Origin: Spirochaetales bacterium | GTDB lineage: Bacteria > Spirochaetota > Spirochaetia > JAFGXN01 | NCBI GenBank assembly: GCA_016936615.1 | Contig: JAFGXN010000007.1 | Coordinates: forward strand, 28,575-92,574 | DNA length: 64,000 bases | Direction: 5' to 3' | Part shown: positions 1 to 64,000 of the stretch, piece by piece | Numbering within the stretch: the first letter of the stretch is position 1 | Layout: each line of letters starts with the position of its first letter | Position numbers and translations under genes: made by a program | The notes under the pieces: generated by a model | What the model was told of the DNA's origin: nothing | Database searches by the model: none | What the model saw: only the letters and a program-made list of their open reading frames with translations

Positions 1-542
1 ACCCCACTGAAAACTGCAAGAATTAGCACAGACAATGCACCGTCTAAGTAGGCGTTGAACCCTTTCAAGTTACGAGCAATCTGGAAATAGAAGAACTCTC
101 CATCCTGTGAATATAGTTTTTTGTTATAAAAAATATACTCAGCAGAGAAGTGCTGAACTCCGAAGAGGTCAGGATCTACAGGCAAATCAGCTTTTACCTT
201 TTCGATATTTCCGTATCCCTTAAAATCAGGATCTCCCTCGCGGTAAGGGATTCGAACATAATTAGGTGAGCTTGCAAAAAACAATGAACCATCACTATCA
301 TAAACAACTACTTGAAAATCAAAAAATGAGAAATCAAAGTTTGTAATTGTTTCTGATAGAAATAGCTCTTCGAACTTGCGCCCTTCATCCTCTAACATTT
401 TAACAAGACTTTCTCTTTGAAAGTTATGCACATGTACATAAATCACAAAGCCAAAGGCAAAAAATATTATACATGAAAAAAACACATAGCTAAAAGTAAC
501 CCTCCACAAGTAGGGCAAACGGTGAGTAAATAGATTATTCAT
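1..542 (-). CDS. Sensor histidine kinase, N-terminal (sensor/TM) part; 3' end lies outside the window (partial)
   Basis: Reverse-strand ATG at 542-540 opens a frame running off the window start. The translation (MNNLFTHRLPYLWRVTFSYVFFSCIIFFAFGF...) has an N-terminal TM helix and a second hydrophobic segment near the window edge. It lies 4 nt downstream of the OmpR-type regulator on the same strand, which is typical RR-HK operon order. No catalytic domains are visible, so the call rests on inference. Confidence 0.4.
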   Translation of the reverse strand, partial: MNNLFTHRLPYLWRVTFSYVFFSCIIFFAFGFVIYVHVHNFQRESLVKMLEDEGRKFEELFLSETITNFDFSFFDFQVVVYDSDGSLFFASSPNYVRIPYREGDPDFKGYGNIEKVKADLPVDPDLFGVQHFSAEYIFYNKKLYSQDGEFFYFQIARNLKGFNAYLDGALSVLILAVFSG

Positions 543-1212
543 CCCTAACAACGTATCCTACACCTCTAACAGTGTGAATAAGCTTTTTCTCAAAAGGACC
601 ATCAACTTTAGATCTAAGATACCTAATAAAAACATCCACAACATTGCTATCTTCATGGTGAGACTCATTCCAAACATCTTCTAACAACTTATTTCGAGAC
701 ATAACAACGTTTTTATTCTTCATCAAGGTATAAAGCAACAAAAATTCCTTTTTGGTTAAGGCTATATCAAGACCAGCTCTTGAGACTTGGAAAGTAATAG
801 GATTAAGTTCACAATCTGCAACCTTAATGTTACCTGTCTCAGGATTTATATTACCTGCACTACGGAAAATCACACGTATTCGAGCAAGCAACTCTTCGAT
901 AGCAAAAGGCTTAGTTAAATAATCATTAGCCCCGACATCAAGTCCTGTAACCTTATCCATAACATCATCTTTAGCTGTCAAAATAATCACAGGAACATTA
1001 CTTCTCTGCCTTATCCTACGACAAACCTCTAATCCGTTTAAACCTGGTAACATCAAGTCTAGCAAAATCAAATCGTAATCATCATCTAAAACCTTATTAT
1101 AACCTGCTAAACCATCCTCACAGATATCAACAAGATACCCTTCATGCCTTAGCTCCAGCTCTAAAAACCTTGATAGATAATCTTCATCTTCAATTACCAA
1201 AATCTTTTTCAA
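535..1212 (-). CDS. OmpR/PhoB-family two-component response regulator (receiver + winged-helix)
   Basis: Receiver motifs (LVIEDED..., DLILLDLMLPGLNG, phospho-acceptor Asp context) and C-terminal winged-helix trans_reg_C (RYLRSKVD...TVRGVGY). TTG start with GGAG RBS 6 nt upstream. Confidence 0.85.
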   Translation of the reverse strand: MKKILVIEDEDYLSRFLELELRHEGYLVDICEDGLAGYNKVLDDDYDLILLDLMLPGLNGLEVCRRIRQRSNVPVIILTAKDDVMDKVTGLDVGANDYLTKPFAIEELLARIRVIFRSAGNINPETGNIKVADCELNPITFQVSRAGLDIALTKKEFLLLYTLMKNKNVVMSRNKLLEDVWNESHHEDSNVVDVFIRYLRSKVDGPFEKKLIHTVRGVGYVVRDE

Positions 1213-1242
1213 AGTAATCTCCTAAAAATTTTAATTTCCTGA

Positions 1243-1641
1243 CTAATTATCTAATACCTCTTTAATTATGTCAAGGAAATCAGTGCACCTAATTGGTTTA
1301 TGTAAAACATTTATAACGCCAATTTCTTTAATCCTTTCAATTTTATCTGAGGAAGTATAACCTGTCAAGATTATTGTCTTCAAACTAGCATCAATCTTCC
1401 TCAGCAAGAGCAAGGTCTTCTCCCCATCAATTACGGGCATCTCCACATCCAAAACCAAAAGATCTACAACCTCTCCTTGCCTCTTCAAAAAACTCTCTGC
1501 ATCTAATCCAGAAGAAAAAGCAACCACCTCGTAACCAGCTGACCGCAAAACCTCTTCAAGCAATTCTCTAACTATCTCTTCATCGTCAACGATCATTATC
1601 TTATTTTTGAGTTCAGGCAAAGCCTTAAACTTTTTTTTCAT
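1243..1641 (-). CDS. Single-domain CheY-like response regulator (receiver only)
   Basis: IMIVDDEEIV...LLVLDVEMPVIDG...KPI receiver motifs. The track ORF extends to 1674 from a TTG; the ATG at 1641 (MKKKFK...) is the more likely start. Confidence 0.75.
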   Translation of the reverse strand: MKKKFKALPELKNKIMIVDDEEIVRELLEEVLRSAGYEVVAFSSGLDAESFLKRQGEVVDLLVLDVEMPVIDGEKTLLLLRKIDASLKTIILTGYTSSDKIERIKEIGVINVLHKPIRCTDFLDIIKEVLDN

Positions 1642-1670
1642 GCATTGAAACAAAGACCCTCCTCGTAAAA

Positions 1671-2861
1671 TCAATTCTCAAGGATAAGAATCTCAACACG
1701 CCTGTTCTTAGCAAGCCCCTCTTCTGTGTAATTGTCAGCTATAGGCTCAGTAGCTCCTTTACCTTGAACAAAAACTCTATCAGAACTCCTTACCCCATTA
1801 GCGATAAGAAACTCTGCTATAACCCTTGCCCTCTCCTCCGAAAGACTCTGTTGTCCCTCAGGGGTACCTCTTAAAGCAGTGTGACCTGTTATCAACAAGT
1901 CCCTATTTGGATACTTTTTTAAAATTTCTGCGATTTTCTTCAATTTAATTATCTCGCCATCCTCAAGTTCAGAGGAATCAGGCTTAAATTTTATATCGCT
2001 CAAGGTTATGGAGATTCCTCTATCAGTCTCTCGAAGATCTACATCATCTAAATCTTCTTTTCGAAGAGATTCCAAAAGCTCCTTCTTATTCAACTCATCA
2101 TTTACAACATAAACAGAGCGTGCATTTCCCACATACTCAATAAAATTTCCATTTGACAACAATACTGTAATCTCAAACTTCTCTCTATATGAATGAGGTC
2201 TTCCCAAATTATTATCCCAAAAAATCTCCTGATCCACAGTTCCAGAAAATAATATTGGAACAATGCCCGAAGATCCGACAAGATCTACCTGCCTAGAATA
2301 GATATCATAATGAACAACAATCAGATCTAAATTTTTACCATCCTTAGAAACTTCGCCTCTGTATTCGTAACTAACTGAAATAGGAAAACTAACTGGCTTC
2401 GGAATGCCGAAAAAATCCCTAAAATCATGGTATTCATACGCTAGCCTAACCCACTGACCTCCTACCGAAACAGGACTTCCAGAAAAATGAGGAACATCTC
2501 GAACAACTGGCATATAATAGACTGGCTTAATATCGTAGCGACCTAGGGAATCTCTCCAGAATTCAGTATAATACTCTTGATTCAGCCGATTATAAGACTT
2601 CCCGTTATGGAGAATTTTCTCAGTCATAAAGAACCTAGCCGAGATAAAGCCTCTATCACCTTCTACCTTTTCTATCTTCCCCGAAATCTTGTTTATAATC
2701 TCCGAATAATGACTTTTTTCTCCATTTACGTAGACATCCTCAAAGACTTCAGACCTTATCTGGAAAAGTTCACCCTCATTATATAAGAATTTAAACTCTT
2801 TTTCTTGAGAAAAAATAGAGACAAAACTAAAAATAAAAATACAGCAAAAAATTCTCTTCAT
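1671..2861 (-). CDS. OmpA-family protein (N-terminal signal peptide, C-terminal OmpA/MotB peptidoglycan-binding domain)
   Basis: C-terminus LLITGHTALRGTPEGQQSLSEERARVIAEFLIANGV...NRRVEILI matches the OmpA_C consensus. A hydrophobic signal is present. ATG at 2861 with GGAG upstream. Confidence 0.75.
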   Translation of the reverse strand: MKRIFCCIFIFSFVSIFSQEKEFKFLYNEGELFQIRSEVFEDVYVNGEKSHYSEIINKISGKIEKVEGDRGFISARFFMTEKILHNGKSYNRLNQEYYTEFWRDSLGRYDIKPVYYMPVVRDVPHFSGSPVSVGGQWVRLAYEYHDFRDFFGIPKPVSFPISVSYEYRGEVSKDGKNLDLIVVHYDIYSRQVDLVGSSGIVPILFSGTVDQEIFWDNNLGRPHSYREKFEITVLLSNGNFIEYVGNARSVYVVNDELNKKELLESLRKEDLDDVDLRETDRGISITLSDIKFKPDSSELEDGEIIKLKKIAEILKKYPNRDLLITGHTALRGTPEGQQSLSEERARVIAEFLIANGVRSSDRVFVQGKGATEPIADNYTEEGLAKNRRVEILILEN

Positions 2862-2863
2862 AA

Positions 2864-3649
2864 TCAATCTCCAACAAGTTTTTTCACCTGTCTTAAATTA
2901 TCGGCATTTATTATATTAATCTTTTCTCTAGTCAGTAATTTTATGAAATCTTCAGATTCATACCCTCCATAAAATCTTAGCAACTGTCCATGGCTATGAA
3001 CTCTTTTTACCAAGTCGCGCAATCTAAGTAGATCTTTCTCAGAAATATTTGCATCTGCCTTCACCCTGAACATCTTCGACCAACTAGCACTAATCAGAGG
3101 AATCTTATCTAGCTCAGTAACAACCCCCACATCATAAGGTCTACCATCCACAGCTGCAAGTCGCTTCGGGGAATCCCAAATCAGTTGCCGTGCAGAATTG
3201 CCAGAAATTATAACAGTAACAGCATTCCACTGAATATTTCCAGGCGAAAAGTGGGTCAACATCTCAGAATATTTCTCTAAAAGTGGGAAAAGAGCTTTCC
3301 ACGTCGATTTAGGTGAAGTTTTTACATCAACTAGAAGAATCATAGTCTTTCCTGGCTCACGAATATAGCCTTTTTGCTGATATAAATTAAAAAGAGGCTG
3401 CAAATACTGGGTTTCAAAAATCGTAGATGCTGAAAGCCTTGCGACAAAATGACCAGTGTAGATCTTCCCACAGACAAGATGAATATCTGCCTCCATCGAA
3501 TCAGCACCCTCAGAAATAGCTCCAAAAAGAGGAACATCCTTATCGTAGTCATTATGAGAGTGTAAAAAAGGACTCTCAGGAATCTCAAATCCGTAAATTG
3601 AAAAACAGATCATAAAAGTAGTAAGCAGACAAAAAAACATTTTTTTCAT
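2864..3649 (-). CDS. Secreted PLC-like phosphodiesterase (PI-PLC X-domain / glycerophosphodiester phosphodiesterase-like)
   Basis: Signal peptide MKKMFFCLLTTFMICFSIYG, then an HSHNDY motif typical of the PLC-like phosphodiesterase TIM-barrel catalytic site. GGGAGAA RBS before the ATG at 3649. Confidence 0.4.
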   Translation of the reverse strand: MKKMFFCLLTTFMICFSIYGFEIPESPFLHSHNDYDKDVPLFGAISEGADSMEADIHLVCGKIYTGHFVARLSASTIFETQYLQPLFNLYQQKGYIREPGKTMILLVDVKTSPKSTWKALFPLLEKYSEMLTHFSPGNIQWNAVTVIISGNSARQLIWDSPKRLAAVDGRPYDVGVVTELDKIPLISASWSKMFRVKADANISEKDLLRLRDLVKRVHSHGQLLRFYGGYESEDFIKLLTREKINIINADNLRQVKKLVGD

Positions 3650-3760
3650 ATAATTCTCCCCAATTATTCTAAAAACATTATAAACTCAAACATTAAAATT
3701 TAAAACGAATATTTATTTGAAAAAAGTAGGAAAATAGATTAAAATATCGTGAGGATAAAA

Positions 3761-4963
3761 ATGAACAGAATAGAAAGAAATAAATTTAACTACTTTGTGT
3801 TTGTAATTGTAAAGGCTACACTTTTTCCTGCAATTGTAAAAAAATACAATATAAAATGTACAAACAAGAAAGAAGCGAGAAAGATTAAGGGACCAGCAAT
3901 ACTTCTTCCAAATCATATCTCATATTTTGATCCGGTGATTGTTAATGGTTTTTTAAAAAAAAGAGTACACTATGTCATATCCGACTCTAACCTTCGGACT
4001 AAGATGGGGAGATTTATCTTCTCACTAGCAGGAGTTATCCCCAAGACAAAGGCAATTCCTGACTCGACAACTGTTAGAACAATACACAGACTACTCTCAA
4101 AGAACAAAATAATTGGGATATTCCCAGAAGGCAGGCAGAGCTGGGATGGCCAGACTCACGATGTATTCTTCTCAACAGTGAAGATGGTGAAGCTGTTTAA
4201 GGTTCCAGTGATTGTGCCATTGATACGAGGCGGATACCTCTCTAAGCCGAGATGGAGTCCCCACAACAGAAAGGGACGAGTCGAAATCGAGTACAAGACG
4301 ATTCTCGAACGAGAGCAGATCAAAAAATTAACAACAGATCAGATATACGAGTTGCTGAAGAAAGAGTTGTACAACAATGATTACGATTTTGCAGTAGCAA
4401 ATAACCTTCACTTCAAATCTGATAAGGGTGCAGAGTATATTGAATCTTTTCTATATTTTTGTCCAAACTGCAAGGCTCTATCCTCGCTAAAATCTGAGGG
4501 AAACAGAGTAAATTGTTGCAAATGTGAATCTGTTTTTGAGTGGAAAGACCAGGGATATCTAGTCAACAACGAAAAAGTGTTAAAACTGACAGATCTTTTT
4601 GACCAGCAGAATGAGACAACAAAAGCTTTCCTTGAAAATATTACCGAGGAGAAGGAAATATTCACAGATAAAGAGGTCAATATCGAGATTGGTGAAAAAT
4701 TATCTACAGAAAATAAGATTTTCAAAGGAGATGTAACTCTAACAAAGAAAGAGATTGTCATTGAGACTAAGATGCAAGAACCATCTCAGATTAAAATCCC
4801 TATCACCGATATGGAAGGGGTTCAGGTTTTTCTCTCAAGCGGAGTCGAATTTTACGTAGGGAACCTCTTATACTGCTTTACCTTCGATAACCCAAGAATT
4901 TCAGGACTAAAATATCTAGGGTTTATAAAAGAGCTAGAACCAATAAGCTGCGAATTAACGTAA
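3761..4963 (+). CDS. Lysophospholipid (1-acyl-sn-glycerol-3-phosphate) acyltransferase family protein with a C-terminal extension
   Basis: HX4D acyltransferase motif (NHISYFD) and FPEGRQS motif (IGIFPEGRQSWDG). The track ORF starts at a GTG at 3749; the ATG at 3761 is preceded by GAGGAT. Confidence 0.7.
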   Translation: MNRIERNKFNYFVFVIVKATLFPAIVKKYNIKCTNKKEARKIKGPAILLPNHISYFDPVIVNGFLKKRVHYVISDSNLRTKMGRFIFSLAGVIPKTKAIPDSTTVRTIHRLLSKNKIIGIFPEGRQSWDGQTHDVFFSTVKMVKLFKVPVIVPLIRGGYLSKPRWSPHNRKGRVEIEYKTILEREQIKKLTTDQIYELLKKELYNNDYDFAVANNLHFKSDKGAEYIESFLYFCPNCKALSSLKSEGNRVNCCKCESVFEWKDQGYLVNNEKVLKLTDLFDQQNETTKAFLENITEEKEIFTDKEVNIEIGEKLSTENKIFKGDVTLTKKEIVIETKMQEPSQIKIPITDMEGVQVFLSSGVEFYVGNLLYCFTFDNPRISGLKYLGFIKELEPISCELT

Positions 4964-4980
4964 AAAAAATACAATTTTTT

Positions 4981-5005
4981 GCCCCCTCAATACTCACGAG
5001 GGGGC
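4981..5005. terminator. Stem-loop between convergent genes; U-run on the minus-strand transcript
   Basis: GCCCCCTC-aatactcac-GAGGGGGC perfect 8-bp GC-rich stem. On the minus strand it is followed by a T-run, so it terminates the NfeD-stomatin operon. It is flanked by an A-run on the plus side. Confidence 0.5.
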
Positions 5006-5031
5006 AAAGATTATCTAACGATTATAAATGA

Positions 5032-5943
5032 CTAACCGTTTATGACCTCTTTCAAGGAGGCAGCAAGTGCTGTCATATTCTGAATCTCAGAAGGGATTAT
5101 AAGCTTAGTTGCCTGACCATTTGCAACAGAGACAAGAGTATCCAAACTCTTCAAAGCAATAACAGTCTGATCTGCTCCAGCCTTCTTGATCATCTCAATA
5201 CCTCGAGCAGTTGCTTCTTGAACCATGAGAATAGATTCAGATTCTCCCTGAGCCTTAAGAATAGCAGATTCCTTCTCCGCAGATGCTTCAAGAATCCTAG
5301 ATTGCTTGTTTCCTTCTGCAACAAGAATTGCCGAAGTCTTCTGACCTTCAGCTCTCAAGATTGATTCTCTTCTCTCTCTCTCAGCTCTCATCTGCTTTTC
5401 CATTGCTTCCTGGATATCAGCAGGTGGGATAATATTCTTAACCTCAACACGATTAACCTTGATTCCCCAAGGATCAGTCGCCTCATCTAAGATAGATCTC
5501 ATCTGAGTATTGATGATGTCACGACTAGAAAGAGTCTCGTCCAACTCCAACTGTCCGATAACATTTCTCAATGTAGTTGCTGTAAGATTTTCCAACGCCA
5601 TCATTGGGTTCAATACACCATAAGTATATAGCTTTGAATCAGTTACCTGATAATAAAGAACCGCATCAATCTTCATCGTAACATTATCTTTAGTAATAAC
5701 AGACTGTGGCCTAAAATCAATGACCTGCTCTCTTAAATTTACCCTTGAGACGATTCTGTCAAGAAAAGGCAACTTTACATGCAATCCAACAGACCAAGAA
5801 GAGCGATATGCCCCAAGCCTTTCAATTACAAACTCCATAGATTGTGAAACAATCCTTACATTTACTCCGATTATTATTGTCAATAAAACTAAAATTCCAA
5901 TAATAATACCTACTGTACCAATAGCATTCATATTATCCTCCAT
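5032..5943 (-). CDS. SPFH/band-7 (stomatin/prohibitin-like) membrane protein
   Basis: N-terminal TM, SPFH core (VIERLGAY...IDAVLYYQV...) and a coiled-coil E/A/K-rich C-terminus. Confidence 0.85.
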   Translation of the reverse strand: MEDNMNAIGTVGIIIGILVLLTIIIGVNVRIVSQSMEFVIERLGAYRSSWSVGLHVKLPFLDRIVSRVNLREQVIDFRPQSVITKDNVTMKIDAVLYYQVTDSKLYTYGVLNPMMALENLTATTLRNVIGQLELDETLSSRDIINTQMRSILDEATDPWGIKVNRVEVKNIIPPADIQEAMEKQMRAERERRESILRAEGQKTSAILVAEGNKQSRILEASAEKESAILKAQGESESILMVQEATARGIEMIKKAGADQTVIALKSLDTLVSVANGQATKLIIPSEIQNMTALAASLKEVING

Positions 5944-5973
5944 AAATTTATTTTTTAAAAAATATTTTAAAAA

Positions 5974-6441
5974 TTATTTTTTTACTATAATCTTCGCACC
6001 TTCGACGCGAACAACCTCAACCTTAGTTCCTTCAGGAATTTCTGAACCATCCTCAGATAGTGCGGACCAGTCCTGAGCACCAACCTTCACCCTTCCGACA
6101 GAACCAAGACCTATAGATTGGTGGACAAGTCCAACCTGCCCGACTAAGGCATCTTTATTCGTAGGAATAACTTCACCTTTTAGCTTCTTCTTCACTAATG
6201 GAGCTAATGTAAACAGAGAAACCAACGAGACAATTATAAATACAACAATTTGAATATATACAGCAGCAATTCCAATATTACCATATTTAAGCCCAAATAA
6301 ATCTAATAGCAATGCGATTAAACTACCTAAAGCAAACCAGACAGAGACCATACTTGTTGTAACAGCTTCAAAAACGATAAATATTAGCATCAACGAGATC
6401 CATATTGTAATCATCATATATGAATTTATAAACACATCCAT
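5974..6441 (-). CDS. NfeD-family membrane protein (stomatin operon partner, OB-fold C-terminus)
   Basis: Three or four TM helices followed by a short beta-rich tail (GTKVEVVRVEGAKIIV). It sits immediately upstream of the stomatin gene on the same strand, the classic NfeD-stomatin pair. Confidence 0.7.
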   Translation of the reverse strand: MDVFINSYMMITIWISLMLIFIVFEAVTTSMVSVWFALGSLIALLLDLFGLKYGNIGIAAVYIQIVVFIIVSLVSLFTLAPLVKKKLKGEVIPTNKDALVGQVGLVHQSIGLGSVGRVKVGAQDWSALSEDGSEIPEGTKVEVVRVEGAKIIVKK

Positions 6442-6498
6442 AAAAGAACACCTCCATTTTTTATAATACTATTACCTTTTTCAAAAAAAAACAAGTTT

Positions 6499-8520
6499 TT
6501 AAATTTTTAAGAATAAATTAAATGTAGTCCCTTGATTAACATGGGAATCAATCTCGATATAACCTGAATGCCCCTTGATAATATTCAGGACCATGCTCAA
6601 ACCTAGACCTGATCCTTCCTTTTTTGTTGTATATAAAGGATCAAAAATCTTATTAACCATCTCCTTTGGAATCCCAACGCCATTATCAATAATAGAAATC
6701 ATGCAAAACCCACAATCTAAATCCTTTATCTCCTGCGGTATCAAACTCCGCCCAAACAACTCATCTACAGAGACCCTCTTCAACACAACCTTCAGAAGAC
6801 CCCGCCCCGAACCTCTCCCCCGCATCAAAGTCATCGCATGACATGCGTTGATACAAATATTCAGCAAGGCTTGATAAATCTTATCAGTATCAAGATTCAA
6901 AAGACAGTGAGACTCTGTATAAATAGTCTTAATTCTTACACTCTCGCCAAAGCGAACATTTATTGCATTCAAAACATCGGTCAAGATTTCAATAATATCA
7001 ATAGAAGAAAAATTATAAGTATATTTCTCCGCTGCGACACTTAAATCCTTCACAATCGAGATGCCTCGATTTGTCGCCTTCTCAATAATCTTAATATAAT
7101 CAAGAACATTCTTATTAGTAGCAGCTTCAGTCAACTCTATCAAATCAACACTACCCTTTATTGAGGCAAGAATATTGTTAAAATCATGAACAAGCCCACC
7201 AGAAAGAGATGAGACTGCTTCGAGCTGCTGAACCTTAACAAGTTGCTGGTACAATCTCTCAGCTTCACTCTTATCATCAATTCTAACTACAGCATAGTCT
7301 TGCGAAATAGGAAAAATCAGGATATCAGCAAAAATCTGCTTATTTTTATAAAAAAACGAAACCCTCTCCTTCTGTGTTGTCTTCCCATGATCTATTGCAA
7401 GAAGAAGCCCATCTTTACAAAAGGAAAGAAAAGGACACAATTCAAAGAAGTAGCTAGAAATAATCTCTTCACTCCCTGTCACAAGGCGCATAACTGATTT
7501 GTTGACAATCTTGATCTTGAAACTTGAATCCAAGACAAAAATATAAGATGGCATATGATCTATCATCTCCCTCATCAGCCTTTCTGCTTCAAGAAGATTC
7601 GCAGTCTTCTCCTCCACAGCCCTCTTAAGCGAGACATTCCAGAGATAAAAGACAACAAAGAATCCTGAAAAAACCATGATAAATGAGAGAACAAAGACCC
7701 AGAAGGTTTTTTTTCTAAAAAAACTAAAATCCTCTAACGACATCCACTTTTCTCTAATTTTACCTAACTCAATGTCTGATATCTCATCAAGACCCTTGTT
7801 CAAAATCGATAACAAAAGAGTATTAGTCTTTGCAACCCCGAAATGTAAAAAGGTCTCATCCTCAATACTACCTGAAATAAAGATATTAGGAAGACTCTCA
7901 TGAGAAATAGAATAAGAGGCAGTTGCCAAATCAATCAAGGCAGCATCAATATTCCCAATCGATAGAGCCTGGAGAAGTTCTAACTCGTTTTTGTACTTAT
8001 AAGGGCTATAATCAGGGTAATTCTGACTAATATACTCATCTAAGAAATGCTTGTTGCAAACTCCGAATGAGAACTGATCCAAATCTTCTAAGACTAATTG
8101 ACGCGACAATTTTTTATTTGTTAAAATTACCCATTTTACTTTTATATATGGCTTAGAAAACAGAAGATAGTCAGATCTCTCTTCAGTCTTCGAGAGACTT
8201 GTAAGAAGATCCACTTCATTATTCCTGATTCTCTCAAGATTATTAGCAAGGTCATCAATCCACACAACCTTGAACTTAAGCCCTGTCTTTTTACTCAACA
8301 GAATTAGAAGATCATTAGACAATCCATCAGCAGATCCAGTACGCTCATTGTAAAAAGAGAATGGCATAAATGCCTTTTCAGCACCAACCGTCACCGAAGG
8401 TGAATTCTTGAGAAAATTCAACTCCTCTTGAGTGTAATTTATCGAGAACAAAATATTGCAATTCAAAGAAAAAACCACTAAAAAAATAAACTTTTTAAAC
8501 ATAACACCCCTAATGGTCAA
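6499..8520 (-). CDS. Sensor histidine kinase with a periplasmic family-3 solute-binding domain, TM, PAS-like region, HisKA and HATPase_c
   Basis: N-terminal signal plus SBP_bac_3-like region, a TM helix (FWVFVLSFIMVFSGFFVVFYLW), an H-box (LVHDFNNILASIKG), and N/G boxes (IDNGVGIP...GSGLGLSMV). Confidence 0.8.
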   Translation of the reverse strand: MTIRGVMFKKFIFLVVFSLNCNILFSINYTQEELNFLKNSPSVTVGAEKAFMPFSFYNERTGSADGLSNDLLILLSKKTGLKFKVVWIDDLANNLERIRNNEVDLLTSLSKTEERSDYLLFSKPYIKVKWVILTNKKLSRQLVLEDLDQFSFGVCNKHFLDEYISQNYPDYSPYKYKNELELLQALSIGNIDAALIDLATASYSISHESLPNIFISGSIEDETFLHFGVAKTNTLLLSILNKGLDEISDIELGKIREKWMSLEDFSFFRKKTFWVFVLSFIMVFSGFFVVFYLWNVSLKRAVEEKTANLLEAERLMREMIDHMPSYIFVLDSSFKIKIVNKSVMRLVTGSEEIISSYFFELCPFLSFCKDGLLLAIDHGKTTQKERVSFFYKNKQIFADILIFPISQDYAVVRIDDKSEAERLYQQLVKVQQLEAVSSLSGGLVHDFNNILASIKGSVDLIELTEAATNKNVLDYIKIIEKATNRGISIVKDLSVAAEKYTYNFSSIDIIEILTDVLNAINVRFGESVRIKTIYTESHCLLNLDTDKIYQALLNICINACHAMTLMRGRGSGRGLLKVVLKRVSVDELFGRSLIPQEIKDLDCGFCMISIIDNGVGIPKEMVNKIFDPLYTTKKEGSGLGLSMVLNIIKGHSGYIEIDSHVNQGTTFNLFLKI

Positions 8521-8638
8521 AACTTTTTTTAATACTATTATAATTTAGCATGGAAATACTAAATCGAGTAGTTTCGAATTCTTAATTTTAATTAATTTAT
8601 TTTAGATTGATAAAAAATAATTATCTTCCTCAAGATAT

Positions 8639-8667
8639 TTGACTTTTTATCTTCATTACGTTAAAAT
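8639..8667 (+). promoter_or_regulatory. Putative sigma70-type promoter for pdxST
   Basis: TTGACT-17 nt-TAAAAT in the AT-rich divergent intergenic region. The true start at 8713 is preceded by GGAGG. Confidence 0.3.
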
Positions 8668-8712
8668 TATTCAGTTTTTAAAATGAAATTATCCTAACAA
8701 ATGGAGGCTTAT

Positions 8713-9594
8713 ATGGAAAAAGGAACTTACGAAGCAAAGATCGGTCTTGCAGAGATGCTTAAGGGCGGTGTAATAATGGATGTAATGAATGTCGAACAAG
8801 CAAAGATTGCTGAGGAAGCAGGCGCAGTTGCAGTTATGGCACTAGAGAGAATCCCTTCTCTTATCAGAAAAGAGGGTGGCGTGGCTAGAATGTCTGATCC
8901 TGCAATGATCGAAGAGATACAGAAAGCAGTATCAATCCCTGTCATGGCAAAGTGCAGAATAGGGCACATTGCTGAAGCTCAAATCCTTGGGGAGATTGGG
9001 GTTGATTTTATTGATGAGAGTGAAGTGCTTACTCCTGCAGATGAAGTTAATCACATCTACAAGCATGACTTCAAAGTTCCATTTGTCTGTGGTTGCCGAA
9101 ATTTAGGCGAAGCACTAAGAAGAATTGGAGAAGGCGCTGCAATGATCAGAACCAAGGGAGAGCCTGGAACTGGTAACGTAGTCGAAGCAGTAAGACATAT
9201 GAGACAACTACAACTTGATATCAAGAAAATTTGCAGCATGGATATTCACGAGTTAATGACTGCAGCAAAAGAGCTTGGTGCTCCGTTTGAACTTGTAATG
9301 AAGACTAGAGAGCTAGGCAAACTTCCTGTTCCTAACTTTGCTGCAGGTGGAGTTGCAACTCCAGCAGATGCTGCACTACTTATGCAACTAGGCGCAGAAA
9401 CAGTCTTTGTTGGTTCTGGAATTTTCATGTCAGAAGATCCAGCAAGGATGGCAAGAGCTATCGTAAAGGCTGCAACCCACTACAATGATCCTAAAGTTGT
9501 TCTTGAAGCATCGAGAGGACTAGGAAAAGCTATGGTTGGACTTGAAATCAAAGATATACCTGCAGATCAACAAATGCAGCAGAGAGGATGGTAA
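8713..9594 (+). CDS. pdxS: Pyridoxal 5'-phosphate synthase, lyase subunit PdxS
   Basis: Strong match to PdxS/SNZ throughout ([55 protein letters not shown]). The track ORF starts at 8701, but GGAGG at 8702-8706 serves as RBS for the ATG at 8713. Confidence 0.92.
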
Positions 9595-9600
9595 CAAAAG

Positions 9601-10158
9601 ATGAGCACAACTGGAATACTTGCACTTCAAGGTGGATTTTTTAAACACCAAGAGATGGTCGAAAAATTAGGAGAAAAGACTCTTTTAATAAAAAAACCTG
9701 AGCAACTTGAGTTTTGTGATAGACTAATTATTCCAGGAGGCGAATCAACCACCCTCACTAAACTTTTTGATATCTACGATTTCAGAGAGCCATTAATAAA
9801 TTTTGGAAAGACCAGACCTGTGATGGGAACATGCGCAGGTCTGATTCTACTTTCATCAAAAGTTGAAGATTCTCGAGTCAAACAACTTAACCTGATCGAT
9901 ATCGAAGCAGAAAGAAATGCATACGGTTCGCAAGTAGAGTCTTTTTCTGCTGATATCTATGCAGATTTTCTAAAAAAAGAGTACAAATGCATCTTCATTA
10001 GAGCACCAAAGATTAAAGAGTGCTCAGAGAATGTAAAAATCCTAATGTCATACGAAGGCAACCCTATAGCAGTTGAACAAGGAAGAATCCTAGCGCTAAC
10101 CTTCCACCCAGAACTAACACAAGATCCAAGCATACACGAATATTTTTTAAAGCTTTAG
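9601..10158 (+). CDS. pdxT: Pyridoxal 5'-phosphate synthase, glutaminase subunit PdxT
   Basis: Class I glutamine amidotransferase with the catalytic Cys in GTCAGLILL. It lies directly downstream of pdxS. Confidence 0.88.
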   Translation: MSTTGILALQGGFFKHQEMVEKLGEKTLLIKKPEQLEFCDRLIIPGGESTTLTKLFDIYDFREPLINFGKTRPVMGTCAGLILLSSKVEDSRVKQLNLIDIEAERNAYGSQVESFSADIYADFLKKEYKCIFIRAPKIKECSENVKILMSYEGNPIAVEQGRILALTFHPELTQDPSIHEYFLKL

Positions 10159-10272
10159 TTATCACATTTTATATTCCTGCCATTTTATCAGCCTCGAAAA
10201 TAAATTATATATCTTGACGACCATAACTTTGCAAGATATATTTAGTTAAGAAAAACTAAAGATGAGGAAAAA

Positions 10273-11367
10273 ATGAAAAAACTTCTAATAATTTTGACAA
10301 TTATAGCTGTAATATCTTGCAAAGAAAATCACGAAGAGCCAATAACTAAATTAAGAATATCAACTCCAGAAAGAGTAGAGATATACACCTCCGGAGATTC
10401 TGTCTTTTATGATATAGTAGAAATCTCCGACTTCTATGACGATACGATTTTTTTGCCATTATCGATTAAAATAGAATCGCTTGTGGCATTTGCTGGCTCA
10501 GACAGAATAAAATACTACACAATTAAAAAGCTAGACGAAGAAAAATGCTATGCTGTATCTTTCCCTCTAGGCACAGATAAATCTGACATAAGTGTACGAT
10601 ACAGCGACAGATCTGTAAACTGGTATCCTAGACTAGATATAGATGTGCAAGACACAACTTCAGCAATTTTAACCCTAAATGCAATAATTACCAGCAAAAA
10701 TTACGAGATAAAAGATTGTGAAATAATCCTTGTAAGAACCAGCGACACAAACTTTCTTGATAATCTTGGCGAAAGATATGAGATTGGTGAAATTGCAATA
10801 GAAAAAAATCAAACACTAATATACTCTCTCCAAAACTTTGAAGAAAGTTTTGAAAAAAAGTACAAATGGTTTTCATACAAGAATCCTGATATATACATAT
10901 ACATATCTTTCGAAAACCCTTTTCTTGGATCTATAGAGGACATGAACTACTCTCTTCAATCAAAAAACGTAGTACTTGATACAGGAAATATCACAAATAT
11001 TGGAATAAACAACACAATAGATATATACGCGGGAGTAGAGTCAAAACTTTTTACACACAGATCTGCAGCCACATATCAAGATGATACAAAAAAAAGACGT
11101 CCATTTAACCACAAAATTTTATTTAATATTGACAGCTCGATGAAAGAAAAGGTTGTCGTAGAATTGCATGCTCGCAAACAATATGGCGATGGAGAGAGAA
11201 ATATCTACAATTTTGGAAGAAAACCTGATAGTATGCCAGGTAATTACCTAATCTGGAATCTAACAGTAAGTCCAGGAGAAAGTTCTGTAATCGAGTTTAA
11301 TTTTGACTCAACAACAAAAGATATTTACGAGTACAAAATGTATGACGACTATGCTGGAGGGAGATAA
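10273..11367 (+). CDS. Hypothetical lipoprotein
   Basis: Lipoprotein signal MKKLLIILTIIAVISC with a lipobox Cys. No recognisable domain. Confidence 0.5.
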   Translation: MKKLLIILTIIAVISCKENHEEPITKLRISTPERVEIYTSGDSVFYDIVEISDFYDDTIFLPLSIKIESLVAFAGSDRIKYYTIKKLDEEKCYAVSFPLGTDKSDISVRYSDRSVNWYPRLDIDVQDTTSAILTLNAIITSKNYEIKDCEIILVRTSDTNFLDNLGERYEIGEIAIEKNQTLIYSLQNFEESFEKKYKWFSYKNPDIYIYISFENPFLGSIEDMNYSLQSKNVVLDTGNITNIGINNTIDIYAGVESKLFTHRSAATYQDDTKKRRPFNHKILFNIDSSMKEKVVVELHARKQYGDGERNIYNFGRKPDSMPGNYLIWNLTVSPGESSVIEFNFDSTTKDIYEYKMYDDYAGGR

Positions 11368-11371
11368 CATC

Positions 11372-12175
11372 CTATAACTTTATTGAAAAAGAGGTGTCGC
11401 TCCTATTAAAAATAATATTCTGATTTGCGAAGGTTCTTTCTATTAACGAGAGGCCTTCTTCTTTTTTAGGATTAAGAGTTTGAACTCGCAAATCTGAAGA
11501 AAAAAGAAGAACCTTATCAGAAATTTTCAAAGCATTGTTTATATCATGAGTGCTAACAACCACTGTCAAACCCAAATTATCGACTAACTGTCGAAGCAAG
11601 AGATCGATCGCGACCCTATTCTGAAAATCCAAAAATGCAGTGGGTTCATCAAGCAGGATAATCTTACTCTGCTGGGCTAATGCCCGCCCAATCATAACCT
11701 TCTGCTTCTGCCCATCACTTAATTGGAAAAAATATTTATCAGACAAATCCTCAATATCCAAAATAGAAATTATCCCATTAACAACATCTTGATCATCGAC
11801 AGAGAGCCTTCCAGTAAATCCAGTGTACAAGTACCTACCAAGAGAGATTACATCAAAGACACGCATCAATCCCAGATCAGGGAATCCTGTAAACACACAC
11901 GAGACTAGAGAAGAGAGATCCCTCGCACTCATATTTTTGATATTATTCTCGTAGCAGAAGACATCCCCACTAAGAGTAGGAATTAACCCTGCTATAGTCT
12001 TTAAAAAAGTTGATTTACCTGAACCATTCACCCCTATTACAGAATAAAGAGAGGCATCTTGAAGAGAGATATTTATATTGTGCGCAACCTCTGTGATTTT
12101 ACTTCTTGATTTATACCCGATTGATAGCTGTTCTGTACTTAACACATTTATAATTTTATCCATTTGTCCTTCCAT
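11372..12175 (-). CDS. ABC transporter ATP-binding protein, iron-siderophore/heme/cobalamin (FecE/HmuV/BtuD) type
   Basis: Walker A GVNGSGKST, signature LSDGQKQKV, Walker B ILLDEPTAFLD. Operon with a FecCD permease and a class-III solute-binding protein. Confidence 0.85.
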   Translation of the reverse strand: MEGQMDKIINVLSTEQLSIGYKSRSKITEVAHNINISLQDASLYSVIGVNGSGKSTFLKTIAGLIPTLSGDVFCYENNIKNMSARDLSSLVSCVFTGFPDLGLMRVFDVISLGRYLYTGFTGRLSVDDQDVVNGIISILDIEDLSDKYFFQLSDGQKQKVMIGRALAQQSKIILLDEPTAFLDFQNRVAIDLLLRQLVDNLGLTVVVSTHDINNALKISDKVLLFSSDLRVQTLNPKKEEGLSLIERTFANQNIIFNRSDTSFSIKL

Positions 12176-13181
12176 TTTTTAATATCAAAAACAACACAAA
12201 AGGTGCTGAAACCAACGTTAAAATGGGGTTAACCGGCAACACATATGAAAGCCCTGGCAACTGGGCTACCAAATCCGCTAACAAAGCCATTATACCACCA
12301 AGAACAACTACTCCTGGAACAAGAACCCGATGATCCTCAGTATGAAAAGCCATTCTTGCTACGTGCGGAACAAACAAGCCAACAAAGGCTATTGGACCGC
12401 AGAAGGAGGTAACAATCCCACTAAGAAACCCAGCTGGTATAATAATCGAAACCTTCGCTAACACGAGATTGACACCCGAACTTTGTGCATAATTATCGCC
12501 TAATTTCATTATATTCAGGTTTTTAGAAATAAATAAAGCAAAAAAAATAAAAAAGAGAACAAAAGCAACAAAAAGATTCATCATCCAGCCCTGATTAGGC
12601 GGATTAAAAGAACCCTCAGCCCACAAGAAGTATATCTTAATCTTCTCTGGAACTGAAAAATATGAAAAAATAGAGATTGCCGCATTTATAAAATATCCAA
12701 CTAGCACCCCAAATATCAACAATCCTGTATTACTCGTAACCCTCGCTGAAACAATCGAGACAATAACAACCATAAGAAAAGCACCAAGACATGAGAACAA
12801 TAGCACACCTGAATGGTACAAGAAAATCCCCCCCGAAAACGAGCCACCAATCCCTGAAAAGACCATTATTGCAAGAGCTGCGCCAAGCGATGCCCCTGAA
12901 TTTATCCCAAGCACAAATGGTCCAGCTAAAGGATTACGGAAATAGACCTGAAGCAATAATCCAGCGACACTGAGACCTGCTCCCGCGAATAACGCCATAA
13001 TTGCACGCCCAATCCTAACCTTAAAGATAAATGCTGCCGGAGATCCATTGTTAGAGAAAAAATCAAAGATTCCTCGTGGAGACAACCAGACAGAACCCAA
13101 AAAAATCCTTAAAATGAAAAGAGAGAAACAAAATGAGACAAGAAATATAAAAAGAACTAAATTCCTTCTCGAATCCTTCAA
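12156..13181 (-). CDS. FecCD-family ABC permease (iron-siderophore/heme/B12 type)
   Basis: Polytopic membrane protein with FecCD/BtuC-like conserved segments (GAGLSVAGLLLQ, GINSGASLGAALAIM). Confidence 0.85.
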   Translation of the reverse strand: MKDSRRNLVLFIFLVSFCFSLFILRIFLGSVWLSPRGIFDFFSNNGSPAAFIFKVRIGRAIMALFAGAGLSVAGLLLQVYFRNPLAGPFVLGINSGASLGAALAIMVFSGIGGSFSGGIFLYHSGVLLFSCLGAFLMVVIVSIVSARVTSNTGLLIFGVLVGYFINAAISIFSYFSVPEKIKIYFLWAEGSFNPPNQGWMMNLFVAFVLFFIFFALFISKNLNIMKLGDNYAQSSGVNLVLAKVSIIIPAGFLSGIVTSFCGPIAFVGLFVPHVARMAFHTEDHRVLVPGVVVLGGIMALLADLVAQLPGLSYVLPVNPILTLVSAPFVLFLILKNGRTNG

Positions 13182-14216
13182 TTACATCCTCCTAAAAAAC
13201 CTACAATCAGCATCATCCCGATTCTTAAATATAAGATAGAGATCCCTAAGCACCAGATCAGGACGAACAACACCTAATTCAAAAAAATCCAAACCTTCGC
13301 CCTTAACATTTTTATCATTATTAAAGACCAATCCATTCTCGAAAGCCTTAAAAAAACTTCGATATGGAAAATCCAGCGAGCTCAAACCCTGCCCCTTATG
13401 AAGACTACTGTTGATAAGCCAAAAATCACAATCACTTGCCTTTGCAACAATCACCTCAGGATCCATCGCCAATGAAGAACTAAGCGAGTTCCCAGGCTCT
13501 GGAGTAAACATAATACCATTTGCATCTCTAATAAACTGTGCAAAATAGTTTTTTTCGCCAGGAATATACCAGACCCCGAAGTAAGGAATATTAACAAGAA
13601 TTCGCGGAGATTGTAGAATTTCCTGCTTCGCAAGAGAGTGTATCTCCAAGTAAGAGTCCACGACAGAGTCAAAATAGTCGCAAGCTATATCAAACCGCCC
13701 AATCATAAGCCCGACAACCTTAATCCATTCAAGTCGCCCAAGAGGATGAGTCTCAAGCCAATCCATAAAGAAGAACAAATCTATCCCACTCAAGCTCAAG
13801 AGCTCAACATTCTCTGAAACAGCAAAACCCTGAGGCGCAATCAAACAATCTGGATTAACTATCAGTGTCTTTTCCAAATCCAAAATACCACTCGGCGCAA
13901 CCTCCACAACCTTAGCCTCCCGAACAAGCGCCTGAATCTTCTGCGAGGAGGTATAACGTACAGTATCTATTCCTGCTATCAATCTTTCAGACGCAAGCGC
14001 CTCAAACATTGCTGAATATACTGTCCCCATGACGACACATCGAGAATACCCTGAATGGTTCGCAGCTTCGTAGGAAAATGAAAACTCATTTCCGCCGAAT
14101 CTCAAGAGATAACCAGAACCACTATCAATAATATCAAAGTTTGTAGCATAATCAACAGCAGCAAATAGGCTAAGACTTGAAAATACCAGCAACAGACAAC
14201 AAATTTTCTTTTTCAT
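13182..14216 (-). CDS. Periplasmic solute-binding protein of the ABC importer (class III, siderophore/heme/B12 type)
   Basis: Signal peptide, size and immediate linkage to the FecCD permease and ATPase. Domain assignment is by context and weak similarity only. Confidence 0.6.
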   Translation of the reverse strand: MKKKICCLLLVFSSLSLFAAVDYATNFDIIDSGSGYLLRFGGNEFSFSYEAANHSGYSRCVVMGTVYSAMFEALASERLIAGIDTVRYTSSQKIQALVREAKVVEVAPSGILDLEKTLIVNPDCLIAPQGFAVSENVELLSLSGIDLFFFMDWLETHPLGRLEWIKVVGLMIGRFDIACDYFDSVVDSYLEIHSLAKQEILQSPRILVNIPYFGVWYIPGEKNYFAQFIRDANGIMFTPEPGNSLSSSLAMDPEVIVAKASDCDFWLINSSLHKGQGLSSLDFPYRSFFKAFENGLVFNNDKNVKGEGLDFFELGVVRPDLVLRDLYLIFKNRDDADCRFFRRM

Positions 14217-14224
14217 AAACTCTC

Positions 14225-15001
14225 CTATGGAATAAATCTAAATTTATACAATAATATTCGATCCTCACCTTCAGCAAATCTCCAATAAAACTGGACAGCA
14301 TCACTTGCAGCACGATCTAACTGAGAATAACCTGACGAAGCAAGCAGCTCTACGCGTCGGACCGAGCCATCAGCTGAGATAAAGATCTTCACCTCAACAA
14401 TCCCACCAATACCAGCACGTTGCATTGCTGCAGGATAGGTTGGCTCAGGACAGTAGATCCCACCGCTAGCCTCAACATCTTCAAAGGTTTTACCACCACT
14501 AGCAGAAGCTTCCCTACTCGTCTCAGCTGAAGAGAGACCAGAAGACTCCTTCTCTCCTAACATCTCAGGCTCTTCAACGACCTCACTTTCAGCCTGCTCT
14601 ACAAGCTGATCTTGAGACTCTTCAGAGACTTGAGAATCCTCAACCTTTTCAACTAGTTCTAACTCAGGTTCAAGTTCAACCGGCAACAAAGAGTCAGAAA
14701 CATCCCCGACTTCATCAACAGTTTCAATTTCTTCAGCTACCTCAGCATCTTCAAATTCTTCAACAAATTCCTCTACGGTAGCCTCACTGCTTGACGCAGA
14801 TAGTTGCCCGCTCCCGTTAGAAGTGTCGGAATATTCGCTACTAGAGATAATTACAACCTTAAACTCACGCACATCCTCTTTTTTTTGAAAAAAAAGAAAA
14901 AAAGAGAAAAACAGAGCATGTATCAAAAGCGACACAGAGAAAATTACTACCCAATGAATAAATCTCTTCATATTAATACTGGAAGATCGAGAGAATCCCA
15001 C
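14225..15001 (-). CDS. TonB-family energy transducer
   Basis: N-terminal TM anchor, an acidic E-rich spacer, and a C-terminal TonB_C-like domain (YPAAMQRAGIGGIVEVKIFISADGSV). The ATG at 14971 (MKRF...) is an alternative start. Confidence 0.6.
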   Translation of the reverse strand: MGFSRSSSINMKRFIHWVVIFSVSLLIHALFFSFFLFFQKKEDVREFKVVIISSSEYSDTSNGSGQLSASSSEATVEEFVEEFEDAEVAEEIETVDEVGDVSDSLLPVELEPELELVEKVEDSQVSEESQDQLVEQAESEVVEEPEMLGEKESSGLSSAETSREASASGGKTFEDVEASGGIYCPEPTYPAAMQRAGIGGIVEVKIFISADGSVRRVELLASSGYSQLDRAASDAVQFYWRFAEGEDRILLYKFRFIP

Positions 15002-16064
15002 TGCTCAACCTCCACTCGTTTATCAATGAAAAATCATCACAATCCATTTGATACAAATCTCCCTTACTGAAATTAACAGCAAACAGGCTTCCTGAATCTT
15101 TGTCAAACAATATATCAGAGATAAAATCTCCCGAACCAACAACAGAGGGATAACTTGCAGAGGGAAAATCATCAAGAATAGATATTTCCCCACCAACACC
15201 AACCTCGTAAGAGATAACTCCATTCTCTGAAACTAGATAGACTCTATTTGAAGAATAATCTACCCCTTTGCCCGAACCAAAAGGAGATCCACCAAGCCTG
15301 ATATGCTCCACCACCTCGCCTTGAAGATAATCATAGACAACAAGATAACCATCATCCCCTCCATTCTTTCCAGTACAAACAAAATGTAGTGAAGAGAGAT
15401 CCTCAAACAGAAGGATGTTCTGGCAATTTACAATCTCAGAGTTTAGAATCCCATCTAATGTGGCTATTGGAAAAAAACTTTGTTGAAAGTCAGATAAATC
15501 GATAACAGCAACAAATGGTTGACCAAAAGAGATTCTCTGCCTATCAAAGTTTGTACACGCAACATAGACCTTCCCTGCGTGAACAAGTAGCCCTTCAGGA
15601 CCGGCACTGAAACTAGCATAAGGATTGTTTATTTTAATTTTTTTCTTTAAAGAAAAATCTAATAGATCAAAAATCAAGAGTTCTGAGGTGAGAAAGCATG
15701 TAACCAGTATCAAATTGTCACTCGAAGAGATCTCAATTGCCCATGGGTTTGAACCTCGACCAGTATCAATAGTATACAAAAGCGAAAAGTCACGACGATT
15801 GTAGATTGAGATAGAGTTTGATAGCGAATTAACAACAAAAATCTTATCAGAAGAGGTTGCTAAGGAGTTTGGGGATTTTCCTGCAAATGCAGCATACTCA
15901 AAGATCTTGTCAGCGACAGGATCGACAACACTGATTGAGCTTGAGAGAGAGTTTAACACAAGTAGCCCAGATTCTGTATCTGGGATAGTCGTAGATGGAA
16001 CTCCAGGAAATCTTATGCAGGAGAAAGAGAGGAGAACATAGATTGTGAAGATGAATTTTTTCAT
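14973..16064 (-). CDS. Beta-propeller repeat lipoprotein (YVTN/YncE-like)
   Basis: Signal plus lipobox (LSFSC), then repeated ~40-aa units (SSISVVDPVADKI, VVNSLSNSISIYNRRD, LVTCFLTSELLIFD). Confidence 0.55.
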   Translation of the reverse strand: MKKFIFTIYVLLSFSCIRFPGVPSTTIPDTESGLLVLNSLSSSISVVDPVADKIFEYAAFAGKSPNSLATSSDKIFVVNSLSNSISIYNRRDFSLLYTIDTGRGSNPWAIEISSSDNLILVTCFLTSELLIFDLLDFSLKKKIKINNPYASFSAGPEGLLVHAGKVYVACTNFDRQRISFGQPFVAVIDLSDFQQSFFPIATLDGILNSEIVNCQNILLFEDLSSLHFVCTGKNGGDDGYLVVYDYLQGEVVEHIRLGGSPFGSGKGVDYSSNRVYLVSENGVISYEVGVGGEISILDDFPSASYPSVVGSGDFISDILFDKDSGSLFAVNFSKGDLYQMDCDDFSLINEWRLSSGILSIFQY

Positions 16065-17965
16065 ATAGTAACCCTCAATCCAATCTTAAGATTAGGCCTT
16101 CGCATTGGAAGATCTTCAAAATCGAAGGGCTCTCCTATCACAAAGTTCTCGCCAGAGATCAGAAATTTTATATTCTGAGTTATGGTCAGGTTCATCATGA
16201 AAGAGAACAAGACCCAACCATCTCGGTAATCAGTATTTGAGATGTTCAAATATCGTTGACCTGTGTATGAACCGCTTATCAAGAATAGATGCCCTTCTTC
16301 GGTTTTGTATTTTAGAGAAATTGAGAAGATATTAAAGGGGCGTAGCGGTAGTTGATTTAAAAAACTTGAGGAATCTGCATCATTGTCGTAGCAGAAGAGT
16401 GTGGAAAAATTGAAATTCATGTTAAAGCTTGAGAGGTTTTTTGTAAAGACTAGGATATTTAATGAAAAATCGTAGCCAAAAGAGACTACACTCTCCAGGT
16501 TTGACGGTCTCCACAATCCTCCAGGACCTTGATTCCAGAGAATATAGTCTGAAATATCCTGATAAAAGAGATTTAACTTAACTGAACCAAGCTTTTTCAA
16601 CTTGATGGTAAGCTCTGAATCGATGAAAAACATCTCTTCTGGACGGAGAGCAAGATTCCCGACAGCAAAAGAGCTACTCGGCCAGAAGAGATCCTGAAAG
16701 GAGGGTTGCTTCATGGCAAAGCCAGAGCTTACCCTTAGGCTTGAAAAATTATCATAGCTTGAGACAATCAAGAATCCAGCCTCAAGGTTGCCACTCCCCC
16801 GCACAGATAAATGGCTAGAAAAAAAATCAAAGCTACTTGCGCCACCTGCATTTAGGAAGCCTTGAAAAAAATCTTTTTCACTTCCATTTTTTGAGACTCG
16901 AAACCCACCATTTCCATGCAGTCTGAACCTTCCAATTACGCCAGCACCCTCCTCTAAATTATCTGAAATAAACTTTGAAGAGGAGAGCCCCTCTGCCTGT
17001 ATCCCAAACTTCAGATGTCCTGCTGTCTTGTCAGACTTGAGAAGATAGGCAATATCAAGATTTGAGCCGTAATTAAAATTTCTAAAGCTTAGCACACCAG
17101 CAGAATTATCGGAATCATAATAATCTAGACTTGAAAGATTAAGCCCGAAGCCAATCAGGATTTTTCCTTTTTCAACCTTTTTCTCCCATCCAATAGTAGG
17201 AGAGAAGAATAACTTATTCAAATTAGCAGTATCATCGGGAAATTGAGTCGATCCTTGCCTGCCTTTCTGTTGAAATGCAAATGGAAGCAGAAAATCAAGA
17301 GATGAGCTGTTATCGATAAGCTTTTTTCCTGAGAACGCAATAGAAAAATTCATAGCCGCAGAGTAGATATCGAAAAAATCTCGACTTAATCCTGGAAAAC
17401 GACCAGCATCGATTAGACCTTTGACTCCAAGAGAGTAGAACATATTATTCTTCAAGAAATCTGAATTAAAAAAATCAAGAATCATCAGCCCAGAGGTTCC
17501 AAAACCAATATTGACAAAGGTTCCAGGGATTGAAGATGCTCCATCCTTTGTAACGATATTTATTGCACCGCCAATAGCATCATCTCCGTAGATTGAGGAG
17601 GCATTCCCCTTGATAATCTCAATTCTCTCAACCATACTCAAGGGAATAAAGCTAAAGATCATCTCCAAATCAATCAACGGAGAGAGTTTTCGTCCATTTA
17701 CAAGAATTAATATGCGTGTAGAATCAACCCCCCTGAAAAAAAGCGTAACCTCATTACCGCTTCGATTTACATAGACACCAGCAACACTTATCAAGATATC
17801 TAGAATATCATTAGCAGGCGACTCCATAATCTCCTGGCTATCTATAATCACCAGATTAGAATTTCCGCCACTTCCATAAATATCCATCGAATCAGCAAAG
17901 AGGACTGAAAAAGAGGTAATAATGAGAAAAAAAGCTGCAAAAATAGCCTTTCTACTGTCTAGCAT
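16061..17965 (-). CDS. TonB-dependent outer-membrane receptor
   Basis: N-terminal plug motifs (ILISVAGVYVNRSGNEVTLFFRGVD...RIEIIKGNASSIYGDDAIGGAINIVTK) and an aromatic-rich C-terminus ending in a beta-barrel terminal strand. Confidence 0.75.
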   Translation of the reverse strand: MLDSRKAIFAAFFLIITSFSVLFADSMDIYGSGGNSNLVIIDSQEIMESPANDILDILISVAGVYVNRSGNEVTLFFRGVDSTRILILVNGRKLSPLIDLEMIFSFIPLSMVERIEIIKGNASSIYGDDAIGGAINIVTKDGASSIPGTFVNIGFGTSGLMILDFFNSDFLKNNMFYSLGVKGLIDAGRFPGLSRDFFDIYSAAMNFSIAFSGKKLIDNSSSLDFLLPFAFQQKGRQGSTQFPDDTANLNKLFFSPTIGWEKKVEKGKILIGFGLNLSSLDYYDSDNSAGVLSFRNFNYGSNLDIAYLLKSDKTAGHLKFGIQAEGLSSSKFISDNLEEGAGVIGRFRLHGNGGFRVSKNGSEKDFFQGFLNAGGASSFDFFSSHLSVRGSGNLEAGFLIVSSYDNFSSLRVSSGFAMKQPSFQDLFWPSSSFAVGNLALRPEEMFFIDSELTIKLKKLGSVKLNLFYQDISDYILWNQGPGGLWRPSNLESVVSFGYDFSLNILVFTKNLSSFNMNFNFSTLFCYDNDADSSSFLNQLPLRPFNIFSISLKYKTEEGHLFLISGSYTGQRYLNISNTDYRDGWVLFSFMMNLTITQNIKFLISGENFVIGEPFDFEDLPMRRPNLKIGLRVTI

Positions 17966-19013
17966 TCAAGGCACCAAGACTATTTAAATCAAATCCTGCT
18001 GTCTGCTCAGTCTTATACGGATCAGTTATAATCTGATCGAAGGAATCAAAGCAAGCAGAATCACTAGCTGGCTCCGATATTCCAGGAATATCCACGACTC
18101 TAACAAATTTTATCTTATCAAGATTGACCAAATTCTCAGCAACCTCCCTAGTGCAGATTAGATCTGCAAAATCGAAGAGAACTCCCCAGCCAGACTTTGA
18201 AATTCCCGCAAGGTTGTTATAATTGCCAGGATAGATATAATCAAAAGCCTCTTTTGCCTCAGAATCCAAGACCGAAGATGGAAATCTAGCAAAGTTGACA
18301 CCATCAGAACTTACCTCGACATAGGCTAACTCCGCAAAGACAAGCTCTCGCCCATCCACAAATTGAACCAGCCCATTCTCGAAGATGCAAATATCAGGAC
18401 CAGGGAGATCTTCGACTTCAAACTCGAACTCTATCGTAACAAAGCCACCATTCCCCAACGAAAGAACATTATTTGCATCACCATTTGCAGCGCCTAAAGC
18501 CTTTTTCTCATCTTTATAGACCTCATTAGTAACCCCTTCTCCCGGAGAATACTCAACGACTCGATAACCCCATTGAGTTATCCGCTTATCAGAGAACTCT
18601 ATCAGCCTAGATAAATTAAGCTTTTTCCCTAAAATATTCTCAAACTCCTGCTGTGAAAAATCATCAGTTACCACAATCTCTCGAACAAGGAAGCTCTCAA
18701 CCGTGCTAATTTGCTTCAAATAAAGATAATAGACCCCAGCGCTATCCGGAACCTTCCCAATCTCTGAAAATTGCTCTGGATAGCTCTCTCTCTGCTGCGA
18801 GAATCCGCACAGAAGAGTAACACCATCCTCCAAGCTCTCAAACTCAATCTCAGCTCCCTTCGGATAGAATGTAGAAAAATAGTTTGAGACAATCGATTGA
18901 TCTTTCCACTCCTTCAAATCTACCGAGTATAGTGAGTTTTTTTCACATGAAAAAAAGAATAAGCTGCTTGCAAGGCAGAACCAAGCAAGCAAGTTTTGAT
19001 ACAATTTGTTCAA
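17952..19013 (-). CDS. Hypothetical lipoprotein in the TonB-dependent uptake locus
   Basis: Signal plus lipobox (FFFSC). No recognisable domain. Confidence 0.45.
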   Translation of the reverse strand: MNKLYQNLLAWFCLASSLFFFSCEKNSLYSVDLKEWKDQSIVSNYFSTFYPKGAEIEFESLEDGVTLLCGFSQQRESYPEQFSEIGKVPDSAGVYYLYLKQISTVESFLVREIVVTDDFSQQEFENILGKKLNLSRLIEFSDKRITQWGYRVVEYSPGEGVTNEVYKDEKKALGAANGDANNVLSLGNGGFVTIEFEFEVEDLPGPDICIFENGLVQFVDGRELVFAELAYVEVSSDGVNFARFPSSVLDSEAKEAFDYIYPGNYNNLAGISKSGWGVLFDFADLICTREVAENLVNLDKIKFVRVVDIPGISEPASDSACFDSFDQIITDPYKTEQTAGFDLNSLGALNARQ

Positions 19014-19014
19014 A

Positions 19015-19575
19015 TTATTTCCTCTTCACACCAGATGAAGCATAAGCAAAGGCGTAGATCAAACCTTTATCCTCAGCCTTATCGGCATCCGCAGTAGTCT
19101 TTAACGCTTCTGCACGGGTTGCAAACTCTTCAGTCCAGGTTGAAAAATCCTCTGGAGTTGTGCAGTATCCTGCCTGAGTGAAAGAGTAGGTCTCACCGTC
19201 GAGAGAGGCCCATCTAAAGACTCGATAGACAACCTTGTCTCCACTTTCAACCTCAAGGAGCGCATATCCCTTATCGAGATACTCAGTTGTACCAGACATA
19301 CTTCCAGCAATATACTCATCTCCAGAATTGAAGTTGAGGCTACTACCATAGACAATCTGTCCCTCATAGCCCCCGGAAAAGGGAAACGCCCCAGAGGTAA
19401 CAGTCGAGTAAACAATCTTTTCTTCTGAGATATTCCAAGTTTCGACAGTCGAACCACCATCGAAATCCGTAGTCAACACCCATTCTCCATTAACACTACT
19501 CTGTTTTGTGATGGGGTTGAAGCAACTTGCTGCAAATAATGCAACAAACGCGATGAAAAACAATTTTTTTTTCAT
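19015..19575 (-). CDS. Hypothetical lipoprotein
   Basis: Likely start is the ATG at 19575 (MKKKLFFIAFVALFAASC) with AGGAG upstream. The track ORF extends to 19695. Confidence 0.45.
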   Translation of the reverse strand: MKKKLFFIAFVALFAASCFNPITKQSSVNGEWVLTTDFDGGSTVETWNISEEKIVYSTVTSGAFPFSGGYEGQIVYGSSLNFNSGDEYIAGSMSGTTEYLDKGYALLEVESGDKVVYRVFRWASLDGETYSFTQAGYCTTPEDFSTWTEEFATRAEALKTTADADKAEDKGLIYAFAYASSGVKRK

Positions 19576-19864
19576 TTTTTTCTCCTTCTTACGCGAAAGG
19601 AAAAACCGCCTGCAGGTCGATTTAACCACGGCTCTAGCAAAGTATCCTGACTCACAGGCAATTCCGCAGACACCTTCCCGATTTCTCAGTGGCATAGATC
19701 TACATCTTCCTGAATACAGTTGCGCGACAGTGCAGGATTCTCACCTGCTTCCATTGAACTAGAGCTAACGCAATACTAACAATATATTGAAATCTATTCA
19801 ATACAGTATTGACAATTCAAACCACATCTATTTAAAGTATTACTAATAAAGTTTAGGAGTAAAA

Positions 19865-20389
19865 ATGTCAAACAAAATTTTTTCAAAGGTTAACAAAGCG
19901 ATTTACTATTCAGAGAAGGGTAATCCAAAAAAGTGCTACTCAAAACTAAAAAAGCTCGACAAGAAATATCCTGATAATGAATTGATAAACTTTAATATGG
20001 CTGTAGCATGTGAAAAGCTTGAAAAAAACACAAAGGCAGAGTTCTTTTACAGAAAGGCATTAGCTCTTTGTCCTGACAATTCCGAGACACTAAACTCTCT
20101 TGGCGCTTTTCTAATAAGAAAAGGAGAGCTAGCTGAAGCAAGGTCTCTTCTCTCTGAAGCTGTCAACATAGACAAGACAAAGGCTATCTATTGGAACAAC
20201 CTCGGTGTCGTTAATTTCTTGCAGACTGACTATCAGGCAGCAGTAGGAAATTTCAAGATTGCCTGCGCTATCGATTCTGAGAATCCTGATATCTGGTATA
20301 ATCTACGCGACTCATATGAAGAGATTGGTGAAAAAGAACTTGCAAAGCAAGCAGAGAAAAACTACCAAAGACTTACAGGTGAACAATGA
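19865..20389 (+). CDS. TPR-repeat protein
   Basis: Three or four tetratricopeptide repeats (AEFFYRKALALCPDN..., YWNNLGVVNF...). Confidence 0.8.
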   Translation: MSNKIFSKVNKAIYYSEKGNPKKCYSKLKKLDKKYPDNELINFNMAVACEKLEKNTKAEFFYRKALALCPDNSETLNSLGAFLIRKGELAEARSLLSEAVNIDKTKAIYWNNLGVVNFLQTDYQAAVGNFKIACAIDSENPDIWYNLRDSYEEIGEKELAKQAEKNYQRLTGEQ

Positions 20390-20808
20390 AAATTTTTCAA
20401 AAAGAGATAAGCCTTACACCACAAAGACGTGGATTCAACCTAATTACTCAAGAAATTGTGAAAAAAATTCCAGAGATATCTGAGATTGAAGCTGGAATTG
20501 CAACAATATTTATCAAACACACCTCAGCATCGCTTACCATCAATGAGAATGCAGATCCTGATGTACGGATAGATCTTGAGACGCTTTTTAATAGAAATTT
20601 CCCAGAGAGGCTTCCAGAGTATCGACACACATTCGAAGGTTCTGATGATATGCCAGCCCACGCAAAGGCTACCGCGATTGGACAGAGCCTGACAATCCCA
20701 ATTACAAATGGCAGGCTTAACATGGGAACATGGCAAGGAATCTATCTCTGCGAACATCGAAATCATGCTCACAGTAGACAAATCGTTGTAACTATTCTTG
20801 GTCAATAA
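20386..20808 (+). CDS. YjbQ/UPF0047 family protein (secondary thiamine-phosphate synthase-like)
   Basis: Characteristic YjbQ segments (TSASLTINENADPDV, HAKATAIGQSLTIPI..GRLNMGTWQGIYLCEHR). Confidence 0.8.
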   Translation: MKIFQKEISLTPQRRGFNLITQEIVKKIPEISEIEAGIATIFIKHTSASLTINENADPDVRIDLETLFNRNFPERLPEYRHTFEGSDDMPAHAKATAIGQSLTIPITNGRLNMGTWQGIYLCEHRNHAHSRQIVVTILGQ

Positions 20809-20837
20809 GTGTTATATATGTAGAATACAAAAAAATA

Positions 20838-20854
20838 ACGGGGCAATGCCCCGT
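20838..20854 (+). terminator. Putative intrinsic terminator after yjbQ
   Basis: ACGGGGC-AAT-GCCCCGT perfect 7-bp stem followed by a T-rich tract. Confidence 0.4.
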
Positions 20855-21027
20855 ATTAACTACTTTTTGTAATGCTTTTAACTTTTAATTATGTCTCACT
20901 TTTAAAACAAACGTTTTTACATTTAATTGCAATAGGAGTAGCAAATGGTACATTTTTTACTAAAAAAACTTTATAATAATGATAGGAAGAGAATTTATCT
21001 TTGTGATTAAACAAAAGTCTTTCCATA

Positions 21028-21061
21028 TTGACACAATATCACGATAAAAGTCAAGTGTCAA
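21028..21061. promoter_or_regulatory. Inverted repeat TTGACAC-N20-GTGTCAA upstream of the nucleobase permease
   Basis: Perfect 7-bp inverted repeat read directly from the sequence. It may be an operator site. Confidence 0.25.
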
Positions 21062-21175
21062 TAGTTTTTTGAGTTTTTTACAAAAAAAAATCCAAAACTT
21101 AAATTCTTCTCAAATTTCCTTGTTGATATCTCCAATTAATGCTATTTTTATATAAATAATCTAGGAGAAAACCCC

Positions 21176-22537
21176 ATGAGCCATGTACGTTACGACGTAA
21201 ACCAAAAGCCACCAGTCAAGAACTGGATATTTTTAAGCCTTCAACATGTCTTTGCTATGTTTGGAGCAACAATATTAGTACCTATAGTAACAGAACTATC
21301 TGTGTCAGCAGCACTTTTTACATCTGGAATAGGAACTCTACTATACATTGTCATAACAAGGGGAAAGGTTCCAGCCTATCTTGGATCATCTTTTGCCTTC
21401 ATTGCACCACTACAGATGATTTCAACAAGTTACGGAGTAGAATATGCAATGGGCTCAGCCTTCTGTGTCGGAATTTTCTATTGTATTGTTGGAATAATAA
21501 TCCGTTTCACTGGTACAAAATGGATAGAAAAGGTAATGCCACCAGTCGTGATTGGAAGCGTAATCATGGTTATTGGTCTAAAGCTAGCACCAACTGCTAT
21601 GAGTATGGCCATGAATGGAAGTGGCGCCGAATACAAGCTAGAATATATGGCTATAGCCTTCTTCACACTTGGAGTAGCAATAACCTGCGCAATTGTCTTA
21701 AAAGGCTTCTTTAATGTAATTCCAATACTAATTGCAATAGTTGCAGGATATCTTTTTACCCTGATTCTTGGTCTTATTTTTCCAAATTCAGCATTCAATA
21801 TAATAAACTTCACTGATATAAAATCAGCTAGCTGGTTCGCAGTAACAATGCCAAAGATGCCCAAATTTGCTATTATACCGATTCTCTCGTTTATAATTGT
21901 CTCTTTTGCAACCATTGCAGAGCACCTCGGAGATACAATGGTTATCGGAAAAATAATCGGTCGGGACATATACAAGAATCCAGGATTGAACAGAACACTT
22001 GCTGGAGATGGAGTTGCAACAGCCTTTGCCTCTCTCTTTGGTGGACCACCTAACACAACCTATGGAGAGAACATTGGAGTAATGTCAATAACACATGTCT
22101 ACTCAGTCTGGGTTATTGGAGGAGCTGCAGTTATAGCAGCAATTCTCTCCTTCTTCTCAAAGTTTGCTGCACTAATTACAACAATTCCAACCCCAGTGAT
22201 TGGTGGAGTGAGTATGATGCTTTTCGGAATAATCGCCTCAGCAGGGATCAGGACAGTCGTAGAGGCTGGAGAAGATTATACAGATAAGAAAAACTTAATC
22301 ATCTCGTCTGTAATACTTGTAACTGGAATTGGTGGAGCATCATTAAAGATTCCACTTGGAATAACCAGCGAAAAGCTAGGATCTCTCAGCTTCGAACTAG
22401 CTGGAATAGCATTTGCGACACTACTAGGAATATTCCTCAACCTAATATTACCTTCTACCCTTAACAAGGATCTCGAAGAGGAAAAATTAGTAAAAGAGGA
22501 ACTTTCTCAATCTAAACAGAACAAAGATTCAAAATAA
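21176..22537 (+). CDS. NCS2-family nucleobase permease (uracil/xanthine permease)
   Basis: About 12 TM helices with NCS2 signature regions (QHVFAMFGATILVP, GDGVATAFASLFGGPPNTTYGENIGV). Confidence 0.85.
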   Translation: MSHVRYDVNQKPPVKNWIFLSLQHVFAMFGATILVPIVTELSVSAALFTSGIGTLLYIVITRGKVPAYLGSSFAFIAPLQMISTSYGVEYAMGSAFCVGIFYCIVGIIIRFTGTKWIEKVMPPVVIGSVIMVIGLKLAPTAMSMAMNGSGAEYKLEYMAIAFFTLGVAITCAIVLKGFFNVIPILIAIVAGYLFTLILGLIFPNSAFNIINFTDIKSASWFAVTMPKMPKFAIIPILSFIIVSFATIAEHLGDTMVIGKIIGRDIYKNPGLNRTLAGDGVATAFASLFGGPPNTTYGENIGVMSITHVYSVWVIGGAAVIAAILSFFSKFAALITTIPTPVIGGVSMMLFGIIASAGIRTVVEAGEDYTDKKNLIISSVILVTGIGGASLKIPLGITSEKLGSLSFELAGIAFATLLGIFLNLILPSTLNKDLEEEKLVKEELSQSKQNKDSK

Positions 22538-22557
22538 ATAGTTTCACGCAAAACAGC

Positions 22558-22598
22558 AGAGGATTTTTCTGACTCAACAAGAAAAATCCTCTTTTTTT
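22558..22598 (+). terminator. Intrinsic terminator after the permease gene
   Basis: AGAGGATTTTT-13 nt-AAAAATCCTCT 11-bp stem followed by a run of seven T. Confidence 0.5.
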
Positions 22599-22724
22599 AT
22601 GCAAAAGAACCATAATGAATACAGAAAGTGAATCAAATATATCAAAATAGTCAAAAATCTACCACAAAATTTGCAAGTACCTCCAACTTTTACGATAATT
22701 AAGTTACCTAACAGGAGGCAACAA

Positions 22725-23690
22725 ATGAAAAAAACTTGCAAAAAAATTTTACTTGGGCTGTTGCTAGCAACAATTGTAGCAGCATGTGGAGAAATCGACT
22801 TAGAGAACAAACCATTCTACTCAACAGGGAAAACTATACTTCCTAGCTACGATGGAGACCTTGAAGCAATAGCTGCAAAACTTCAAAGCAGAAATACCGA
22901 ATGGAACTACGGAAATGCAATATATGAACTACATGCTCTTCTTGTAGATGATGCAGACTATGAGGGTAAAGGATACTTCAATATCTTCGACACACTACGA
23001 AGTGCAGATGAGCTCTACAAATCAGCATCATCTATTATTGGTAGCACAATCAGTAAAGCTGTGGCATCCCCAATCGACTTTGGCTTTGAAACTCAGACCT
23101 ACACAAAATATTATATCTATGAGAATAGTGATAACACCTATGTACGACAGGTCTTTCTAAAAGAGACTGAGACAAATGTGGATATCCTCTGCCTAACAAC
23201 TATCAACCGCGAAGGAACTACTTCCGGCAGCAAGAACAAATCTGTAACACAAGCAACCTATAACAAATCCTCAGGCGATGTAGAATTTGGAATGTTTATG
23301 GCAAACTATGTCGATACATCCTGGGAAGTTGTAAAGGCATATGCAGAAGGAAATGTCAACACATTTACTTTTACAACAAAAATATTAAGATCTGCTGCTG
23401 GATACAGCCATAATATAATTGGAAAAGGTGTCTCTAGCGAGACAGGATACTTCCTTCTAAAGCTGGCTAACAATTCAACAGATATAGCAGATGGAAAATT
23501 CTACAAGATAAACTCTAATGCTGATGTCGCAGCACTTCAGGCTCTAGATATTGCTGGTTTTGAAACCGCAGAATTAGCTGGCGATTCAACTGGCTATGCA
23601 GCAGGACTACCTTCAGCATACACAATGGAAACAGACATGCTTACACAACAACAGGTACAAGATCTAGTTCTAACTGTTACAATGGAGTAA
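22725..23690 (+). CDS. Hypothetical lipoprotein
   Basis: AGGAGG RBS, then MKKTCKKILLGLLLATIVAACGE (lipobox). No recognisable domain. Confidence 0.5.
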   Translation: MKKTCKKILLGLLLATIVAACGEIDLENKPFYSTGKTILPSYDGDLEAIAAKLQSRNTEWNYGNAIYELHALLVDDADYEGKGYFNIFDTLRSADELYKSASSIIGSTISKAVASPIDFGFETQTYTKYYIYENSDNTYVRQVFLKETETNVDILCLTTINREGTTSGSKNKSVTQATYNKSSGDVEFGMFMANYVDTSWEVVKAYAEGNVNTFTFTTKILRSAAGYSHNIIGKGVSSETGYFLLKLANNSTDIADGKFYKINSNADVAALQALDIAGFETAELAGDSTGYAAGLPSAYTMETDMLTQQQVQDLVLTVTME

Positions 23691-23709
23691 ACTAGCATAA
23701 GTAAAAAAA

Positions 23710-23737
23710 AACGGATTGAAGCTCAATCCGTTTTTTT
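23710..23737. terminator. Bidirectional intrinsic terminator between convergent genes
   Basis: AACGGATTG-aagct-CAATCCGTT 9-bp stem flanked by an A-run on one side and a T-run on the other. Confidence 0.55.
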
Positions 23738-23741
23738 ATTT

Positions 23742-25637
23742 TTAATTCTTAGATTTATAACAACCTAACAGTCTCAAATCTGCTGTCTTGTTAGCTAGAT
23801 CCTGCAAAAACCCATCTACAGTGGTGGTCTTACCTGCGATATCAATATCAGCGTAGAACATATACTGCCATGGACTACCAGCAATCGGCCGTGACTCAAG
23901 CTTTTTCATATTAAAATCATACTGCTTAAAGACATTAAGCGCCTCAAGCAAGGCTCCTGGCTGATCATCAACCGCAAAGACAAGCGAAGCCTTTGTTGTA
24001 TCTGCCTCAACCTTAGGGACACCCCTTTGAATAACAACAAAGCGAGTATAATTTCGTGGATTGTTTTCGATATTAATCTTAAGAACCTTCATATTCCACA
24101 ACACCGCAGAGTGCTCTCCGGCAATAGCGGCTAGACTAGGATCATTTTTCTGACTGATAAATTTGACAGATCCTGAAGTATCTGAATATGGAATAAGTTC
24201 AACATCACCTAAGGTTTCAAGAAATTTACTTGACTGAGATAGAGCCTGCGGATGAGAATAGACCTTTTTTATCTTATCAATAGAGCTATCCTGAGAGCCA
24301 ATCAAACTATGCTCGATTCTGATTGAGTTCTCAGCTGTAATATGTACATCTGGATATTGGATAATCAAATCGTAGTTAGAGTGAACAGAACCTGCTAAAG
24401 AGTTTTCAACAGGAAGAATTCCATACTCTGCTGTGCCACTAAGAACAGCATCAAAGACATCCTTAAACCCTTTACAAGGCATAGAGACATACTTTGCTTT
24501 ATCAAATGTCCGATACAAAGCAACTTCACTATATGCACCACTCTCACCTTGGAAAGCAACCTGAACCAAATCAGAAGTCCTCTCTGCTGAAACCTTTGGA
24601 ATCTCAGTGAAACTTGTCGAAAGACGAGCAACCTCTTTTCGAACAACAGGTGCAAGCACCTCAATATCTCGCATTAATTTCTCAAATTGCTCTGGATACA
24701 GGGATTGTGGTCCATCTGACATCGCATTCTCAGGTTCATGGTGAACCTCCACAACAACTCCGTGAGCCCCTCCAGAGACCGCAGCCAATGTCATAGGCAT
24801 TACACTATCGCGACGCCCTGTTCCGTGGCTAGGATCTACAAAGACAGGGAGATGAGTAAGTCTTTTTAAAACTGGAATCGCTGACAAATCAAGAGTATTC
24901 CGTGTCTCAGTCTCATAGGTTCTGATACCTCTCTCACAAAGAATAATCTTATCTGTTCCACTAGCGATCAAATATTCAGCAGCCATAAGCCATTCTTGAA
25001 TAGTTGCAGAGATTCCTCTCTTCAACAATACAGGCTTACCCAAGGAACCAACCGCCTTAAGCAACTCGAAATTCTGCATATTTCGTGCACCAATCTGCAC
25101 AATATCAACATATTTATCAAACAAAGCAACATCATTTGTAGAGACAATCTCAGTCATAACTGGCATACCGAAGGCATCACCAGCTTCGCGCAGATAGACT
25201 AGTCCCTCTTCGCCTAATCCTTGAAAAGAATAAGGACTAGTTCGTGGCTTAAATGCACCACCACGAAGAATAACAGCGCCTGACTTCTTCAGAAGCTCTG
25301 CAATTGTAAATATTTGCTCCCGAGACTCAATCGCACAAGGTCCAGCGACAGAGATAATTCTATCACCACCAATAGTAATCGGTCCGACATCAAAGACTGT
25401 GTCTTGAGCCTTAAACTCCCTCGAAGCGAATTTATAAGGCTTAGAAATTGGAAAAACCTTAGAGACACCAGGCCTCATCTCCACTTCCACCTTATCCAAA
25501 CTACCAAGCCCAACAGCTCCGAGAACTGTCTCCTCTTGCCCATGAATCTCTTTAATCTTATACCCTTTATCTTTTAAGAAGGTTATAAGTGAATTTTTTT
25601 CAACATCAGTTATGCTTTTTTTAAGTACTATTACCAT
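23742..25637 (-). CDS. Tri-domain fusion: ferredoxin-like regulatory domain + class I-beta DAHP synthase + prephenate dehydratase with ACT domain
   Basis: N-terminal AroG(I-beta)-type barrel (AGPCAIESREQ, GARNMQNF, FVDPSHGTG). C-terminal PDT (KVAFQGESGAYSE, GILPVENSLAG) and ACT with an ESRP motif (KKLESRPIAG). Confidence 0.85.
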   Translation of the reverse strand: MVIVLKKSITDVEKNSLITFLKDKGYKIKEIHGQEETVLGAVGLGSLDKVEVEMRPGVSKVFPISKPYKFASREFKAQDTVFDVGPITIGGDRIISVAGPCAIESREQIFTIAELLKKSGAVILRGGAFKPRTSPYSFQGLGEEGLVYLREAGDAFGMPVMTEIVSTNDVALFDKYVDIVQIGARNMQNFELLKAVGSLGKPVLLKRGISATIQEWLMAAEYLIASGTDKIILCERGIRTYETETRNTLDLSAIPVLKRLTHLPVFVDPSHGTGRRDSVMPMTLAAVSGGAHGVVVEVHHEPENAMSDGPQSLYPEQFEKLMRDIEVLAPVVRKEVARLSTSFTEIPKVSAERTSDLVQVAFQGESGAYSEVALYRTFDKAKYVSMPCKGFKDVFDAVLSGTAEYGILPVENSLAGSVHSNYDLIIQYPDVHITAENSIRIEHSLIGSQDSSIDKIKKVYSHPQALSQSSKFLETLGDVELIPYSDTSGSVKFISQKNDPSLAAIAGEHSAVLWNMKVLKINIENNPRNYTRFVVIQRGVPKVEADTTKASLVFAVDDQPGALLEALNVFKQYDFNMKKLESRPIAGSPWQYMFYADIDIAGKTTTVDGFLQDLANKTADLRLLGCYKSKN

Positions 25638-25703
25638 AATTTAAATTATCTTAGTAAATCCTTACTGTCAATATAGCCAGGACACTTTTTGCGACTATTC
25701 AAA

Positions 25704-26348
25704 CTAAAAAGAAATTCTGATATTTTTCTCCACTAGACAAGCCTTTCTAAGCTCTTTTTTCAACTCTTCACGATAATCCATTATGTCTGAAATATAATAA
25801 AGCGTAGATTTAGGTGCCCCACCCCGAGAGACACGCCCGCCACCAGCATTGTACCATGCAAGAGCAACAACCTCATCCTCAGTCTGATTCAAACAGTATC
25901 GCAAATGAGAAATTCCCAGCTTAGTATTAAGCTCAGGATCAAAGAAATCCTTAACATTCAACCACGGAAAAGAGAAATTATTCAACTGAAACAGACCCCT
26001 ATCAATTGAGATAGCGTTTTTATTAACCGCATCTGTGGTAAACCGACTCTCCTTCCAAGCAACAGCAAAGGCCAAATCGGCTGGAACATCATAGACAATA
26101 GAATTAGCAAGAATCTGAGCAGATATCAGCCGAGAACCAGTCCTCTTATCAAAAAAATCAAGAACAAACTCCCTTGTATCAGGATTCTTAAACAAAGTCT
26201 CAGCAAGGGAATTCCCCTCATCTGAAGACAAAATTACAACCTTATCTCTTTGAACATGTGATCGATCCTTCACAGATACACAAAAGGTTAGACTCAAACA
26301 AAGCAAACATACCAGGATGTTTACAGAAATCGAAATATTCTTTTTCAT
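25704..26348 (-). CDS. Lytic transglycosylase (SLT-domain) lipoprotein
   Basis: SLT motifs AVAWKESRF...GLFQLN...AWYNAGGG. N-terminal signal peptide. Confidence 0.7.
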   Translation of the reverse strand: MKKNISISVNILVCLLCLSLTFCVSVKDRSHVQRDKVVILSSDEGNSLAETLFKNPDTREFVLDFFDKRTGSRLISAQILANSIVYDVPADLAFAVAWKESRFTTDAVNKNAISIDRGLFQLNNFSFPWLNVKDFFDPELNTKLGISHLRYCLNQTEDEVVALAWYNAGGGRVSRGGAPKSTLYYISDIMDYREELKKELRKACLVEKNIRISF

Positions 26349-26491
26349 TTTACCCCTATCAACAAAGCAACTATAAATTTTGGTGCTTAAAATATATAAA
26401 ATGCTGGAAGCATTTTAAGAATTTATAAATACAACAAATTCAAACTTGTTTCAAGGTAGACAACATCGAATTTAGAGAATTTAAAGGCTTA

Positions 26492-27184
26492 TCAGAGCAA
26501 ATTCTGCGGAATATCAAGATCTCCGAGCGTAATCATCTCGGCGAGGGCTGATTGACACTGTCGCTGAGCCATCTCAATCTGCCCGAGCATCCCTGAATCG
26601 ACAAACATCATCTCCTCTTTCAAATAACCAGCAGAATCTTCCTCCATATTTGATAAGACCAAATCCTGAATCTTTTTGCTACTCCCCTTCAGAGCCATAG
26701 CCAAGACAACTGGATCAATCTGCTTCACAAATCGCTGAATAGATTTTGGCGAAAGATAAATAAGCTCATCAAAGAGACAGATTCTTTTTCTTATGGAAAA
26801 AAATAGATTTTTATTTTTCGTTTTGATCATATCGAGAAATTGATGCGCCTTCTCAAGATCAAACTCAAGCAAAGCAGATAAAAGCTTATCTTCTAATGGA
26901 AGAGAGAGAATCTTACCATTTTTCTTCTTCTCCAAGAACCAGTTTATCTCATTTATCACAGATCCAAGATAAATTTTCAACTGCTCTAACTCATCAGCAT
27001 CAGGAATTGTTGAAAAAAGCTTAATCGAACCATCTACAAATGCTTCAAGCTGCTGATTACTCATATTATTATAGATAGATACTGCCTCATCATATGGGAT
27101 CAACAGATAAATTAGGCTCTTCATCTCCGCGTCTAAGTTGTTTGTTAATGACTCTAATGTCTGAAATTGAAAAATTGATGCCAT
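26492..27184 (-). CDS. Short FliG-like protein (middle/C-terminal FliG domains only), outside any flagellar operon
   Basis: The C-terminal half aligns with the FliG C-domain consensus (SPKSIQRFVKQIDPVVLAMALKGSSKKIQDLVLSNM...EMITLGDLDI, compare ...ALKGAS..L.EKILSNMS...). At 230 aa it lacks the FliF-binding N-domain. Confidence 0.5.
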   Translation of the reverse strand: MASIFQFQTLESLTNNLDAEMKSLIYLLIPYDEAVSIYNNMSNQQLEAFVDGSIKLFSTIPDADELEQLKIYLGSVINEINWFLEKKKNGKILSLPLEDKLLSALLEFDLEKAHQFLDMIKTKNKNLFFSIRKRICLFDELIYLSPKSIQRFVKQIDPVVLAMALKGSSKKIQDLVLSNMEEDSAGYLKEEMMFVDSGMLGQIEMAQRQCQSALAEMITLGDLDIPQNLL

Positions 27185-27238
27185 AATACCTTCCTATTAT
27201 GACATCAAGTATAATTAAGATATGAAAAATGTCAAATT

Positions 27239-28300
27239 TTAGCGTACGAGACTTGTTCCAAGCTTAGACTTTAATTCATTCTCAAGAGTCAATAGCTCAG
27301 CCTCTGCCTGCTTTCGCTTTAGTCTTCCTTCTTCCTGAATCTTTAGAGTTTCCTCAATAGTCGAAATCAAATCAAAATTAACTTTTTTCAAAGTCTCAAT
27401 TTCTACTATTCCTTTCTCATTCTCTCTTGCAACTTCCACCGATCCTTGTTTTAACATCTCAGAATTCTTGAGTAACAGATCATTCGTTGTCTTTGTAACA
27501 GATTTCTGAATCTCTACCGCCTTTTTTTGTCTGAACAAACTAATAGCAATAACAATTTGATTTTTCCATAGAGGAATAGTATTAAGTATCGACGACTGAA
27601 TCTTCTCAACAAGAGTTTGATTATTACTTTGTATCAATCTAATTTGAGGTGAAGTTTGAATCGAAATCATCCTGCTAAGCTTCAAATCGTGAACTCTTTT
27701 TTCAAACCTTAATACAAATTGCTCTAAGTCGTGAAAATTTTGAGCAATCGAAGGATCTTGAGTTTCTTCTGCTTTTGCTTTTAAAGCAGGTAAATCTGTT
27801 GCCAAAAGATCTTTAATCTTAGCCTCACCCGCAGCAATGAAACAATCCAAATTTCTCAAATACTCTTGATTTTTCTCATACATAGTATCAAGCATTGCTA
27901 TGTCTTTAAGCAAGTTCAAGCGTGAAGAATCTAACTGGTCGACTATCTTCTCAATCTGAACACTAACTTTGTCATACCTAGCAATAAATTTTCTTGTGGC
28001 GTTCCAAAGATTTCCAAGGATAGGAATGCGAGAAGCACCCCCGTCTAATTTATCAACCTTCAAGTCCTTAACCTTAAGAACAAGATCTGTAAGAACATCA
28101 CCGACATAACCAGTATCTTTTGAACGAATTTCACTTAGAATAGTATCCGCAAAAGTAGAAATCTCTTTCTGAGCATTTACACCAAAGACAACAATATCGT
28201 TTGATGATGATATGTTTATTTGGTTTTTTATCTCCTGAATTTTTACCTTATCTGCTTCCATAAAAGAAATAGACTCAGACTCATTTTTTTTCCCTTCCAT
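27239..28300 (-). CDS. TelA-family (toxic anion resistance / YaaN-like) protein
   Basis: Size, coiled-coil-rich composition, and an immediate upstream 2TM XpaC-like partner, matching the Bacillus xpaC-yaaN arrangement. The family is assigned from memory of the TelA profile, not from a search. Confidence 0.5.
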   Translation of the reverse strand: MEGKKNESESISFMEADKVKIQEIKNQINISSSNDIVVFGVNAQKEISTFADTILSEIRSKDTGYVGDVLTDLVLKVKDLKVDKLDGGASRIPILGNLWNATRKFIARYDKVSVQIEKIVDQLDSSRLNLLKDIAMLDTMYEKNQEYLRNLDCFIAAGEAKIKDLLATDLPALKAKAEETQDPSIAQNFHDLEQFVLRFEKRVHDLKLSRMISIQTSPQIRLIQSNNQTLVEKIQSSILNTIPLWKNQIVIAISLFRQKKAVEIQKSVTKTTNDLLLKNSEMLKQGSVEVARENEKGIVEIETLKKVNFDLISTIEETLKIQEEGRLKRKQAEAELLTLENELKSKLGTSLVR

Positions 28301-28311
28301 AAAACATCTCC

Positions 28312-28929
28312 TTATTTTTTATCTAAACCATCCATTTTTAATGCTTGTTCTAAAACTTTCAGTTCGCTATTTAAATCTAAAACATCATCACTAAGCAAAT
28401 TTTCCAATTGCTTCTCAAAAGCTACCGAAATTTGATCGAGTAAAGATTCTACATTCGCTAACGTCGCAGAAATTCCCTGAGATTGAATTCCGTGACTGGT
28501 TAAATTCCTATATTTTTTTATTATGTTGATTGTAGTATCAAGATAGTAATTCAAAAAACTCTTTGCGCTCTTAACATCTTTAGGATCTTTCTTAAAGTTT
28601 TCAAAAATTCTATTAACAACGTCTATAATCTTTGAAATTTTTTCTTTTATATGAGGCTCTTTTTCTGAAGAATATAAATCCTTTATAACCTGAAACTTAG
28701 CCATTCCATCACGCATAGCTTCTTCGTAATCCTTCTGGGAAAGACCACCAAAATCTAATGCAACTTTTTTTCTTGAAGAAAAAATCAAATCAAATCCTAT
28801 ATAAACACCAACCGCGACCAACCCAGCGCCCCATACTGGGAGTTTAATAAGAAAACTAAAAACTAAAAAAGATAAAACAGCAAGAGCAGGCGGAATGATG
28901 TATTTTTTTATATTCATTTTTAAATTCAT
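28312..28929 (-). CDS. XpaC-like (5-bromo-4-chloroindolyl phosphate hydrolysis protein family) membrane protein
   Basis: Two N-terminal TM helices plus an about-140 aa soluble helical domain. Positioned 11 nt upstream of the TelA-like gene. Assignment is by architecture and synteny. Confidence 0.4.
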   Translation of the reverse strand: MNLKMNIKKYIIPPALAVLSFLVFSFLIKLPVWGAGLVAVGVYIGFDLIFSSRKKVALDFGGLSQKDYEEAMRDGMAKFQVIKDLYSSEKEPHIKEKISKIIDVVNRIFENFKKDPKDVKSAKSFLNYYLDTTINIIKKYRNLTSHGIQSQGISATLANVESLLDQISVAFEKQLENLLSDDVLDLNSELKVLEQALKMDGLDKK

Positions 28930-28930
28930 C

Positions 28931-29764
28931 CTACCCCTCTAACCTTGAAATATCAGCAAGAAAGAGAGTCTTCAAACTTTGTCCGAGTTCATTCTTATCA
29001 GAAGCTGACATAATCCGAGCACCTCCATTTTCTAAATTTGAAAATAGATTAGAAGTAATATCAAATCCGACAAAACTAACAAGAATATTATTTGTATAAA
29101 CAGGGAAATTCCCATCTCGAAAATTATTTTTATTAAAGACAATCGCATCCAACACAATCTCAGGAAGAACCCCAGAAGTATTAGCACCATCTGTAACAAT
29201 AATCAAACTCTTAAAGATAGTTCCAGACTGTGCTAGAACTTCAGAACCATACTCAAGAGTCCTACCAAGTGCAGTTGGTCCTTCAGGTAAAAAATTATCA
29301 GGGTCTGATACAATGGATTTCAATTCCGCAAACGAACCTGAATCCATTTCAGTTAACTCAAAAAGAGGCTTAACCTCAGAGCTAAACCCAACAAGAGCTA
29401 ATTTTAGAATCAAGCCACTATTCTTTTCTTTTTTGTAAAAATCTTCAAAAAATTCTACAATATCTTGTAAAGACTCGGATGCTTGAAGATATTTTGCTCG
29501 AAAATCTTTCCCGCTTGCAGGGGTATCAAACATAGATCCCGAACAATCAACACCAATAAAAATTGAAAGCCCTAGATCATCCTGCGAAGACAGGACTGGC
29601 TTGAAATTTTTTGAGAACGTTAACTCATAACTATCTTTGACTAATACAATCGATGTCTCATTACTTTCTTCACTATCACTCAACTGAATATACAAGAAGA
29701 CAAGTCCAAAAAATACAACAATGGCTATCGAGATTAAACTCTTTTTTTTCTTTTTATCACTCAC
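28931..29764 (-). CDS. Membrane-anchored von Willebrand factor A (vWA) domain protein (TerY-like)
   Basis: N-terminal TM anchor. MIDAS motif DCSGSM, with downstream Thr/Asp positions (IIVTDGANTSG). Confidence 0.7.
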   Translation of the reverse strand: MSDKKKKKSLISIAIVVFFGLVFLYIQLSDSEESNETSIVLVKDSYELTFSKNFKPVLSSQDDLGLSIFIGVDCSGSMFDTPASGKDFRAKYLQASESLQDIVEFFEDFYKKEKNSGLILKLALVGFSSEVKPLFELTEMDSGSFAELKSIVSDPDNFLPEGPTALGRTLEYGSEVLAQSGTIFKSLIIVTDGANTSGVLPEIVLDAIVFNKNNFRDGNFPVYTNNILVSFVGFDITSNLFSNLENGGARIMSASDKNELGQSLKTLFLADISRLEG

Positions 29765-30651
29765 TTTCCCACCTCTAAATTAAAAATCATATCATTAAAA
29801 TAGTTCACAATATCAACGAATTCATTTTTTCCATGCATTATGCGTGAATTTTCTTCTGGTCTCGGAACATCAGTAGTAGAAACAATATTACCCTTCTGCA
29901 TTACCCATATTCTATCACCAAGAAAAACAGCTTCAGCAATGTCATGCGTAACAATAATAACAGTAAGCTCATTTGAAGGCTTATAAAATAGTAATTCCGC
30001 CATCAAATCCTGCATTTCCCACCTTATCTTCCGATCTAATGCGCCAAAAGGTTCGTCCATCAAAAGAATTTTCGCATCCATACTCAATGATCTTGCAATA
30101 GCAACACGTTGTTGCATACCCCCAGAGAGCTGAGATGGATACTTCTTTTCAGCTCCAGTCAGATACATTCTATCAACCCAGTATTTTGCAATCTCCTGAG
30201 CCTCTTTTCTTTTTTTCTTCTTCACATGAATTAAAGGATAAGCAATATTGTCTAAAACATTCAAGAATGGAAAAGACGAATATTTTTGAAAAACCATTCC
30301 TCTATCCTGACTTGGTCCAGAAACAGAAACTCCTCCCATGAATAGCTCGCCTCCAGATGGTTGCTCCAATCCTGCAATTAATCGTAACAATGTGGATTTT
30401 CCACAGCCTGAGGGACCTAAAAGAGAAATTACCTCAGGCATCCCAGCAATATCATCAATTTTGAAGGATAAGTCAGGAAGAACTAGATGATCACCATATT
30501 GTTTTGTTAGATTTTTAGCTTCTAAAATAGGATTAGGTCGAACATTTTCTGAGATTCTAGAGGCTTGAAGAGTAGCTAAATTATGAAAAACCTCGTTATC
30601 TATCTTAGGTTCGATATTTAATTTATTTTCCATTTCGTTGTCCTCTGTCAT
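29761..30651 (-). CDS. ABC transporter ATP-binding protein, NitT/TauT (nitrate/sulfonate/taurine/bicarbonate) family
   Basis: Walker A GPSGCGKST, Q-loop, signature LSGGMQQRVAIARSL, Walker B LLMDEPFGALD. Confidence 0.85.
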   Translation of the reverse strand: MTEDNEMENKLNIEPKIDNEVFHNLATLQASRISENVRPNPILEAKNLTKQYGDHLVLPDLSFKIDDIAGMPEVISLLGPSGCGKSTLLRLIAGLEQPSGGELFMGGVSVSGPSQDRGMVFQKYSSFPFLNVLDNIAYPLIHVKKKKRKEAQEIAKYWVDRMYLTGAEKKYPSQLSGGMQQRVAIARSLSMDAKILLMDEPFGALDRKIRWEMQDLMAELLFYKPSNELTVIIVTHDIAEAVFLGDRIWVMQKGNIVSTTDVPRPEENSRIMHGKNEFVDIVNYFNDMIFNLEVGK

Positions 30652-31690
30652 GCTTGAAAATTAAGTAATGACCAAGCTTAAAAAGATAAGAAAAAATAAA
30701 TGCAAATAAAATTATAACAAAAAATATAGCATACATTTCATCTACCTTAAATCTCCTTTGGCGAGCAATGAAAAGCCAACCAAGACCATTTATAGAATCG
30801 CCTCCTCCGGAGTTAATCATTTCCGCAAAGATGATATATCCCCAACCAAGACCAAATACAGCAGCGAAATGCTTCCATATCCTTGACAGAGCAGATGGAA
30901 CCACAATTAAAACAATCGTTTTTACTTGAGAAAACCCCAAAGTATATCCGGTACTTAATAAAATATCATCAACTTCATCAATTTCCTTTATGACAAGCCC
31001 AAGAAGAACAAAAAACATACTTAAAACGAGAAAAATAATCTTCTGCTGCTCCCCAATACCAAAAAAGGCCATTGTCAGCGGAATCAACGCTGCAATCGGA
31101 ATAAAAGTCCCAACTATCAAAGCAGGATTCATAAAGCTTCTAAACGCCTTAAAACAGCTCATCAATACACCAAGAGGCAGAGCAAAAAGCACAACAAAGA
31201 AAAAAGCAGTTAACTCCCTTCTTAAACTTATCCAGATTGCATAAATCAAGGACTTTCTCCATTGAAACTTCTCAGAAGAATCATTAGTTCCCCTTATCAA
31301 CGAAGGAAAGCTTCTCAGAATATCTACTGGATGGGGCAAAACATTCTGAGACAAGACAGGATTGGGAATTCTCTCTTCTTCATATTTAAAACCAGTATAA
31401 CTGATTACCTCTCTAATCTCGATATGTTGGCGAGGGGATAGATTTTTCTTCAACAAATACTGATCTCCAGAAGAATTTTTATAATAAGACTCATTGATCA
31501 AGAGAATATCTTGCTCATCATAGAGATTTCCAACAATAGCTCTCTCAAAGTCATCTATGTCAATTCTAGACAAAGGTTTCCGCACCGTAGTAACAGCAAT
31601 CCAAAGAGACAAAATAATAAGCACAAATAACGCACTATATAAGAATTTTTGATATTTTGGAATATCCCTTCTTATCCTTATTTTCTTCAT
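30623..31690 (-). CDS. ABC transporter permease (BPD_transp_1, NitT/TauT family) with an extended N-terminal region
   Basis: An N-terminal TM plus about-130 aa extracytoplasmic region, then six TM helices containing the EAA-like loop region. Confidence 0.75.
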   Translation of the reverse strand: MKKIRIRRDIPKYQKFLYSALFVLIILSLWIAVTTVRKPLSRIDIDDFERAIVGNLYDEQDILLINESYYKNSSGDQYLLKKNLSPRQHIEIREVISYTGFKYEEERIPNPVLSQNVLPHPVDILRSFPSLIRGTNDSSEKFQWRKSLIYAIWISLRRELTAFFFVVLFALPLGVLMSCFKAFRSFMNPALIVGTFIPIAALIPLTMAFFGIGEQQKIIFLVLSMFFVLLGLVIKEIDEVDDILLSTGYTLGFSQVKTIVLIVVPSALSRIWKHFAAVFGLGWGYIIFAEMINSGGGDSINGLGWLFIARQRRFKVDEMYAIFFVIILFAFIFSYLFKLGHYLIFKHDRGQRNGK

Positions 31691-31701
31691 TTTACACCTT
31701 T

Positions 31702-33360
31702 CTACTCAAATGAAAAGAATTTTACTTCAACTCGACGATTTTCATTTTGATCATCATTGTTAACTGGCATATCCCAGCCCATCCCTTCAGTTAAAATTCT
31801 ATCAGAATCACAACCAAATTTTTCTACAAGAACCTTCTTCACAAATTCCGCTCTTTTTTTGGAAATCAGCTTAGCCTGAGCAGAGGCTTCAAGATATTGT
31901 TGCATCCCCATCGCCTTAAACTCTTCAACTTTACTTGTATCAAGGTGCCCTACAAGCTTAACCATAGTTGTTCCTAGAATATTCATTTGATCACTTATCT
32001 TCCTGATCATTTTAAGATTTTCTGTTGCCTCAAGAGATCCAGAACTCAAATCAAATTCAATCCTTTGCGATTGAAAATTTATTTGAAAATCATCAGTCAA
32101 AACAATCCTACTTGATTCTAAATCTACTATATTGAAATTTTCTTTCTTATTAAAAGAGGTTTTAACATTATTTTTGTGATTTGAAAAATGCCCTTTTTTC
32201 TTCAAAGACAACAGCGATGTCTTATATATAACTGATTCTGCATCAAAATTTGAAGATTTAGCCAATGTTCCAATATTCTTGTAATACTCCTGAGAAAGAA
32301 AGAAAAGCTTATATGCTCCAATTGAGTTTTCCAAATCAAAAAACATCAAATTCTCAGCAAAGTTAGCAAGATGAACATCTCCCAACATCAGAGATGCTTC
32401 CTTTGATCCACCAGAAAGACCAAAAAACTTAGCCATATTAGAATAAACTACCTCTTTATCTTTCTGAAAGATGTCATAACCTTCCATCATAGACTTAGAA
32501 AATGCTTCAACAAATTCCGGATATTCACTAACAAAATCTGCACGGGCAACATAACAATCAGCTATTAATTGGTTTGCATCCTTAGAGGTTATCAGCAACT
32601 TTGCACCTGTAACATAAGACTTACTAGAAGGATCTGTTATATCATATATGAATGGAGACCAGGTTACGCAGGCATCAATTGACTTATCTTTCTCAAAGAC
32701 CTCTTTAGCAACAATGGCATCAGCAACATAATAGATCACCACATCACTTGGTTGTAAATTAGATTGAGCAAGAACCCATAATAAAAAGAAGTTCGAAGGA
32801 GTATTCCCAGACGTAACAATCTTTTTTCCTTTTAATTCCTTAGGGTTATTTATATTTCCACGAACAACAACACCATCTCCACCAAAAGACCAATCAAATA
32901 TCCCAAAAACCTTTGGCATTATCCTCTTATCAACCTTTAAAGCATCATATAATAATGGAACCATATCCATTGTAGACCAAATAATAGGGTATTTTCCATT
33001 TGCATATCCTTGCAATTGAACTGTAGGATCTTCTTCTCTAATTAAATTTACACAAAATCCTCCATTCTTATAGAACTGAGAATCTAACGAAGGCTCCAAT
33101 CCTCCATTAGCAGCAATAAGGCCTGCATAACCGCCCCAAGTCAATAAAGGAACATCAATAACTGGAACAATTTTTCCTCCAACTTCCTTTTTTTCTAAAG
33201 AAAAACCACTACTTCCATTTATTTTTATAGCCTCAACAGTTGTTTGATATGATCCTCCAGAAGAATCCTTTCCTATATATTTAGGAAGAACAGAAACTAA
33301 AACTCCAGCAACAACCACAACCGCTAAAACAGCAATACCTATAATCTTTTTTTTATCCAT
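31702..33360 (-). CDS. Membrane-anchored ABC solute-binding protein (NMT1/SsuA-like) fused to a C-terminal OmpA-like peptidoglycan-binding domain
   Basis: Residues about 60-380 are paralogous to the downstream solute-binding protein (PLLTWGGYAGLIAANGG.. versus PLVTWGGYAALFAANGG..). The last about 120 aa match the OmpA_C pattern (VKLVGHLDTS...LISKKRAEFVKKVL...NRRVEVKF). Confidence 0.65.
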   Translation of the reverse strand: MDKKKIIGIAVLAVVVVAGVLVSVLPKYIGKDSSGGSYQTTVEAIKINGSSGFSLEKKEVGGKIVPVIDVPLLTWGGYAGLIAANGGLEPSLDSQFYKNGGFCVNLIREEDPTVQLQGYANGKYPIIWSTMDMVPLLYDALKVDKRIMPKVFGIFDWSFGGDGVVVRGNINNPKELKGKKIVTSGNTPSNFFLLWVLAQSNLQPSDVVIYYVADAIVAKEVFEKDKSIDACVTWSPFIYDITDPSSKSYVTGAKLLITSKDANQLIADCYVARADFVSEYPEFVEAFSKSMMEGYDIFQKDKEVVYSNMAKFFGLSGGSKEASLMLGDVHLANFAENLMFFDLENSIGAYKLFFLSQEYYKNIGTLAKSSNFDAESVIYKTSLLSLKKKGHFSNHKNNVKTSFNKKENFNIVDLESSRIVLTDDFQINFQSQRIEFDLSSGSLEATENLKMIRKISDQMNILGTTMVKLVGHLDTSKVEEFKAMGMQQYLEASAQAKLISKKRAEFVKKVLVEKFGCDSDRILTEGMGWDMPVNNDDQNENRRVEVKFFSFE

Positions 33361-33374
33361 ATGAAATCTCTCCC

Positions 33375-34433
33375 TTACTTTATTGCATCAAGCATAAATT
33401 TACCAGAAATAACCTGCTTTGGATCAACATTGAAATCAGAGGGTAATTTACCATCTTTTTTGTAAAGCTCAGAAGACTTCTGAAAAATACTAAATCCTGA
33501 AATCTCAAGAGAATCATTAAAAAAATCAGAATTCTCTTCTTTACCACCAATAACAACATCTCCAAACATCAACATAACTTCCTCAACTCCACCAGGAATA
33601 CCAAACAATGAGGCAATATCTTGGGCAACCGAACTCTTATCCGCAAGAAAGAGTTCATATCCTTCGATCATTGATTTAACAAAGGCCTTAATAACATCAG
33701 GATTTTTCTTAAGGAAATCTGCTCTTGTTACATAAACATCTGCAATAACACCAAAACCCTCTGAACCTACCGCTGTAGTCATGATTAACTCAGAACCTTT
33801 AACAAATGAGTCCTTAGAAGAATCAGTAATATCATAAATAAAAGGAGACCAAGTAACGCAAATGTCAATAGAGCTATCATTCACATAAGTATCTTTAGCT
33901 TTTATAGCATCCTCTGCATATATAATCTTTAAAGAAGTAGGATCAATATTGTTTTTATCTAGATACCACAAGAAAAAATAGTGTGATGGCTGATATTGAG
34001 GTAAAACAACTGTTTTGCCAACCATATCAGTAGCATTCTTAATGCCATTTCTAGCAACAATTCCATCCCCACCCGCAGAATAATCAAAGACACCTATTAC
34101 CTTTGGAATAGTTCTTACATCCTTGCTTAATGAATCATATTGAAGAGGAAGCATATCCATTGTCGACCAAATAATAGGATAAGAACCATTTGAAAATCCT
34201 TGTAAATGCAAAGAAGGATCTTCGACTTGAACCAACTCAACTTTATATCCTCCATTTTTATAAAAAAGAGATTCCTCGTTAGGACTCGCTCCTCCATTTG
34301 CCGCAAATAAGGCTGCATACCCACCCCAAGTAACTAAAGGAATAGTTATAACTAACTCTTTCTCTTTTTTCTCTTTCGAACAACCAGAAAAAACAACCAA
34401 ACATGCTAAAATAGCAAAAATTATCTTTTTCAT
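33375..34433 (-). CDS. ABC solute-binding lipoprotein (NMT1/SsuA-like), tandem paralog
   Basis: Lipoprotein signal (LVVFSGCSKE). Conserved segments shared with the upstream paralog (YPIIWSTMDM, CVTWSPFIYDITD). Confidence 0.65.
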   Translation of the reverse strand: MKKIIFAILACLVVFSGCSKEKKEKELVITIPLVTWGGYAALFAANGGASPNEESLFYKNGGYKVELVQVEDPSLHLQGFSNGSYPIIWSTMDMLPLQYDSLSKDVRTIPKVIGVFDYSAGGDGIVARNGIKNATDMVGKTVVLPQYQPSHYFFLWYLDKNNIDPTSLKIIYAEDAIKAKDTYVNDSSIDICVTWSPFIYDITDSSKDSFVKGSELIMTTAVGSEGFGVIADVYVTRADFLKKNPDVIKAFVKSMIEGYELFLADKSSVAQDIASLFGIPGGVEEVMLMFGDVVIGGKEENSDFFNDSLEISGFSIFQKSSELYKKDGKLPSDFNVDPKQVISGKFMLDAIK

Positions 34434-34517
34434 ATAATCTCCTAAATTTTAATATGTAAAAATAATATCACATGAATATAGTTTTATCAATTATTACATT
34501 TAATAAAAAGAAAAGAC

Positions 34518-34546
34518 TTGACCAAATAAGAACATATGATTATTAT
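34518..34546 (+). promoter_or_regulatory. Putative sigma70 promoter for the MinD-ferredoxin/NifX-like operon
   Basis: TTGACC-17 nt-TATTAT. AGGAGGG RBS before the ATG at 34579. Confidence 0.3.
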
Positions 34547-34578
34547 TAATTTATAAAATATAGCTAGAAGGAGGGCTC

Positions 34579-35433
34579 ATGACTATAAGTTTTGCTAGCG
34601 GAAAAGGTGGAGCAGGAAAGACATTTCTATCAGCACACAGCCTTGATTTTTTTCTTAAAAAAGGAACTAAGGTAGCTCTTGCTGATCTAGATGTGGAGGA
34701 GCCAAATTCCAAAATTTTCTTTGATATAGAAGATCTCTCAAAAAAAGAGGCTTTTGCATATGTTCCAGAATTTATAAAAGAGAATTGCACAGAATGTAAC
34801 CGTTGTCTTGGCTTGTGTAAGTTTAATGCATTCACTAAGCTTCCTGGAAGTGCGATTATCTTTAAGCAGATGTGTCACGACTGCGGATTATGTTACTATG
34901 CATGTAAAAATGGTGCAATTGTCCGGACGAAAATGAGAATTGGCGAGGTAAAAAGCTATAATTATAATGGTGCAAAGATTTTTGAAGGATTATTAGATAT
35001 CGGAATGGAGCAAGGGGTTGTGCTTATTAAGCAGGTAAAAAAAGAGGCCCTCGCAGAGGAGCTAGAGCTTCTAATTCAAGACTCAGCCCCCGGAACAAGT
35101 TGCTCGTTTGTCGAGACGATCTCAGAATCAGATATAACATTCATGTCAATCGAGGACTCCCCAATGGGAATTCACGATGGGGAGATTGCGATCAAGGTGC
35201 TTGAAGAGATGAAGAAGGATTTTTACATCATAATTAATAAGGATATAGAGTCTAACTACTCACAAGGATTTAGGAAAAAGTTTAATGAGAAGATTATTGC
35301 AACAATTCCTGAGAAGAAGGAGATTGCCTCTCGTTATGCTGAAAAAAAACTCTCCCCCGAGGACGCAGATATAAAAAAGGCGATGAATGAGATTTTTTCT
35401 ATTGTAGAAAAGAAGAGGGGTGAAAAAAAATGA
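34579..35433 (+). CDS. MinD/ParA-superfamily P-loop ATPase with inserted 2x[4Fe-4S] ferredoxin domain
   Basis: Deviant Walker A (GKGGAGKT). Two CxxCxxCxxxC clusters (CTECNRCLGLC, CHDCGLCYYAC). Confidence 0.8.
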   Translation: MTISFASGKGGAGKTFLSAHSLDFFLKKGTKVALADLDVEEPNSKIFFDIEDLSKKEAFAYVPEFIKENCTECNRCLGLCKFNAFTKLPGSAIIFKQMCHDCGLCYYACKNGAIVRTKMRIGEVKSYNYNGAKIFEGLLDIGMEQGVVLIKQVKKEALAEELELLIQDSAPGTSCSFVETISESDITFMSIEDSPMGIHDGEIAIKVLEEMKKDFYIIINKDIESNYSQGFRKKFNEKIIATIPEKKEIASRYAEKKLSPEDADIKKAMNEIFSIVEKKRGEKK

Positions 35434-36296
35434 AGACTATCACGGTTCTCTCAGGCAAGGGCGGTACTGGAAAATCAACAATAACCGCAATATTAGGCAA
35501 GGTTCGGGAATCTGTTATTCTCGCAGATTGCGATGTAGATGCAGCAAATTTAAATTTTTTCCATAAACCTATCCAAAGCACAACTATACCATTCTACGGA
35601 AAATCCATAGCAGAGATTGACTTCTCAATCTGCAACAATTGTAAAAAATGTGTTCACCACTGCAAATATAACGCAATAGACAGCAGAACCCTGATAATTG
35701 ATCCGCAGGCGTGCGAGGGTTGTAGCTTCTGCGAGTTTGTCTGCCCGCAGCATGCTATTTCGATGAAACCACACAACAATGGTCTAGTCTTCGTATCGAA
35801 GAGTGAAGATCGAGATATAATCCACGCTGATCTTTTCCCTGGTCAAGACAACTCAGGCAAGCTTGTATCAGAGGTGCTCAACCATGCTAGAGAAAAAGGT
35901 GAACTGCTCGGCTACGAGACTCTTCTCTGCGACGGGCCTCCAGGAATTGCCTGCCCTGTAGTAGCATCAATAAACCAGACTGATTTTATCTTAGCTGTTA
36001 CAGAACCTAGCGAATCTGCATTACATGATCTGAAGAGATTAGAGGAGCTTAAGAATTTCTTCAATCTAAGAGGTGGGGTAATTATCAACAAGTCAGATCT
36101 ATCTGAGCAATTAAACTCGAAGATAAAGGCTTATGTCGACGAGAGTTCGTGGGAGATTATTGGAGAGTTGAAAATGCTTCCTGAGATAAGACAGTTAAGT
36201 ATGAACGAAAAATTTGAAATAAGTGACAAGATAAGAGATATTTTTGAAGATTTTTCAAAAAAGATAGACTTTTCAATCAATAAGGAGATAAAATGA
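35430..36296 (+). CDS. MinD/ParA-superfamily P-loop ATPase with inserted ferredoxin domain (paralog)
   Basis: GKGGTGKST Walker A. CNNCKKCVHHC and CEGCSFCEFVC clusters. ATGA overlap with the upstream paralog. Confidence 0.8.
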   Translation: MKTITVLSGKGGTGKSTITAILGKVRESVILADCDVDAANLNFFHKPIQSTTIPFYGKSIAEIDFSICNNCKKCVHHCKYNAIDSRTLIIDPQACEGCSFCEFVCPQHAISMKPHNNGLVFVSKSEDRDIIHADLFPGQDNSGKLVSEVLNHAREKGELLGYETLLCDGPPGIACPVVASINQTDFILAVTEPSESALHDLKRLEELKNFFNLRGGVIINKSDLSEQLNSKIKAYVDESSWEIIGELKMLPEIRQLSMNEKFEISDKIRDIFEDFSKKIDFSINKEIK

Positions 36297-36652
36297 TAGT
36301 ATTAACAGCATTTGAAAACAATTTAGAGTCAAAGCTTGATCCAAGGTTTGGCCGTGCTAGCGGTTTCATATTAGTAGATCAAGAGACAAACAACCACTCG
36401 TGGCTTGAGAATTCTCAGAACATAAACTCTGCCCACGGCGCAGGAATACAGGCTGCGAGTAATGTGGTTCAGAACGGAGGCAAGGTTCTCATCACGGGAG
36501 CAATAGGACCTAAGGCGTTTATGGTTCTAAACGAAGCAAAAGTTGAAATCTTCACAGGCGATACAAGCAAAAGTGTTGCAGAAAATATTGAAGATTTCAA
36601 GGCAAATAGATTAACAAAAGTAAGCTCTGCTACAACAGTAGGCTTAGGCTAA
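36293..36652 (+). CDS. NifX/NifB-C-like dinitrogenase FeMo-cofactor-binding-domain protein
   Basis: Nitro_FeMo-Co fold pattern (DPRFGRASGFILVD...GAG...VLITGAIGPKA). Confidence 0.7.
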   Translation: MIVLTAFENNLESKLDPRFGRASGFILVDQETNNHSWLENSQNINSAHGAGIQAASNVVQNGGKVLITGAIGPKAFMVLNEAKVEIFTGDTSKSVAENIEDFKANRLTKVSSATTVGLG

Positions 36653-36661
36653 GGAGAAATT

Positions 36662-36997
36662 ATGAAGATAGCAATTCCATGCGTAGAAGGAAAGCTGTGC
36701 GCACACTTTGGTCATTGCAATGAATTTGCAATTATTACAACCGAAGGCAAGAAAATTGTAAAAAATGAGAGCGTATTACCACCACCACACGAACCTGGTG
36801 TTTTACCTGCTTGGTTACACAATGAGCACAATGTGAATGTAATTATTGCTGGCGGAATGGGGGTAAGAGCTCAGGAGCTTTTTGCTCAGAACCAAATTAC
36901 AGTAAAAGTTGGCGCACCTGCTCGAAGGCCAGAAGAGCTAGTTGAAGCACTCTTAAACGAGACTTTAGTGACTGGAGAGAACCTCTGCGACCACTAA
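36662..36997 (+). CDS. NifX/NifB-C-like FeMo-cofactor-binding-domain protein (paralog)
   Basis: KIAIPCVEGKLCAHFGHCNEFAII...VIIAGGMGVRA matches the same domain family. Confidence 0.7.
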   Translation: MKIAIPCVEGKLCAHFGHCNEFAIITTEGKKIVKNESVLPPPHEPGVLPAWLHNEHNVNVIIAGGMGVRAQELFAQNQITVKVGAPARRPEELVEALLNETLVTGENLCDH

Positions 36998-37010
36998 GAA
37001 TTTAATTTTA

Positions 37011-37038
37011 CCCCCAAGAAGGATAGCTTTGTTGGGGG
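37011..37038. terminator. Possible stem-loop between convergent operons
   Basis: CCCCCAA-14 nt-TTGGGGG. The downstream T-tract is weak. Confidence 0.3.
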
Positions 37039-37067
37039 AATTCTTCAAATTTTATAGAAAATTACCA

Positions 37068-38903
37068 TCAAGAGAGATCTGATTTGATAGAATAGGTATC
37101 TTTACCTCTCTTCTTCGCCTCAGCTAAAGCTGAATCAGCAAGACTGATAAGAGTGTTGATATCTTGCCCCTCATAATTTAATAGATAAATTCCAACTGAA
37201 CAAGAGAACTTTTCAAAAACAGCCTTCTCAAAGCTATGTCCCAAATCTTGCTCTAAAGCCTCAATAAAAAGCTCTTTTCGACTGATAGTCTCGAGCAATC
37301 TCTTTGCCAATGCTTCAGCCCCAACGCCAGCACTACTTGTAACAAAAATAACAAACTCATCTCCACCAATCCTAACCGGAATATCGTTTTTTCTGACAAG
37401 CTCCTTAAGAATAGCTGCAAACTTCTTCAAGACAATATCACCTGCATTATGGCTAATTATATCGTTTACAAGCTTAAAATTGTCTAAATCGATATAGAGA
37501 ATCCCCAGTACAGGTTCACGATACAACTCACTTACTAGCGAAGGATCTGCTAATTTTGCACGGTTAAAAAGTCCTGTCAACGTGTCTGTAAAAATCTGAT
37601 TTTCTAACTTAGCATTCATCTCTCGTAGCCAGCCAGTTCTAACACGCAAATCTGTCTCATGACGAAGTAGCGACTCATCGAGCTCCTTATTCAATTTACC
37701 AAAATTCTCGACCAATAACTGACTATGAGAAAGGATAAAGATGAAGATACCAAGCGAAAAGAAAGAGAGGTAATCCAAAAGTCCTGCATAAAAACCAAAA
37801 ATCATCTCAAGAACAACCGAAGCGGAGAGAAACAACCAGGAGATTAGATGAAACAACTCCCCTTTTCCAACTTTTTTCACCATCTTTATATACAAATAGA
37901 CAACATAGAGACTTCCAAGACCTACGAATATATTTAAAATTCCTAGAAGCAAATAGACAACACTCCATGAAGCAAAAATTATTATTCCAGCTACAAAGAA
38001 GGCAAACAAACTAAAAATAATTAAAATAAATCCAGTTTCAATATGAGTTTTTACATGAAAAAGGATAAATAGAGAGAGAAAAACTACAGCAATAGGATAA
38101 GCAACAGCACCAATCCTCATCATAAGTTGAGCAGATATGTAATCGTAAAAAAACGAAATAACATAAGAGTCGTAAGAAATTAGATATAACATACAAGCGA
38201 AAGAAAAAAGTGAAAGAAAAAGATACTTTGGCTCTTTTCTGTTGTTTAAGAAAAAAATAAGAAGATAAACCGAAACAAAAAATAAAATTCCCCAGATTGT
38301 AAAATATAGACTAAGATATGAATAGAAAAACCTGTTAACAGACTTCTCTACACCAAAAACAGGAAGGTAATCAATCCCACTTATACCAAAACTTTTATTA
38401 GAAATCCAAAAGAGTAACTCCAGTGTCGTAGAATTTTCTATATAAGAGATACGTATCTTCAATGCTTCCTTTGTTTGCGATGGATCTACATTAGGGTCTC
38501 CAGAAGAGCCACTATAAGCACCATTTACAAATAGGCTATTCGATGTCCAAATTGCTGGGACAAAGATTGCATAGTTCTCATCAAAATTCTCAGGAAGAAG
38601 GATCTTTAATTTGAGGGTAGCAGACATCTGCGTGGGGAATCCTCCATTTATCAATGAAGACCAAGAATCCCCTCCTTCATATATTGCAGCCTCAGAAGTA
38701 TCAGAATTTATCTGAGGATCTAAAAATGTATTAGGGAAAAGCAACCATTGACCATCTATCTTAACCATAGGATTTTTATCAAAATCCCACTGACTTAAAT
38801 CTAAGACACCCTCTTCAGCCCTAACCCTTGGCGAGAGCCCACCGCAACTGACAATTAAAAATGTGAATAATCCAAATACAAAAAGTAACGCATTTGATCT
38901 CAT
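37068..38903 (-). CDS. 7TM-receptor-type diguanylate cyclase (7TMR-DISM extracellular domain + 7TM + GGDEF)
   Basis: Signal plus periplasmic domain, seven hydrophobic helices, and a C-terminal GGDEF domain (RIGGDEFVIF, with DLDNFKLVND upstream). Confidence 0.8.
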   Translation of the reverse strand: MRSNALLFVFGLFTFLIVSCGGLSPRVRAEEGVLDLSQWDFDKNPMVKIDGQWLLFPNTFLDPQINSDTSEAAIYEGGDSWSSLINGGFPTQMSATLKLKILLPENFDENYAIFVPAIWTSNSLFVNGAYSGSSGDPNVDPSQTKEALKIRISYIENSTTLELLFWISNKSFGISGIDYLPVFGVEKSVNRFFYSYLSLYFTIWGILFFVSVYLLIFFLNNRKEPKYLFLSLFSFACMLYLISYDSYVISFFYDYISAQLMMRIGAVAYPIAVVFLSLFILFHVKTHIETGFILIIFSLFAFFVAGIIIFASWSVVYLLLGILNIFVGLGSLYVVYLYIKMVKKVGKGELFHLISWLFLSASVVLEMIFGFYAGLLDYLSFFSLGIFIFILSHSQLLVENFGKLNKELDESLLRHETDLRVRTGWLREMNAKLENQIFTDTLTGLFNRAKLADPSLVSELYREPVLGILYIDLDNFKLVNDIISHNAGDIVLKKFAAILKELVRKNDIPVRIGGDEFVIFVTSSAGVGAEALAKRLLETISRKELFIEALEQDLGHSFEKAVFEKFSCSVGIYLLNYEGQDINTLISLADSALAEAKKRGKDTYSIKSDLS

Positions 38904-38923
38904 CTAACCTCTCAATGCCTTAA

Positions 38924-40606
38924 TCAATTCAGGATTGTCGGCAAATTAACACCTGAACTCTCCAAACTACTCTGAAGGTCTTGAATCAGATGAATATTCT
39001 TCTCTCCAATTGAAACAATCTCATCAGCCTCATCCTTAATAACTAGAGAATCCATAGAAATACTCTCAATAGCATTCAAGATTTCGTTACTTGACGCAGC
39101 AATTGCATCAATACTCTTTGTTCCTTCAAGAACCTTAATCAAAGTCTCATCTACAGACTCGTTAACTCTCACATCAAGAGACCTTAAATTATAAACCATT
39201 CTGTGGATTTCACTTGTTCCAGAGTTTATCTCAGAAAGACCAAGAGAGATATTGCTAAAGGCAGTATTTATCCCAGAAATCAGCATAGAGATTGAAGAAA
39301 AATGGTCTACAACCTCCTGATTTATTCCAACTGTCTGATCAACCTCAACCTCATTTGATTTGATTATCTCTTTGATCGCCTTTGAGTTCTTTGTAGCCTC
39401 CTCGGCTAACTTACGAATTTCTGACGCAACAACAGAGAAACCCTTTCCCGCATCACCAGCATGGGCAGCCTCAATAGAGGCATTCATCGCAAGAAGATTA
39501 GTCTTATTTGCTATATCAGTAATAACCTTAACGACATTAAGCATCTTCTCAGCTGATGCCTTAATATTTCGAACCGACTCTGTAGATTGCTTCATCTTCT
39601 CAGAAGCACTCTCCTTAGCCTTATTTATCTCGATAGCAATCGCCTGTTTTTCACTAGCAATCTTTGTCATAACAGTTATCGACTCAGTCATAGCCTCAAT
39701 TGCAGCAGAAGACTGCTCTACCGCAGCAGACTGATTGATCATCTCATCTTTTACAATTTTTTCCTTCTCCTCAATAGTTGCATAGATATTCCTAGTCTCT
39801 TCGACCTGTCCGTTCAAATTATCCATCTCTTGAGTCATCAAGGCTAATCTGTTTGAGATTTTAGTTGAAAGCTCAAGCGACTTACCTGACATTGTGCTCA
39901 AATTCCTGCTATTATCCAATCCCTCAGAGACTGTAAACAAAAGTGAGGACATCTTATGCATCTTATTCTCAGCATTTTTTTCTGCTGAATAGAGATGATT
40001 AAAAATATTGTTATTAGTTCGAATAATCTGCCAAGCAAAGAGGTTTGCTACAGAAAAGACAATAAAATCAAAAATAGTCTTAGTCAAGACCGCAGAGAGA
40101 CTAACCTCACCCCCAAGACTTTCGGGAATTATACGAAAACCCAAGACACAAGCATATATGATAATTCCAATTACCCACGAAATTAATGCTTGATATGATG
40201 AATAACCAAGAAAGGCTAAAGCTAGAATCGCAGGCATCAGATACAGAAAAAAGGTCATATTATAAAGCATCGCAGGATTTTCTATACGAAAAGCTGGTAG
40301 CGCAATACCTAAAAGAACTGCCCCAAAAATCATTAGGTTACTCGAAATCTTAAAATTCCCTCGCTGCAAAAAGAACAAAGAGACACAGAGTATGACCCCT
40401 ATAAAGATATCTGCGACCGCAGCCCCTAGTAGAAGATAATTTAAGTCTGAAGAAAAAGAAGAAATCAAATTCATAAGACCTGTTGCGAAGAATAAAAATA
40501 TTCCCACCATGTTTATAATTATTAGTGCGTTAACACGATAAAGGACATCTGCTTGGTCAATGTCATAGTTTTTCTTAAAAAAATCAAAAAAGTTGTTAGT
40601 TTTCAT
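38924..40606 (-). CDS. Methyl-accepting chemotaxis protein with a multi-TM N-terminal sensor
   Basis: Highly conserved MCP signalling hairpin (NLLAMNASIEAAHAGDAGKGFSVVASEIRKLAEE). About six N-terminal TM helices. Confidence 0.85.
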   Translation of the reverse strand: MKTNNFFDFFKKNYDIDQADVLYRVNALIIINMVGIFLFFATGLMNLISSFSSDLNYLLLGAAVADIFIGVILCVSLFFLQRGNFKISSNLMIFGAVLLGIALPAFRIENPAMLYNMTFFLYLMPAILALAFLGYSSYQALISWVIGIIIYACVLGFRIIPESLGGEVSLSAVLTKTIFDFIVFSVANLFAWQIIRTNNNIFNHLYSAEKNAENKMHKMSSLLFTVSEGLDNSRNLSTMSGKSLELSTKISNRLALMTQEMDNLNGQVEETRNIYATIEEKEKIVKDEMINQSAAVEQSSAAIEAMTESITVMTKIASEKQAIAIEINKAKESASEKMKQSTESVRNIKASAEKMLNVVKVITDIANKTNLLAMNASIEAAHAGDAGKGFSVVASEIRKLAEEATKNSKAIKEIIKSNEVEVDQTVGINQEVVDHFSSISMLISGINTAFSNISLGLSEINSGTSEIHRMVYNLRSLDVRVNESVDETLIKVLEGTKSIDAIAASSNEILNAIESISMDSLVIKDEADEIVSIGEKNIHLIQDLQSSLESSGVNLPTILN

Positions 40607-40687
40607 AGGCTACCTTCTCTACTAAATATTCCTAACATTAACTATAGTTGATTGATATTAAAAAATAAAATTTTTCTTCCAAATTTC

Positions 40688-42412
40688 TCAAAAAATTCTA
40701 TTTTTCACTACTTTTCTTGCTAAAAGAAGAGACGCAATCTGCAAAGAATAGGCATCACAGCCATTCTCAAGATAATCGGCTAAATCCTTAGCATGCGAGA
40801 AAATTGTACCTTGTGAAAAACCCTTAGCTTCAAGCCGTAGGGGATCTAACTCGAGAAATTCCGCATAATCTTGCGTCGAATTGCTGCGATGGCGGAGGAT
40901 TGAATGACATCCTTCAGGGGATATTACAGAAAAAAAGGAAAAATCCAACATGTAGAGATTTTTTTCTGAAGCTAGAGCAATTGCGCCGCCGCTTCCACCC
41001 TGGCCGGTTACGAAGGTGAAGACTGGAACTCTTGCATTTCCAATCCTGCCTGTCAGCTCGGCGATTATGCCGGCACTGTTCTCCTGCTCGGCGCGCGCCC
41101 CCGGAAAGGCGCCTGGAGTGTCAACAAAGCAGACTAACGGGATATTACAGAACTCAGCCTCACTGAGAATCCGCAAAATTTTACGGTAGCCTCCTGCATT
41201 TGCCATAGAGAAATTATATTCGAGGTTCTCGTCCCAGTTTTTTCCTTTGTTAAAATAGACGACAAAGAAAGGTAGCTGGCCGATAAAGCCGACTCCGGTG
41301 AAGAGAGCCTTATCGTCGCAAGATACCCTGTCGCCGTGAAGCTCAAAGAGGCTTGAAAATACAGAATTTGCAATCTGCGATGAATGGATATGAGACTGGG
41401 AACGGATAAATTTCAACAGATCCAATGAAGTTTTATGCTGAGAAAAAAACTCATTCCGCCGCGGTAATCTATCGCCGAGGAAGTCAGCCTTCCGCCTGCG
41501 CAGATTGCTCAAGTTCTCCCGCCGCAGCTGATTTCTCGCCGGCAAGTGATACCGCTTAGAAAATGTATAGACATAAAGAAGATTCTTCAGCGCGGCAGGC
41601 AGATTCCTGCGATGTAGAACCATGTCCACCTTGCCGCAGGTCAAAGCCCCTTCTGCAGATTGAATAAATGGATCAATCTCCTCGCCGATAGTGTCCCGAA
41701 TGACAGAAGGACCAGCAAAGCCGACAAACGCGCCTTTTTCTGCAATAATAATATTCCCAAGACTCGCAACGCTTGCGGTAATCCCCCCCGAAGTCGGATT
41801 AGTCATCACTACGAAGAGAGGAATCCCCTTGCGCCGCATTAGAATGCTGTTAGCCGACGCCGTGCGCATAGCCTGAAGCGAAGCAATCCCATCCTGCATC
41901 CTCGCACCGCCGGAAGCAGTAAAGACAACAAGCGGCAGAGACTTGCGGATTGAACGCCTTGTAATTTTTTCCAGAACAAGACCTTCTAAATGACCAAATG
42001 ATCCGCCGATAAAATCAAAGTCCATAATCGCAAAGCAGAGCCTCATCCCCGCAAGCCTAGCCTCGCCGGCAAAAATCGCAGAACCAAGACCTGACTTTTT
42101 CCTTGCAGAATCTAAATCTTCTATATAGTTAGGAAAAATTGACTGAACCTTCTCATGAGAGAGCAGCGCCGAAATATTCAGAGGTCGCACCGAACCAGCA
42201 TCAAATGTCATCTGAGCCCGTGCAAGTGCCGGAACCCTGAAATGATAATCGCAATGAGGACAAATATAGGAATTTTCCTGCACAGCAACTAGCGCCTTGC
42301 AGGATTTGCATAAAATCTGCTGATCCATAGACAAAATGTACCACAAAGACGTGTTTTTAAAAATATCAAAGTTGTTTTTTTTGCTGAAAAGATTTAAACT
42401 ATCCCCAATCAA
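40688..42412 (-). CDS. Acetyl-CoA carboxylase carboxyltransferase, fused beta (AccD) + alpha (AccA) subunits
   Basis: N-terminal AccD Zn-ribbon (CKSCKALV...CPHCDYHF) and AccD core (MTNPTSGGITASVASLG). C-terminal AccA core (FVDTPGAFPGARAEQENSAGIIA...VTGQGGSGGAIALA). Confidence 0.8.
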   Translation of the reverse strand: MIGDSLNLFSKKNNFDIFKNTSLWYILSMDQQILCKSCKALVAVQENSYICPHCDYHFRVPALARAQMTFDAGSVRPLNISALLSHEKVQSIFPNYIEDLDSARKKSGLGSAIFAGEARLAGMRLCFAIMDFDFIGGSFGHLEGLVLEKITRRSIRKSLPLVVFTASGGARMQDGIASLQAMRTASANSILMRRKGIPLFVVMTNPTSGGITASVASLGNIIIAEKGAFVGFAGPSVIRDTIGEEIDPFIQSAEGALTCGKVDMVLHRRNLPAALKNLLYVYTFSKRYHLPARNQLRRENLSNLRRRKADFLGDRLPRRNEFFSQHKTSLDLLKFIRSQSHIHSSQIANSVFSSLFELHGDRVSCDDKALFTGVGFIGQLPFFVVYFNKGKNWDENLEYNFSMANAGGYRKILRILSEAEFCNIPLVCFVDTPGAFPGARAEQENSAGIIAELTGRIGNARVPVFTFVTGQGGSGGAIALASEKNLYMLDFSFFSVISPEGCHSILRHRSNSTQDYAEFLELDPLRLEAKGFSQGTIFSHAKDLADYLENGCDAYSLQIASLLLARKVVKNRIF

Positions 42413-43290
42413 TGAAAATTTTTGTATTTCCAGGACAAGGCGACTCTCTTGAGCTAGAGGATATCCTGACTTTCGCAGGAGAAGAGTTCTTCGAAGAGCT
42501 TTTTCCTAATGAAAAATTACGACAAGCCCTGACTAGCGGAGAAATTGCGCCAGATTATTTTCAGTTTTTCTCATTTATTCACCAGATTGCAGCTGTGAAG
42601 GCTTTAGCCGGGCGCGGAGTCGAGCCAGATGTGGTTGCAGGCTTCAGCTTCGGAGAGTTTGCCTCCTACTGCACAGCTGGGATTCTCAGCTTCGAAGAGT
42701 GCGTGCGATTAGTTCTGTCGCGCAACCAGATTGCCAATCAGCTTGGCTGCAAAGATGCGCAGATGATGGCAGTTGTCGGGCTTAGCATTGGAGAGATTGA
42801 AGCTTTTGTAGAAAAATTCACACTCGATATCGAGATTACAAATTATAACACCTCGAAGCAATTTGTTATTGCAGGAAAAAATGCAGAACTCGCACGCTTT
42901 CAGGAACTTTCCGGTGCGGCAGTGGCGATGCTCAATCTGCCAGTCGCCTACCACAGCAGAACAATGGCAGCGGCACAGGAGGCTTTTGCAGAGGAAATCC
43001 GACAGTGCAAATTCTGCCAGCCACAGAAGATGATCCTCAGCAGCGTCTCCGGCAGATTGATTGACGATGCAGACGAAGCTAAGGAGCTGCTGCTGGTTCA
43101 AATGACTTCGCCGCTGAGATGGAGCGAGGCTTGTGCAACAATCGGGATTCTGGCGCCGGAGAGGATTTTCTTCCCGGGAGATGGGCGCAAAGTGCGGAAT
43201 ATTTGCCGCAAGAACAGGGTCGCAGGAGAGCTGATAAAGTGCGGCAGATTGGCGGAGTGCGCCACGGCAAGCGAGGTAGCAGATGACTAG
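42412..43290 (+). CDS. FabD-like acyltransferase (malonyl-CoA:ACP transacylase family) with variant active-site motif
   Basis: FPGQG start, active-site nucleophile in GFSFGE (canonical GHSLGE), downstream LNLPVAYHSR. Divergent from accDA, with ATGA overlap into the next gene. Confidence 0.7.
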   Translation: MKIFVFPGQGDSLELEDILTFAGEEFFEELFPNEKLRQALTSGEIAPDYFQFFSFIHQIAAVKALAGRGVEPDVVAGFSFGEFASYCTAGILSFEECVRLVLSRNQIANQLGCKDAQMMAVVGLSIGEIEAFVEKFTLDIEITNYNTSKQFVIAGKNAELARFQELSGAAVAMLNLPVAYHSRTMAAAQEAFAEEIRQCKFCQPQKMILSSVSGRLIDDADEAKELLLVQMTSPLRWSEACATIGILAPERIFFPGDGRKVRNICRKNRVAGELIKCGRLAECATASEVADD

Positions 43291-43576
43291 ACGTGGAGAG
43301 GTAGAATTTGAGAGCGGCGATGCGATATTCAGGGAACACTTCCCCGGGAACCCGGTCGTGCCGGGATCGTTCTTGATTGATTTTTTTGTGGAAAAAATTA
43401 AAGAAGATTGCAGAAAATGCAGATTTTTTACTATAGAAAAATTCAAATTTATAAAATTTCTCCAACCTGCAATCTACGAATGGGAGATTGAAGGTCGCGA
43501 CGGCGGGAAATTCATTTGTTTAATCCGAAAAGATGGTATAATATTCTCGAAGGGTACAATTACGGTGGGAAAATGA
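43283..43576 (+). CDS. Short FabZ/FabA-like hotdog-fold dehydratase
   Basis: HFPGNPVVPGSFLIDFF matches the FabZ active-site region (HFPG.P..PG). Only 97 aa, so the N-terminal about 30 aa of a canonical FabZ are absent. Confidence 0.5.
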   Translation: MTRRGEVEFESGDAIFREHFPGNPVVPGSFLIDFFVEKIKEDCRKCRFFTIEKFKFIKFLQPAIYEWEIEGRDGGKFICLIRKDGIIFSKGTITVGK

Positions 43577-44292
43577 TGGAATTTACAGGAATGACAGTGC
43601 TTATAACTGGTGCAAGCTCGGAAATTGGAATGGAGATTGCGCGGACGCTGGGAGATTGCGGGCTGAAGGTCATTGCGACTTGCCGCGGAAAGAAGATTGA
43701 TGGGCTGAAGGCTGCACTTGGCGATGGAGTTATCGTAAGTGAGCTGGATTTTGCGATGCCTGAGACTTTCGAGAAATTTGAGAACTACCAGATTGATTAT
43801 CTGGTGGATATTGCACATTCTGAGTACGAGTCGCTGATTGGCTTCTCGCAGCAGGCTGAGGTGGAGAGTTACTTCGCTCAGAACCTGGTCAACAAGATTG
43901 GATTCCTTCGCATTGTCGAGAAATCTATGATCAAGGGAAAATTCGGCCGCCTGCTCTATATCTCGTCAACGGCAGCCAAACGGCAGAACCCGGGGCAAAG
44001 CTTCTACGCGGCTTCGAAGCTGGCGATGGAGCAGATCTACCTGGGTATCGGGCTGGAAGCTGGCCGCAAAGGGCTGAGTTCGTTAATCCTTCGCCCCGGA
44101 TACATTGAAGCTGGACGGGGCAGACGCTTCACCGATGCTCTTGGCGGGAAAGTTGAAAAGCAGAAGATAGTCGCGCCAGCCGAGTTGGCCGCCAGTGTCG
44201 CCTTCTTCTTAAGCAACGCCGCACGGAAGATCTCCGGAACAATTATCACGATGGATGCTGGTATGAGTGCGGGGAAGAATTTTTATGGATAA
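43573..44292 (+). CDS. Short-chain dehydrogenase/reductase, FabG-like 3-oxoacyl-ACP reductase
   Basis: Cofactor-binding VLITGASSEIGMEIA, catalytic S...YAASK triad region, PG motif (RPGYIEAG). Confidence 0.8.
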   Translation: MMEFTGMTVLITGASSEIGMEIARTLGDCGLKVIATCRGKKIDGLKAALGDGVIVSELDFAMPETFEKFENYQIDYLVDIAHSEYESLIGFSQQAEVESYFAQNLVNKIGFLRIVEKSMIKGKFGRLLYISSTAAKRQNPGQSFYAASKLAMEQIYLGIGLEAGRKGLSSLILRPGYIEAGRGRRFTDALGGKVEKQKIVAPAELAASVAFFLSNAARKISGTIITMDAGMSAGKNFYG

Positions 44293-44325
44293 TAAGGGAT
44301 ATTATAAATACATAGGAGAAAATAT

Positions 44326-44781
44326 ATGATAAGAAGATCAGCCTTTGAAGGTAAAATGAAAATAAAAGAGTACAAGCGGAGCCCGTTACTGTATGTCTAC
44401 TTGATGCTGCTGGAAATACTCTCTTTTGGAATATGTATTCTTATGCTATTCTTAGGAGCAGATAGAGACGGAGTATTTTTCAGTGGAATATCAAACGGTC
44501 TGCTACTTGTATTTCCGTTCATAGGAATTTTATACTATATATCAGATAAAAAAATCCCTTACCTGACAATTTTCAATGATACTCTAATTGTAAATTGTAA
44601 TCCCTACTGGCCAAGCAAGATTCTCGAAATCTCACAAACGCAAGCTACAAAAATAAAAAAAGGCGTTTACCAGATGGGATATGACATTGTTCCGGTGAAA
44701 ATAAAACTCAGAAGCTTCAAGAGGAAGCAACGCAACGAAATTGAAAGCTTTCTTGATAGGCTTTGTGTTAGAGAGAGATAG
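44326..44781 (+). CDS. Small membrane protein (2 TM + cytoplasmic bacterial PH-like domain)
   Basis: Two hydrophobic helices followed by a about-70 aa domain. The architecture is shared with the next two genes. Confidence 0.35.
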   Translation: MIRRSAFEGKMKIKEYKRSPLLYVYLMLLEILSFGICILMLFLGADRDGVFFSGISNGLLLVFPFIGILYYISDKKIPYLTIFNDTLIVNCNPYWPSKILEISQTQATKIKKGVYQMGYDIVPVKIKLRSFKRKQRNEIESFLDRLCVRER

Positions 44782-44913
44782 GGAGTACCAACAATAGTTG
44801 AAGCATACCATGGCTAAATCAAATTTCTGATAAGGCTATATTCATAGACAAAATTTAAAATTTTCATTAAACTATTTGAAGATCAAAGATTATCTCAAAA
44901 GAGAGAGGAAAAC

Positions 44914-46128
44914 ATGCAGGAATATAAATTTTCATCGACGGAAAAAGTGTTTGTAGCTATCACTTCACCAATAATAATTGCATTAGGAGCAGGTTTCTGG
45001 CTTTCTCCTCTGAAGGATAAAAGCCTGGCAGGGCTAATATTTATTCTCGCAATAATTTTTATCTTCGGATCCTGCTCAATTCTAGCTATCGTAGAGGCTT
45101 TCAAAACAAAACTGGTAATCGAAGACGATAAAATTATAAAAACAGGAATATTCAGAACAACAACATTGGATTTCAAGGATATTGACGGCTTCTCAAAAAA
45201 CATACTTTATACAGAGATTATATCAAAAGAAAAAAAACGCAAAATAATCTTAACAAACCACTACTCAAATATACCAGACCTCCAATCTTTTCTTTCACAA
45301 AACTTCAAAAATCTTGATTCAACTGAAAATAAAGAGAAAGGAAGCTCGTTGTTTGTCACAAATTACAAAGAAATAAAATATATAAAAAAAGAGTTTCTGA
45401 AAAATAAAGAATTTGGGAAAAACTCTAATGAAGTAATGAGAAGATCTGAAAAAACTAAAAAATTTACAGAACCTTTTAATTTAATAGCATTTGCTGCCTT
45501 CATTGCACTGCTGATACTGAGAGGAAATCCAATTATAGTGATGATCAATATTTTTATCCCCATAATAGCTCTTTTCATTTCTGTAAAAAGCAGAGGGTTT
45601 ATAACAATAATAAAAGATAAAATAACGAACCAACCTACACTTTCTGGAGCAATAGTTGGGAGTCCATTTCTTCTTTGCATTTCAGTTTTCATGTCAGGAT
45701 ACAATGTCTATAGTTATAAAGCAATATGGTTACCTCTCATTATAATTTCAATTACAGGATGTTTTACAATTATAAAAATATACAAGCCGATGAGAAAGGA
45801 AAGCAGAAAAGCGAAAGTTTTTTGCCTAGCTGCAGGCTCAATTTTAATTGGCGCATACCTTTTTGGTGCGGCTATTCACATTAACTGCACTTTTGATATA
45901 AAGCCAGACGAAATTATAACAGAAAAAGTCCTTGAAAAAAGGAGAATTAGAGGTAGAAAAAGAACATCATATACAATAACTGTTACGGATTGGGAAAATG
46001 AGACCGAGGTCATAGAATTAGATATATCATCAAGACAATTTTACACTCTAAAAGAAAACAGTAATGTAAACATAGTTCAGAAACAAGGACTTCTAGGCAT
46101 CCCATGGTGCTACGTCCAGAGAGAATAG
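44914..46128 (+). CDS. Polytopic membrane protein with an inserted PH-like domain (paralog family)
   Basis: 2 TM + KLVIEDDKIIKTGIFRTTTLDFKDIDGF domain, then about six more TM helices and a C-terminal soluble tail. Confidence 0.4.
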   Translation: MQEYKFSSTEKVFVAITSPIIIALGAGFWLSPLKDKSLAGLIFILAIIFIFGSCSILAIVEAFKTKLVIEDDKIIKTGIFRTTTLDFKDIDGFSKNILYTEIISKEKKRKIILTNHYSNIPDLQSFLSQNFKNLDSTENKEKGSSLFVTNYKEIKYIKKEFLKNKEFGKNSNEVMRRSEKTKKFTEPFNLIAFAAFIALLILRGNPIIVMINIFIPIIALFISVKSRGFITIIKDKITNQPTLSGAIVGSPFLLCISVFMSGYNVYSYKAIWLPLIIISITGCFTIIKIYKPMRKESRKAKVFCLAAGSILIGAYLFGAAIHINCTFDIKPDEIITEKVLEKRRIRGRKRTSYTITVTDWENETEVIELDISSRQFYTLKENSNVNIVQKQGLLGIPWCYVQRE

Positions 46129-46136
46129 AAATGATC

Positions 46137-46934
46137 TCAATAAAGAACAAACGAAGCCACCCCAATATATAGAATTAACAGAAATATTGTCAATGGCAAA
46201 AAGCAAACCATGGTATTACTGTTTCCTGCATATATACGATTCTTAAAATCCTGAGCAAGAAAAAAGAAGAATGCGCCAGCCAAAACAATTTCCGAATATA
46301 CAAAAACTTGCAAAGTAAATAAATCATCAATAACGTAATACATCTTTATAAAAATACCTGTGGCTATCAATCCTGAAATTATAGTAAAAAACAATGCTGC
46401 AAATTGCCAAAATCTTAGCCTTTTCATTGCTTTTTTCTTATTTTTTTCTATATTACGAAGAATAGATTCGCCATTCTCCAGAATTCTTGACTGAAGAATA
46501 GCCAGAAATTCATCCTGCCGCTCCAATCCATATATCATAAACTTAGAACCCTTTATCCTCACTTCAATCTTTGAAAGCACACTCATAGGCCAATGAGTCC
46601 GAACAGAAAGAATATCCTGAACTCTGATTCTTGAGATGGAATCCTTTCTCAAATCACGAATTTCCAGAGTATTTGAAAAGATAGAAACGCTCACCCTCTG
46701 ACTTTTTTTTGAGAGAAAGACAATAGAACAGATAATAGCAAAAAGATCAAACAATAAATAATAAAGAAAATTACCACGCATATCCTTATTTGAAATCAGT
46801 AGATAAGTCGCGAAAAAGAAAGGTAAATAAATCGAAACACACACGTTCAGAAAAATTTTTTCCCATCGCTTCATAATTGCCGACTCCGATGTGCGAAATT
46901 CGGCAAAATCAGTTTCATTTGTATAATTATTCAT
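46137..46934 (-). CDS. Membrane protein, 2 TM + PH-like domain + 3-4 TM (paralog family)
   Basis: Same architecture as the two preceding genes (VSVSIFSNTLEIRDLRKDSISRIRVQDI). Confidence 0.4.
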   Translation of the reverse strand: MNNYTNETDFAEFRTSESAIMKRWEKIFLNVCVSIYLPFFFATYLLISNKDMRGNFLYYLLFDLFAIICSIVFLSKKSQRVSVSIFSNTLEIRDLRKDSISRIRVQDILSVRTHWPMSVLSKIEVRIKGSKFMIYGLERQDEFLAILQSRILENGESILRNIEKNKKKAMKRLRFWQFAALFFTIISGLIATGIFIKMYYVIDDLFTLQVFVYSEIVLAGAFFFFLAQDFKNRIYAGNSNTMVCFLPLTIFLLILYIGVASFVLY

Positions 46935-46971
46935 GGATACCTCTTTGATAAAAATCTAATATGATATTCGG

Positions 46972-48045
46972 CTATTCTAGTTCCTGCCAGGAAATATACA
47001 TACATGCGACAAAAACTTCCCCCCTAATAAAACGAAAGCCAACCCAATAAGAAAAAGCGGGCTCCTCATAAACAAACCTGTCAGTAAATTCCTTAGTTTT
47101 AAGATCATAAATCAACCCCTCATCTAGCAAAGAAATATATAATTTTCCATTATACTCTTGAACCTGAAAGGCCTCAAAATAAGGATTTGCATATTTTTGT
47201 AAATTAACAATAGATTGAAACTCAAGTTTTTCAAAATTAAATTTATAAATTGAGCTAACAGAAGCAATAAAAGGATGATTTTCTAGATGTCTCCTTAAAA
47301 CAGAACAATACTCAGACGGGAGAGGTTTAATATAAGCAATCCCCAAGGAATCATCATATAGTAAATATTCATCGTAATAATAAAACGCCCCAATTATAAC
47401 TGCATAATATTTATCTACACACAGAACCTTACTATAAGAAGTGCTAAAATTCATAAATTCGTAAACTTCAGATTTAGAATATAAAACAATACTCGACTGG
47501 TTCTCTTCGACCTCTCCAATACTTTTATATTCTTCTTGGCAAAACTTATCATTAGAAATAATAAGCCGCAAGACTTCTCCAGATTTAGACTTTACTATCA
47601 GCTGATCTGAATCGGACACTAAAATTTTATCTACATCAGCAAAACTATCAATAACTTCAAATTTATAATTCTGATAATCCAGAATCTCTAACTTCAAATC
47701 CTCTTCAATTCTTTCAGCCCTTATAAATTTTGAATTCTCTGTTATACCAATCACATGCTGTCCATCAAATAAAAAATTATTAGTTGAATCATATATCGTA
47801 TTTTTTTCAAATTCACAATACTGGGTAAGCATATACCTAAAATTATCATCTTCACAATCAAAATAATCTTCTAGATATGGTATTTCTTCACTTTTCTTAA
47901 GCCCCTGATCAAAATTATAAACATCTCTCCCAATTTTATGCTCAATCAAATTACCTTGAACAGTTAAACAAGTATTAATCATAAATAATAATAGAAATAT
48001 CTTCTTCATAAAATCTATCCTACAACAGCAGTAGTTTTCATTCAA
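46972..48045 (-). CDS. Hypothetical secreted protein
   Basis: N-terminal signal peptide (MKKIFLLLFMINTCLTVQG). No recognisable domain. Confidence 0.4.
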   Translation of the reverse strand: MNENYCCCRIDFMKKIFLLLFMINTCLTVQGNLIEHKIGRDVYNFDQGLKKSEEIPYLEDYFDCEDDNFRYMLTQYCEFEKNTIYDSTNNFLFDGQHVIGITENSKFIRAERIEEDLKLEILDYQNYKFEVIDSFADVDKILVSDSDQLIVKSKSGEVLRLIISNDKFCQEEYKSIGEVEENQSSIVLYSKSEVYEFMNFSTSYSKVLCVDKYYAVIIGAFYYYDEYLLYDDSLGIAYIKPLPSEYCSVLRRHLENHPFIASVSSIYKFNFEKLEFQSIVNLQKYANPYFEAFQVQEYNGKLYISLLDEGLIYDLKTKEFTDRFVYEEPAFSYWVGFRFIRGEVFVACMYISWQELE

Positions 48046-48333
48046 TATTTTTTATAGGAATTTTCGTTATAATAACTATTTATATATAGAAAGCTACTAA
48101 TTATTACAAAAAAATATTTCTTTATATCTCTTCACCAATCCTTTCCCATTTGACAATTCCCAAATTCACAGATATTCTGCAAATATACGCACCAGCCTTA
48201 ATTCACGAATCCAGAACTTAAATCAACTGAAATCATTTTTGCTACAGACCTGCGCTTTTTACTGTTAGGAGGTAGTCATGAACCGGAAGGAAAGGACAAA
48301 CCTTACCAGTGTTCTGATGGCTTTTTTATAAGA

Positions 48334-49106
48334 ATGGGAGCTAACACACAGAAGATGAACCGCGATGGGATTATCGAGTTCCTTCAATCAGAGGGGCAAA
48401 TCAGATTTGAAGAACAGTTGCACAGGAAATATGAAATAGAGCGGGATTTTGTTCCTCAGAAGTTGAGATCTTATCTTGAAAGAGCAGGAATAGTCTCGAC
48501 CCTCGATGACGAATCAATATTGCTTAACCTCGGCGTTGCAACCAAAGTGGGTGACAAGCTACGAATGAACAATGCAGGTGTACTTTTTTTTACAGAATCT
48601 ACACAGCTACTCTGTGAACAAGCAACAATCACCTGTGGAGTCTTCGATGGCACAGCTCGAATAAACGTTTTAAACCGAAAGGACTACTCGCTTGACATGA
48701 TTACAAACATCAACAACACCCTACACTTTATCAAGCAGGAGCTACGAGTAAAATACGAGATGCAGGAGCACCCGAACCTCTCTTCGAATTTGGAAGCTTC
48801 TACACAATAATCTTCCCCCGCCCTGGCTACGCAGCAAAAAACAAGCAAACAAGCTCAGGAGTTGATTCGGAGAAAAGTTCGGAGATATCTATGACTAAGT
48901 TGGGAGAAAAGTTGGGAGAAAATGAACTGAAAGTGATAGACGAAATCTACAAAAATAAAAAAGCCTCTATTTCATCAATTGCCGACGCAACAAACCTAAG
49001 CACCACAGGAGTCGAGAAAATAATTGCCCGCCTGAAAAACAAAAACATTCTAAAACGAGTCGGTCCATACAAGGGTGGACACTGGGAGATCGTCGATAAG
49101 GCGTAG
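48334..49106 (+). pseudogene. Decayed Schlafen/AlbA_2-type ('divergent AAA', RecG-C-like) transcriptional regulator, split into two ORF fragments
   Basis: ORF 48334-48810 carries the tail of an AlbA_2 domain (NAGVLFFTES...ITCGVFDGTAR). ORF 48891-49106 is a stand-alone C-terminal wHTH module (ISSIADATNLSTTGVEKIIARLKNKNILKRVG). Intact members carry both plus an ATPase-like middle region in one about-450 aa protein. Confidence 0.4.
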
Positions 49107-49177
49107 TAAAAAGAATTAATTCATTTTTTTATTTACAAAAAAATTATCATCACTTACAATGATGCAAGATCAGAAAC

Positions 49178-50053
49178 ATGGAGAACAAAGTGAAAAGAAT
49201 TTCAGGACTAGCTATCTTTTTTTTAATAATAACAAGACTACATGCGTTTGACATTAACAAAGATAATTTCTCAATAAAAGTTGACATCGGAGAATACCTT
49301 GTAGCCAATGACGAAGAAATTTTTCTAATAGAATGGTTTGAAGAGATTCCAACGATTATAAATAAATCTAAGAGACAAGATAAAATTTTAAATGCGAATG
49401 GTTATTCATCTATCAGCATAGGCGGGCAAGAATACTTTATCGTTGAGCTAAATGGTAGATTTTTTTCAACACAAAAGAGCGATTATATTAAAGAAGACTT
49501 TACCTTTTTAGAGGGGCAAGTTCAGGTAAAAAAAGTAAATGCTAGTTCCGAACTTTTAGAAAAATCCACAAAAGGAGAAACTCTATACAGGGGTATATTT
49601 CCACTGTTTAGATTAACTGCTGAAAAACCATTTGGATATTTTATCAATTATAATGGACTTCCTTGGGTTCCAGATGTAAAAAGAGACAAAATTCCATATC
49701 TAGATATTGAATTAGAAGAAGCAGTTGAAACAATTAGTCTCATCCCTGGATTTTTGGATTTCAAAAGACAAAACCTTTTTTATGATAACTCCAGAGTAAA
49801 ATCAATTGAAATAACAAATTTTGAGACAAACAAAAGCCTCGGTGTATTCATTCTTGAAGATAAAATAAAGTACACAACAATATGTCTAAGCGAGGAAGTA
49901 AAGAATTTCCGCATTAAGATTATAGATACTTACCCAGGGAAAAAATACAATGATCCTTGCATATCATCAATAATCTTTAATTTTGGTAAAGAGACAGGCG
50001 ATTACGGATTGAAAGATCTGGAATTGTTTAAAAACATGGGAATTCTAAAATAA
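49178..50053 (+). CDS. Hypothetical secreted protein
   Basis: Signal peptide (ISGLAIFFLIITRLHA). No recognisable domain. Confidence 0.45.
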   Translation: MENKVKRISGLAIFFLIITRLHAFDINKDNFSIKVDIGEYLVANDEEIFLIEWFEEIPTIINKSKRQDKILNANGYSSISIGGQEYFIVELNGRFFSTQKSDYIKEDFTFLEGQVQVKKVNASSELLEKSTKGETLYRGIFPLFRLTAEKPFGYFINYNGLPWVPDVKRDKIPYLDIELEEAVETISLIPGFLDFKRQNLFYDNSRVKSIEITNFETNKSLGVFILEDKIKYTTICLSEEVKNFRIKIIDTYPGKKYNDPCISSIIFNFGKETGDYGLKDLELFKNMGILK

Positions 50054-50122
50054 AAACGTATAGAACTGATCTATAATTTTTCTATGATGGCTAGTCGTGA
50101 AAGATTCTAAATTTATTCCAGC

Positions 50123-50290
50123 TCACGCCCCAATCTTTGGATCTGCTATCAATACCTCTGCGGGAATACCAAGACCGGAGTGCAATTGACGAATCATGGA
50201 TAGCGATAAACTTCTTTTGCGATTCAGAACCTCTGAGACCTTGCTGCGACTACCAATATATTGAACTAAATCAGAATGAGAAAGCCCCAT
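50123..50290 (-). pseudogene. Remnant of a HigA-type (XRE/HTH_3) antitoxin gene, C-terminal HTH part only
   Basis: Unlisted 55-codon reverse-strand ORF: MGLSHSDLVQYIGSRSKVSEVLNRKRSLSLSMIRQLHSGLGIPAEVLIADPKIGA. It matches the conserved HigA HTH (..LSQSDLA..LGVSRSHVSEILNGKR.LT.EMIRKLHK.LGIPADVLL). The about-40 aa N-terminal part and any HigB partner are missing. Confidence 0.4.
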
Positions 50291-50300
50291 TCACCCATTC

Positions 50301-50329
50301 TTGACACTCCAACAATTTTAAAAGATAAT
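50301..50329 (+). promoter_or_regulatory. Putative sigma70 promoter for the ACP-KAS-AOS operon
   Basis: TTGACA-17 nt-GATAAT, about 95 nt upstream of the ACP start. Confidence 0.35.
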
Positions 50330-50425
50330 ATATAAAATAGCTGTTGCAGCGACTCCGCGCGGCGGGGGTTTTGGATTTTCAGCATCGCAGATGCATTTTT
50401 CAGGAAATCAGATACAGGAGAAAAT

Positions 50426-50791
50426 ATGGACACCGAGGCAAAGATTATTGAAATGATTGCGGAGATTCTTGATTTGGATCAGGAGGAGATCTCTGGAGAA
50501 AGTTATATGGTCAGGGATTTGGAGGCAGAGTCGATTGATCTGCTGGAGCTCGCAGTTGAGCTTAATTCAGCGTTTAAGATGAAAATCGACGAGAATATGG
50601 CTTTTTTGAAGACCCTAAGGGTGCACATCAAAGAGGCTGCGGATAACGGAAGCGATGCCGCAGATGCAGTAGCTGAGAATTTTCCATACTTGAGCACGCA
50701 GAGAATTAAAGATATATTGCTAGAGCTTGCAAACGGCCCTGTGCTGAAGGTCAAGGACATCGCAAACTACATCCAGTACAAAGGAAATTAA
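50426..50791 (+). CDS. Acyl carrier protein (dedicated, with C-terminal extension)
   Basis: Phosphopantetheine attachment context DLEAESIDLLELAVELNSAF (compare [20 protein letters not shown]). 121 aa versus about 78 aa for housekeeping ACP. Confidence 0.7.
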   Translation: MDTEAKIIEMIAEILDLDQEEISGESYMVRDLEAESIDLLELAVELNSAFKMKIDENMAFLKTLRVHIKEAADNGSDAADAVAENFPYLSTQRIKDILLELANGPVLKVKDIANYIQYKGN

Positions 50792-51433
50792 ATGCTAGAT
50801 AAAATTATCCGCGAACGACGGACAATCAGAGAATATACTCAGGAAATTCCTCCCCTTGAATTGAGAAAAAAGGTCGCAGAGGCTGGGTTATACGCCCCCA
50901 CTGCGACAAATTCTCAGCCATTCTTGATTCGAGAACTGAGCAAAGACGAGGTAGCTTCGATACAAAACCTGATGGAGAAGCGCTACGAGGAATTACTTGC
51001 TGCAGCAGAGAGTTGCGAAGACAAGAAAGTCGCAAAAGTCATAAATTTCTATTGGAGATTCAGCAAGCCAGTTCTGGCAGCACCGATTGTGTGGCTTTTT
51101 CTTGGGGAAAAAACTCCAAGCTTCACGCAGAGGCTTCAAGATGCTGGCCTTATCTCCTACACCGAAGCTAAGGCTAGCTCAGCCATGAGGATCTCCCTCG
51201 GATGTGTAATCCAGAACATGCTGCTCAAGGCAAAGGAGCTGGGACTAGGCTCCGGCGTCTACAGTGCACCATTTATTTTTCTTGAAAAAGATGAATCCGC
51301 CCTACTCGAAGACCTCGGCATCGACAGCCAGAAGTACTTCCCAGCAGAGTTTCTGACCATTGGCTATCCGGCAGAGAATCCTGACCGGCCGCACAGTAAA
51401 ACACTCGATGAGGTTTTTAAATACAATGAATGA
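50792..51433 (+). CDS. Nitroreductase-family flavoprotein
   Basis: N-terminal RRTIREYT and ...APTATNSQPF motifs typical of the nitroreductase/NADH-oxidase fold. Translationally coupled to the ACP gene upstream and the KAS gene downstream. Confidence 0.65.
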   Translation: MLDKIIRERRTIREYTQEIPPLELRKKVAEAGLYAPTATNSQPFLIRELSKDEVASIQNLMEKRYEELLAAAESCEDKKVAKVINFYWRFSKPVLAAPIVWLFLGEKTPSFTQRLQDAGLISYTEAKASSAMRISLGCVIQNMLLKAKELGLGSGVYSAPFIFLEKDESALLEDLGIDSQKYFPAEFLTIGYPAENPDRPHSKTLDEVFKYNE

Positions 51434-52595
51434 AAAAGTCGTGGTCAGCGGCGTTGGATTTGTCCTCAATGATGTTCAGAGCCTAGCCGACATCGCAGAA
51501 AAATATGATAATCCCTCTGTAAATTTTAACTTTTTCACTACGAAAAGCGGAGAGACCTTCCCGACACTACCCATCGCTGGCTTCGACCTCGCATCCATCG
51601 TCGGCAGGTGCAAGAACAAGCGCTACCTCCCGAGGGCAGGACAGTTCGGCCTTGCTGCGGCAAAGCTGGCAATCAACGATGCAAATCTATCCGAGGATGC
51701 GCTAACTGGTGCCGGACTCTTCTCCGGGCTAGGCCCCAACCTCGAAGAATCATACGAAGATGCAGAGACAAAGGCACTCTGGCTGCTTAATTTTTTACCC
51801 AATACACTCAATTCAGTAATCACAAGCCAGTTCAAGATTCACGGCGGGGCTAACACCTACGGCAACGCCTGTGCAGCCTCAACCCAGGCAATCGCAGAGG
51901 CCTTTGAGAAGGTAAAATTCGGACTCCTCCCGCTTGCAATCGCTGGCGGCGCTGACTCGCGCATCAACGAATACGGAATATCAAGCTATGCAAGCGCACA
52001 GGCGCTCTACAAACTCGAATCCCGTCCCAATCTACCCGACTCGAACTCGCCCGACACAGCAGACTACGCAGTCGACTACAGGCCAATGACAGCTACACCG
52101 CGCGGATTCGTCCCCGGCGAAGGCTCGGCCTACCTCGTAATCGAGACAGAGACGTGCGCAATCGCCCGCGGTGCATCAATCTACGCTGAAATTCTCGGCT
52201 GCGGCTACTCCAGCGACGGCTACAACATGACCGCCCCCGACCCGGACGGGTTCTACGCGGGCAAAGCTATCGAGATGGCTCTCTCCCGCGCGGGCCTCAC
52301 TCCATCACAGATCGATTGCGTCTCCTGCCACGGCACCGGAACCAGCCGCAACGACGAAATGGAACAGAAATTGCTAGAATCCATCTTCGGCAGCAGACAG
52401 CCTGAAATTTTCACCTTCAAGAAGATCTTCGGCCACCTTGCCTCAGCCTGCGGCGCAGCCGAAACTGTCGCGACAATTGCTATGCTGAATAGTCAGTCAA
52501 CAAGCCCGCGCGCGACAGCTCTGATTCAGAACTTCGGCTTCGGCGGCCAGAACACAGCCCTAATCATTCGAAAATACGAGCGCCGCAATGGATAA
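51426..52595 (+). CDS. Beta-ketoacyl-ACP synthase I/II (FabF/FabB-like)
   Basis: Active-site Cys in GGANTYGNACAAS and the two His motifs (CVSCHGTGTSRND, KKIFGHLASACGAAE). ATG at 51426 overlaps the upstream stop (ATGAATGA). Confidence 0.85.
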   Translation: MNEKVVVSGVGFVLNDVQSLADIAEKYDNPSVNFNFFTTKSGETFPTLPIAGFDLASIVGRCKNKRYLPRAGQFGLAAAKLAINDANLSEDALTGAGLFSGLGPNLEESYEDAETKALWLLNFLPNTLNSVITSQFKIHGGANTYGNACAASTQAIAEAFEKVKFGLLPLAIAGGADSRINEYGISSYASAQALYKLESRPNLPDSNSPDTADYAVDYRPMTATPRGFVPGEGSAYLVIETETCAIARGASIYAEILGCGYSSDGYNMTAPDPDGFYAGKAIEMALSRAGLTPSQIDCVSCHGTGTSRNDEMEQKLLESIFGSRQPEIFTFKKIFGHLASACGAAETVATIAMLNSQSTSPRATALIQNFGFGGQNTALIIRKYERRNG

Positions 52596-53004
52596 GTTCA
52601 CCAGCGGGCGCGACTCGATTTTTTTAATAGCAAAAATACGGAAATTCACCCCAACAATGATGAAAGTTAGTTCAAAGCCTCTTTCCGGCAGGAGCTGGGA
52701 GGTCTGCGAGCTGATGGCACAGACCGGCTCATTCCACGCGCGCATCCTCACCAAGTTTGAGCGGCAATCTTTCTTCCTGCAAGTCAAAGAGCTACGGCTG
52801 CCTGCACGAATCCACGGCAGATGCACCGCGAAGGCTCGCCTGATTGAAAGCTCAGAGACAAGTTTCAAGTACGAGGTGAAAATCTCGCGTCACTGCTATG
52901 GAATTTTTTTCTTTAGTACATTAAAATATGAGAACTTCAACGAAGCAGAGCAGTTAAGCGACTTTTACAAAGGGCAGGTAAAAAAGATATGGAAAAAATT
53001 CTGA
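52588..53004 (+). CDS. Hypothetical protein (138 aa) embedded in the KAS-AOS operon
   Basis: In frame, GC-rich like its neighbours, and overlapping both flanking genes. No recognisable motif. Confidence 0.4.
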   Translation: MDKFTSGRDSIFLIAKIRKFTPTMMKVSSKPLSGRSWEVCELMAQTGSFHARILTKFERQSFFLQVKELRLPARIHGRCTAKARLIESSETSFKYEVKISRHCYGIFFFSTLKYENFNEAEQLSDFYKGQVKKIWKKF

Positions 53005-54116
53005 GGCGTCTAACAAATGAGTTGGAGGCGCTTGCACAGCAGGGGCTTTACCGCAGACCGGTTCTACGCGACAATTCGAACCGCGATTTTATAAATCTCT
53101 CGTCAAACGATTATCTTGGACTTGCCTCTTCGAAATTTGCAAAAAAGGCGCTAATTGCCTCAATCAAGAAGAACCAGGTCGGCGCTGGCGCGTCACGGCT
53201 TGTTACCGGGAATTTTAAGAGCATAACCGATGCGGAGCGGGAGTTTGCGCAATTCTTCAGATATGAGGATTGCCTTTTTTTCAGCAGCGGCTTTCAAGCC
53301 AATACAGGGCTAATCTCAAGCCTATTTTCCAGCGATGACTGCGTTTTCTTTGACAAACACGTGCACTCTAGCATGGTCTTCGGACTCGAGGGATCACCTG
53401 CGACGATTAAATCGTTCAAGCACAATGACTTAGAACACTTAGACAAACGGTTAGAAGCCTGCAATGTCGCTGGACAGAAGGTTGTCCTGACAGAATCATG
53501 TTTCAGCATGGACGGGGATTGCCCCGATTTCGAAGCGCTCGCAAGATTAAAGAAAAAGCACAACCTATTCGTGATTGTCGATGAGGCCCACTCTTTCGGT
53601 CTTCTCGGCGAAAAAGGTTGCGGGCTTGCCGGTGATGTGGCTGATATCGCAGTCGGCACCTTTGGAAAAAGTTATGGTCACTACGGGGCTTTTCTACTTT
53701 TACCCACACATATCAAAGAGTACCTGATCAACACCTCGCGACCACTAATCTACACGACAGCACTACCCCCCTACTTCGGCGATTTTGCTCTCCGCCTGCT
53801 ACGAAAATCAGCGACAATGGAAAAAGAACGAGCCACCACGCTAGAACTTGCCGCCTACTTGAAAAAGCGACTTCAATCTGAAGGCTTCTCAGTGGCAGGC
53901 GATGCACACATTCTGGCAATCGAAATCGGCAATGAGGCCCGTGCTGCAGAAATATCAAAGCAGCTGTTAGATGCAGGCTTCATGGCTGGTGCAATCCGCT
54001 TCCCGACAGTTCCATTGAATAAGGCGATAATCCGTGTAAGCTTGAATTGTGGACTGAAGAGAACACAGATTGAAAAATTCTGTGATTATTTGGCTCAATA
54101 CATTAGAGATATTTGA
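52989..54116 (+). CDS. Alpha-oxoamine synthase family PLP enzyme (BioF / serine palmitoyltransferase / KBL / CqsA-like)
   Basis: N-terminal LSSNDYLGL, PLP-lysine motif TFGKSYG, and D..H (VIVDEAHSFG) motifs. Confidence 0.8.
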   Translation: MEKILRRLTNELEALAQQGLYRRPVLRDNSNRDFINLSSNDYLGLASSKFAKKALIASIKKNQVGAGASRLVTGNFKSITDAEREFAQFFRYEDCLFFSSGFQANTGLISSLFSSDDCVFFDKHVHSSMVFGLEGSPATIKSFKHNDLEHLDKRLEACNVAGQKVVLTESCFSMDGDCPDFEALARLKKKHNLFVIVDEAHSFGLLGEKGCGLAGDVADIAVGTFGKSYGHYGAFLLLPTHIKEYLINTSRPLIYTTALPPYFGDFALRLLRKSATMEKERATTLELAAYLKKRLQSEGFSVAGDAHILAIEIGNEARAAEISKQLLDAGFMAGAIRFPTVPLNKAIIRVSLNCGLKRTQIEKFCDYLAQYIRDI

Positions 54117-54173
54117 CATATTAGAACATTAATGGTAATATTTCCACATACCATAAGGTATTAGGGGAAAAAA

Positions 54174-55496
54174 ATGTCAACAACTACTACAATATCAACA
54201 AAGATCGGAAATAGAATAGTCGATGTCGAATGTCTGAGATTAACACCACAAGAGATAAATCTTTTTTTAACACCAAAGCTAGAATCTGACCACTTCACTA
54301 GCAAGGAAGACTATATGGAGAAGGTCTCACTTTGGCTGATTCCTGAACTTGCGGAAGCGGAATTGCAGAAGGAAGACTACAAATCCCTCTACTACTCGCT
54401 ATTGAGACTTCACCCGACGATGGAATATGAAAGACTAGAGTTCTGGAAGTCTCGTGGCTTTGAGCCAGATTATTGTGTAGAGTTTCAAGAACAGAGAACT
54501 AACACCTTTGCACCACGCCCGACAACTGCGAAGCAATTCCAGCAACAGCGGGGAAGAGCTGCAAATATTGCAGGGAAGCTTAGGGAAACTAATATAGAAG
54601 AACTTAAATTAAAGGTAAAAGAGGATGTCATGGGCCAAGACAAAGCTATCGATGCGATCTTTGACTGGCTCTACCTTATTGCAGGTGGTGCAACTAGCGA
54701 CAGGGCTAATCTTTTCTGTGGATACCTGATGGGACCATCTGGTGTGGGCAAGACCTCATTTGTCGAATCACTCTCTGCCCACTCCGGAATAAATTTCAAA
54801 CAATTCTCAGGCTCCGAATATCAGGAGGCCTACGATGCTAAACGCTTCCTCGGTTCTGCGCCAGGACTTGTCGGCTACGATGAAGAGGGCGGCCCGCTAC
54901 AGAAATTCGTAGCAAGATACCCTGACGGAATAATCCTCTTTGACGAGGCTGACAAAATGCACCCATCAATCTGGACAGCTCTAACCAACTTTCTCGACAA
55001 GGGGGTAATCCAGGACGGCAAGGGCAAAGATCTCTACTTCAATGGACTAATATTTTTCACAAGCAATATCGGCTACAATTTCTTCGACACTCAGATGTCT
55101 ATCGGCTTTGATAAAGAGAACAAAGCCGAGCTTGAAGAAAAAAGATTAAAAAAACTTATTGAAAAGCAGCTCCCATTCGAAATAATCGGACGAATTAACG
55201 ACTTTTTCCAATTTGAGAAACTTAGCAAAGAGGATCTGAACATGATTCTCGCTCAGACAATCAGCAAGAAGAACAACGCGCTGGTCTCAGGCAAGATAAG
55301 CCTCTGCCACTCAGCATGCAATTACATAATTGACAAGGCCTTTGACCCGAAGACAGGCGCGAGAAATCTCCACCACGTCTACGAGAAGGAGATTCTGCTC
55401 CCATTTATCAAGACAAGCCTGTCATCTGACAAAGAAAAATCGGTATTTGTAACTTACGAAGAGGAACAGTTAGTATTTGAGGATGTAACAGCATAA
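54174..55496 (+). CDS. Stand-alone Clp/Hsp100 D2-like AAA+ ATPase (AAA_2 + ClpB_D2-small) with a unique about-145 aa N-terminal region
   Basis: VMGQDKAIDAI sensor region, Walker A GPSGVGKTS, Walker B ILFDEADKMHP, arginine-finger/sensor-2 region, and C-terminal KTGARNL. No second AAA domain. Confidence 0.65.
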   Translation: MSTTTTISTKIGNRIVDVECLRLTPQEINLFLTPKLESDHFTSKEDYMEKVSLWLIPELAEAELQKEDYKSLYYSLLRLHPTMEYERLEFWKSRGFEPDYCVEFQEQRTNTFAPRPTTAKQFQQQRGRAANIAGKLRETNIEELKLKVKEDVMGQDKAIDAIFDWLYLIAGGATSDRANLFCGYLMGPSGVGKTSFVESLSAHSGINFKQFSGSEYQEAYDAKRFLGSAPGLVGYDEEGGPLQKFVARYPDGIILFDEADKMHPSIWTALTNFLDKGVIQDGKGKDLYFNGLIFFTSNIGYNFFDTQMSIGFDKENKAELEEKRLKKLIEKQLPFEIIGRINDFFQFEKLSKEDLNMILAQTISKKNNALVSGKISLCHSACNYIIDKAFDPKTGARNLHHVYEKEILLPFIKTSLSSDKEKSVFVTYEEEQLVFEDVTA

Positions 55497-55504
55497 AGAA
55501 GAGA

Positions 55505-55537
55505 CTGCCCCGAAGAGATTCAGGGCAGATTTTTTTT
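55505..55537. terminator. Intrinsic terminator between convergent genes
   Basis: CTGCCC-12 nt-GGGCAG stem followed by a run of eight T. Confidence 0.5.
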
Positions 55538-55542
55538 ATAAT

Positions 55543-56898
55543 CTACGGCATCGTAACAGTTAAAGCATCCATCTCAGCTGGTGTTTTTGGGCTGAAAGGA
55601 ATAGTAGAAGTATCAAAATCACTACTCCAACTTGGTGTATCTAGGTCATTTGTTCCAAGAAATATACTAGTCGAATCATAGTACCCAGGATTTGTAAGCT
55701 TTGTAACAAAGGCAAATGCATTTAAAAAATCATAACCGGTGATGCTCTCAGTAGTAACAAAGGTGTTCAAGGTATTTATTATTGTAAAAATATCAGCTGT
55801 TGTTGTTCCTGTTGTTATGGCTCCAGATATGGCGGAATAACCCTGTCCAGAATATGGTCCTGCAATAGCAGTATTATAATCTGTAATCATGTCGTTAAAC
55901 TCGTCAATATTGTTGGTGCTTGGTCCCGCCCCATCAGTTCCATATTTAAGATATCTTGCAATGACATCCTTATAGGCCTCGCTAACACTCCACGTGGTGA
56001 AAGGAGTTGTAGAAGCAGAAGAAAAAGGAACAAGAGCAAGATCTAACGCAGCCTTATAAGTAGTTGTCTCTCCAGAAGTGGTCTCTGTAACAATAGTCCT
56101 GTAAGAGTAACAACCAGAGCCAGAGGTTGCAGAATCAGATTGAGCAAGAAAATCTACAAAAAATTCATCAAAATCACTGCCAACAACTGCACCATTATAA
56201 TCTTTATAAAGTGCTGTAGCGGCTCCTGAATATTTACTATCCTTGTACGAAAATTTCAGCCATAACTTCTCAGGAGATTGAGAGATCTCATCAGCTGTGC
56301 TAGCATAACCTTTCATGTTTATTACTGTAAGCTCAGTAACATGGCCATATGTTTCATCAGTTGTATCAAAGACAACCTTCACCACAGGCGTTGTCGTCTC
56401 GCTAGCATCATAATCAGTGTAATAAATTGTACCAGAATAACCGCTACTCTTTGGGGTCAAAGAAAAGTTAAGATACTTCCTGTCATCAGCAGTATCCTCG
56501 GTACCACTGTTATCTGTTGCAACAAAGCCATAGACCCCATCAGCATAGGTCAATGTCCAAGCTGTGTTCGTGGATGAATCAACATAGGAAAAGCTCCCAG
56601 CTAACTTCAACCCTGCAAGCCTTCCAGAATCATCAAACAAGAAGGTCTGAGCTTTTTCAAGTAGAGAATTAGTCCCGACTAGAGCCTCATTCGCAAACTT
56701 GTTAAAGACATCTGTGACAGGACTGTAGACAGTATTTAAATCTGCCTTCAACTCAGCATCTGTAGCTCTAGAAGAGCTGGTTCCTCCTGCAATTAAATCA
56801 GGAATAGTTAAAACTGCATTCTTCACATCTATATCAGAAGAGCCGCCACAACCAATAAAAAACACAATGGTTAAACAAAATAAAATATATTTTTTCAT
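55543..56898 (-). CDS. Thr/Ser/Gly/Tyr-rich surface lipoprotein
   Basis: ATG at 56898 preceded by AGGAGG. MKKYILFCLTIVFFIGCGGSS lipobox. Low-complexity T/S-rich body. Confidence 0.5.
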   Translation of the reverse strand: MKKYILFCLTIVFFIGCGGSSDIDVKNAVLTIPDLIAGGTSSSRATDAELKADLNTVYSPVTDVFNKFANEALVGTNSLLEKAQTFLFDDSGRLAGLKLAGSFSYVDSSTNTAWTLTYADGVYGFVATDNSGTEDTADDRKYLNFSLTPKSSGYSGTIYYTDYDASETTTPVVKVVFDTTDETYGHVTELTVINMKGYASTADEISQSPEKLWLKFSYKDSKYSGAATALYKDYNGAVVGSDFDEFFVDFLAQSDSATSGSGCYSYRTIVTETTSGETTTYKAALDLALVPFSSASTTPFTTWSVSEAYKDVIARYLKYGTDGAGPSTNNIDEFNDMITDYNTAIAGPYSGQGYSAISGAITTGTTTADIFTIINTLNTFVTTESITGYDFLNAFAFVTKLTNPGYYDSTSIFLGTNDLDTPSWSSDFDTSTIPFSPKTPAEMDALTVTMP

Positions 56899-57015
56899 AT
56901 ATCCTCCTAGATAAAGGCTAAACAACATCAAGATTCATGTCAAATTTTTACAAATGATATCAAAATAAACGGTTTTTCTATATTTCTAAAAAAAAAATTC
57001 TAAAGCCATAACTAG

Positions 57016-57044
57016 TTGAAAACAATCTGTAGAAACTTTATAAT
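57016..57044 (+). promoter_or_regulatory. Near-consensus sigma70 promoter for the IIA-like/antiporter operon
   Basis: TTGAAA-17 nt-TATAAT. GGAG RBS 6 nt before the ATG at 57067. Confidence 0.4.
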
Positions 57045-57066
57045 TTGTATATATATGGAGCGAAAA

Positions 57067-57519
57067 ATGACAATAAAAAGCATACTAAAGAAAGAAACAG
57101 TGCTTATGCTAGAAGAGACCACAAAAGAATCTGCGCTAGAAAGAATGATTAAATGCGCATTTGAGACTGGTGATGTTGACTCAGAGGAAAATCTGAAGAA
57201 AAACATCTTTTACCGTGAAGAATTAATGAGTACAGGGATGGGATTAGGTATAGCAATACCTCACACTCGATACGAGGGAATCTCTGCACCGAAGATGATA
57301 ATTGGAATACAACCACAGGGGATTTCAGACTATGTTACCCTTGATGACCATAAAATACAATTTGTAGTAATGATTCTTGTTGGCAAGGATCAGCACAAGA
57401 CCCACATACAGATGATGAGCCAGATAGTTTCACTACTAAAGGAAGACTCTTTACGAAACAAGTTGCTAAATGCAACCTCCTCAGATGAAATCTTCGAGAC
57501 CCTTATGGAGACAAAATAA
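57067..57519 (+). CDS. PTS EIIA type-2 (PtsN/IIA-Ntr-like) regulatory domain protein
   Basis: Active-site His context GLGIAIPHTR and overall IIA-2 fold pattern. Confidence 0.7.
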   Translation: MTIKSILKKETVLMLEETTKESALERMIKCAFETGDVDSEENLKKNIFYREELMSTGMGLGIAIPHTRYEGISAPKMIIGIQPQGISDYVTLDDHKIQFVVMILVGKDQHKTHIQMMSQIVSLLKEDSLRNKLLNATSSDEIFETLMETK

Positions 57520-59204
57520 TGCCAGAATTTTTGACTAATCTTTTTGAAAACATATCACATCCGGGAGTTAATAGCCTGTTGCTAATTGGAATTGCCATTT
57601 TTTTTGGTACAATAGGTGGCAGGCTTTTTCAGAAGATAAAGATTCCTCAAGTCGTAGGCTATATCTTCATAGGTATCCTGGTAGGTCCTTTATTAAAGAT
57701 AATTTCACTTGATACACTCAAATCTTTCGAGCCGTTTAACTCTTTTGCGTTGGGGTTAATTGGTTTTACAATCGGAGGAGAGCTAAGAAAGGATGTAGTA
57801 AAAAAATACGGTAAACAATTTGTGTGGATTCTCTTCTTCGAAGCCCTTTCTGCCTTCTTCCTTGTTGGAATTTTAACTTTTTTGGTTGTAACTCTTCTAT
57901 TAAAAAGCTGGCAGCTAGGACTTGTCTACGGGCTTCTGCTTGGTTCAATCTCATCAGCTACTGCTGCTGCGGGCACAACTGATGTACTATGGGAATACAA
58001 GACAAAAGGGCCTCTAACAACAACAGTGCTAGGAATAGTAGCACTCGATGATATACTTGCGCTTATTCTTTTTGCAATCTGCTCAAGTGTTGCTGGTCTC
58101 TTTACTACTGCCCAAGACAGCAGCCTTCTTCACGAACTTTTGAAGCTATTGTATGAAGTTGGGTTCTCCCTACTTCTTGGCTGGGCAAGTGGAAGGTTTT
58201 TTACACGGATTCTAAAGAGCCATCTCGAAGAAGAAAAATTACTAACATTCTCAATCGGTGGAATCATTCTAGTTCTTGGTCTTGCAGTTGCCCTGAAGGT
58301 TGATATGATTTTAACTGCAATGGTAATGGGAATTGTCCTAACAAATGTTGCACCGAAGAAGAGTAAGGATGTTTTCAAGGTCTTAGAAAAAATTTCTACA
58401 CCAATCTATGTTATGTTCTTTGTCTTTGTCGGAGCAAAACTAAATATTAAAACTATGAACTTAAACTTGATTATTCTAGTCATAGTCTTTCTTCTTGGGC
58501 GATCTTTTGGCAAGGCTTTTGGTGCAAGTCTTGGTGCTAAATTAGGCAAGGCTGCACCGACAGTAGTCAAATACCTCCCACTTTGCTTGTTAAGTCAATC
58601 TGGTGCTGCTATTGGATTATCTATAATTGCAGGACAAAAATTTGAAGGTCCAATCGGTTCATCAGTTATGCTGATCGTAACAACTACTACTTTCATTGTG
58701 CAGCTGATTGGACCAATCTTCATTAAAGCTGCAGTCACAAAGGCTGGTGAGGTGGGATTAAATATCACTGAAGAGGATTTAATAAAGCAATGTCATGCAA
58801 TTGATGGAATAATGCCTGATATGAAGATTATGCAAGAGACAATGAATCTTGGCCAAATTCTCCAAACCTTTAGTGAGAATGATGAACTTTTCTACCCAGT
58901 TCTGAACAATTCAGGGCAGTTAGTTGGAATACTCTCGATTGAAGGGGTAAAAAACGCCTTCATGGCAAATGAACTTTCGGAGTTTCTTCTTGCACACGAT
59001 TTGATGGATCCTGTTTCAAGGACTTGCCTGCCAGATACATCTCTAAGCGAAGTACAATATCTAATGACATCAGAGAAATTAAGCTGTATTCCTGTAATCG
59101 ACAAAGAGCAAAAAATCCTCGGAGTAATAGAGCCAAGATCTATACAGAAGACAGTCTCTCAGAAGATTTTACAGCTACAGCAACAAGCAGAAGCACTAGG
59201 CTAA
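57519..59204 (+). CDS. Cation:proton antiporter (Na+/H+ exchanger family) with a C-terminal CBS-domain pair
   Basis: About 11-12 TM helices with Na_H_Exchanger-like segments (GYIFIGILVGP, LGIVALDDILALILF). The C-terminal 150 aa contain two CBS repeats. Confidence 0.8.
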   Translation: MPEFLTNLFENISHPGVNSLLLIGIAIFFGTIGGRLFQKIKIPQVVGYIFIGILVGPLLKIISLDTLKSFEPFNSFALGLIGFTIGGELRKDVVKKYGKQFVWILFFEALSAFFLVGILTFLVVTLLLKSWQLGLVYGLLLGSISSATAAAGTTDVLWEYKTKGPLTTTVLGIVALDDILALILFAICSSVAGLFTTAQDSSLLHELLKLLYEVGFSLLLGWASGRFFTRILKSHLEEEKLLTFSIGGIILVLGLAVALKVDMILTAMVMGIVLTNVAPKKSKDVFKVLEKISTPIYVMFFVFVGAKLNIKTMNLNLIILVIVFLLGRSFGKAFGASLGAKLGKAAPTVVKYLPLCLLSQSGAAIGLSIIAGQKFEGPIGSSVMLIVTTTTFIVQLIGPIFIKAAVTKAGEVGLNITEEDLIKQCHAIDGIMPDMKIMQETMNLGQILQTFSENDELFYPVLNNSGQLVGILSIEGVKNAFMANELSEFLLAHDLMDPVSRTCLPDTSLSEVQYLMTSEKLSCIPVIDKEQKILGVIEPRSIQKTVSQKILQLQQQAEALG

Positions 59205-59216
59205 AAAAGCAAAAGA

Positions 59217-59238
59217 CCCGAAGCAAGCTTCGGGTTTT
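59217..59238. terminator. Bidirectional intrinsic terminator
   Basis: CCCGAAG-caag-CTTCGGG stem, with a T-run downstream and an A-run upstream. Confidence 0.5.
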
Positions 59239-59241
59239 CAT

Positions 59242-60603
59242 TTAATTATAGAGCAGAGCCTTCTCTAACAAAGGATCACTTCCTTCAAGATAATCTCTCG
59301 ACAGATATCTGACCTCAAGGTCTGGATAGACTGCATCTCGAGGCTCATATCCAGGAGTGCCAAACCGAGGGCTCTCCCACCTGCACCACGAAACAGTAAA
59401 TCCCAAGCCAGAAGCTGGAGCGACAAAGCTCATAATATTACCATAGCTATCAGGAGCATTCCCTGTCGGCTCACCCACCAATAATCCAATCTTGTTTGCT
59501 TGAATTATCTCAGCAAACCAATTAGCAGATGAAAATGTTGTATTTGATATTAAACAAAAAAGCTTTCCATCAAAAAGAGGCTGAGCACCACCCACAACCT
59601 TTGTTGTAGCAGGGAAGTAGGAATTTCCGCTAGATCGAGGCGACAATCCCCTGTTTTTTGTATGAACCGAGAATCTCCGATATCCACCAAATGTCTTTAT
59701 CCTCTTCTCAGGAAAATAATTAAGAAACTCATCAATAACCTGAGAATTCCCTCCAGTGTTTTCTCTTAGATCTAGAGCTATGCGCTTTATGTTTTTTTCC
59801 TTAACCATTGAGAAGAACTCTTTTAATGTCTCTTTGTAAAGATCATTATTATTACAAGAATCCAAATAAAAGACTCCTAACTCATCTTTATAGACACTAT
59901 AACCGCAAAATGGGCGTTGCTCAGCTTCCATTGTTGAATTTTCTTCTGTGATAAAATTCGCGAACACGGTTGAAACTCCTTTAGGCCTCTCAACCCCTAT
60001 CTGAACTAGCTCCTCTCCATCTTTTACAAGGTCATGACCTAACAAAAATGATTTTCTATAAAAGTATGAAAGGCTTCTAACTCTGACCCAATACTTGTTC
60101 TCACTTGAAATATATGGAGTAATAAAAGAAATTATTCTCTCGACACTTCGAGGACCAATAGAACGAATGATATCACCCCTGCGTAGACCATAATCTGTAT
60201 CCTCTGTGGCGACAAGTCCATTAAATGTCCAGACACAAGGAAGATTCAAGAGATCCTCTTTGTATCTTGGGAAAGCAAATGTATGACCATCATTTAAAGT
60301 TGCAAGGATTGCATTAACATAGAAGTGAAATCGATAGATCTCAACCCCCTCCTCGAGAATTAATGCCTTAATCCTATTCGACTCAACTACCATTACCTCT
60401 GGCAATCCTTCCTCAGCAACAGGATGAACCTCCCTAACAATCTGTAGAATATAATCAATATCATCTAAGGCTTCCTGTTGAGTTAATCTCGCAGTGTAGG
60501 CCTTAGCCTCAGGCGCAGGAGAATTATCAATCCCAACTTCAGTACCAGTTTTACACGCAAAAATAAAAATTAACAAAATTAAACAAACTATTTTTTTTCT
60601 CAT
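59242..60603 (-). CDS. S41-family (C-terminal processing / tail-specific protease-like) peptidase lipoprotein
   Basis: Lipobox (IFIFACKTG). S41 motif region (IALDLRENTGGNS). Confidence 0.55.
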   Translation of the reverse strand: MRKKIVCLILLIFIFACKTGTEVGIDNSPAPEAKAYTARLTQQEALDDIDYILQIVREVHPVAEEGLPEVMVVESNRIKALILEEGVEIYRFHFYVNAILATLNDGHTFAFPRYKEDLLNLPCVWTFNGLVATEDTDYGLRRGDIIRSIGPRSVERIISFITPYISSENKYWVRVRSLSYFYRKSFLLGHDLVKDGEELVQIGVERPKGVSTVFANFITEENSTMEAEQRPFCGYSVYKDELGVFYLDSCNNNDLYKETLKEFFSMVKEKNIKRIALDLRENTGGNSQVIDEFLNYFPEKRIKTFGGYRRFSVHTKNRGLSPRSSGNSYFPATTKVVGGAQPLFDGKLFCLISNTTFSSANWFAEIIQANKIGLLVGEPTGNAPDSYGNIMSFVAPASGLGFTVSWCRWESPRFGTPGYEPRDAVYPDLEVRYLSRDYLEGSDPLLEKALLYN

Positions 60604-60710
60604 ATCTATACCCTAATCAATAGTAACCTTTATTTATCAAAAAATCAAATCCATAAATTTGAACAATCTGTAAGTCTTGATTTTCCAGAGAAATAGATCC
60701 ATAATAAGCT

Positions 60711-61310
60711 ATGCTTGTTCCAACATCATCTTCACAATTTGAGATATCTATCAAAAACTCTAAATTCATCGCTATTGCCCAACGGATAGAGACCAGAGAA
60801 GAGGCTAAGCTTCTAATTGAGTCGCAATGGAGACTACATCCAGGCGCTAGACATATTGTATATGCCTTTGCAATTGGAAAAAATAGAGAAATTCTTGGCG
60901 CATCAGACGATGGAGAGCCTTCTGGCACAGCTGGGATGCCAACTCTCGAAGTGCTCAAAGGGGCAGGTATTACTAATTGCATTATTATGATAATCAGATA
61001 CTTTGGCGGAACAAAGCTTGGTACAGGAGGGTTGGTAAAGGCTTATGGAGAGAGTGCAAAGGGTGTACTTGAGAGCCTGACCACAGAAGAGCTTATTGAA
61101 AAATCCGAAGTAACAATAGGCCTAGAATATACCCACTTAAAGCAGATCAAAATCTTGCTAAGTGATAATACAAATATTTCCATTAGCGAGGAGTCTTTCA
61201 CAGATCATGTTACGATCAAGGCCCTCATCCCAGCAACTGACCTCGACGAAATTTCAAAGAAAATCGCAGATATCAGTTGTGGCGAGGCCTTATTTGAAAT
61301 TACAGGATAG
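60711..61310 (+). CDS. YigZ/IMPACT (UPF0029) family protein
   Basis: KNSKFIA, DDGEPSGTAG and RYFGGTKLGTGGLVKAY signature segments. Confidence 0.75.
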   Translation: MLVPTSSSQFEISIKNSKFIAIAQRIETREEAKLLIESQWRLHPGARHIVYAFAIGKNREILGASDDGEPSGTAGMPTLEVLKGAGITNCIIMIIRYFGGTKLGTGGLVKAYGESAKGVLESLTTEELIEKSEVTIGLEYTHLKQIKILLSDNTNISISEESFTDHVTIKALIPATDLDEISKKIADISCGEALFEITG

Positions 61311-62694
61311 AATCTTCCACAACAACACCGTCTGAACAACACTCTAGATGGTATCGTTCTTTTTCTGCCAATTTCCGATGAACATAAATTGCAATAAATA
61401 TGGTCAATCCCAAGGTCAGATAATCAGCTATTGGCTGGCTAAGCACAACCCCTTTAAGCTGATAAAAATGTTCTAAAATATAAAGTAGCGGAATAAGGAA
61501 AACTCCTTGCCTTGCAACAGCAGAGACAAAAGAGGCCATTCCATAACCTATTGCTTGAAAGAAAGTTGAATACATTACCTGAAATCCTAAAAAAGGAAAA
61601 GAGATAGCAAACACTCGTAGCGCGAGAGCCCCCATCTCAACTACCTCTGGATCTCTACTAAACATCATAATCAGAGCCTTTGGAAAGAGTAGCATAATAA
61701 TTGTCATAACTAAACTATAGATGCTTGTTGAAACAAGAGAGATTCGAAGAGCCTTATACATTCGAGGAAAGCGCATCGCCCCAAAATTATAACCCGCAAC
61801 TGGCTGAAAAGCATGTGCATAGCCAAAAATAACAAATGAAGCGAACATTATCAATCTAACAATCGCACCCACCGCCGCAAGAGCCTCATCGCCATATGTT
61901 GTAATCAAACCTAACATCACAAACGTAGAGACACCAGTCAAAACCTGACGAATAAAAGTAGGTGTTCCAATCTTCAAAATCTCCAAAAAATCTCGTGCCT
62001 CGCGAGAAAACGATTTTAATTTAATCTTAAGCAGTGATTTTTTTGAAAAGAAGAATGATATTGCTATGAAAAAAGCAACAATCTGCCCTACCGCAGTAGC
62101 TACAGCTGCGCCTGAGACTCCCATGTTGAAGCCAAAGATAAACAAGGGATCCAAAATCATATTCAAAATAGCGCCAGAAGAGATAGCAATGCCACTATAG
62201 ATTGCAGCCCCCTCTGAACGAATAATATTATTCATTGTCATATTCAATATTTGAAAAATCCCACCAAAAAGAACTATCCTCGCATAGCTAACACTGTAAC
62301 CGAAGACATCGCCCTCTGCATTCATCGCTCTCAAGAACGGGATAGTAAAGATTTGCCCTAGAATAAAAAAGACAATAGCAGAGATTAAGCTAAGAAAAAA
62401 AGCAGTAGAGACTATCTTCTGTGCTCGATCTAAATTTTTCTCTCCCAAGAATCTTGAAGCAGCTGAAGCTCCACCAATTCCGAAGCCAAGCCCAATCGCA
62501 CCTATCACCATGAAAACAGGAAATATCAGGGAGATCGCTGCTAAGGCAGCGGTGTCATCTAACATCCCTATGAAGACTGCATCAACCAAATTGTATATAG
62601 CATTCATAAACATTGCCAAGATGCTAGGAATAGATAAAGTTATCAAGGCCTTTCCGATAGAGCCATGTTCTAATAAATCAGTTCTTTTACTCAA
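61300..62694 (-). CDS. MATE-family multidrug/oligosaccharidyl-lipid efflux transporter
   Basis: 12 TM helices with MatE repeat pattern (IPSILAMFMNAIYNLVDAVFIG...). Confidence 0.85.
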   Translation of the reverse strand: MSKRTDLLEHGSIGKALITLSIPSILAMFMNAIYNLVDAVFIGMLDDTAALAAISLIFPVFMVIGAIGLGFGIGGASAASRFLGEKNLDRAQKIVSTAFFLSLISAIVFFILGQIFTIPFLRAMNAEGDVFGYSVSYARIVLFGGIFQILNMTMNNIIRSEGAAIYSGIAISSGAILNMILDPLFIFGFNMGVSGAAVATAVGQIVAFFIAISFFFSKKSLLKIKLKSFSREARDFLEILKIGTPTFIRQVLTGVSTFVMLGLITTYGDEALAAVGAIVRLIMFASFVIFGYAHAFQPVAGYNFGAMRFPRMYKALRISLVSTSIYSLVMTIIMLLFPKALIMMFSRDPEVVEMGALALRVFAISFPFLGFQVMYSTFFQAIGYGMASFVSAVARQGVFLIPLLYILEHFYQLKGVVLSQPIADYLTLGLTIFIAIYVHRKLAEKERYHLECCSDGVVVEDSIL

Positions 62695-62853
62695 AATGTA
62701 ACCCTTTATGCTTCCATTATATTTTAATATATTTATCTGTTCAATTAAAAAATGAAAGAAAACAATTTGTTATTTAAATTTAGCTTTAAATAATTCAAAT
62801 TTAGGATTTTTATTGTATACTTTATTTAGATGAAAAGTTGTAAGAGGTGAAAG

Positions 62854-64000
62854 ATGTCAGATGCAAACAAGAAAGGACTAATTCTCGCTGGAGGTGGGGC
62901 AAAGGGCGTATACCAGATTGGCGTTATGAAAGCATTTAGTCAGATTGGCTTAAAATTCGACTCTGTTGCTGGAGCTAGTGTAGGCGCGTTAAATGCAGCA
63001 CTATATGTTCAAGAGGATTTTGATGCAGCAGATCAGATGTGGGAGAGTATTAAGCTACAGAGCATTATTGATATTCCTGATGAAGCAATTGACAATGGAA
63101 AGATTCTGATAAATAAGCTTAGCACGATACACAAGATAAATAAGGTCTTTATAAAAGATTTAGGATTTAACACTGAACCTCTGAGGAATCTTATCAGAGA
63201 AAATATTGACGAAGAAAAGATTAGAAGATCAAAAATAGACCTGGGAGTTGTAACTTTTAACCTTACGACGATGAAACCTGTTAGACTTTTTGTAAATCAG
63301 ATGGAGAAGGGGAAAATCTGCGACTATCTGCTAGCAAGTGCATCTTTTCCGTTATTTAAAAGAACTAAGATAGATGGAAAAACATATATTGATGGCGGTG
63401 TCTACGACAATATGCCTTACAGCATGCTAAAGAAACAAGGCTACAAGGATATTACGATTGTGGATGTATCAGGATTTGGCAAGGTCAAAGATTTCAATAT
63501 TGAAAATACAATAACAACATACATAAAAAATTCAATTGAATTCGGAAATTTCAAAAATCTTTATCGAGTTCTCGATTTCAGTCCTAGCTTTCTAAGCGAA
63601 TACAAACTTCTTGGCTACCTTGATACGATGAAACTACACGGGGAATTAGATGGAATCAAATACTTTTTTAAGAAGGAAAAGAAGCAACAAAAAAAGTTGT
63701 TACAAATCTTTCTTTCAGAGAAATTTATGAGCGAAGTGAGAAGTTCGGCGGAGCTTCAGGACTCTAAATTTGAGTCGGCGGAAGATAAGCTACGCGAGAT
63801 TATGCCGGAACAGTATAAAATGAGAAATGATATAGCCCTCGGATTGATTGAGTGTGCAGCTTCTACCTTAAACATTACACCAGTGCAAGAATATAAGCTT
63901 GAAGATCTTATAGAAGAGATTTACATAAAATACACAACACTCAATCAGATGATATCAATGCAGAAGAAAGTCGAGTTTCAGGAATTTTTTGAGATACTTT
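62854..64000 (+). CDS. Patatin-like phospholipase (partial; continues past the window end)
   Basis: GGGAKG oxyanion motif, GxSxG serine (GASVGA) and a DGG aspartate motif. GAGGTGA RBS before the ATG at 62854. No stop before the window end. Confidence 0.7.
   Translation, partial: MSDANKKGLILAGGGAKGVYQIGVMKAFSQIGLKFDSVAGASVGALNAALYVQEDFDAADQMWESIKLQSIIDIPDEAIDNGKILINKLSTIHKINKVFIKDLGFNTEPLRNLIRENIDEEKIRRSKIDLGVVTFNLTTMKPVRLFVNQMEKGKICDYLLASASFPLFKRTKIDGKTYIDGGVYDNMPYSMLKKQGYKDITIVDVSGFGKVKDFNIENTITTYIKNSIEFGNFKNLYRVLDFSPSFLSEYKLLGYLDTMKLHGELDGIKYFFKKEKKQQKKLLQIFLSEKFMSEVRSSAELQDSKFESAEDKLREIMPEQYKMRNDIALGLIECAASTLNITPVQEYKLEDLIEEIYIKYTTLNQMISMQKKVEFQEFFEIL

Follow-up and report, generated by a model that had tools for sequence, protein, structure and literature searches.

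Gene content and organization of the cluster

The window, a stretch of 64,000 nucleotides from a spirochaete genome, contains a cluster of nine genes arranged in two halves (Table 1). The downstream half (50426-54116) consists of five open reading frames on the forward strand, coding for an acyl carrier protein (ACP), a nitroreductase, a KAS-type condensing enzyme, a protein of 138 amino acids (ORF138) and an alpha-oxoamine synthase (AOS). The first-pass annotation had described these five genes as one translationally coupled unit. All of them were found as described, and their stop and start codons adjoin or overlap at all four junctions. As read from the sequence, the stop codon of the ACP gene (50789-50791) lies directly against the ATG of the nitroreductase gene (50792). 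The nitroreductase stop (51431-51433) and the KAS stop (52593-52595) each overlap the following gene by 8 nt (ATG at 51426 and 52588, respectively), and ORF138 (stop 53002-53004) overlaps the AOS gene (ATG 52989) by 16 nt. The extent of the unit had to be revised, as the cluster also takes in an upstream half at 40688-44292. This half comprises a divergent accD-accA fusion, followed by a fabD-like gene, a gene for a small FabZ/ApeI-like hotdog protein and an SDR gene.

Two related spirochaete loci (L001 and L002) carry the same nine genes in the same order and uninterrupted. Both share flanking genes with the window, L002 on both sides and L001 several of them. The SDR gene of the other GC-rich block, which had been suggested to serve the same pathway, is contiguous with the ACP gene in both loci, which supports this assignment.

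Table 1. Features of the nine-gene cluster and of the insertion that divides it.
Feature	Position	Strand	Remark
accD-accA fusion	40688..42328	-	acetyl-CoA carboxylase carboxyltransferase, beta and alpha halves in one protein
fabD-like malonyl-CoA:ACP transacylase	42412..43290	+	first gene of the forward-strand operon
small FabZ/ApeI-like hotdog, 97 aa	43283..43576	+	catalytic His motif HFPGNPVVPG
SDR, putative 3-oxoacyl-ACP reductase	43573..44292	+	adh_short
low-GC insertion, 6.1 kb	44293..50425		between SDR and ACP genes
sigma-70-like promoter	50301..50329	+	consensus pattern match only
dedicated long ACP, 121 aa	50426..50791	+	PP-binding
nitroreductase-fold flavoprotein, proposed enoyl-ACP reductase	50792..51433	+	Pfam Nitroreductase
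KAS I/II-type condensing enzyme	51426..52595	+	Cys-His-His triad
ORF138, hotdog-fold, proposed dehydratase partner subunit	52588..53004	+	predicted fold, FabZ-type Glu motif
BioF-type 8-amino-7-oxononanoate synthase	52989..54116	+	BioF best family

The accD-accA fusion is transcribed divergently from the fabD-like gene and likely starts with the ATG at 42328; the mechanically called ORF extends to a TTG at 42412. It matches the Pfam families ACCA (8e-55) and Carboxyl_trans (2e-28) and, below the equivalog cut-offs, the NCBIfam models accD (211 bits) and AccA (196 bits). In L001 (56% identity) and L002 (45%) the gene has the same divergent placement. The fabD-like gene (Pfam Acyl_transf_1, 2e-16) reaches 136 bits with MdcH and 126 bits with FabD, again below the cut-off, and overlaps the small hotdog gene by 8 nt. 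Among the related cluster loci it was found only in L001 and L002. The small hotdog protein shows a weak match to Pfam FabA, and the records of its homologues in related loci name them ApeI-like. The SDR gene starts with an ATG at 43573 and overlaps the hotdog stop by 4 nt. Its product matches Pfam adh_short (1e-19) and NCBIfam FabG (99 bits, below cut-off), with identities of 61% to the copy in L001, 43% to L002 and 34% to L003, a locus described below.

Distribution of the cluster and its link to biotin genes

Cluster loci were collected by scanning GTDB genomes with two ACP motifs, which yielded 36 loci. The core order hotdog-SDR-ACP-nitroreductase-KAS-ORF-AOS was found in about 35 other, independent genomes, mostly of Desulfobacterota. 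The arrangement is far beyond chance. In most of these genomes the cluster is flanked by bioB/bioA on one side and bioD on the other and follows a BirA operator. In locus L003 the seven core genes are located between bioA and bioD, and all seven core proteins of the window match their positional counterparts there with 30-48% identity (E-values 4e-11 to 1e-111). Altogether, bioA, bioB, bioD or birA lies in the stretch examined in 27 of the 36 loci. With L003 counted in, bioA is directly upstream in 14 and bioD directly downstream in 15 loci, while 17 loci contain bioB and 11 contain birA. Additionally, the BirA operator palindrome TGTNAACC-N14/15-GGTTNACA precedes the operon in 23 loci.

Judged by its gene set, the window belongs to this family, as all seven Desulfovibrio-type genes are present and in order when the insertion is discounted. 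Most likely, the operon is a spirochaete copy of the Desulfovibrio-type synthesis of the seven-carbon arm of biotin on its own carrier protein. The earlier statement that this is not a biotin operon is not supported. It was correct that no bioA, bioD or bioB gene is nearby, but all seven genes match, in the same order, clusters that are embedded among bio genes and preceded by BirA operators.

Pfam scans revealed no bioA, bioB, bioD, birA or bioY in the 64-kb window, and none of them is present in the examined stretches of L001 and L002; both results count against pimeloyl-ACP as the product. The same applies to the BirA operator, which is absent upstream of the fabD-like and ACP genes in the window, L001 and L002. 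For the window, no TGTNAACC-N12-17-GGTTNACA site with up to two mismatches was detected near 42329-42411 or 50054-50425. Linkage to bio genes is typical but not universal in the cluster family, since it is missing in 9 of the 36 loci, including one of a Desulfovibrio.

The separation from bioA/B/D and birA and the missing operator also speak for a takeover of the module in the spirochaete lineage. The same mini-FAS and AOS chemistry would then lead to a non-biotin product, an omega-carboxy or short-chain alpha-amino ketone, for example a signal or a lipid head group. The gain of accDA and of the fabD-like gene in the window, L001 and L002 points in this direction too, as does the fact that divergence is greatest in the nitroreductase and ORF138. 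However, stand-alone modules also occur in Desulfobacterota, a Desulfovibrio included (L015, L016, L028, L029), all seven core genes are retained in unchanged order, and the AOS has BioF-like scores and active-site residues. Furthermore, the module of a further spirochaete (L026) is preceded by a BirA operator, a perfect match lying 38 bp ahead of its first gene. Downstream of this module, birA is found at a distance of two genes; bioA/B/D are not adjacent to it. A takeover is considered unlikely.

The alpha-oxoamine synthase

The AOS belongs to Pfam Aminotran_1_2 (E-value 2e-51). Among the NCBIfam models BioF scores best with 324 bits, compared to 230 for KBL, 223 for SPT and 179 for CqsA. 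The first-pass annotation had named a firm grouping of the AOS within BioF, with biotin-specific residues and in a host lacking another bioF, as a result that would refute its proposal. The grouping largely holds, BioF being the best family, but the score remains below the equivalog cut-off of the model (TIGR00858, 426 bits). As the AOS genes adjoining bioD in related loci reach 329-336 bits and the Desulfovibrio AOS 301 bits, the low score appears to be a property of the clade. The position of the AOS and of the FAS-like enzymes below all NCBIfam equivalog cut-offs counts against the pimeloyl-ACP reading.

The best PDB matches are AONS enzymes, with 175-188 bits for BioF sequences, 148 for SPT, 109 for CqsA and 106 for cysteate acyltransferase. 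His126, Asp198, His201, Lys227 and Arg337 align with positions 133, 204, 207, 236 and 349 of Escherichia coli BioF (1bs0), its active-site residues including the PLP-binding Lys. Since these residues are common to the whole AOS family, they are no proof of substrate specificity. Its identity is 47-48% to the AOS of the L003 cluster, which adjoins bioD, and to that of L004.

Sphingoid bases or other aminolipids, sulfonolipids and alpha-hydroxyketone signals of the CqsA/LqsA type had been proposed as products. For this, the AOS would join a long-chain acyl-ACP to serine, cysteate or aminobutyrate. The AOS family does take in SPT, cysteate acyltransferase and CqsA, which all align significantly, and a dedicated ACP beside the AOS is also found in bacterial sphingolipid loci. 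All three score well below BioF, though, and the neighbourhood corresponds to the biotin cluster in every gene and in their order; these identities are not supported for the AOS. In addition, Pfam scans detected no acyl-ACP synthetase, ceramide synthase or sulfotransferase-type gene nearby. Products of this kind are extremely unlikely.

Carrier protein, nitroreductase and condensing enzyme

The ACP (Pfam PP-binding, E-value 3e-7) contains the phosphopantetheine site DLEAESIDLLE and shares 46-56% identity with the ACPs of the L001-L004 clusters. It was rightly called long, as its 121 amino acids include a C-terminal extension (...GPVLKVKDI..YI) kept across phyla.

In 26 other loci, too, the nitroreductase (Pfam Nitroreductase, E-value 3e-21) stands between ACP and KAS. 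Its family profile matches the BluB-like structure 3eo8 best (2e-29), and also the nitroreductase-fold enone reductase CLA-ER (4qlx, 6e-7) and the C-terminal domain of FbiB. It is the sole candidate for an enoyl-ACP reductase inside the cluster. This putative role as a surrogate enoyl reductase had been suggested before for the window, and the same hypothesis is published for the Desulfovibrio-type system (PMC10102598). The identity of only about 30% between the spirochaete protein and the Desulfobacterota cluster copies in L003 and L004 counts against the pimeloyl-ACP reading.

The KAS likely starts at the coupled ATG 51426, the mechanically called ORF beginning with a TTG at 51360. It has both Ketoacyl-synt domains (N, 6e-16; C, 4e-26) and 202 bits with NCBIfam fabF, below cut-off. 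In an alignment to KasB/FabF the motifs ACAAS, HGTGT and GH are kept and the Cys-His-His triad is intact. Its identity to the KAS in the bio cluster of L003 is 40%.

ORF138 and the small hotdog protein

ORF138 has no match in Pfam, NCBIfam or the PDB by profile and sequence searches, and only 72 cluster representatives were found among 1.84 billion proteins. The NCBI annotation gives it as only 96 amino acids (P0151). The full 138 residues are kept in L001 at 50% identity and form a single domain in the predicted fold. Its AF2 model (pLDDT 94.8) confirms a hotdog fold at the level of predicted structure, with Foldseek matches to hotdog thioesterases (E-value 3e-6) and to FabZ (TM 0.61-0.67). 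The similarity to thioesterases is as high as that to FabZ, which counts against pimeloyl-ACP synthesis. ORF138 contains a FabZ-type E-x-(L/M)-A-Q motif together with invariant His50 and Arg52, and its position is that of DORF42491 in Desulfovibrio vulgaris.

In the family of the 97-aa hotdog protein the catalytic His is invariant in 31 of 31 members, and the aligned members have no conserved acid at the position of the FabZ Glu. The His motif (HFPxxPxxPG) occurs only in this protein and the Glu motif (ExxAQ) only in ORF138, as expected for an active site at a dimer interface. Based on these motifs, a heterodimer of the two proteins would restore one full FabZ-type site.

The insertion between the two halves

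In L001 and L002 a gap of 8 to 16 bp lies between the SDR gene and the ACP gene, whereas in the window the two are separated by the 6.1-kb insertion with a GC content of 0.33. Its ORFs mostly lack a Pfam match, apart from one HTH_24 and one NADase_transloc-like protein, and a 55-aa HTH remnant is located at 50126-50290 on the reverse strand. A search for repeats flanking the insertion was negative. At its right edge, upstream of the ACP gene, a promoter-like sequence TTGACA-17-GATAAT was found by scanning, with 11 of 12 positions agreeing with the consensus. It is followed by a GC hairpin and a T run (50353-50377) before the ACP gene. The insertion may uncouple the two halves of the cluster in expression, which counts against the pimeloyl-ACP reading.

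The insertion, and the terminator-like hairpin that follows the new promoter-like site ahead of the ACP gene, could also indicate a decaying remnant, that is, an inactivated operon in a host dependent on imported biotin. Against this, all nine ORFs are full length compared to L001 and L002, their catalytic motifs are intact, a near-consensus promoter-like site precedes the distal half and the translational coupling is still in place. Decay of the operon is very unlikely.

Proposed pathway and comparison with known systems

With a probability of about 0.8, the nine-gene cluster serves to build the pimelate arm of biotin on an ACP of its own and to turn it into 8-amino-7-oxononanoate (KAPA), pimeloyl-ACP and then KAPA being the likely products. 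Malonyl-CoA would be provided by the AccD-AccA carboxyltransferase together with a biotin carboxylase and BCCP encoded elsewhere, and the FabD-like transacylase would load the malonyl group onto the 121-aa ACP. The KAS would use malonyl-ACP in two ways, as primer, with the free carboxylate retained, and as extender, with decarboxylation. Two rounds of elongation would follow. In each of them the SDR would reduce the keto group, a heterodimer to which the small hotdog contributes the His and ORF138 the Glu would act as dehydratase, and the nitroreductase-fold flavoprotein would reduce the enoyl-ACP, leading via glutaryl-ACP to pimeloyl-ACP without a methyl-ester disguise. The BioF-type AOS would then form KAPA from pimeloyl-ACP and L-alanine, and BioA, BioD and BioB, presumably encoded outside the window, would complete biotin. 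In this genome the operon is split by the insertion, its nine reading frames still being intact. The earlier idea that the AOS receives its acyl-ACP from the dedicated ACP and KAS and condenses it with an amino acid is supported.

In the BioC-BioH route of E. coli, two fatty-acid-type elongation rounds convert a malonyl thioester to pimeloyl-ACP for BioF. The cluster shares this two-round logic but has no BioC methyltransferase or BioH-type esterase, and it uses dedicated enzymes and its own ACP instead of a borrowed housekeeping FAS. The BioZ route of alpha-proteobacteria employs a dedicated KAS III-like enzyme to form a C7 dicarboxylate on ACP. A condensing enzyme dedicated to this ACP-bound product is common to both, but the cluster KAS is of the KAS I/II type with Cys-His-His and is accompanied by its own reductase, dehydratase and ACP. 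The small hotdog resembles ApeI of the split ApeI/ApeP-type dehydratases from aryl-polyene clusters. The location of the His and Glu motifs on two hotdog proteins agrees with FabZ and these split dehydratases in suggesting an active site at a dimer interface, but ORF138 differs from FabZ and ApeI/ApeP in matching no Pfam family or PDB sequence. Bacterial SPT with a dedicated ACP and CqsA/LqsA have in common with the AOS the PLP-dependent fold and the type of reaction, in which an acyl thioester and an amino acid undergo a Claisen-type condensation, but they score lower and the neighbourhood is not of a sphingolipid or quorum-sensing type.

The closest known system is the atypical biotin cluster of D. 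vulgaris Hildenborough, DVU2558-DVU2565 plus the nitroreductase DVU1220 (Rodionov, 2004; PMC10102598). The evidence for this pathway is genetic and comes from RB-TnSeq in D. vulgaris only (Trotter et al., 2023, PMC10102598). There, the FabZ-like protein, SDR, ACP, KAS, a second FabZ-like ORF and bioF are needed for growth without biotin, as is a nitroreductase (PMC10102598). In other Desulfobacterota nitroreductase genes lie inside the biotin cluster (PMC10102598), this form being given for Syntrophobacter fumaroxidans and Desulfobacter (Rodionov, 2004; Trotter et al., 2023, PMC10102598). As hosts of the atypical cluster only Desulfobacterota and Chrysiogenetes are named (PMC10102598). The window has the same seven core genes in order, with clear homology for every member. 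It differs in its spirochaete host, in the absence of adjacent bioB, bioA, bioD and birA and of a BirA operator, in the fabD-like gene heading the operon with the fused accD-accA attached divergently, and in the insertion.

The proposal of an undescribed lipid or signal pathway was not upheld, as the gene set is that of a known atypical biotin cluster and BioF is the best match of the AOS. Most likely, the cluster is a rare variant of an already described pathway and not new in kind. What is new is that the cluster occurs in this phylum, has accDA and fabD genes attached and is separated from bioA/B/D.

Organization of the gene cluster

The five coupled genes reported in the first-pass annotation are all present, and their families and coupling agree with those stated there (see table). 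Going from the ACP gene to the gene of the alpha-oxoamine synthase (AOS), the first two genes abut exactly, and the following pairs overlap by 8, 8, and 16 nt. The Cys-His-His triad of the ketoacyl synthase (KAS) is intact, and the AOS matches P0001 with 100% identity. In the public NCBI annotation, the gene of ORF138, which lies between KAS and AOS, appears as JXR63_00900, a hypothetical protein of only 96 aa that begins at Met43. The 138-aa form is supported by its conservation in the related spirochaete contig L001 and by the predicted fold, in which residues 14–29 form beta strands.

Coordinates of the features in the window
Feature	Position	Strand	Family or description
pdxS and pdxT	8701-10158		SOR_SNZ, SNO
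TonB-dependent receptor/ABC uptake operon	11372-19695	-
TPR ORF	19865-20389		174 aa
Candidate BirA-type site	19866-19895
First four cluster genes	40688-44292
accDA/fabD-like intergenic region	42329-42411
97-aa hotdog protein	43283-43576	+	FabZ/ApeI-like
Insertion	44293-50425		6.1 kb, GC 0.33
HTH_3 remnant	50126-50290	-	55 aa
Promoter-like site and hairpins	50301-50425
Hairpin with T run	50353-50377		GC-rich
Second small hairpin	50382-50394
ACP	50426-50791	+	PP-binding (Pfam/NCBIfam)
Nitroreductase	50792-51433	+	Nitroreductase (Pfam/NCBIfam)
KAS	51426-52595	+	both ketoacyl-synthase domains (Pfam/NCBIfam)
ORF138	52588-53004	+	no match (Pfam/NCBIfam)
AOS	52989-54116	+	Aminotran_1_2 (Pfam/NCBIfam)
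ClpB-like AAA gene	54174-55496

Nine uninterrupted genes were found in L001 and in L002, a second related spirochaete contig, whose AOS are 61 and 51% identical to that of the window, respectively. Their order is a divergent accD-accA fusion, a fabD-like gene, a small ApeI/FabZ-like hotdog, a short-chain reductase (SDR), ACP, nitroreductase, KAS, an ORF of 131–138 aa, and AOS. The first four genes are also present in the window, where an overlap of 8 nt joins the fabD-like gene to the hotdog gene and one of 4 nt joins the hotdog gene to the SDR gene. The unbroken order in both contigs supports the earlier suggestion that the SDR from the other GC-rich block acts in the same pathway. The ClpB-like AAA gene, which is present in L002 and absent from L001, was rejected as a cluster member.

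In the window, the two halves of the cluster are separated by the low-GC insertion, in which most ORFs have no known family. Neither convincing flanking repeats nor terminal repeats were found at its ends. It encodes four ORFs without a Pfam family (151, 404, 265, and 357 aa), several of them membrane-protein-like. A HTH_24 protein of 71 aa, a protein of 291 aa that contains a NADase_transloc-like domain, and the HTH_3 remnant are also encoded there. A second interrupted example of the operon was observed in a Deltaproteobacteria MAG (L035, 10345-16782), where a 2145-aa ORF separates the nitroreductase gene from that of the ACP. In the window, expression of the cluster could suffer from the insertion, but all reading frames of the cluster are unbroken, and the ACP gene is preceded by a near-consensus promoter sequence.

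The window and L002 have the neighboring genes at either end of the cluster in common, and the locus was thus inherited in place. The GC content of the window cluster is 0.48–0.50 vs. 0.375 in the rest of the window. In L001 and L002, the orthologous clusters show no clear enrichment over their flanks (0.344 vs. 0.337 and 0.397 vs. 0.355, respectively). The window cluster may have been replaced in place by a copy from a relative of higher GC content.

Distribution of the cluster and association with biotin genes

The genes bioA, bioB, and bioD are not encoded within the whole 64-kb window. The first-pass annotation had noted this absence correctly, but its conclusion that this is not a biotin operon is not supported, since gene set and gene order are those of a biotin module. 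The nearest relatives of the AOS outside the spirochaetes are from Desulfobacterota (45–48% identical). In the Syntrophobacteraceae locus L003, the order is bioA, hotdog, SDR, ACP, nitroreductase, KAS, a 151-aa ORF, AOS, and bioD, and each window protein is matched by an L003 protein in the same position.

The conservation of the AOS, ACP, and KAS neighborhood, a check already proposed in the first-pass annotation, was followed in one genome per GTDB species by scanning with the two most conserved ACP motifs. This gave 36 cluster loci. Their genes were assigned by BLAST against the proteins of the window and of L003, a BioB probe, and a Pfam-confirmed BirA seed. At least one of bioA, bioB, bioD, and birA was found in the fetched stretch of 27 of the 36 loci. 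When L003 is included, bioA lies directly upstream in 14 loci and bioD directly downstream in 15, while bioB occurs in 17 and birA in 11.

In Desulfovibrio vulgaris, RB-TnSeq (Trotter et al., 2023; PMC10102598) showed the homologous genes to be required for biotin-free growth, namely those of two FabZ-like ORFs, an SDR, an ACP, a KAS, and a nitroreductase, together with bioF. In Syntrophobacter and Desulfobacter, nitroreductase genes are located within the cluster (PMC10102598). Based on homology and gene order, the cluster is probably an early-biotin (pimeloyl-ACP) module, with a probability of roughly 0.8.

Among the comparison loci are two Cloacimonadota MAGs, one with the full module and bioB and bioA ahead of it (L020) and one on a short contig with bioB, bioA, and the module up to the nitroreductase (L031). 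Cloacimonadota are absent from the phyla listed for the pathway in PMC10102598.

Assignment of the alpha-oxoamine synthase

Among the NCBIfam models, BioF scores best against the AOS (324 bits), followed by KBL (230), SPT (223), ALAS (203), and CqsA (179). The BioF score lies below the cut-off of 426. The cluster AOS adjoining bioD (329–336) and the Desulfovibrio AOS (301) also fall short of it, and the low score is therefore a trait of the clade. In the PDB sequences, AONS enzymes are the best matches (175–188 bits), ahead of KBL (152), SPT (148), CqsA (109), and cysteate acyltransferase (106). The residues aligned with positions 133, 204, 207, 236, and 349 of E. coli BioF, its PLP-site residues, are conserved. 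A lipid or signal product, as initially proposed for the AOS-ACP-KAS operon, is not supported, given the SPT and CqsA scores below that of BioF and the biotin-type gene arrangement.

Furthermore, pdxS and pdxT were identified in the window, indicating that the host makes the AOS cofactor PLP by the DXP-independent route.

A putative heterodimeric dehydratase

ORF138 had been put forward for an HMM search in the first-pass annotation. An exhaustive HMMER search of 1.84 billion proteins recovered only 72 cluster representatives, and a word-index search only two close homologues. Neither Pfam scans of 29 family members nor a profile run against PDB sequences found a match, and hhalign against the small hotdog family reached a probability of 11%. 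As these sequence methods failed, the fold was resolved by structure prediction only. The AlphaFold model, built from 66 of the 72 sequences, shows a hotdog topology with a pLDDT of 94.8. Foldseek matched it to hotdog thioesterases (E 3e-6) and to FabZ (TM 0.61–0.67 over about 135 columns).

The FabZ active site is formed by the His of one subunit and the Glu of the other. Throughout the ORF138 family, the central helix carries E-x-(L/M)-A-Q, which is invariant, as are His50 and Arg52; the His motif is absent. In the family of the 97-aa hotdog, HFPxxPVVPG is invariant and no acid is conserved at the FabZ Glu position. From this split of His and Glu across subunits we infer that the two proteins form a putative heterodimeric dehydratase with one complete site. 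Speculatively, Arg52 and His50 of ORF138 may bind the omega-carboxylate.

An aryl-polyene or polyketide cluster was also considered, as the small hotdog is ApeI-like. It was rejected, because this is the only such protein and the other APE cluster genes are absent.

The nitroreductase

In 26 other loci, a nitroreductase gene is located between those of ACP and KAS. The window protein shares about 30% identity with its Desulfobacterota counterparts, and a word-index search found only two close homologues. A metagenome scan with the spirochaete nitroreductase alignment returned only unrelated nitroreductases (≤29% identity) and no further spirochaete-type clusters. In the profile search envisaged in the first-pass annotation, the family best matches BluB-like and iodotyrosine-deiodinase-type members. 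Further matches are CLA-ER, an enone reductase of the nitroreductase fold, and the C-terminal domain of FbiB. From these sequence matches, the protein may plausibly act in C=C reduction.

In addition, minimal triads of ACP, nitroreductase, and AOS were observed in L004 (9062-11134) and L032 (9992-12064), with no KAS, SDR, hotdog or adjacent bio genes. These hint that the nitroreductase works closely with ACP and BioF.

Regulatory elements

Upstream of the operon, the palindrome TGTNAACC-N14/15-GGTTNACA was found in 23 loci. As it lies between birA and bioB, we read it as the BirA operator. Among these loci, L026, from a different spirochaete MAG, has no adjacent bioA, bioB or bioD. Its first gene is nevertheless preceded at 38 bp by a perfect site, and birA is located two genes downstream, so that in this phylum a stand-alone module is linked to the biotin regulon. 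Near the cluster in the window, L001, and L002, neither late biotin genes nor a BirA-operator pattern were found. Stand-alone modules without adjacent bio genes were found in Desulfobacterota as well, and the missing late biotin genes and BirA operator are therefore weak evidence against a function in biotin synthesis.

Elsewhere in the window, the sequence TGTCAAAC-N14-GGTTAACA is one base off the BirA-operator pattern; none of 100 window shuffles matched so well. It overlaps the start codon of the TPR ORF and faces the divergent TonB-dependent receptor/ABC uptake operon. This candidate site suggests a BirA-type biotin regulon in the host.

The region ahead of the ACP gene contains a near-consensus promoter (TTGACA-17-GATAAT), followed by the GC-rich hairpin with its T run, and by the second hairpin directly ahead of the ACP ribosome-binding site. 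These elements may serve as a leader or attenuator, or alternatively as a terminator belonging to the inserted DNA. The Rfam scan of 40000-56000 gave no match, hence no known riboswitch or leader is present there.

Finally, the accDA/fabD-like intergenic region was compared with those of L001 (5505-5587) and L002 (5286-5389). The blocks AAAATGTAYCAYAA, AAGTTGT followed by a T run, and TTTAAACT are kept in all three loci and may be promoter or regulator sites. No BirA-type palindrome was found among them.

Proposed pathway and its implications

The AccDA carboxyltransferase and the FabD-like transacylase would supply malonyl-ACP, from which KAS, SDR, the hotdog pair, and the nitroreductase would build pimeloyl-ACP in two rounds of elongation. 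The AOS would then condense pimeloyl-ACP with L-alanine to 8-amino-7-oxononanoate (KAPA), and biotin would be finished by BioA, BioD, and BioB encoded elsewhere.

More tentatively, the nine genes might form a self-contained mini fatty-acid synthase of the spirochaete lineage, leading from acetyl-CoA to pimeloyl-ACP without a methyl-ester disguise and using a nitroreductase-fold enoyl-ACP reductase, a split FabZ-type dehydratase, and its own carboxyltransferase and malonyl transacylase. The dehydratase of such a synthase would have its His on the 97-aa subunit and its Glu, together with the invariant His and Arg, on ORF138. If true, no system would be simpler than this compact operon for reconstituting the Desulfovibrio-type pimelate pathway.

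The cluster is most likely a variant of a known, biochemically undefined pathway rather than a novel system for a lipid or signal. What is known of Desulfovibrio-type pimelate synthesis comes from genetics alone, with none of the early enzymes characterized (PMC10102598). The cluster extends the range of this pathway to Spirochaetota and, by the comparison loci, to Cloacimonadota, and represents a version bearing its own genes for malonyl-CoA and malonyl-ACP supply. It also provides two testable ideas, a hotdog dehydratase with split His and Glu and a nitroreductase-fold enoyl reductase. Moreover, it corrects a tempting misreading, as an AOS that comes with a dedicated ACP and KAS need not mean a lipid or signal pathway.
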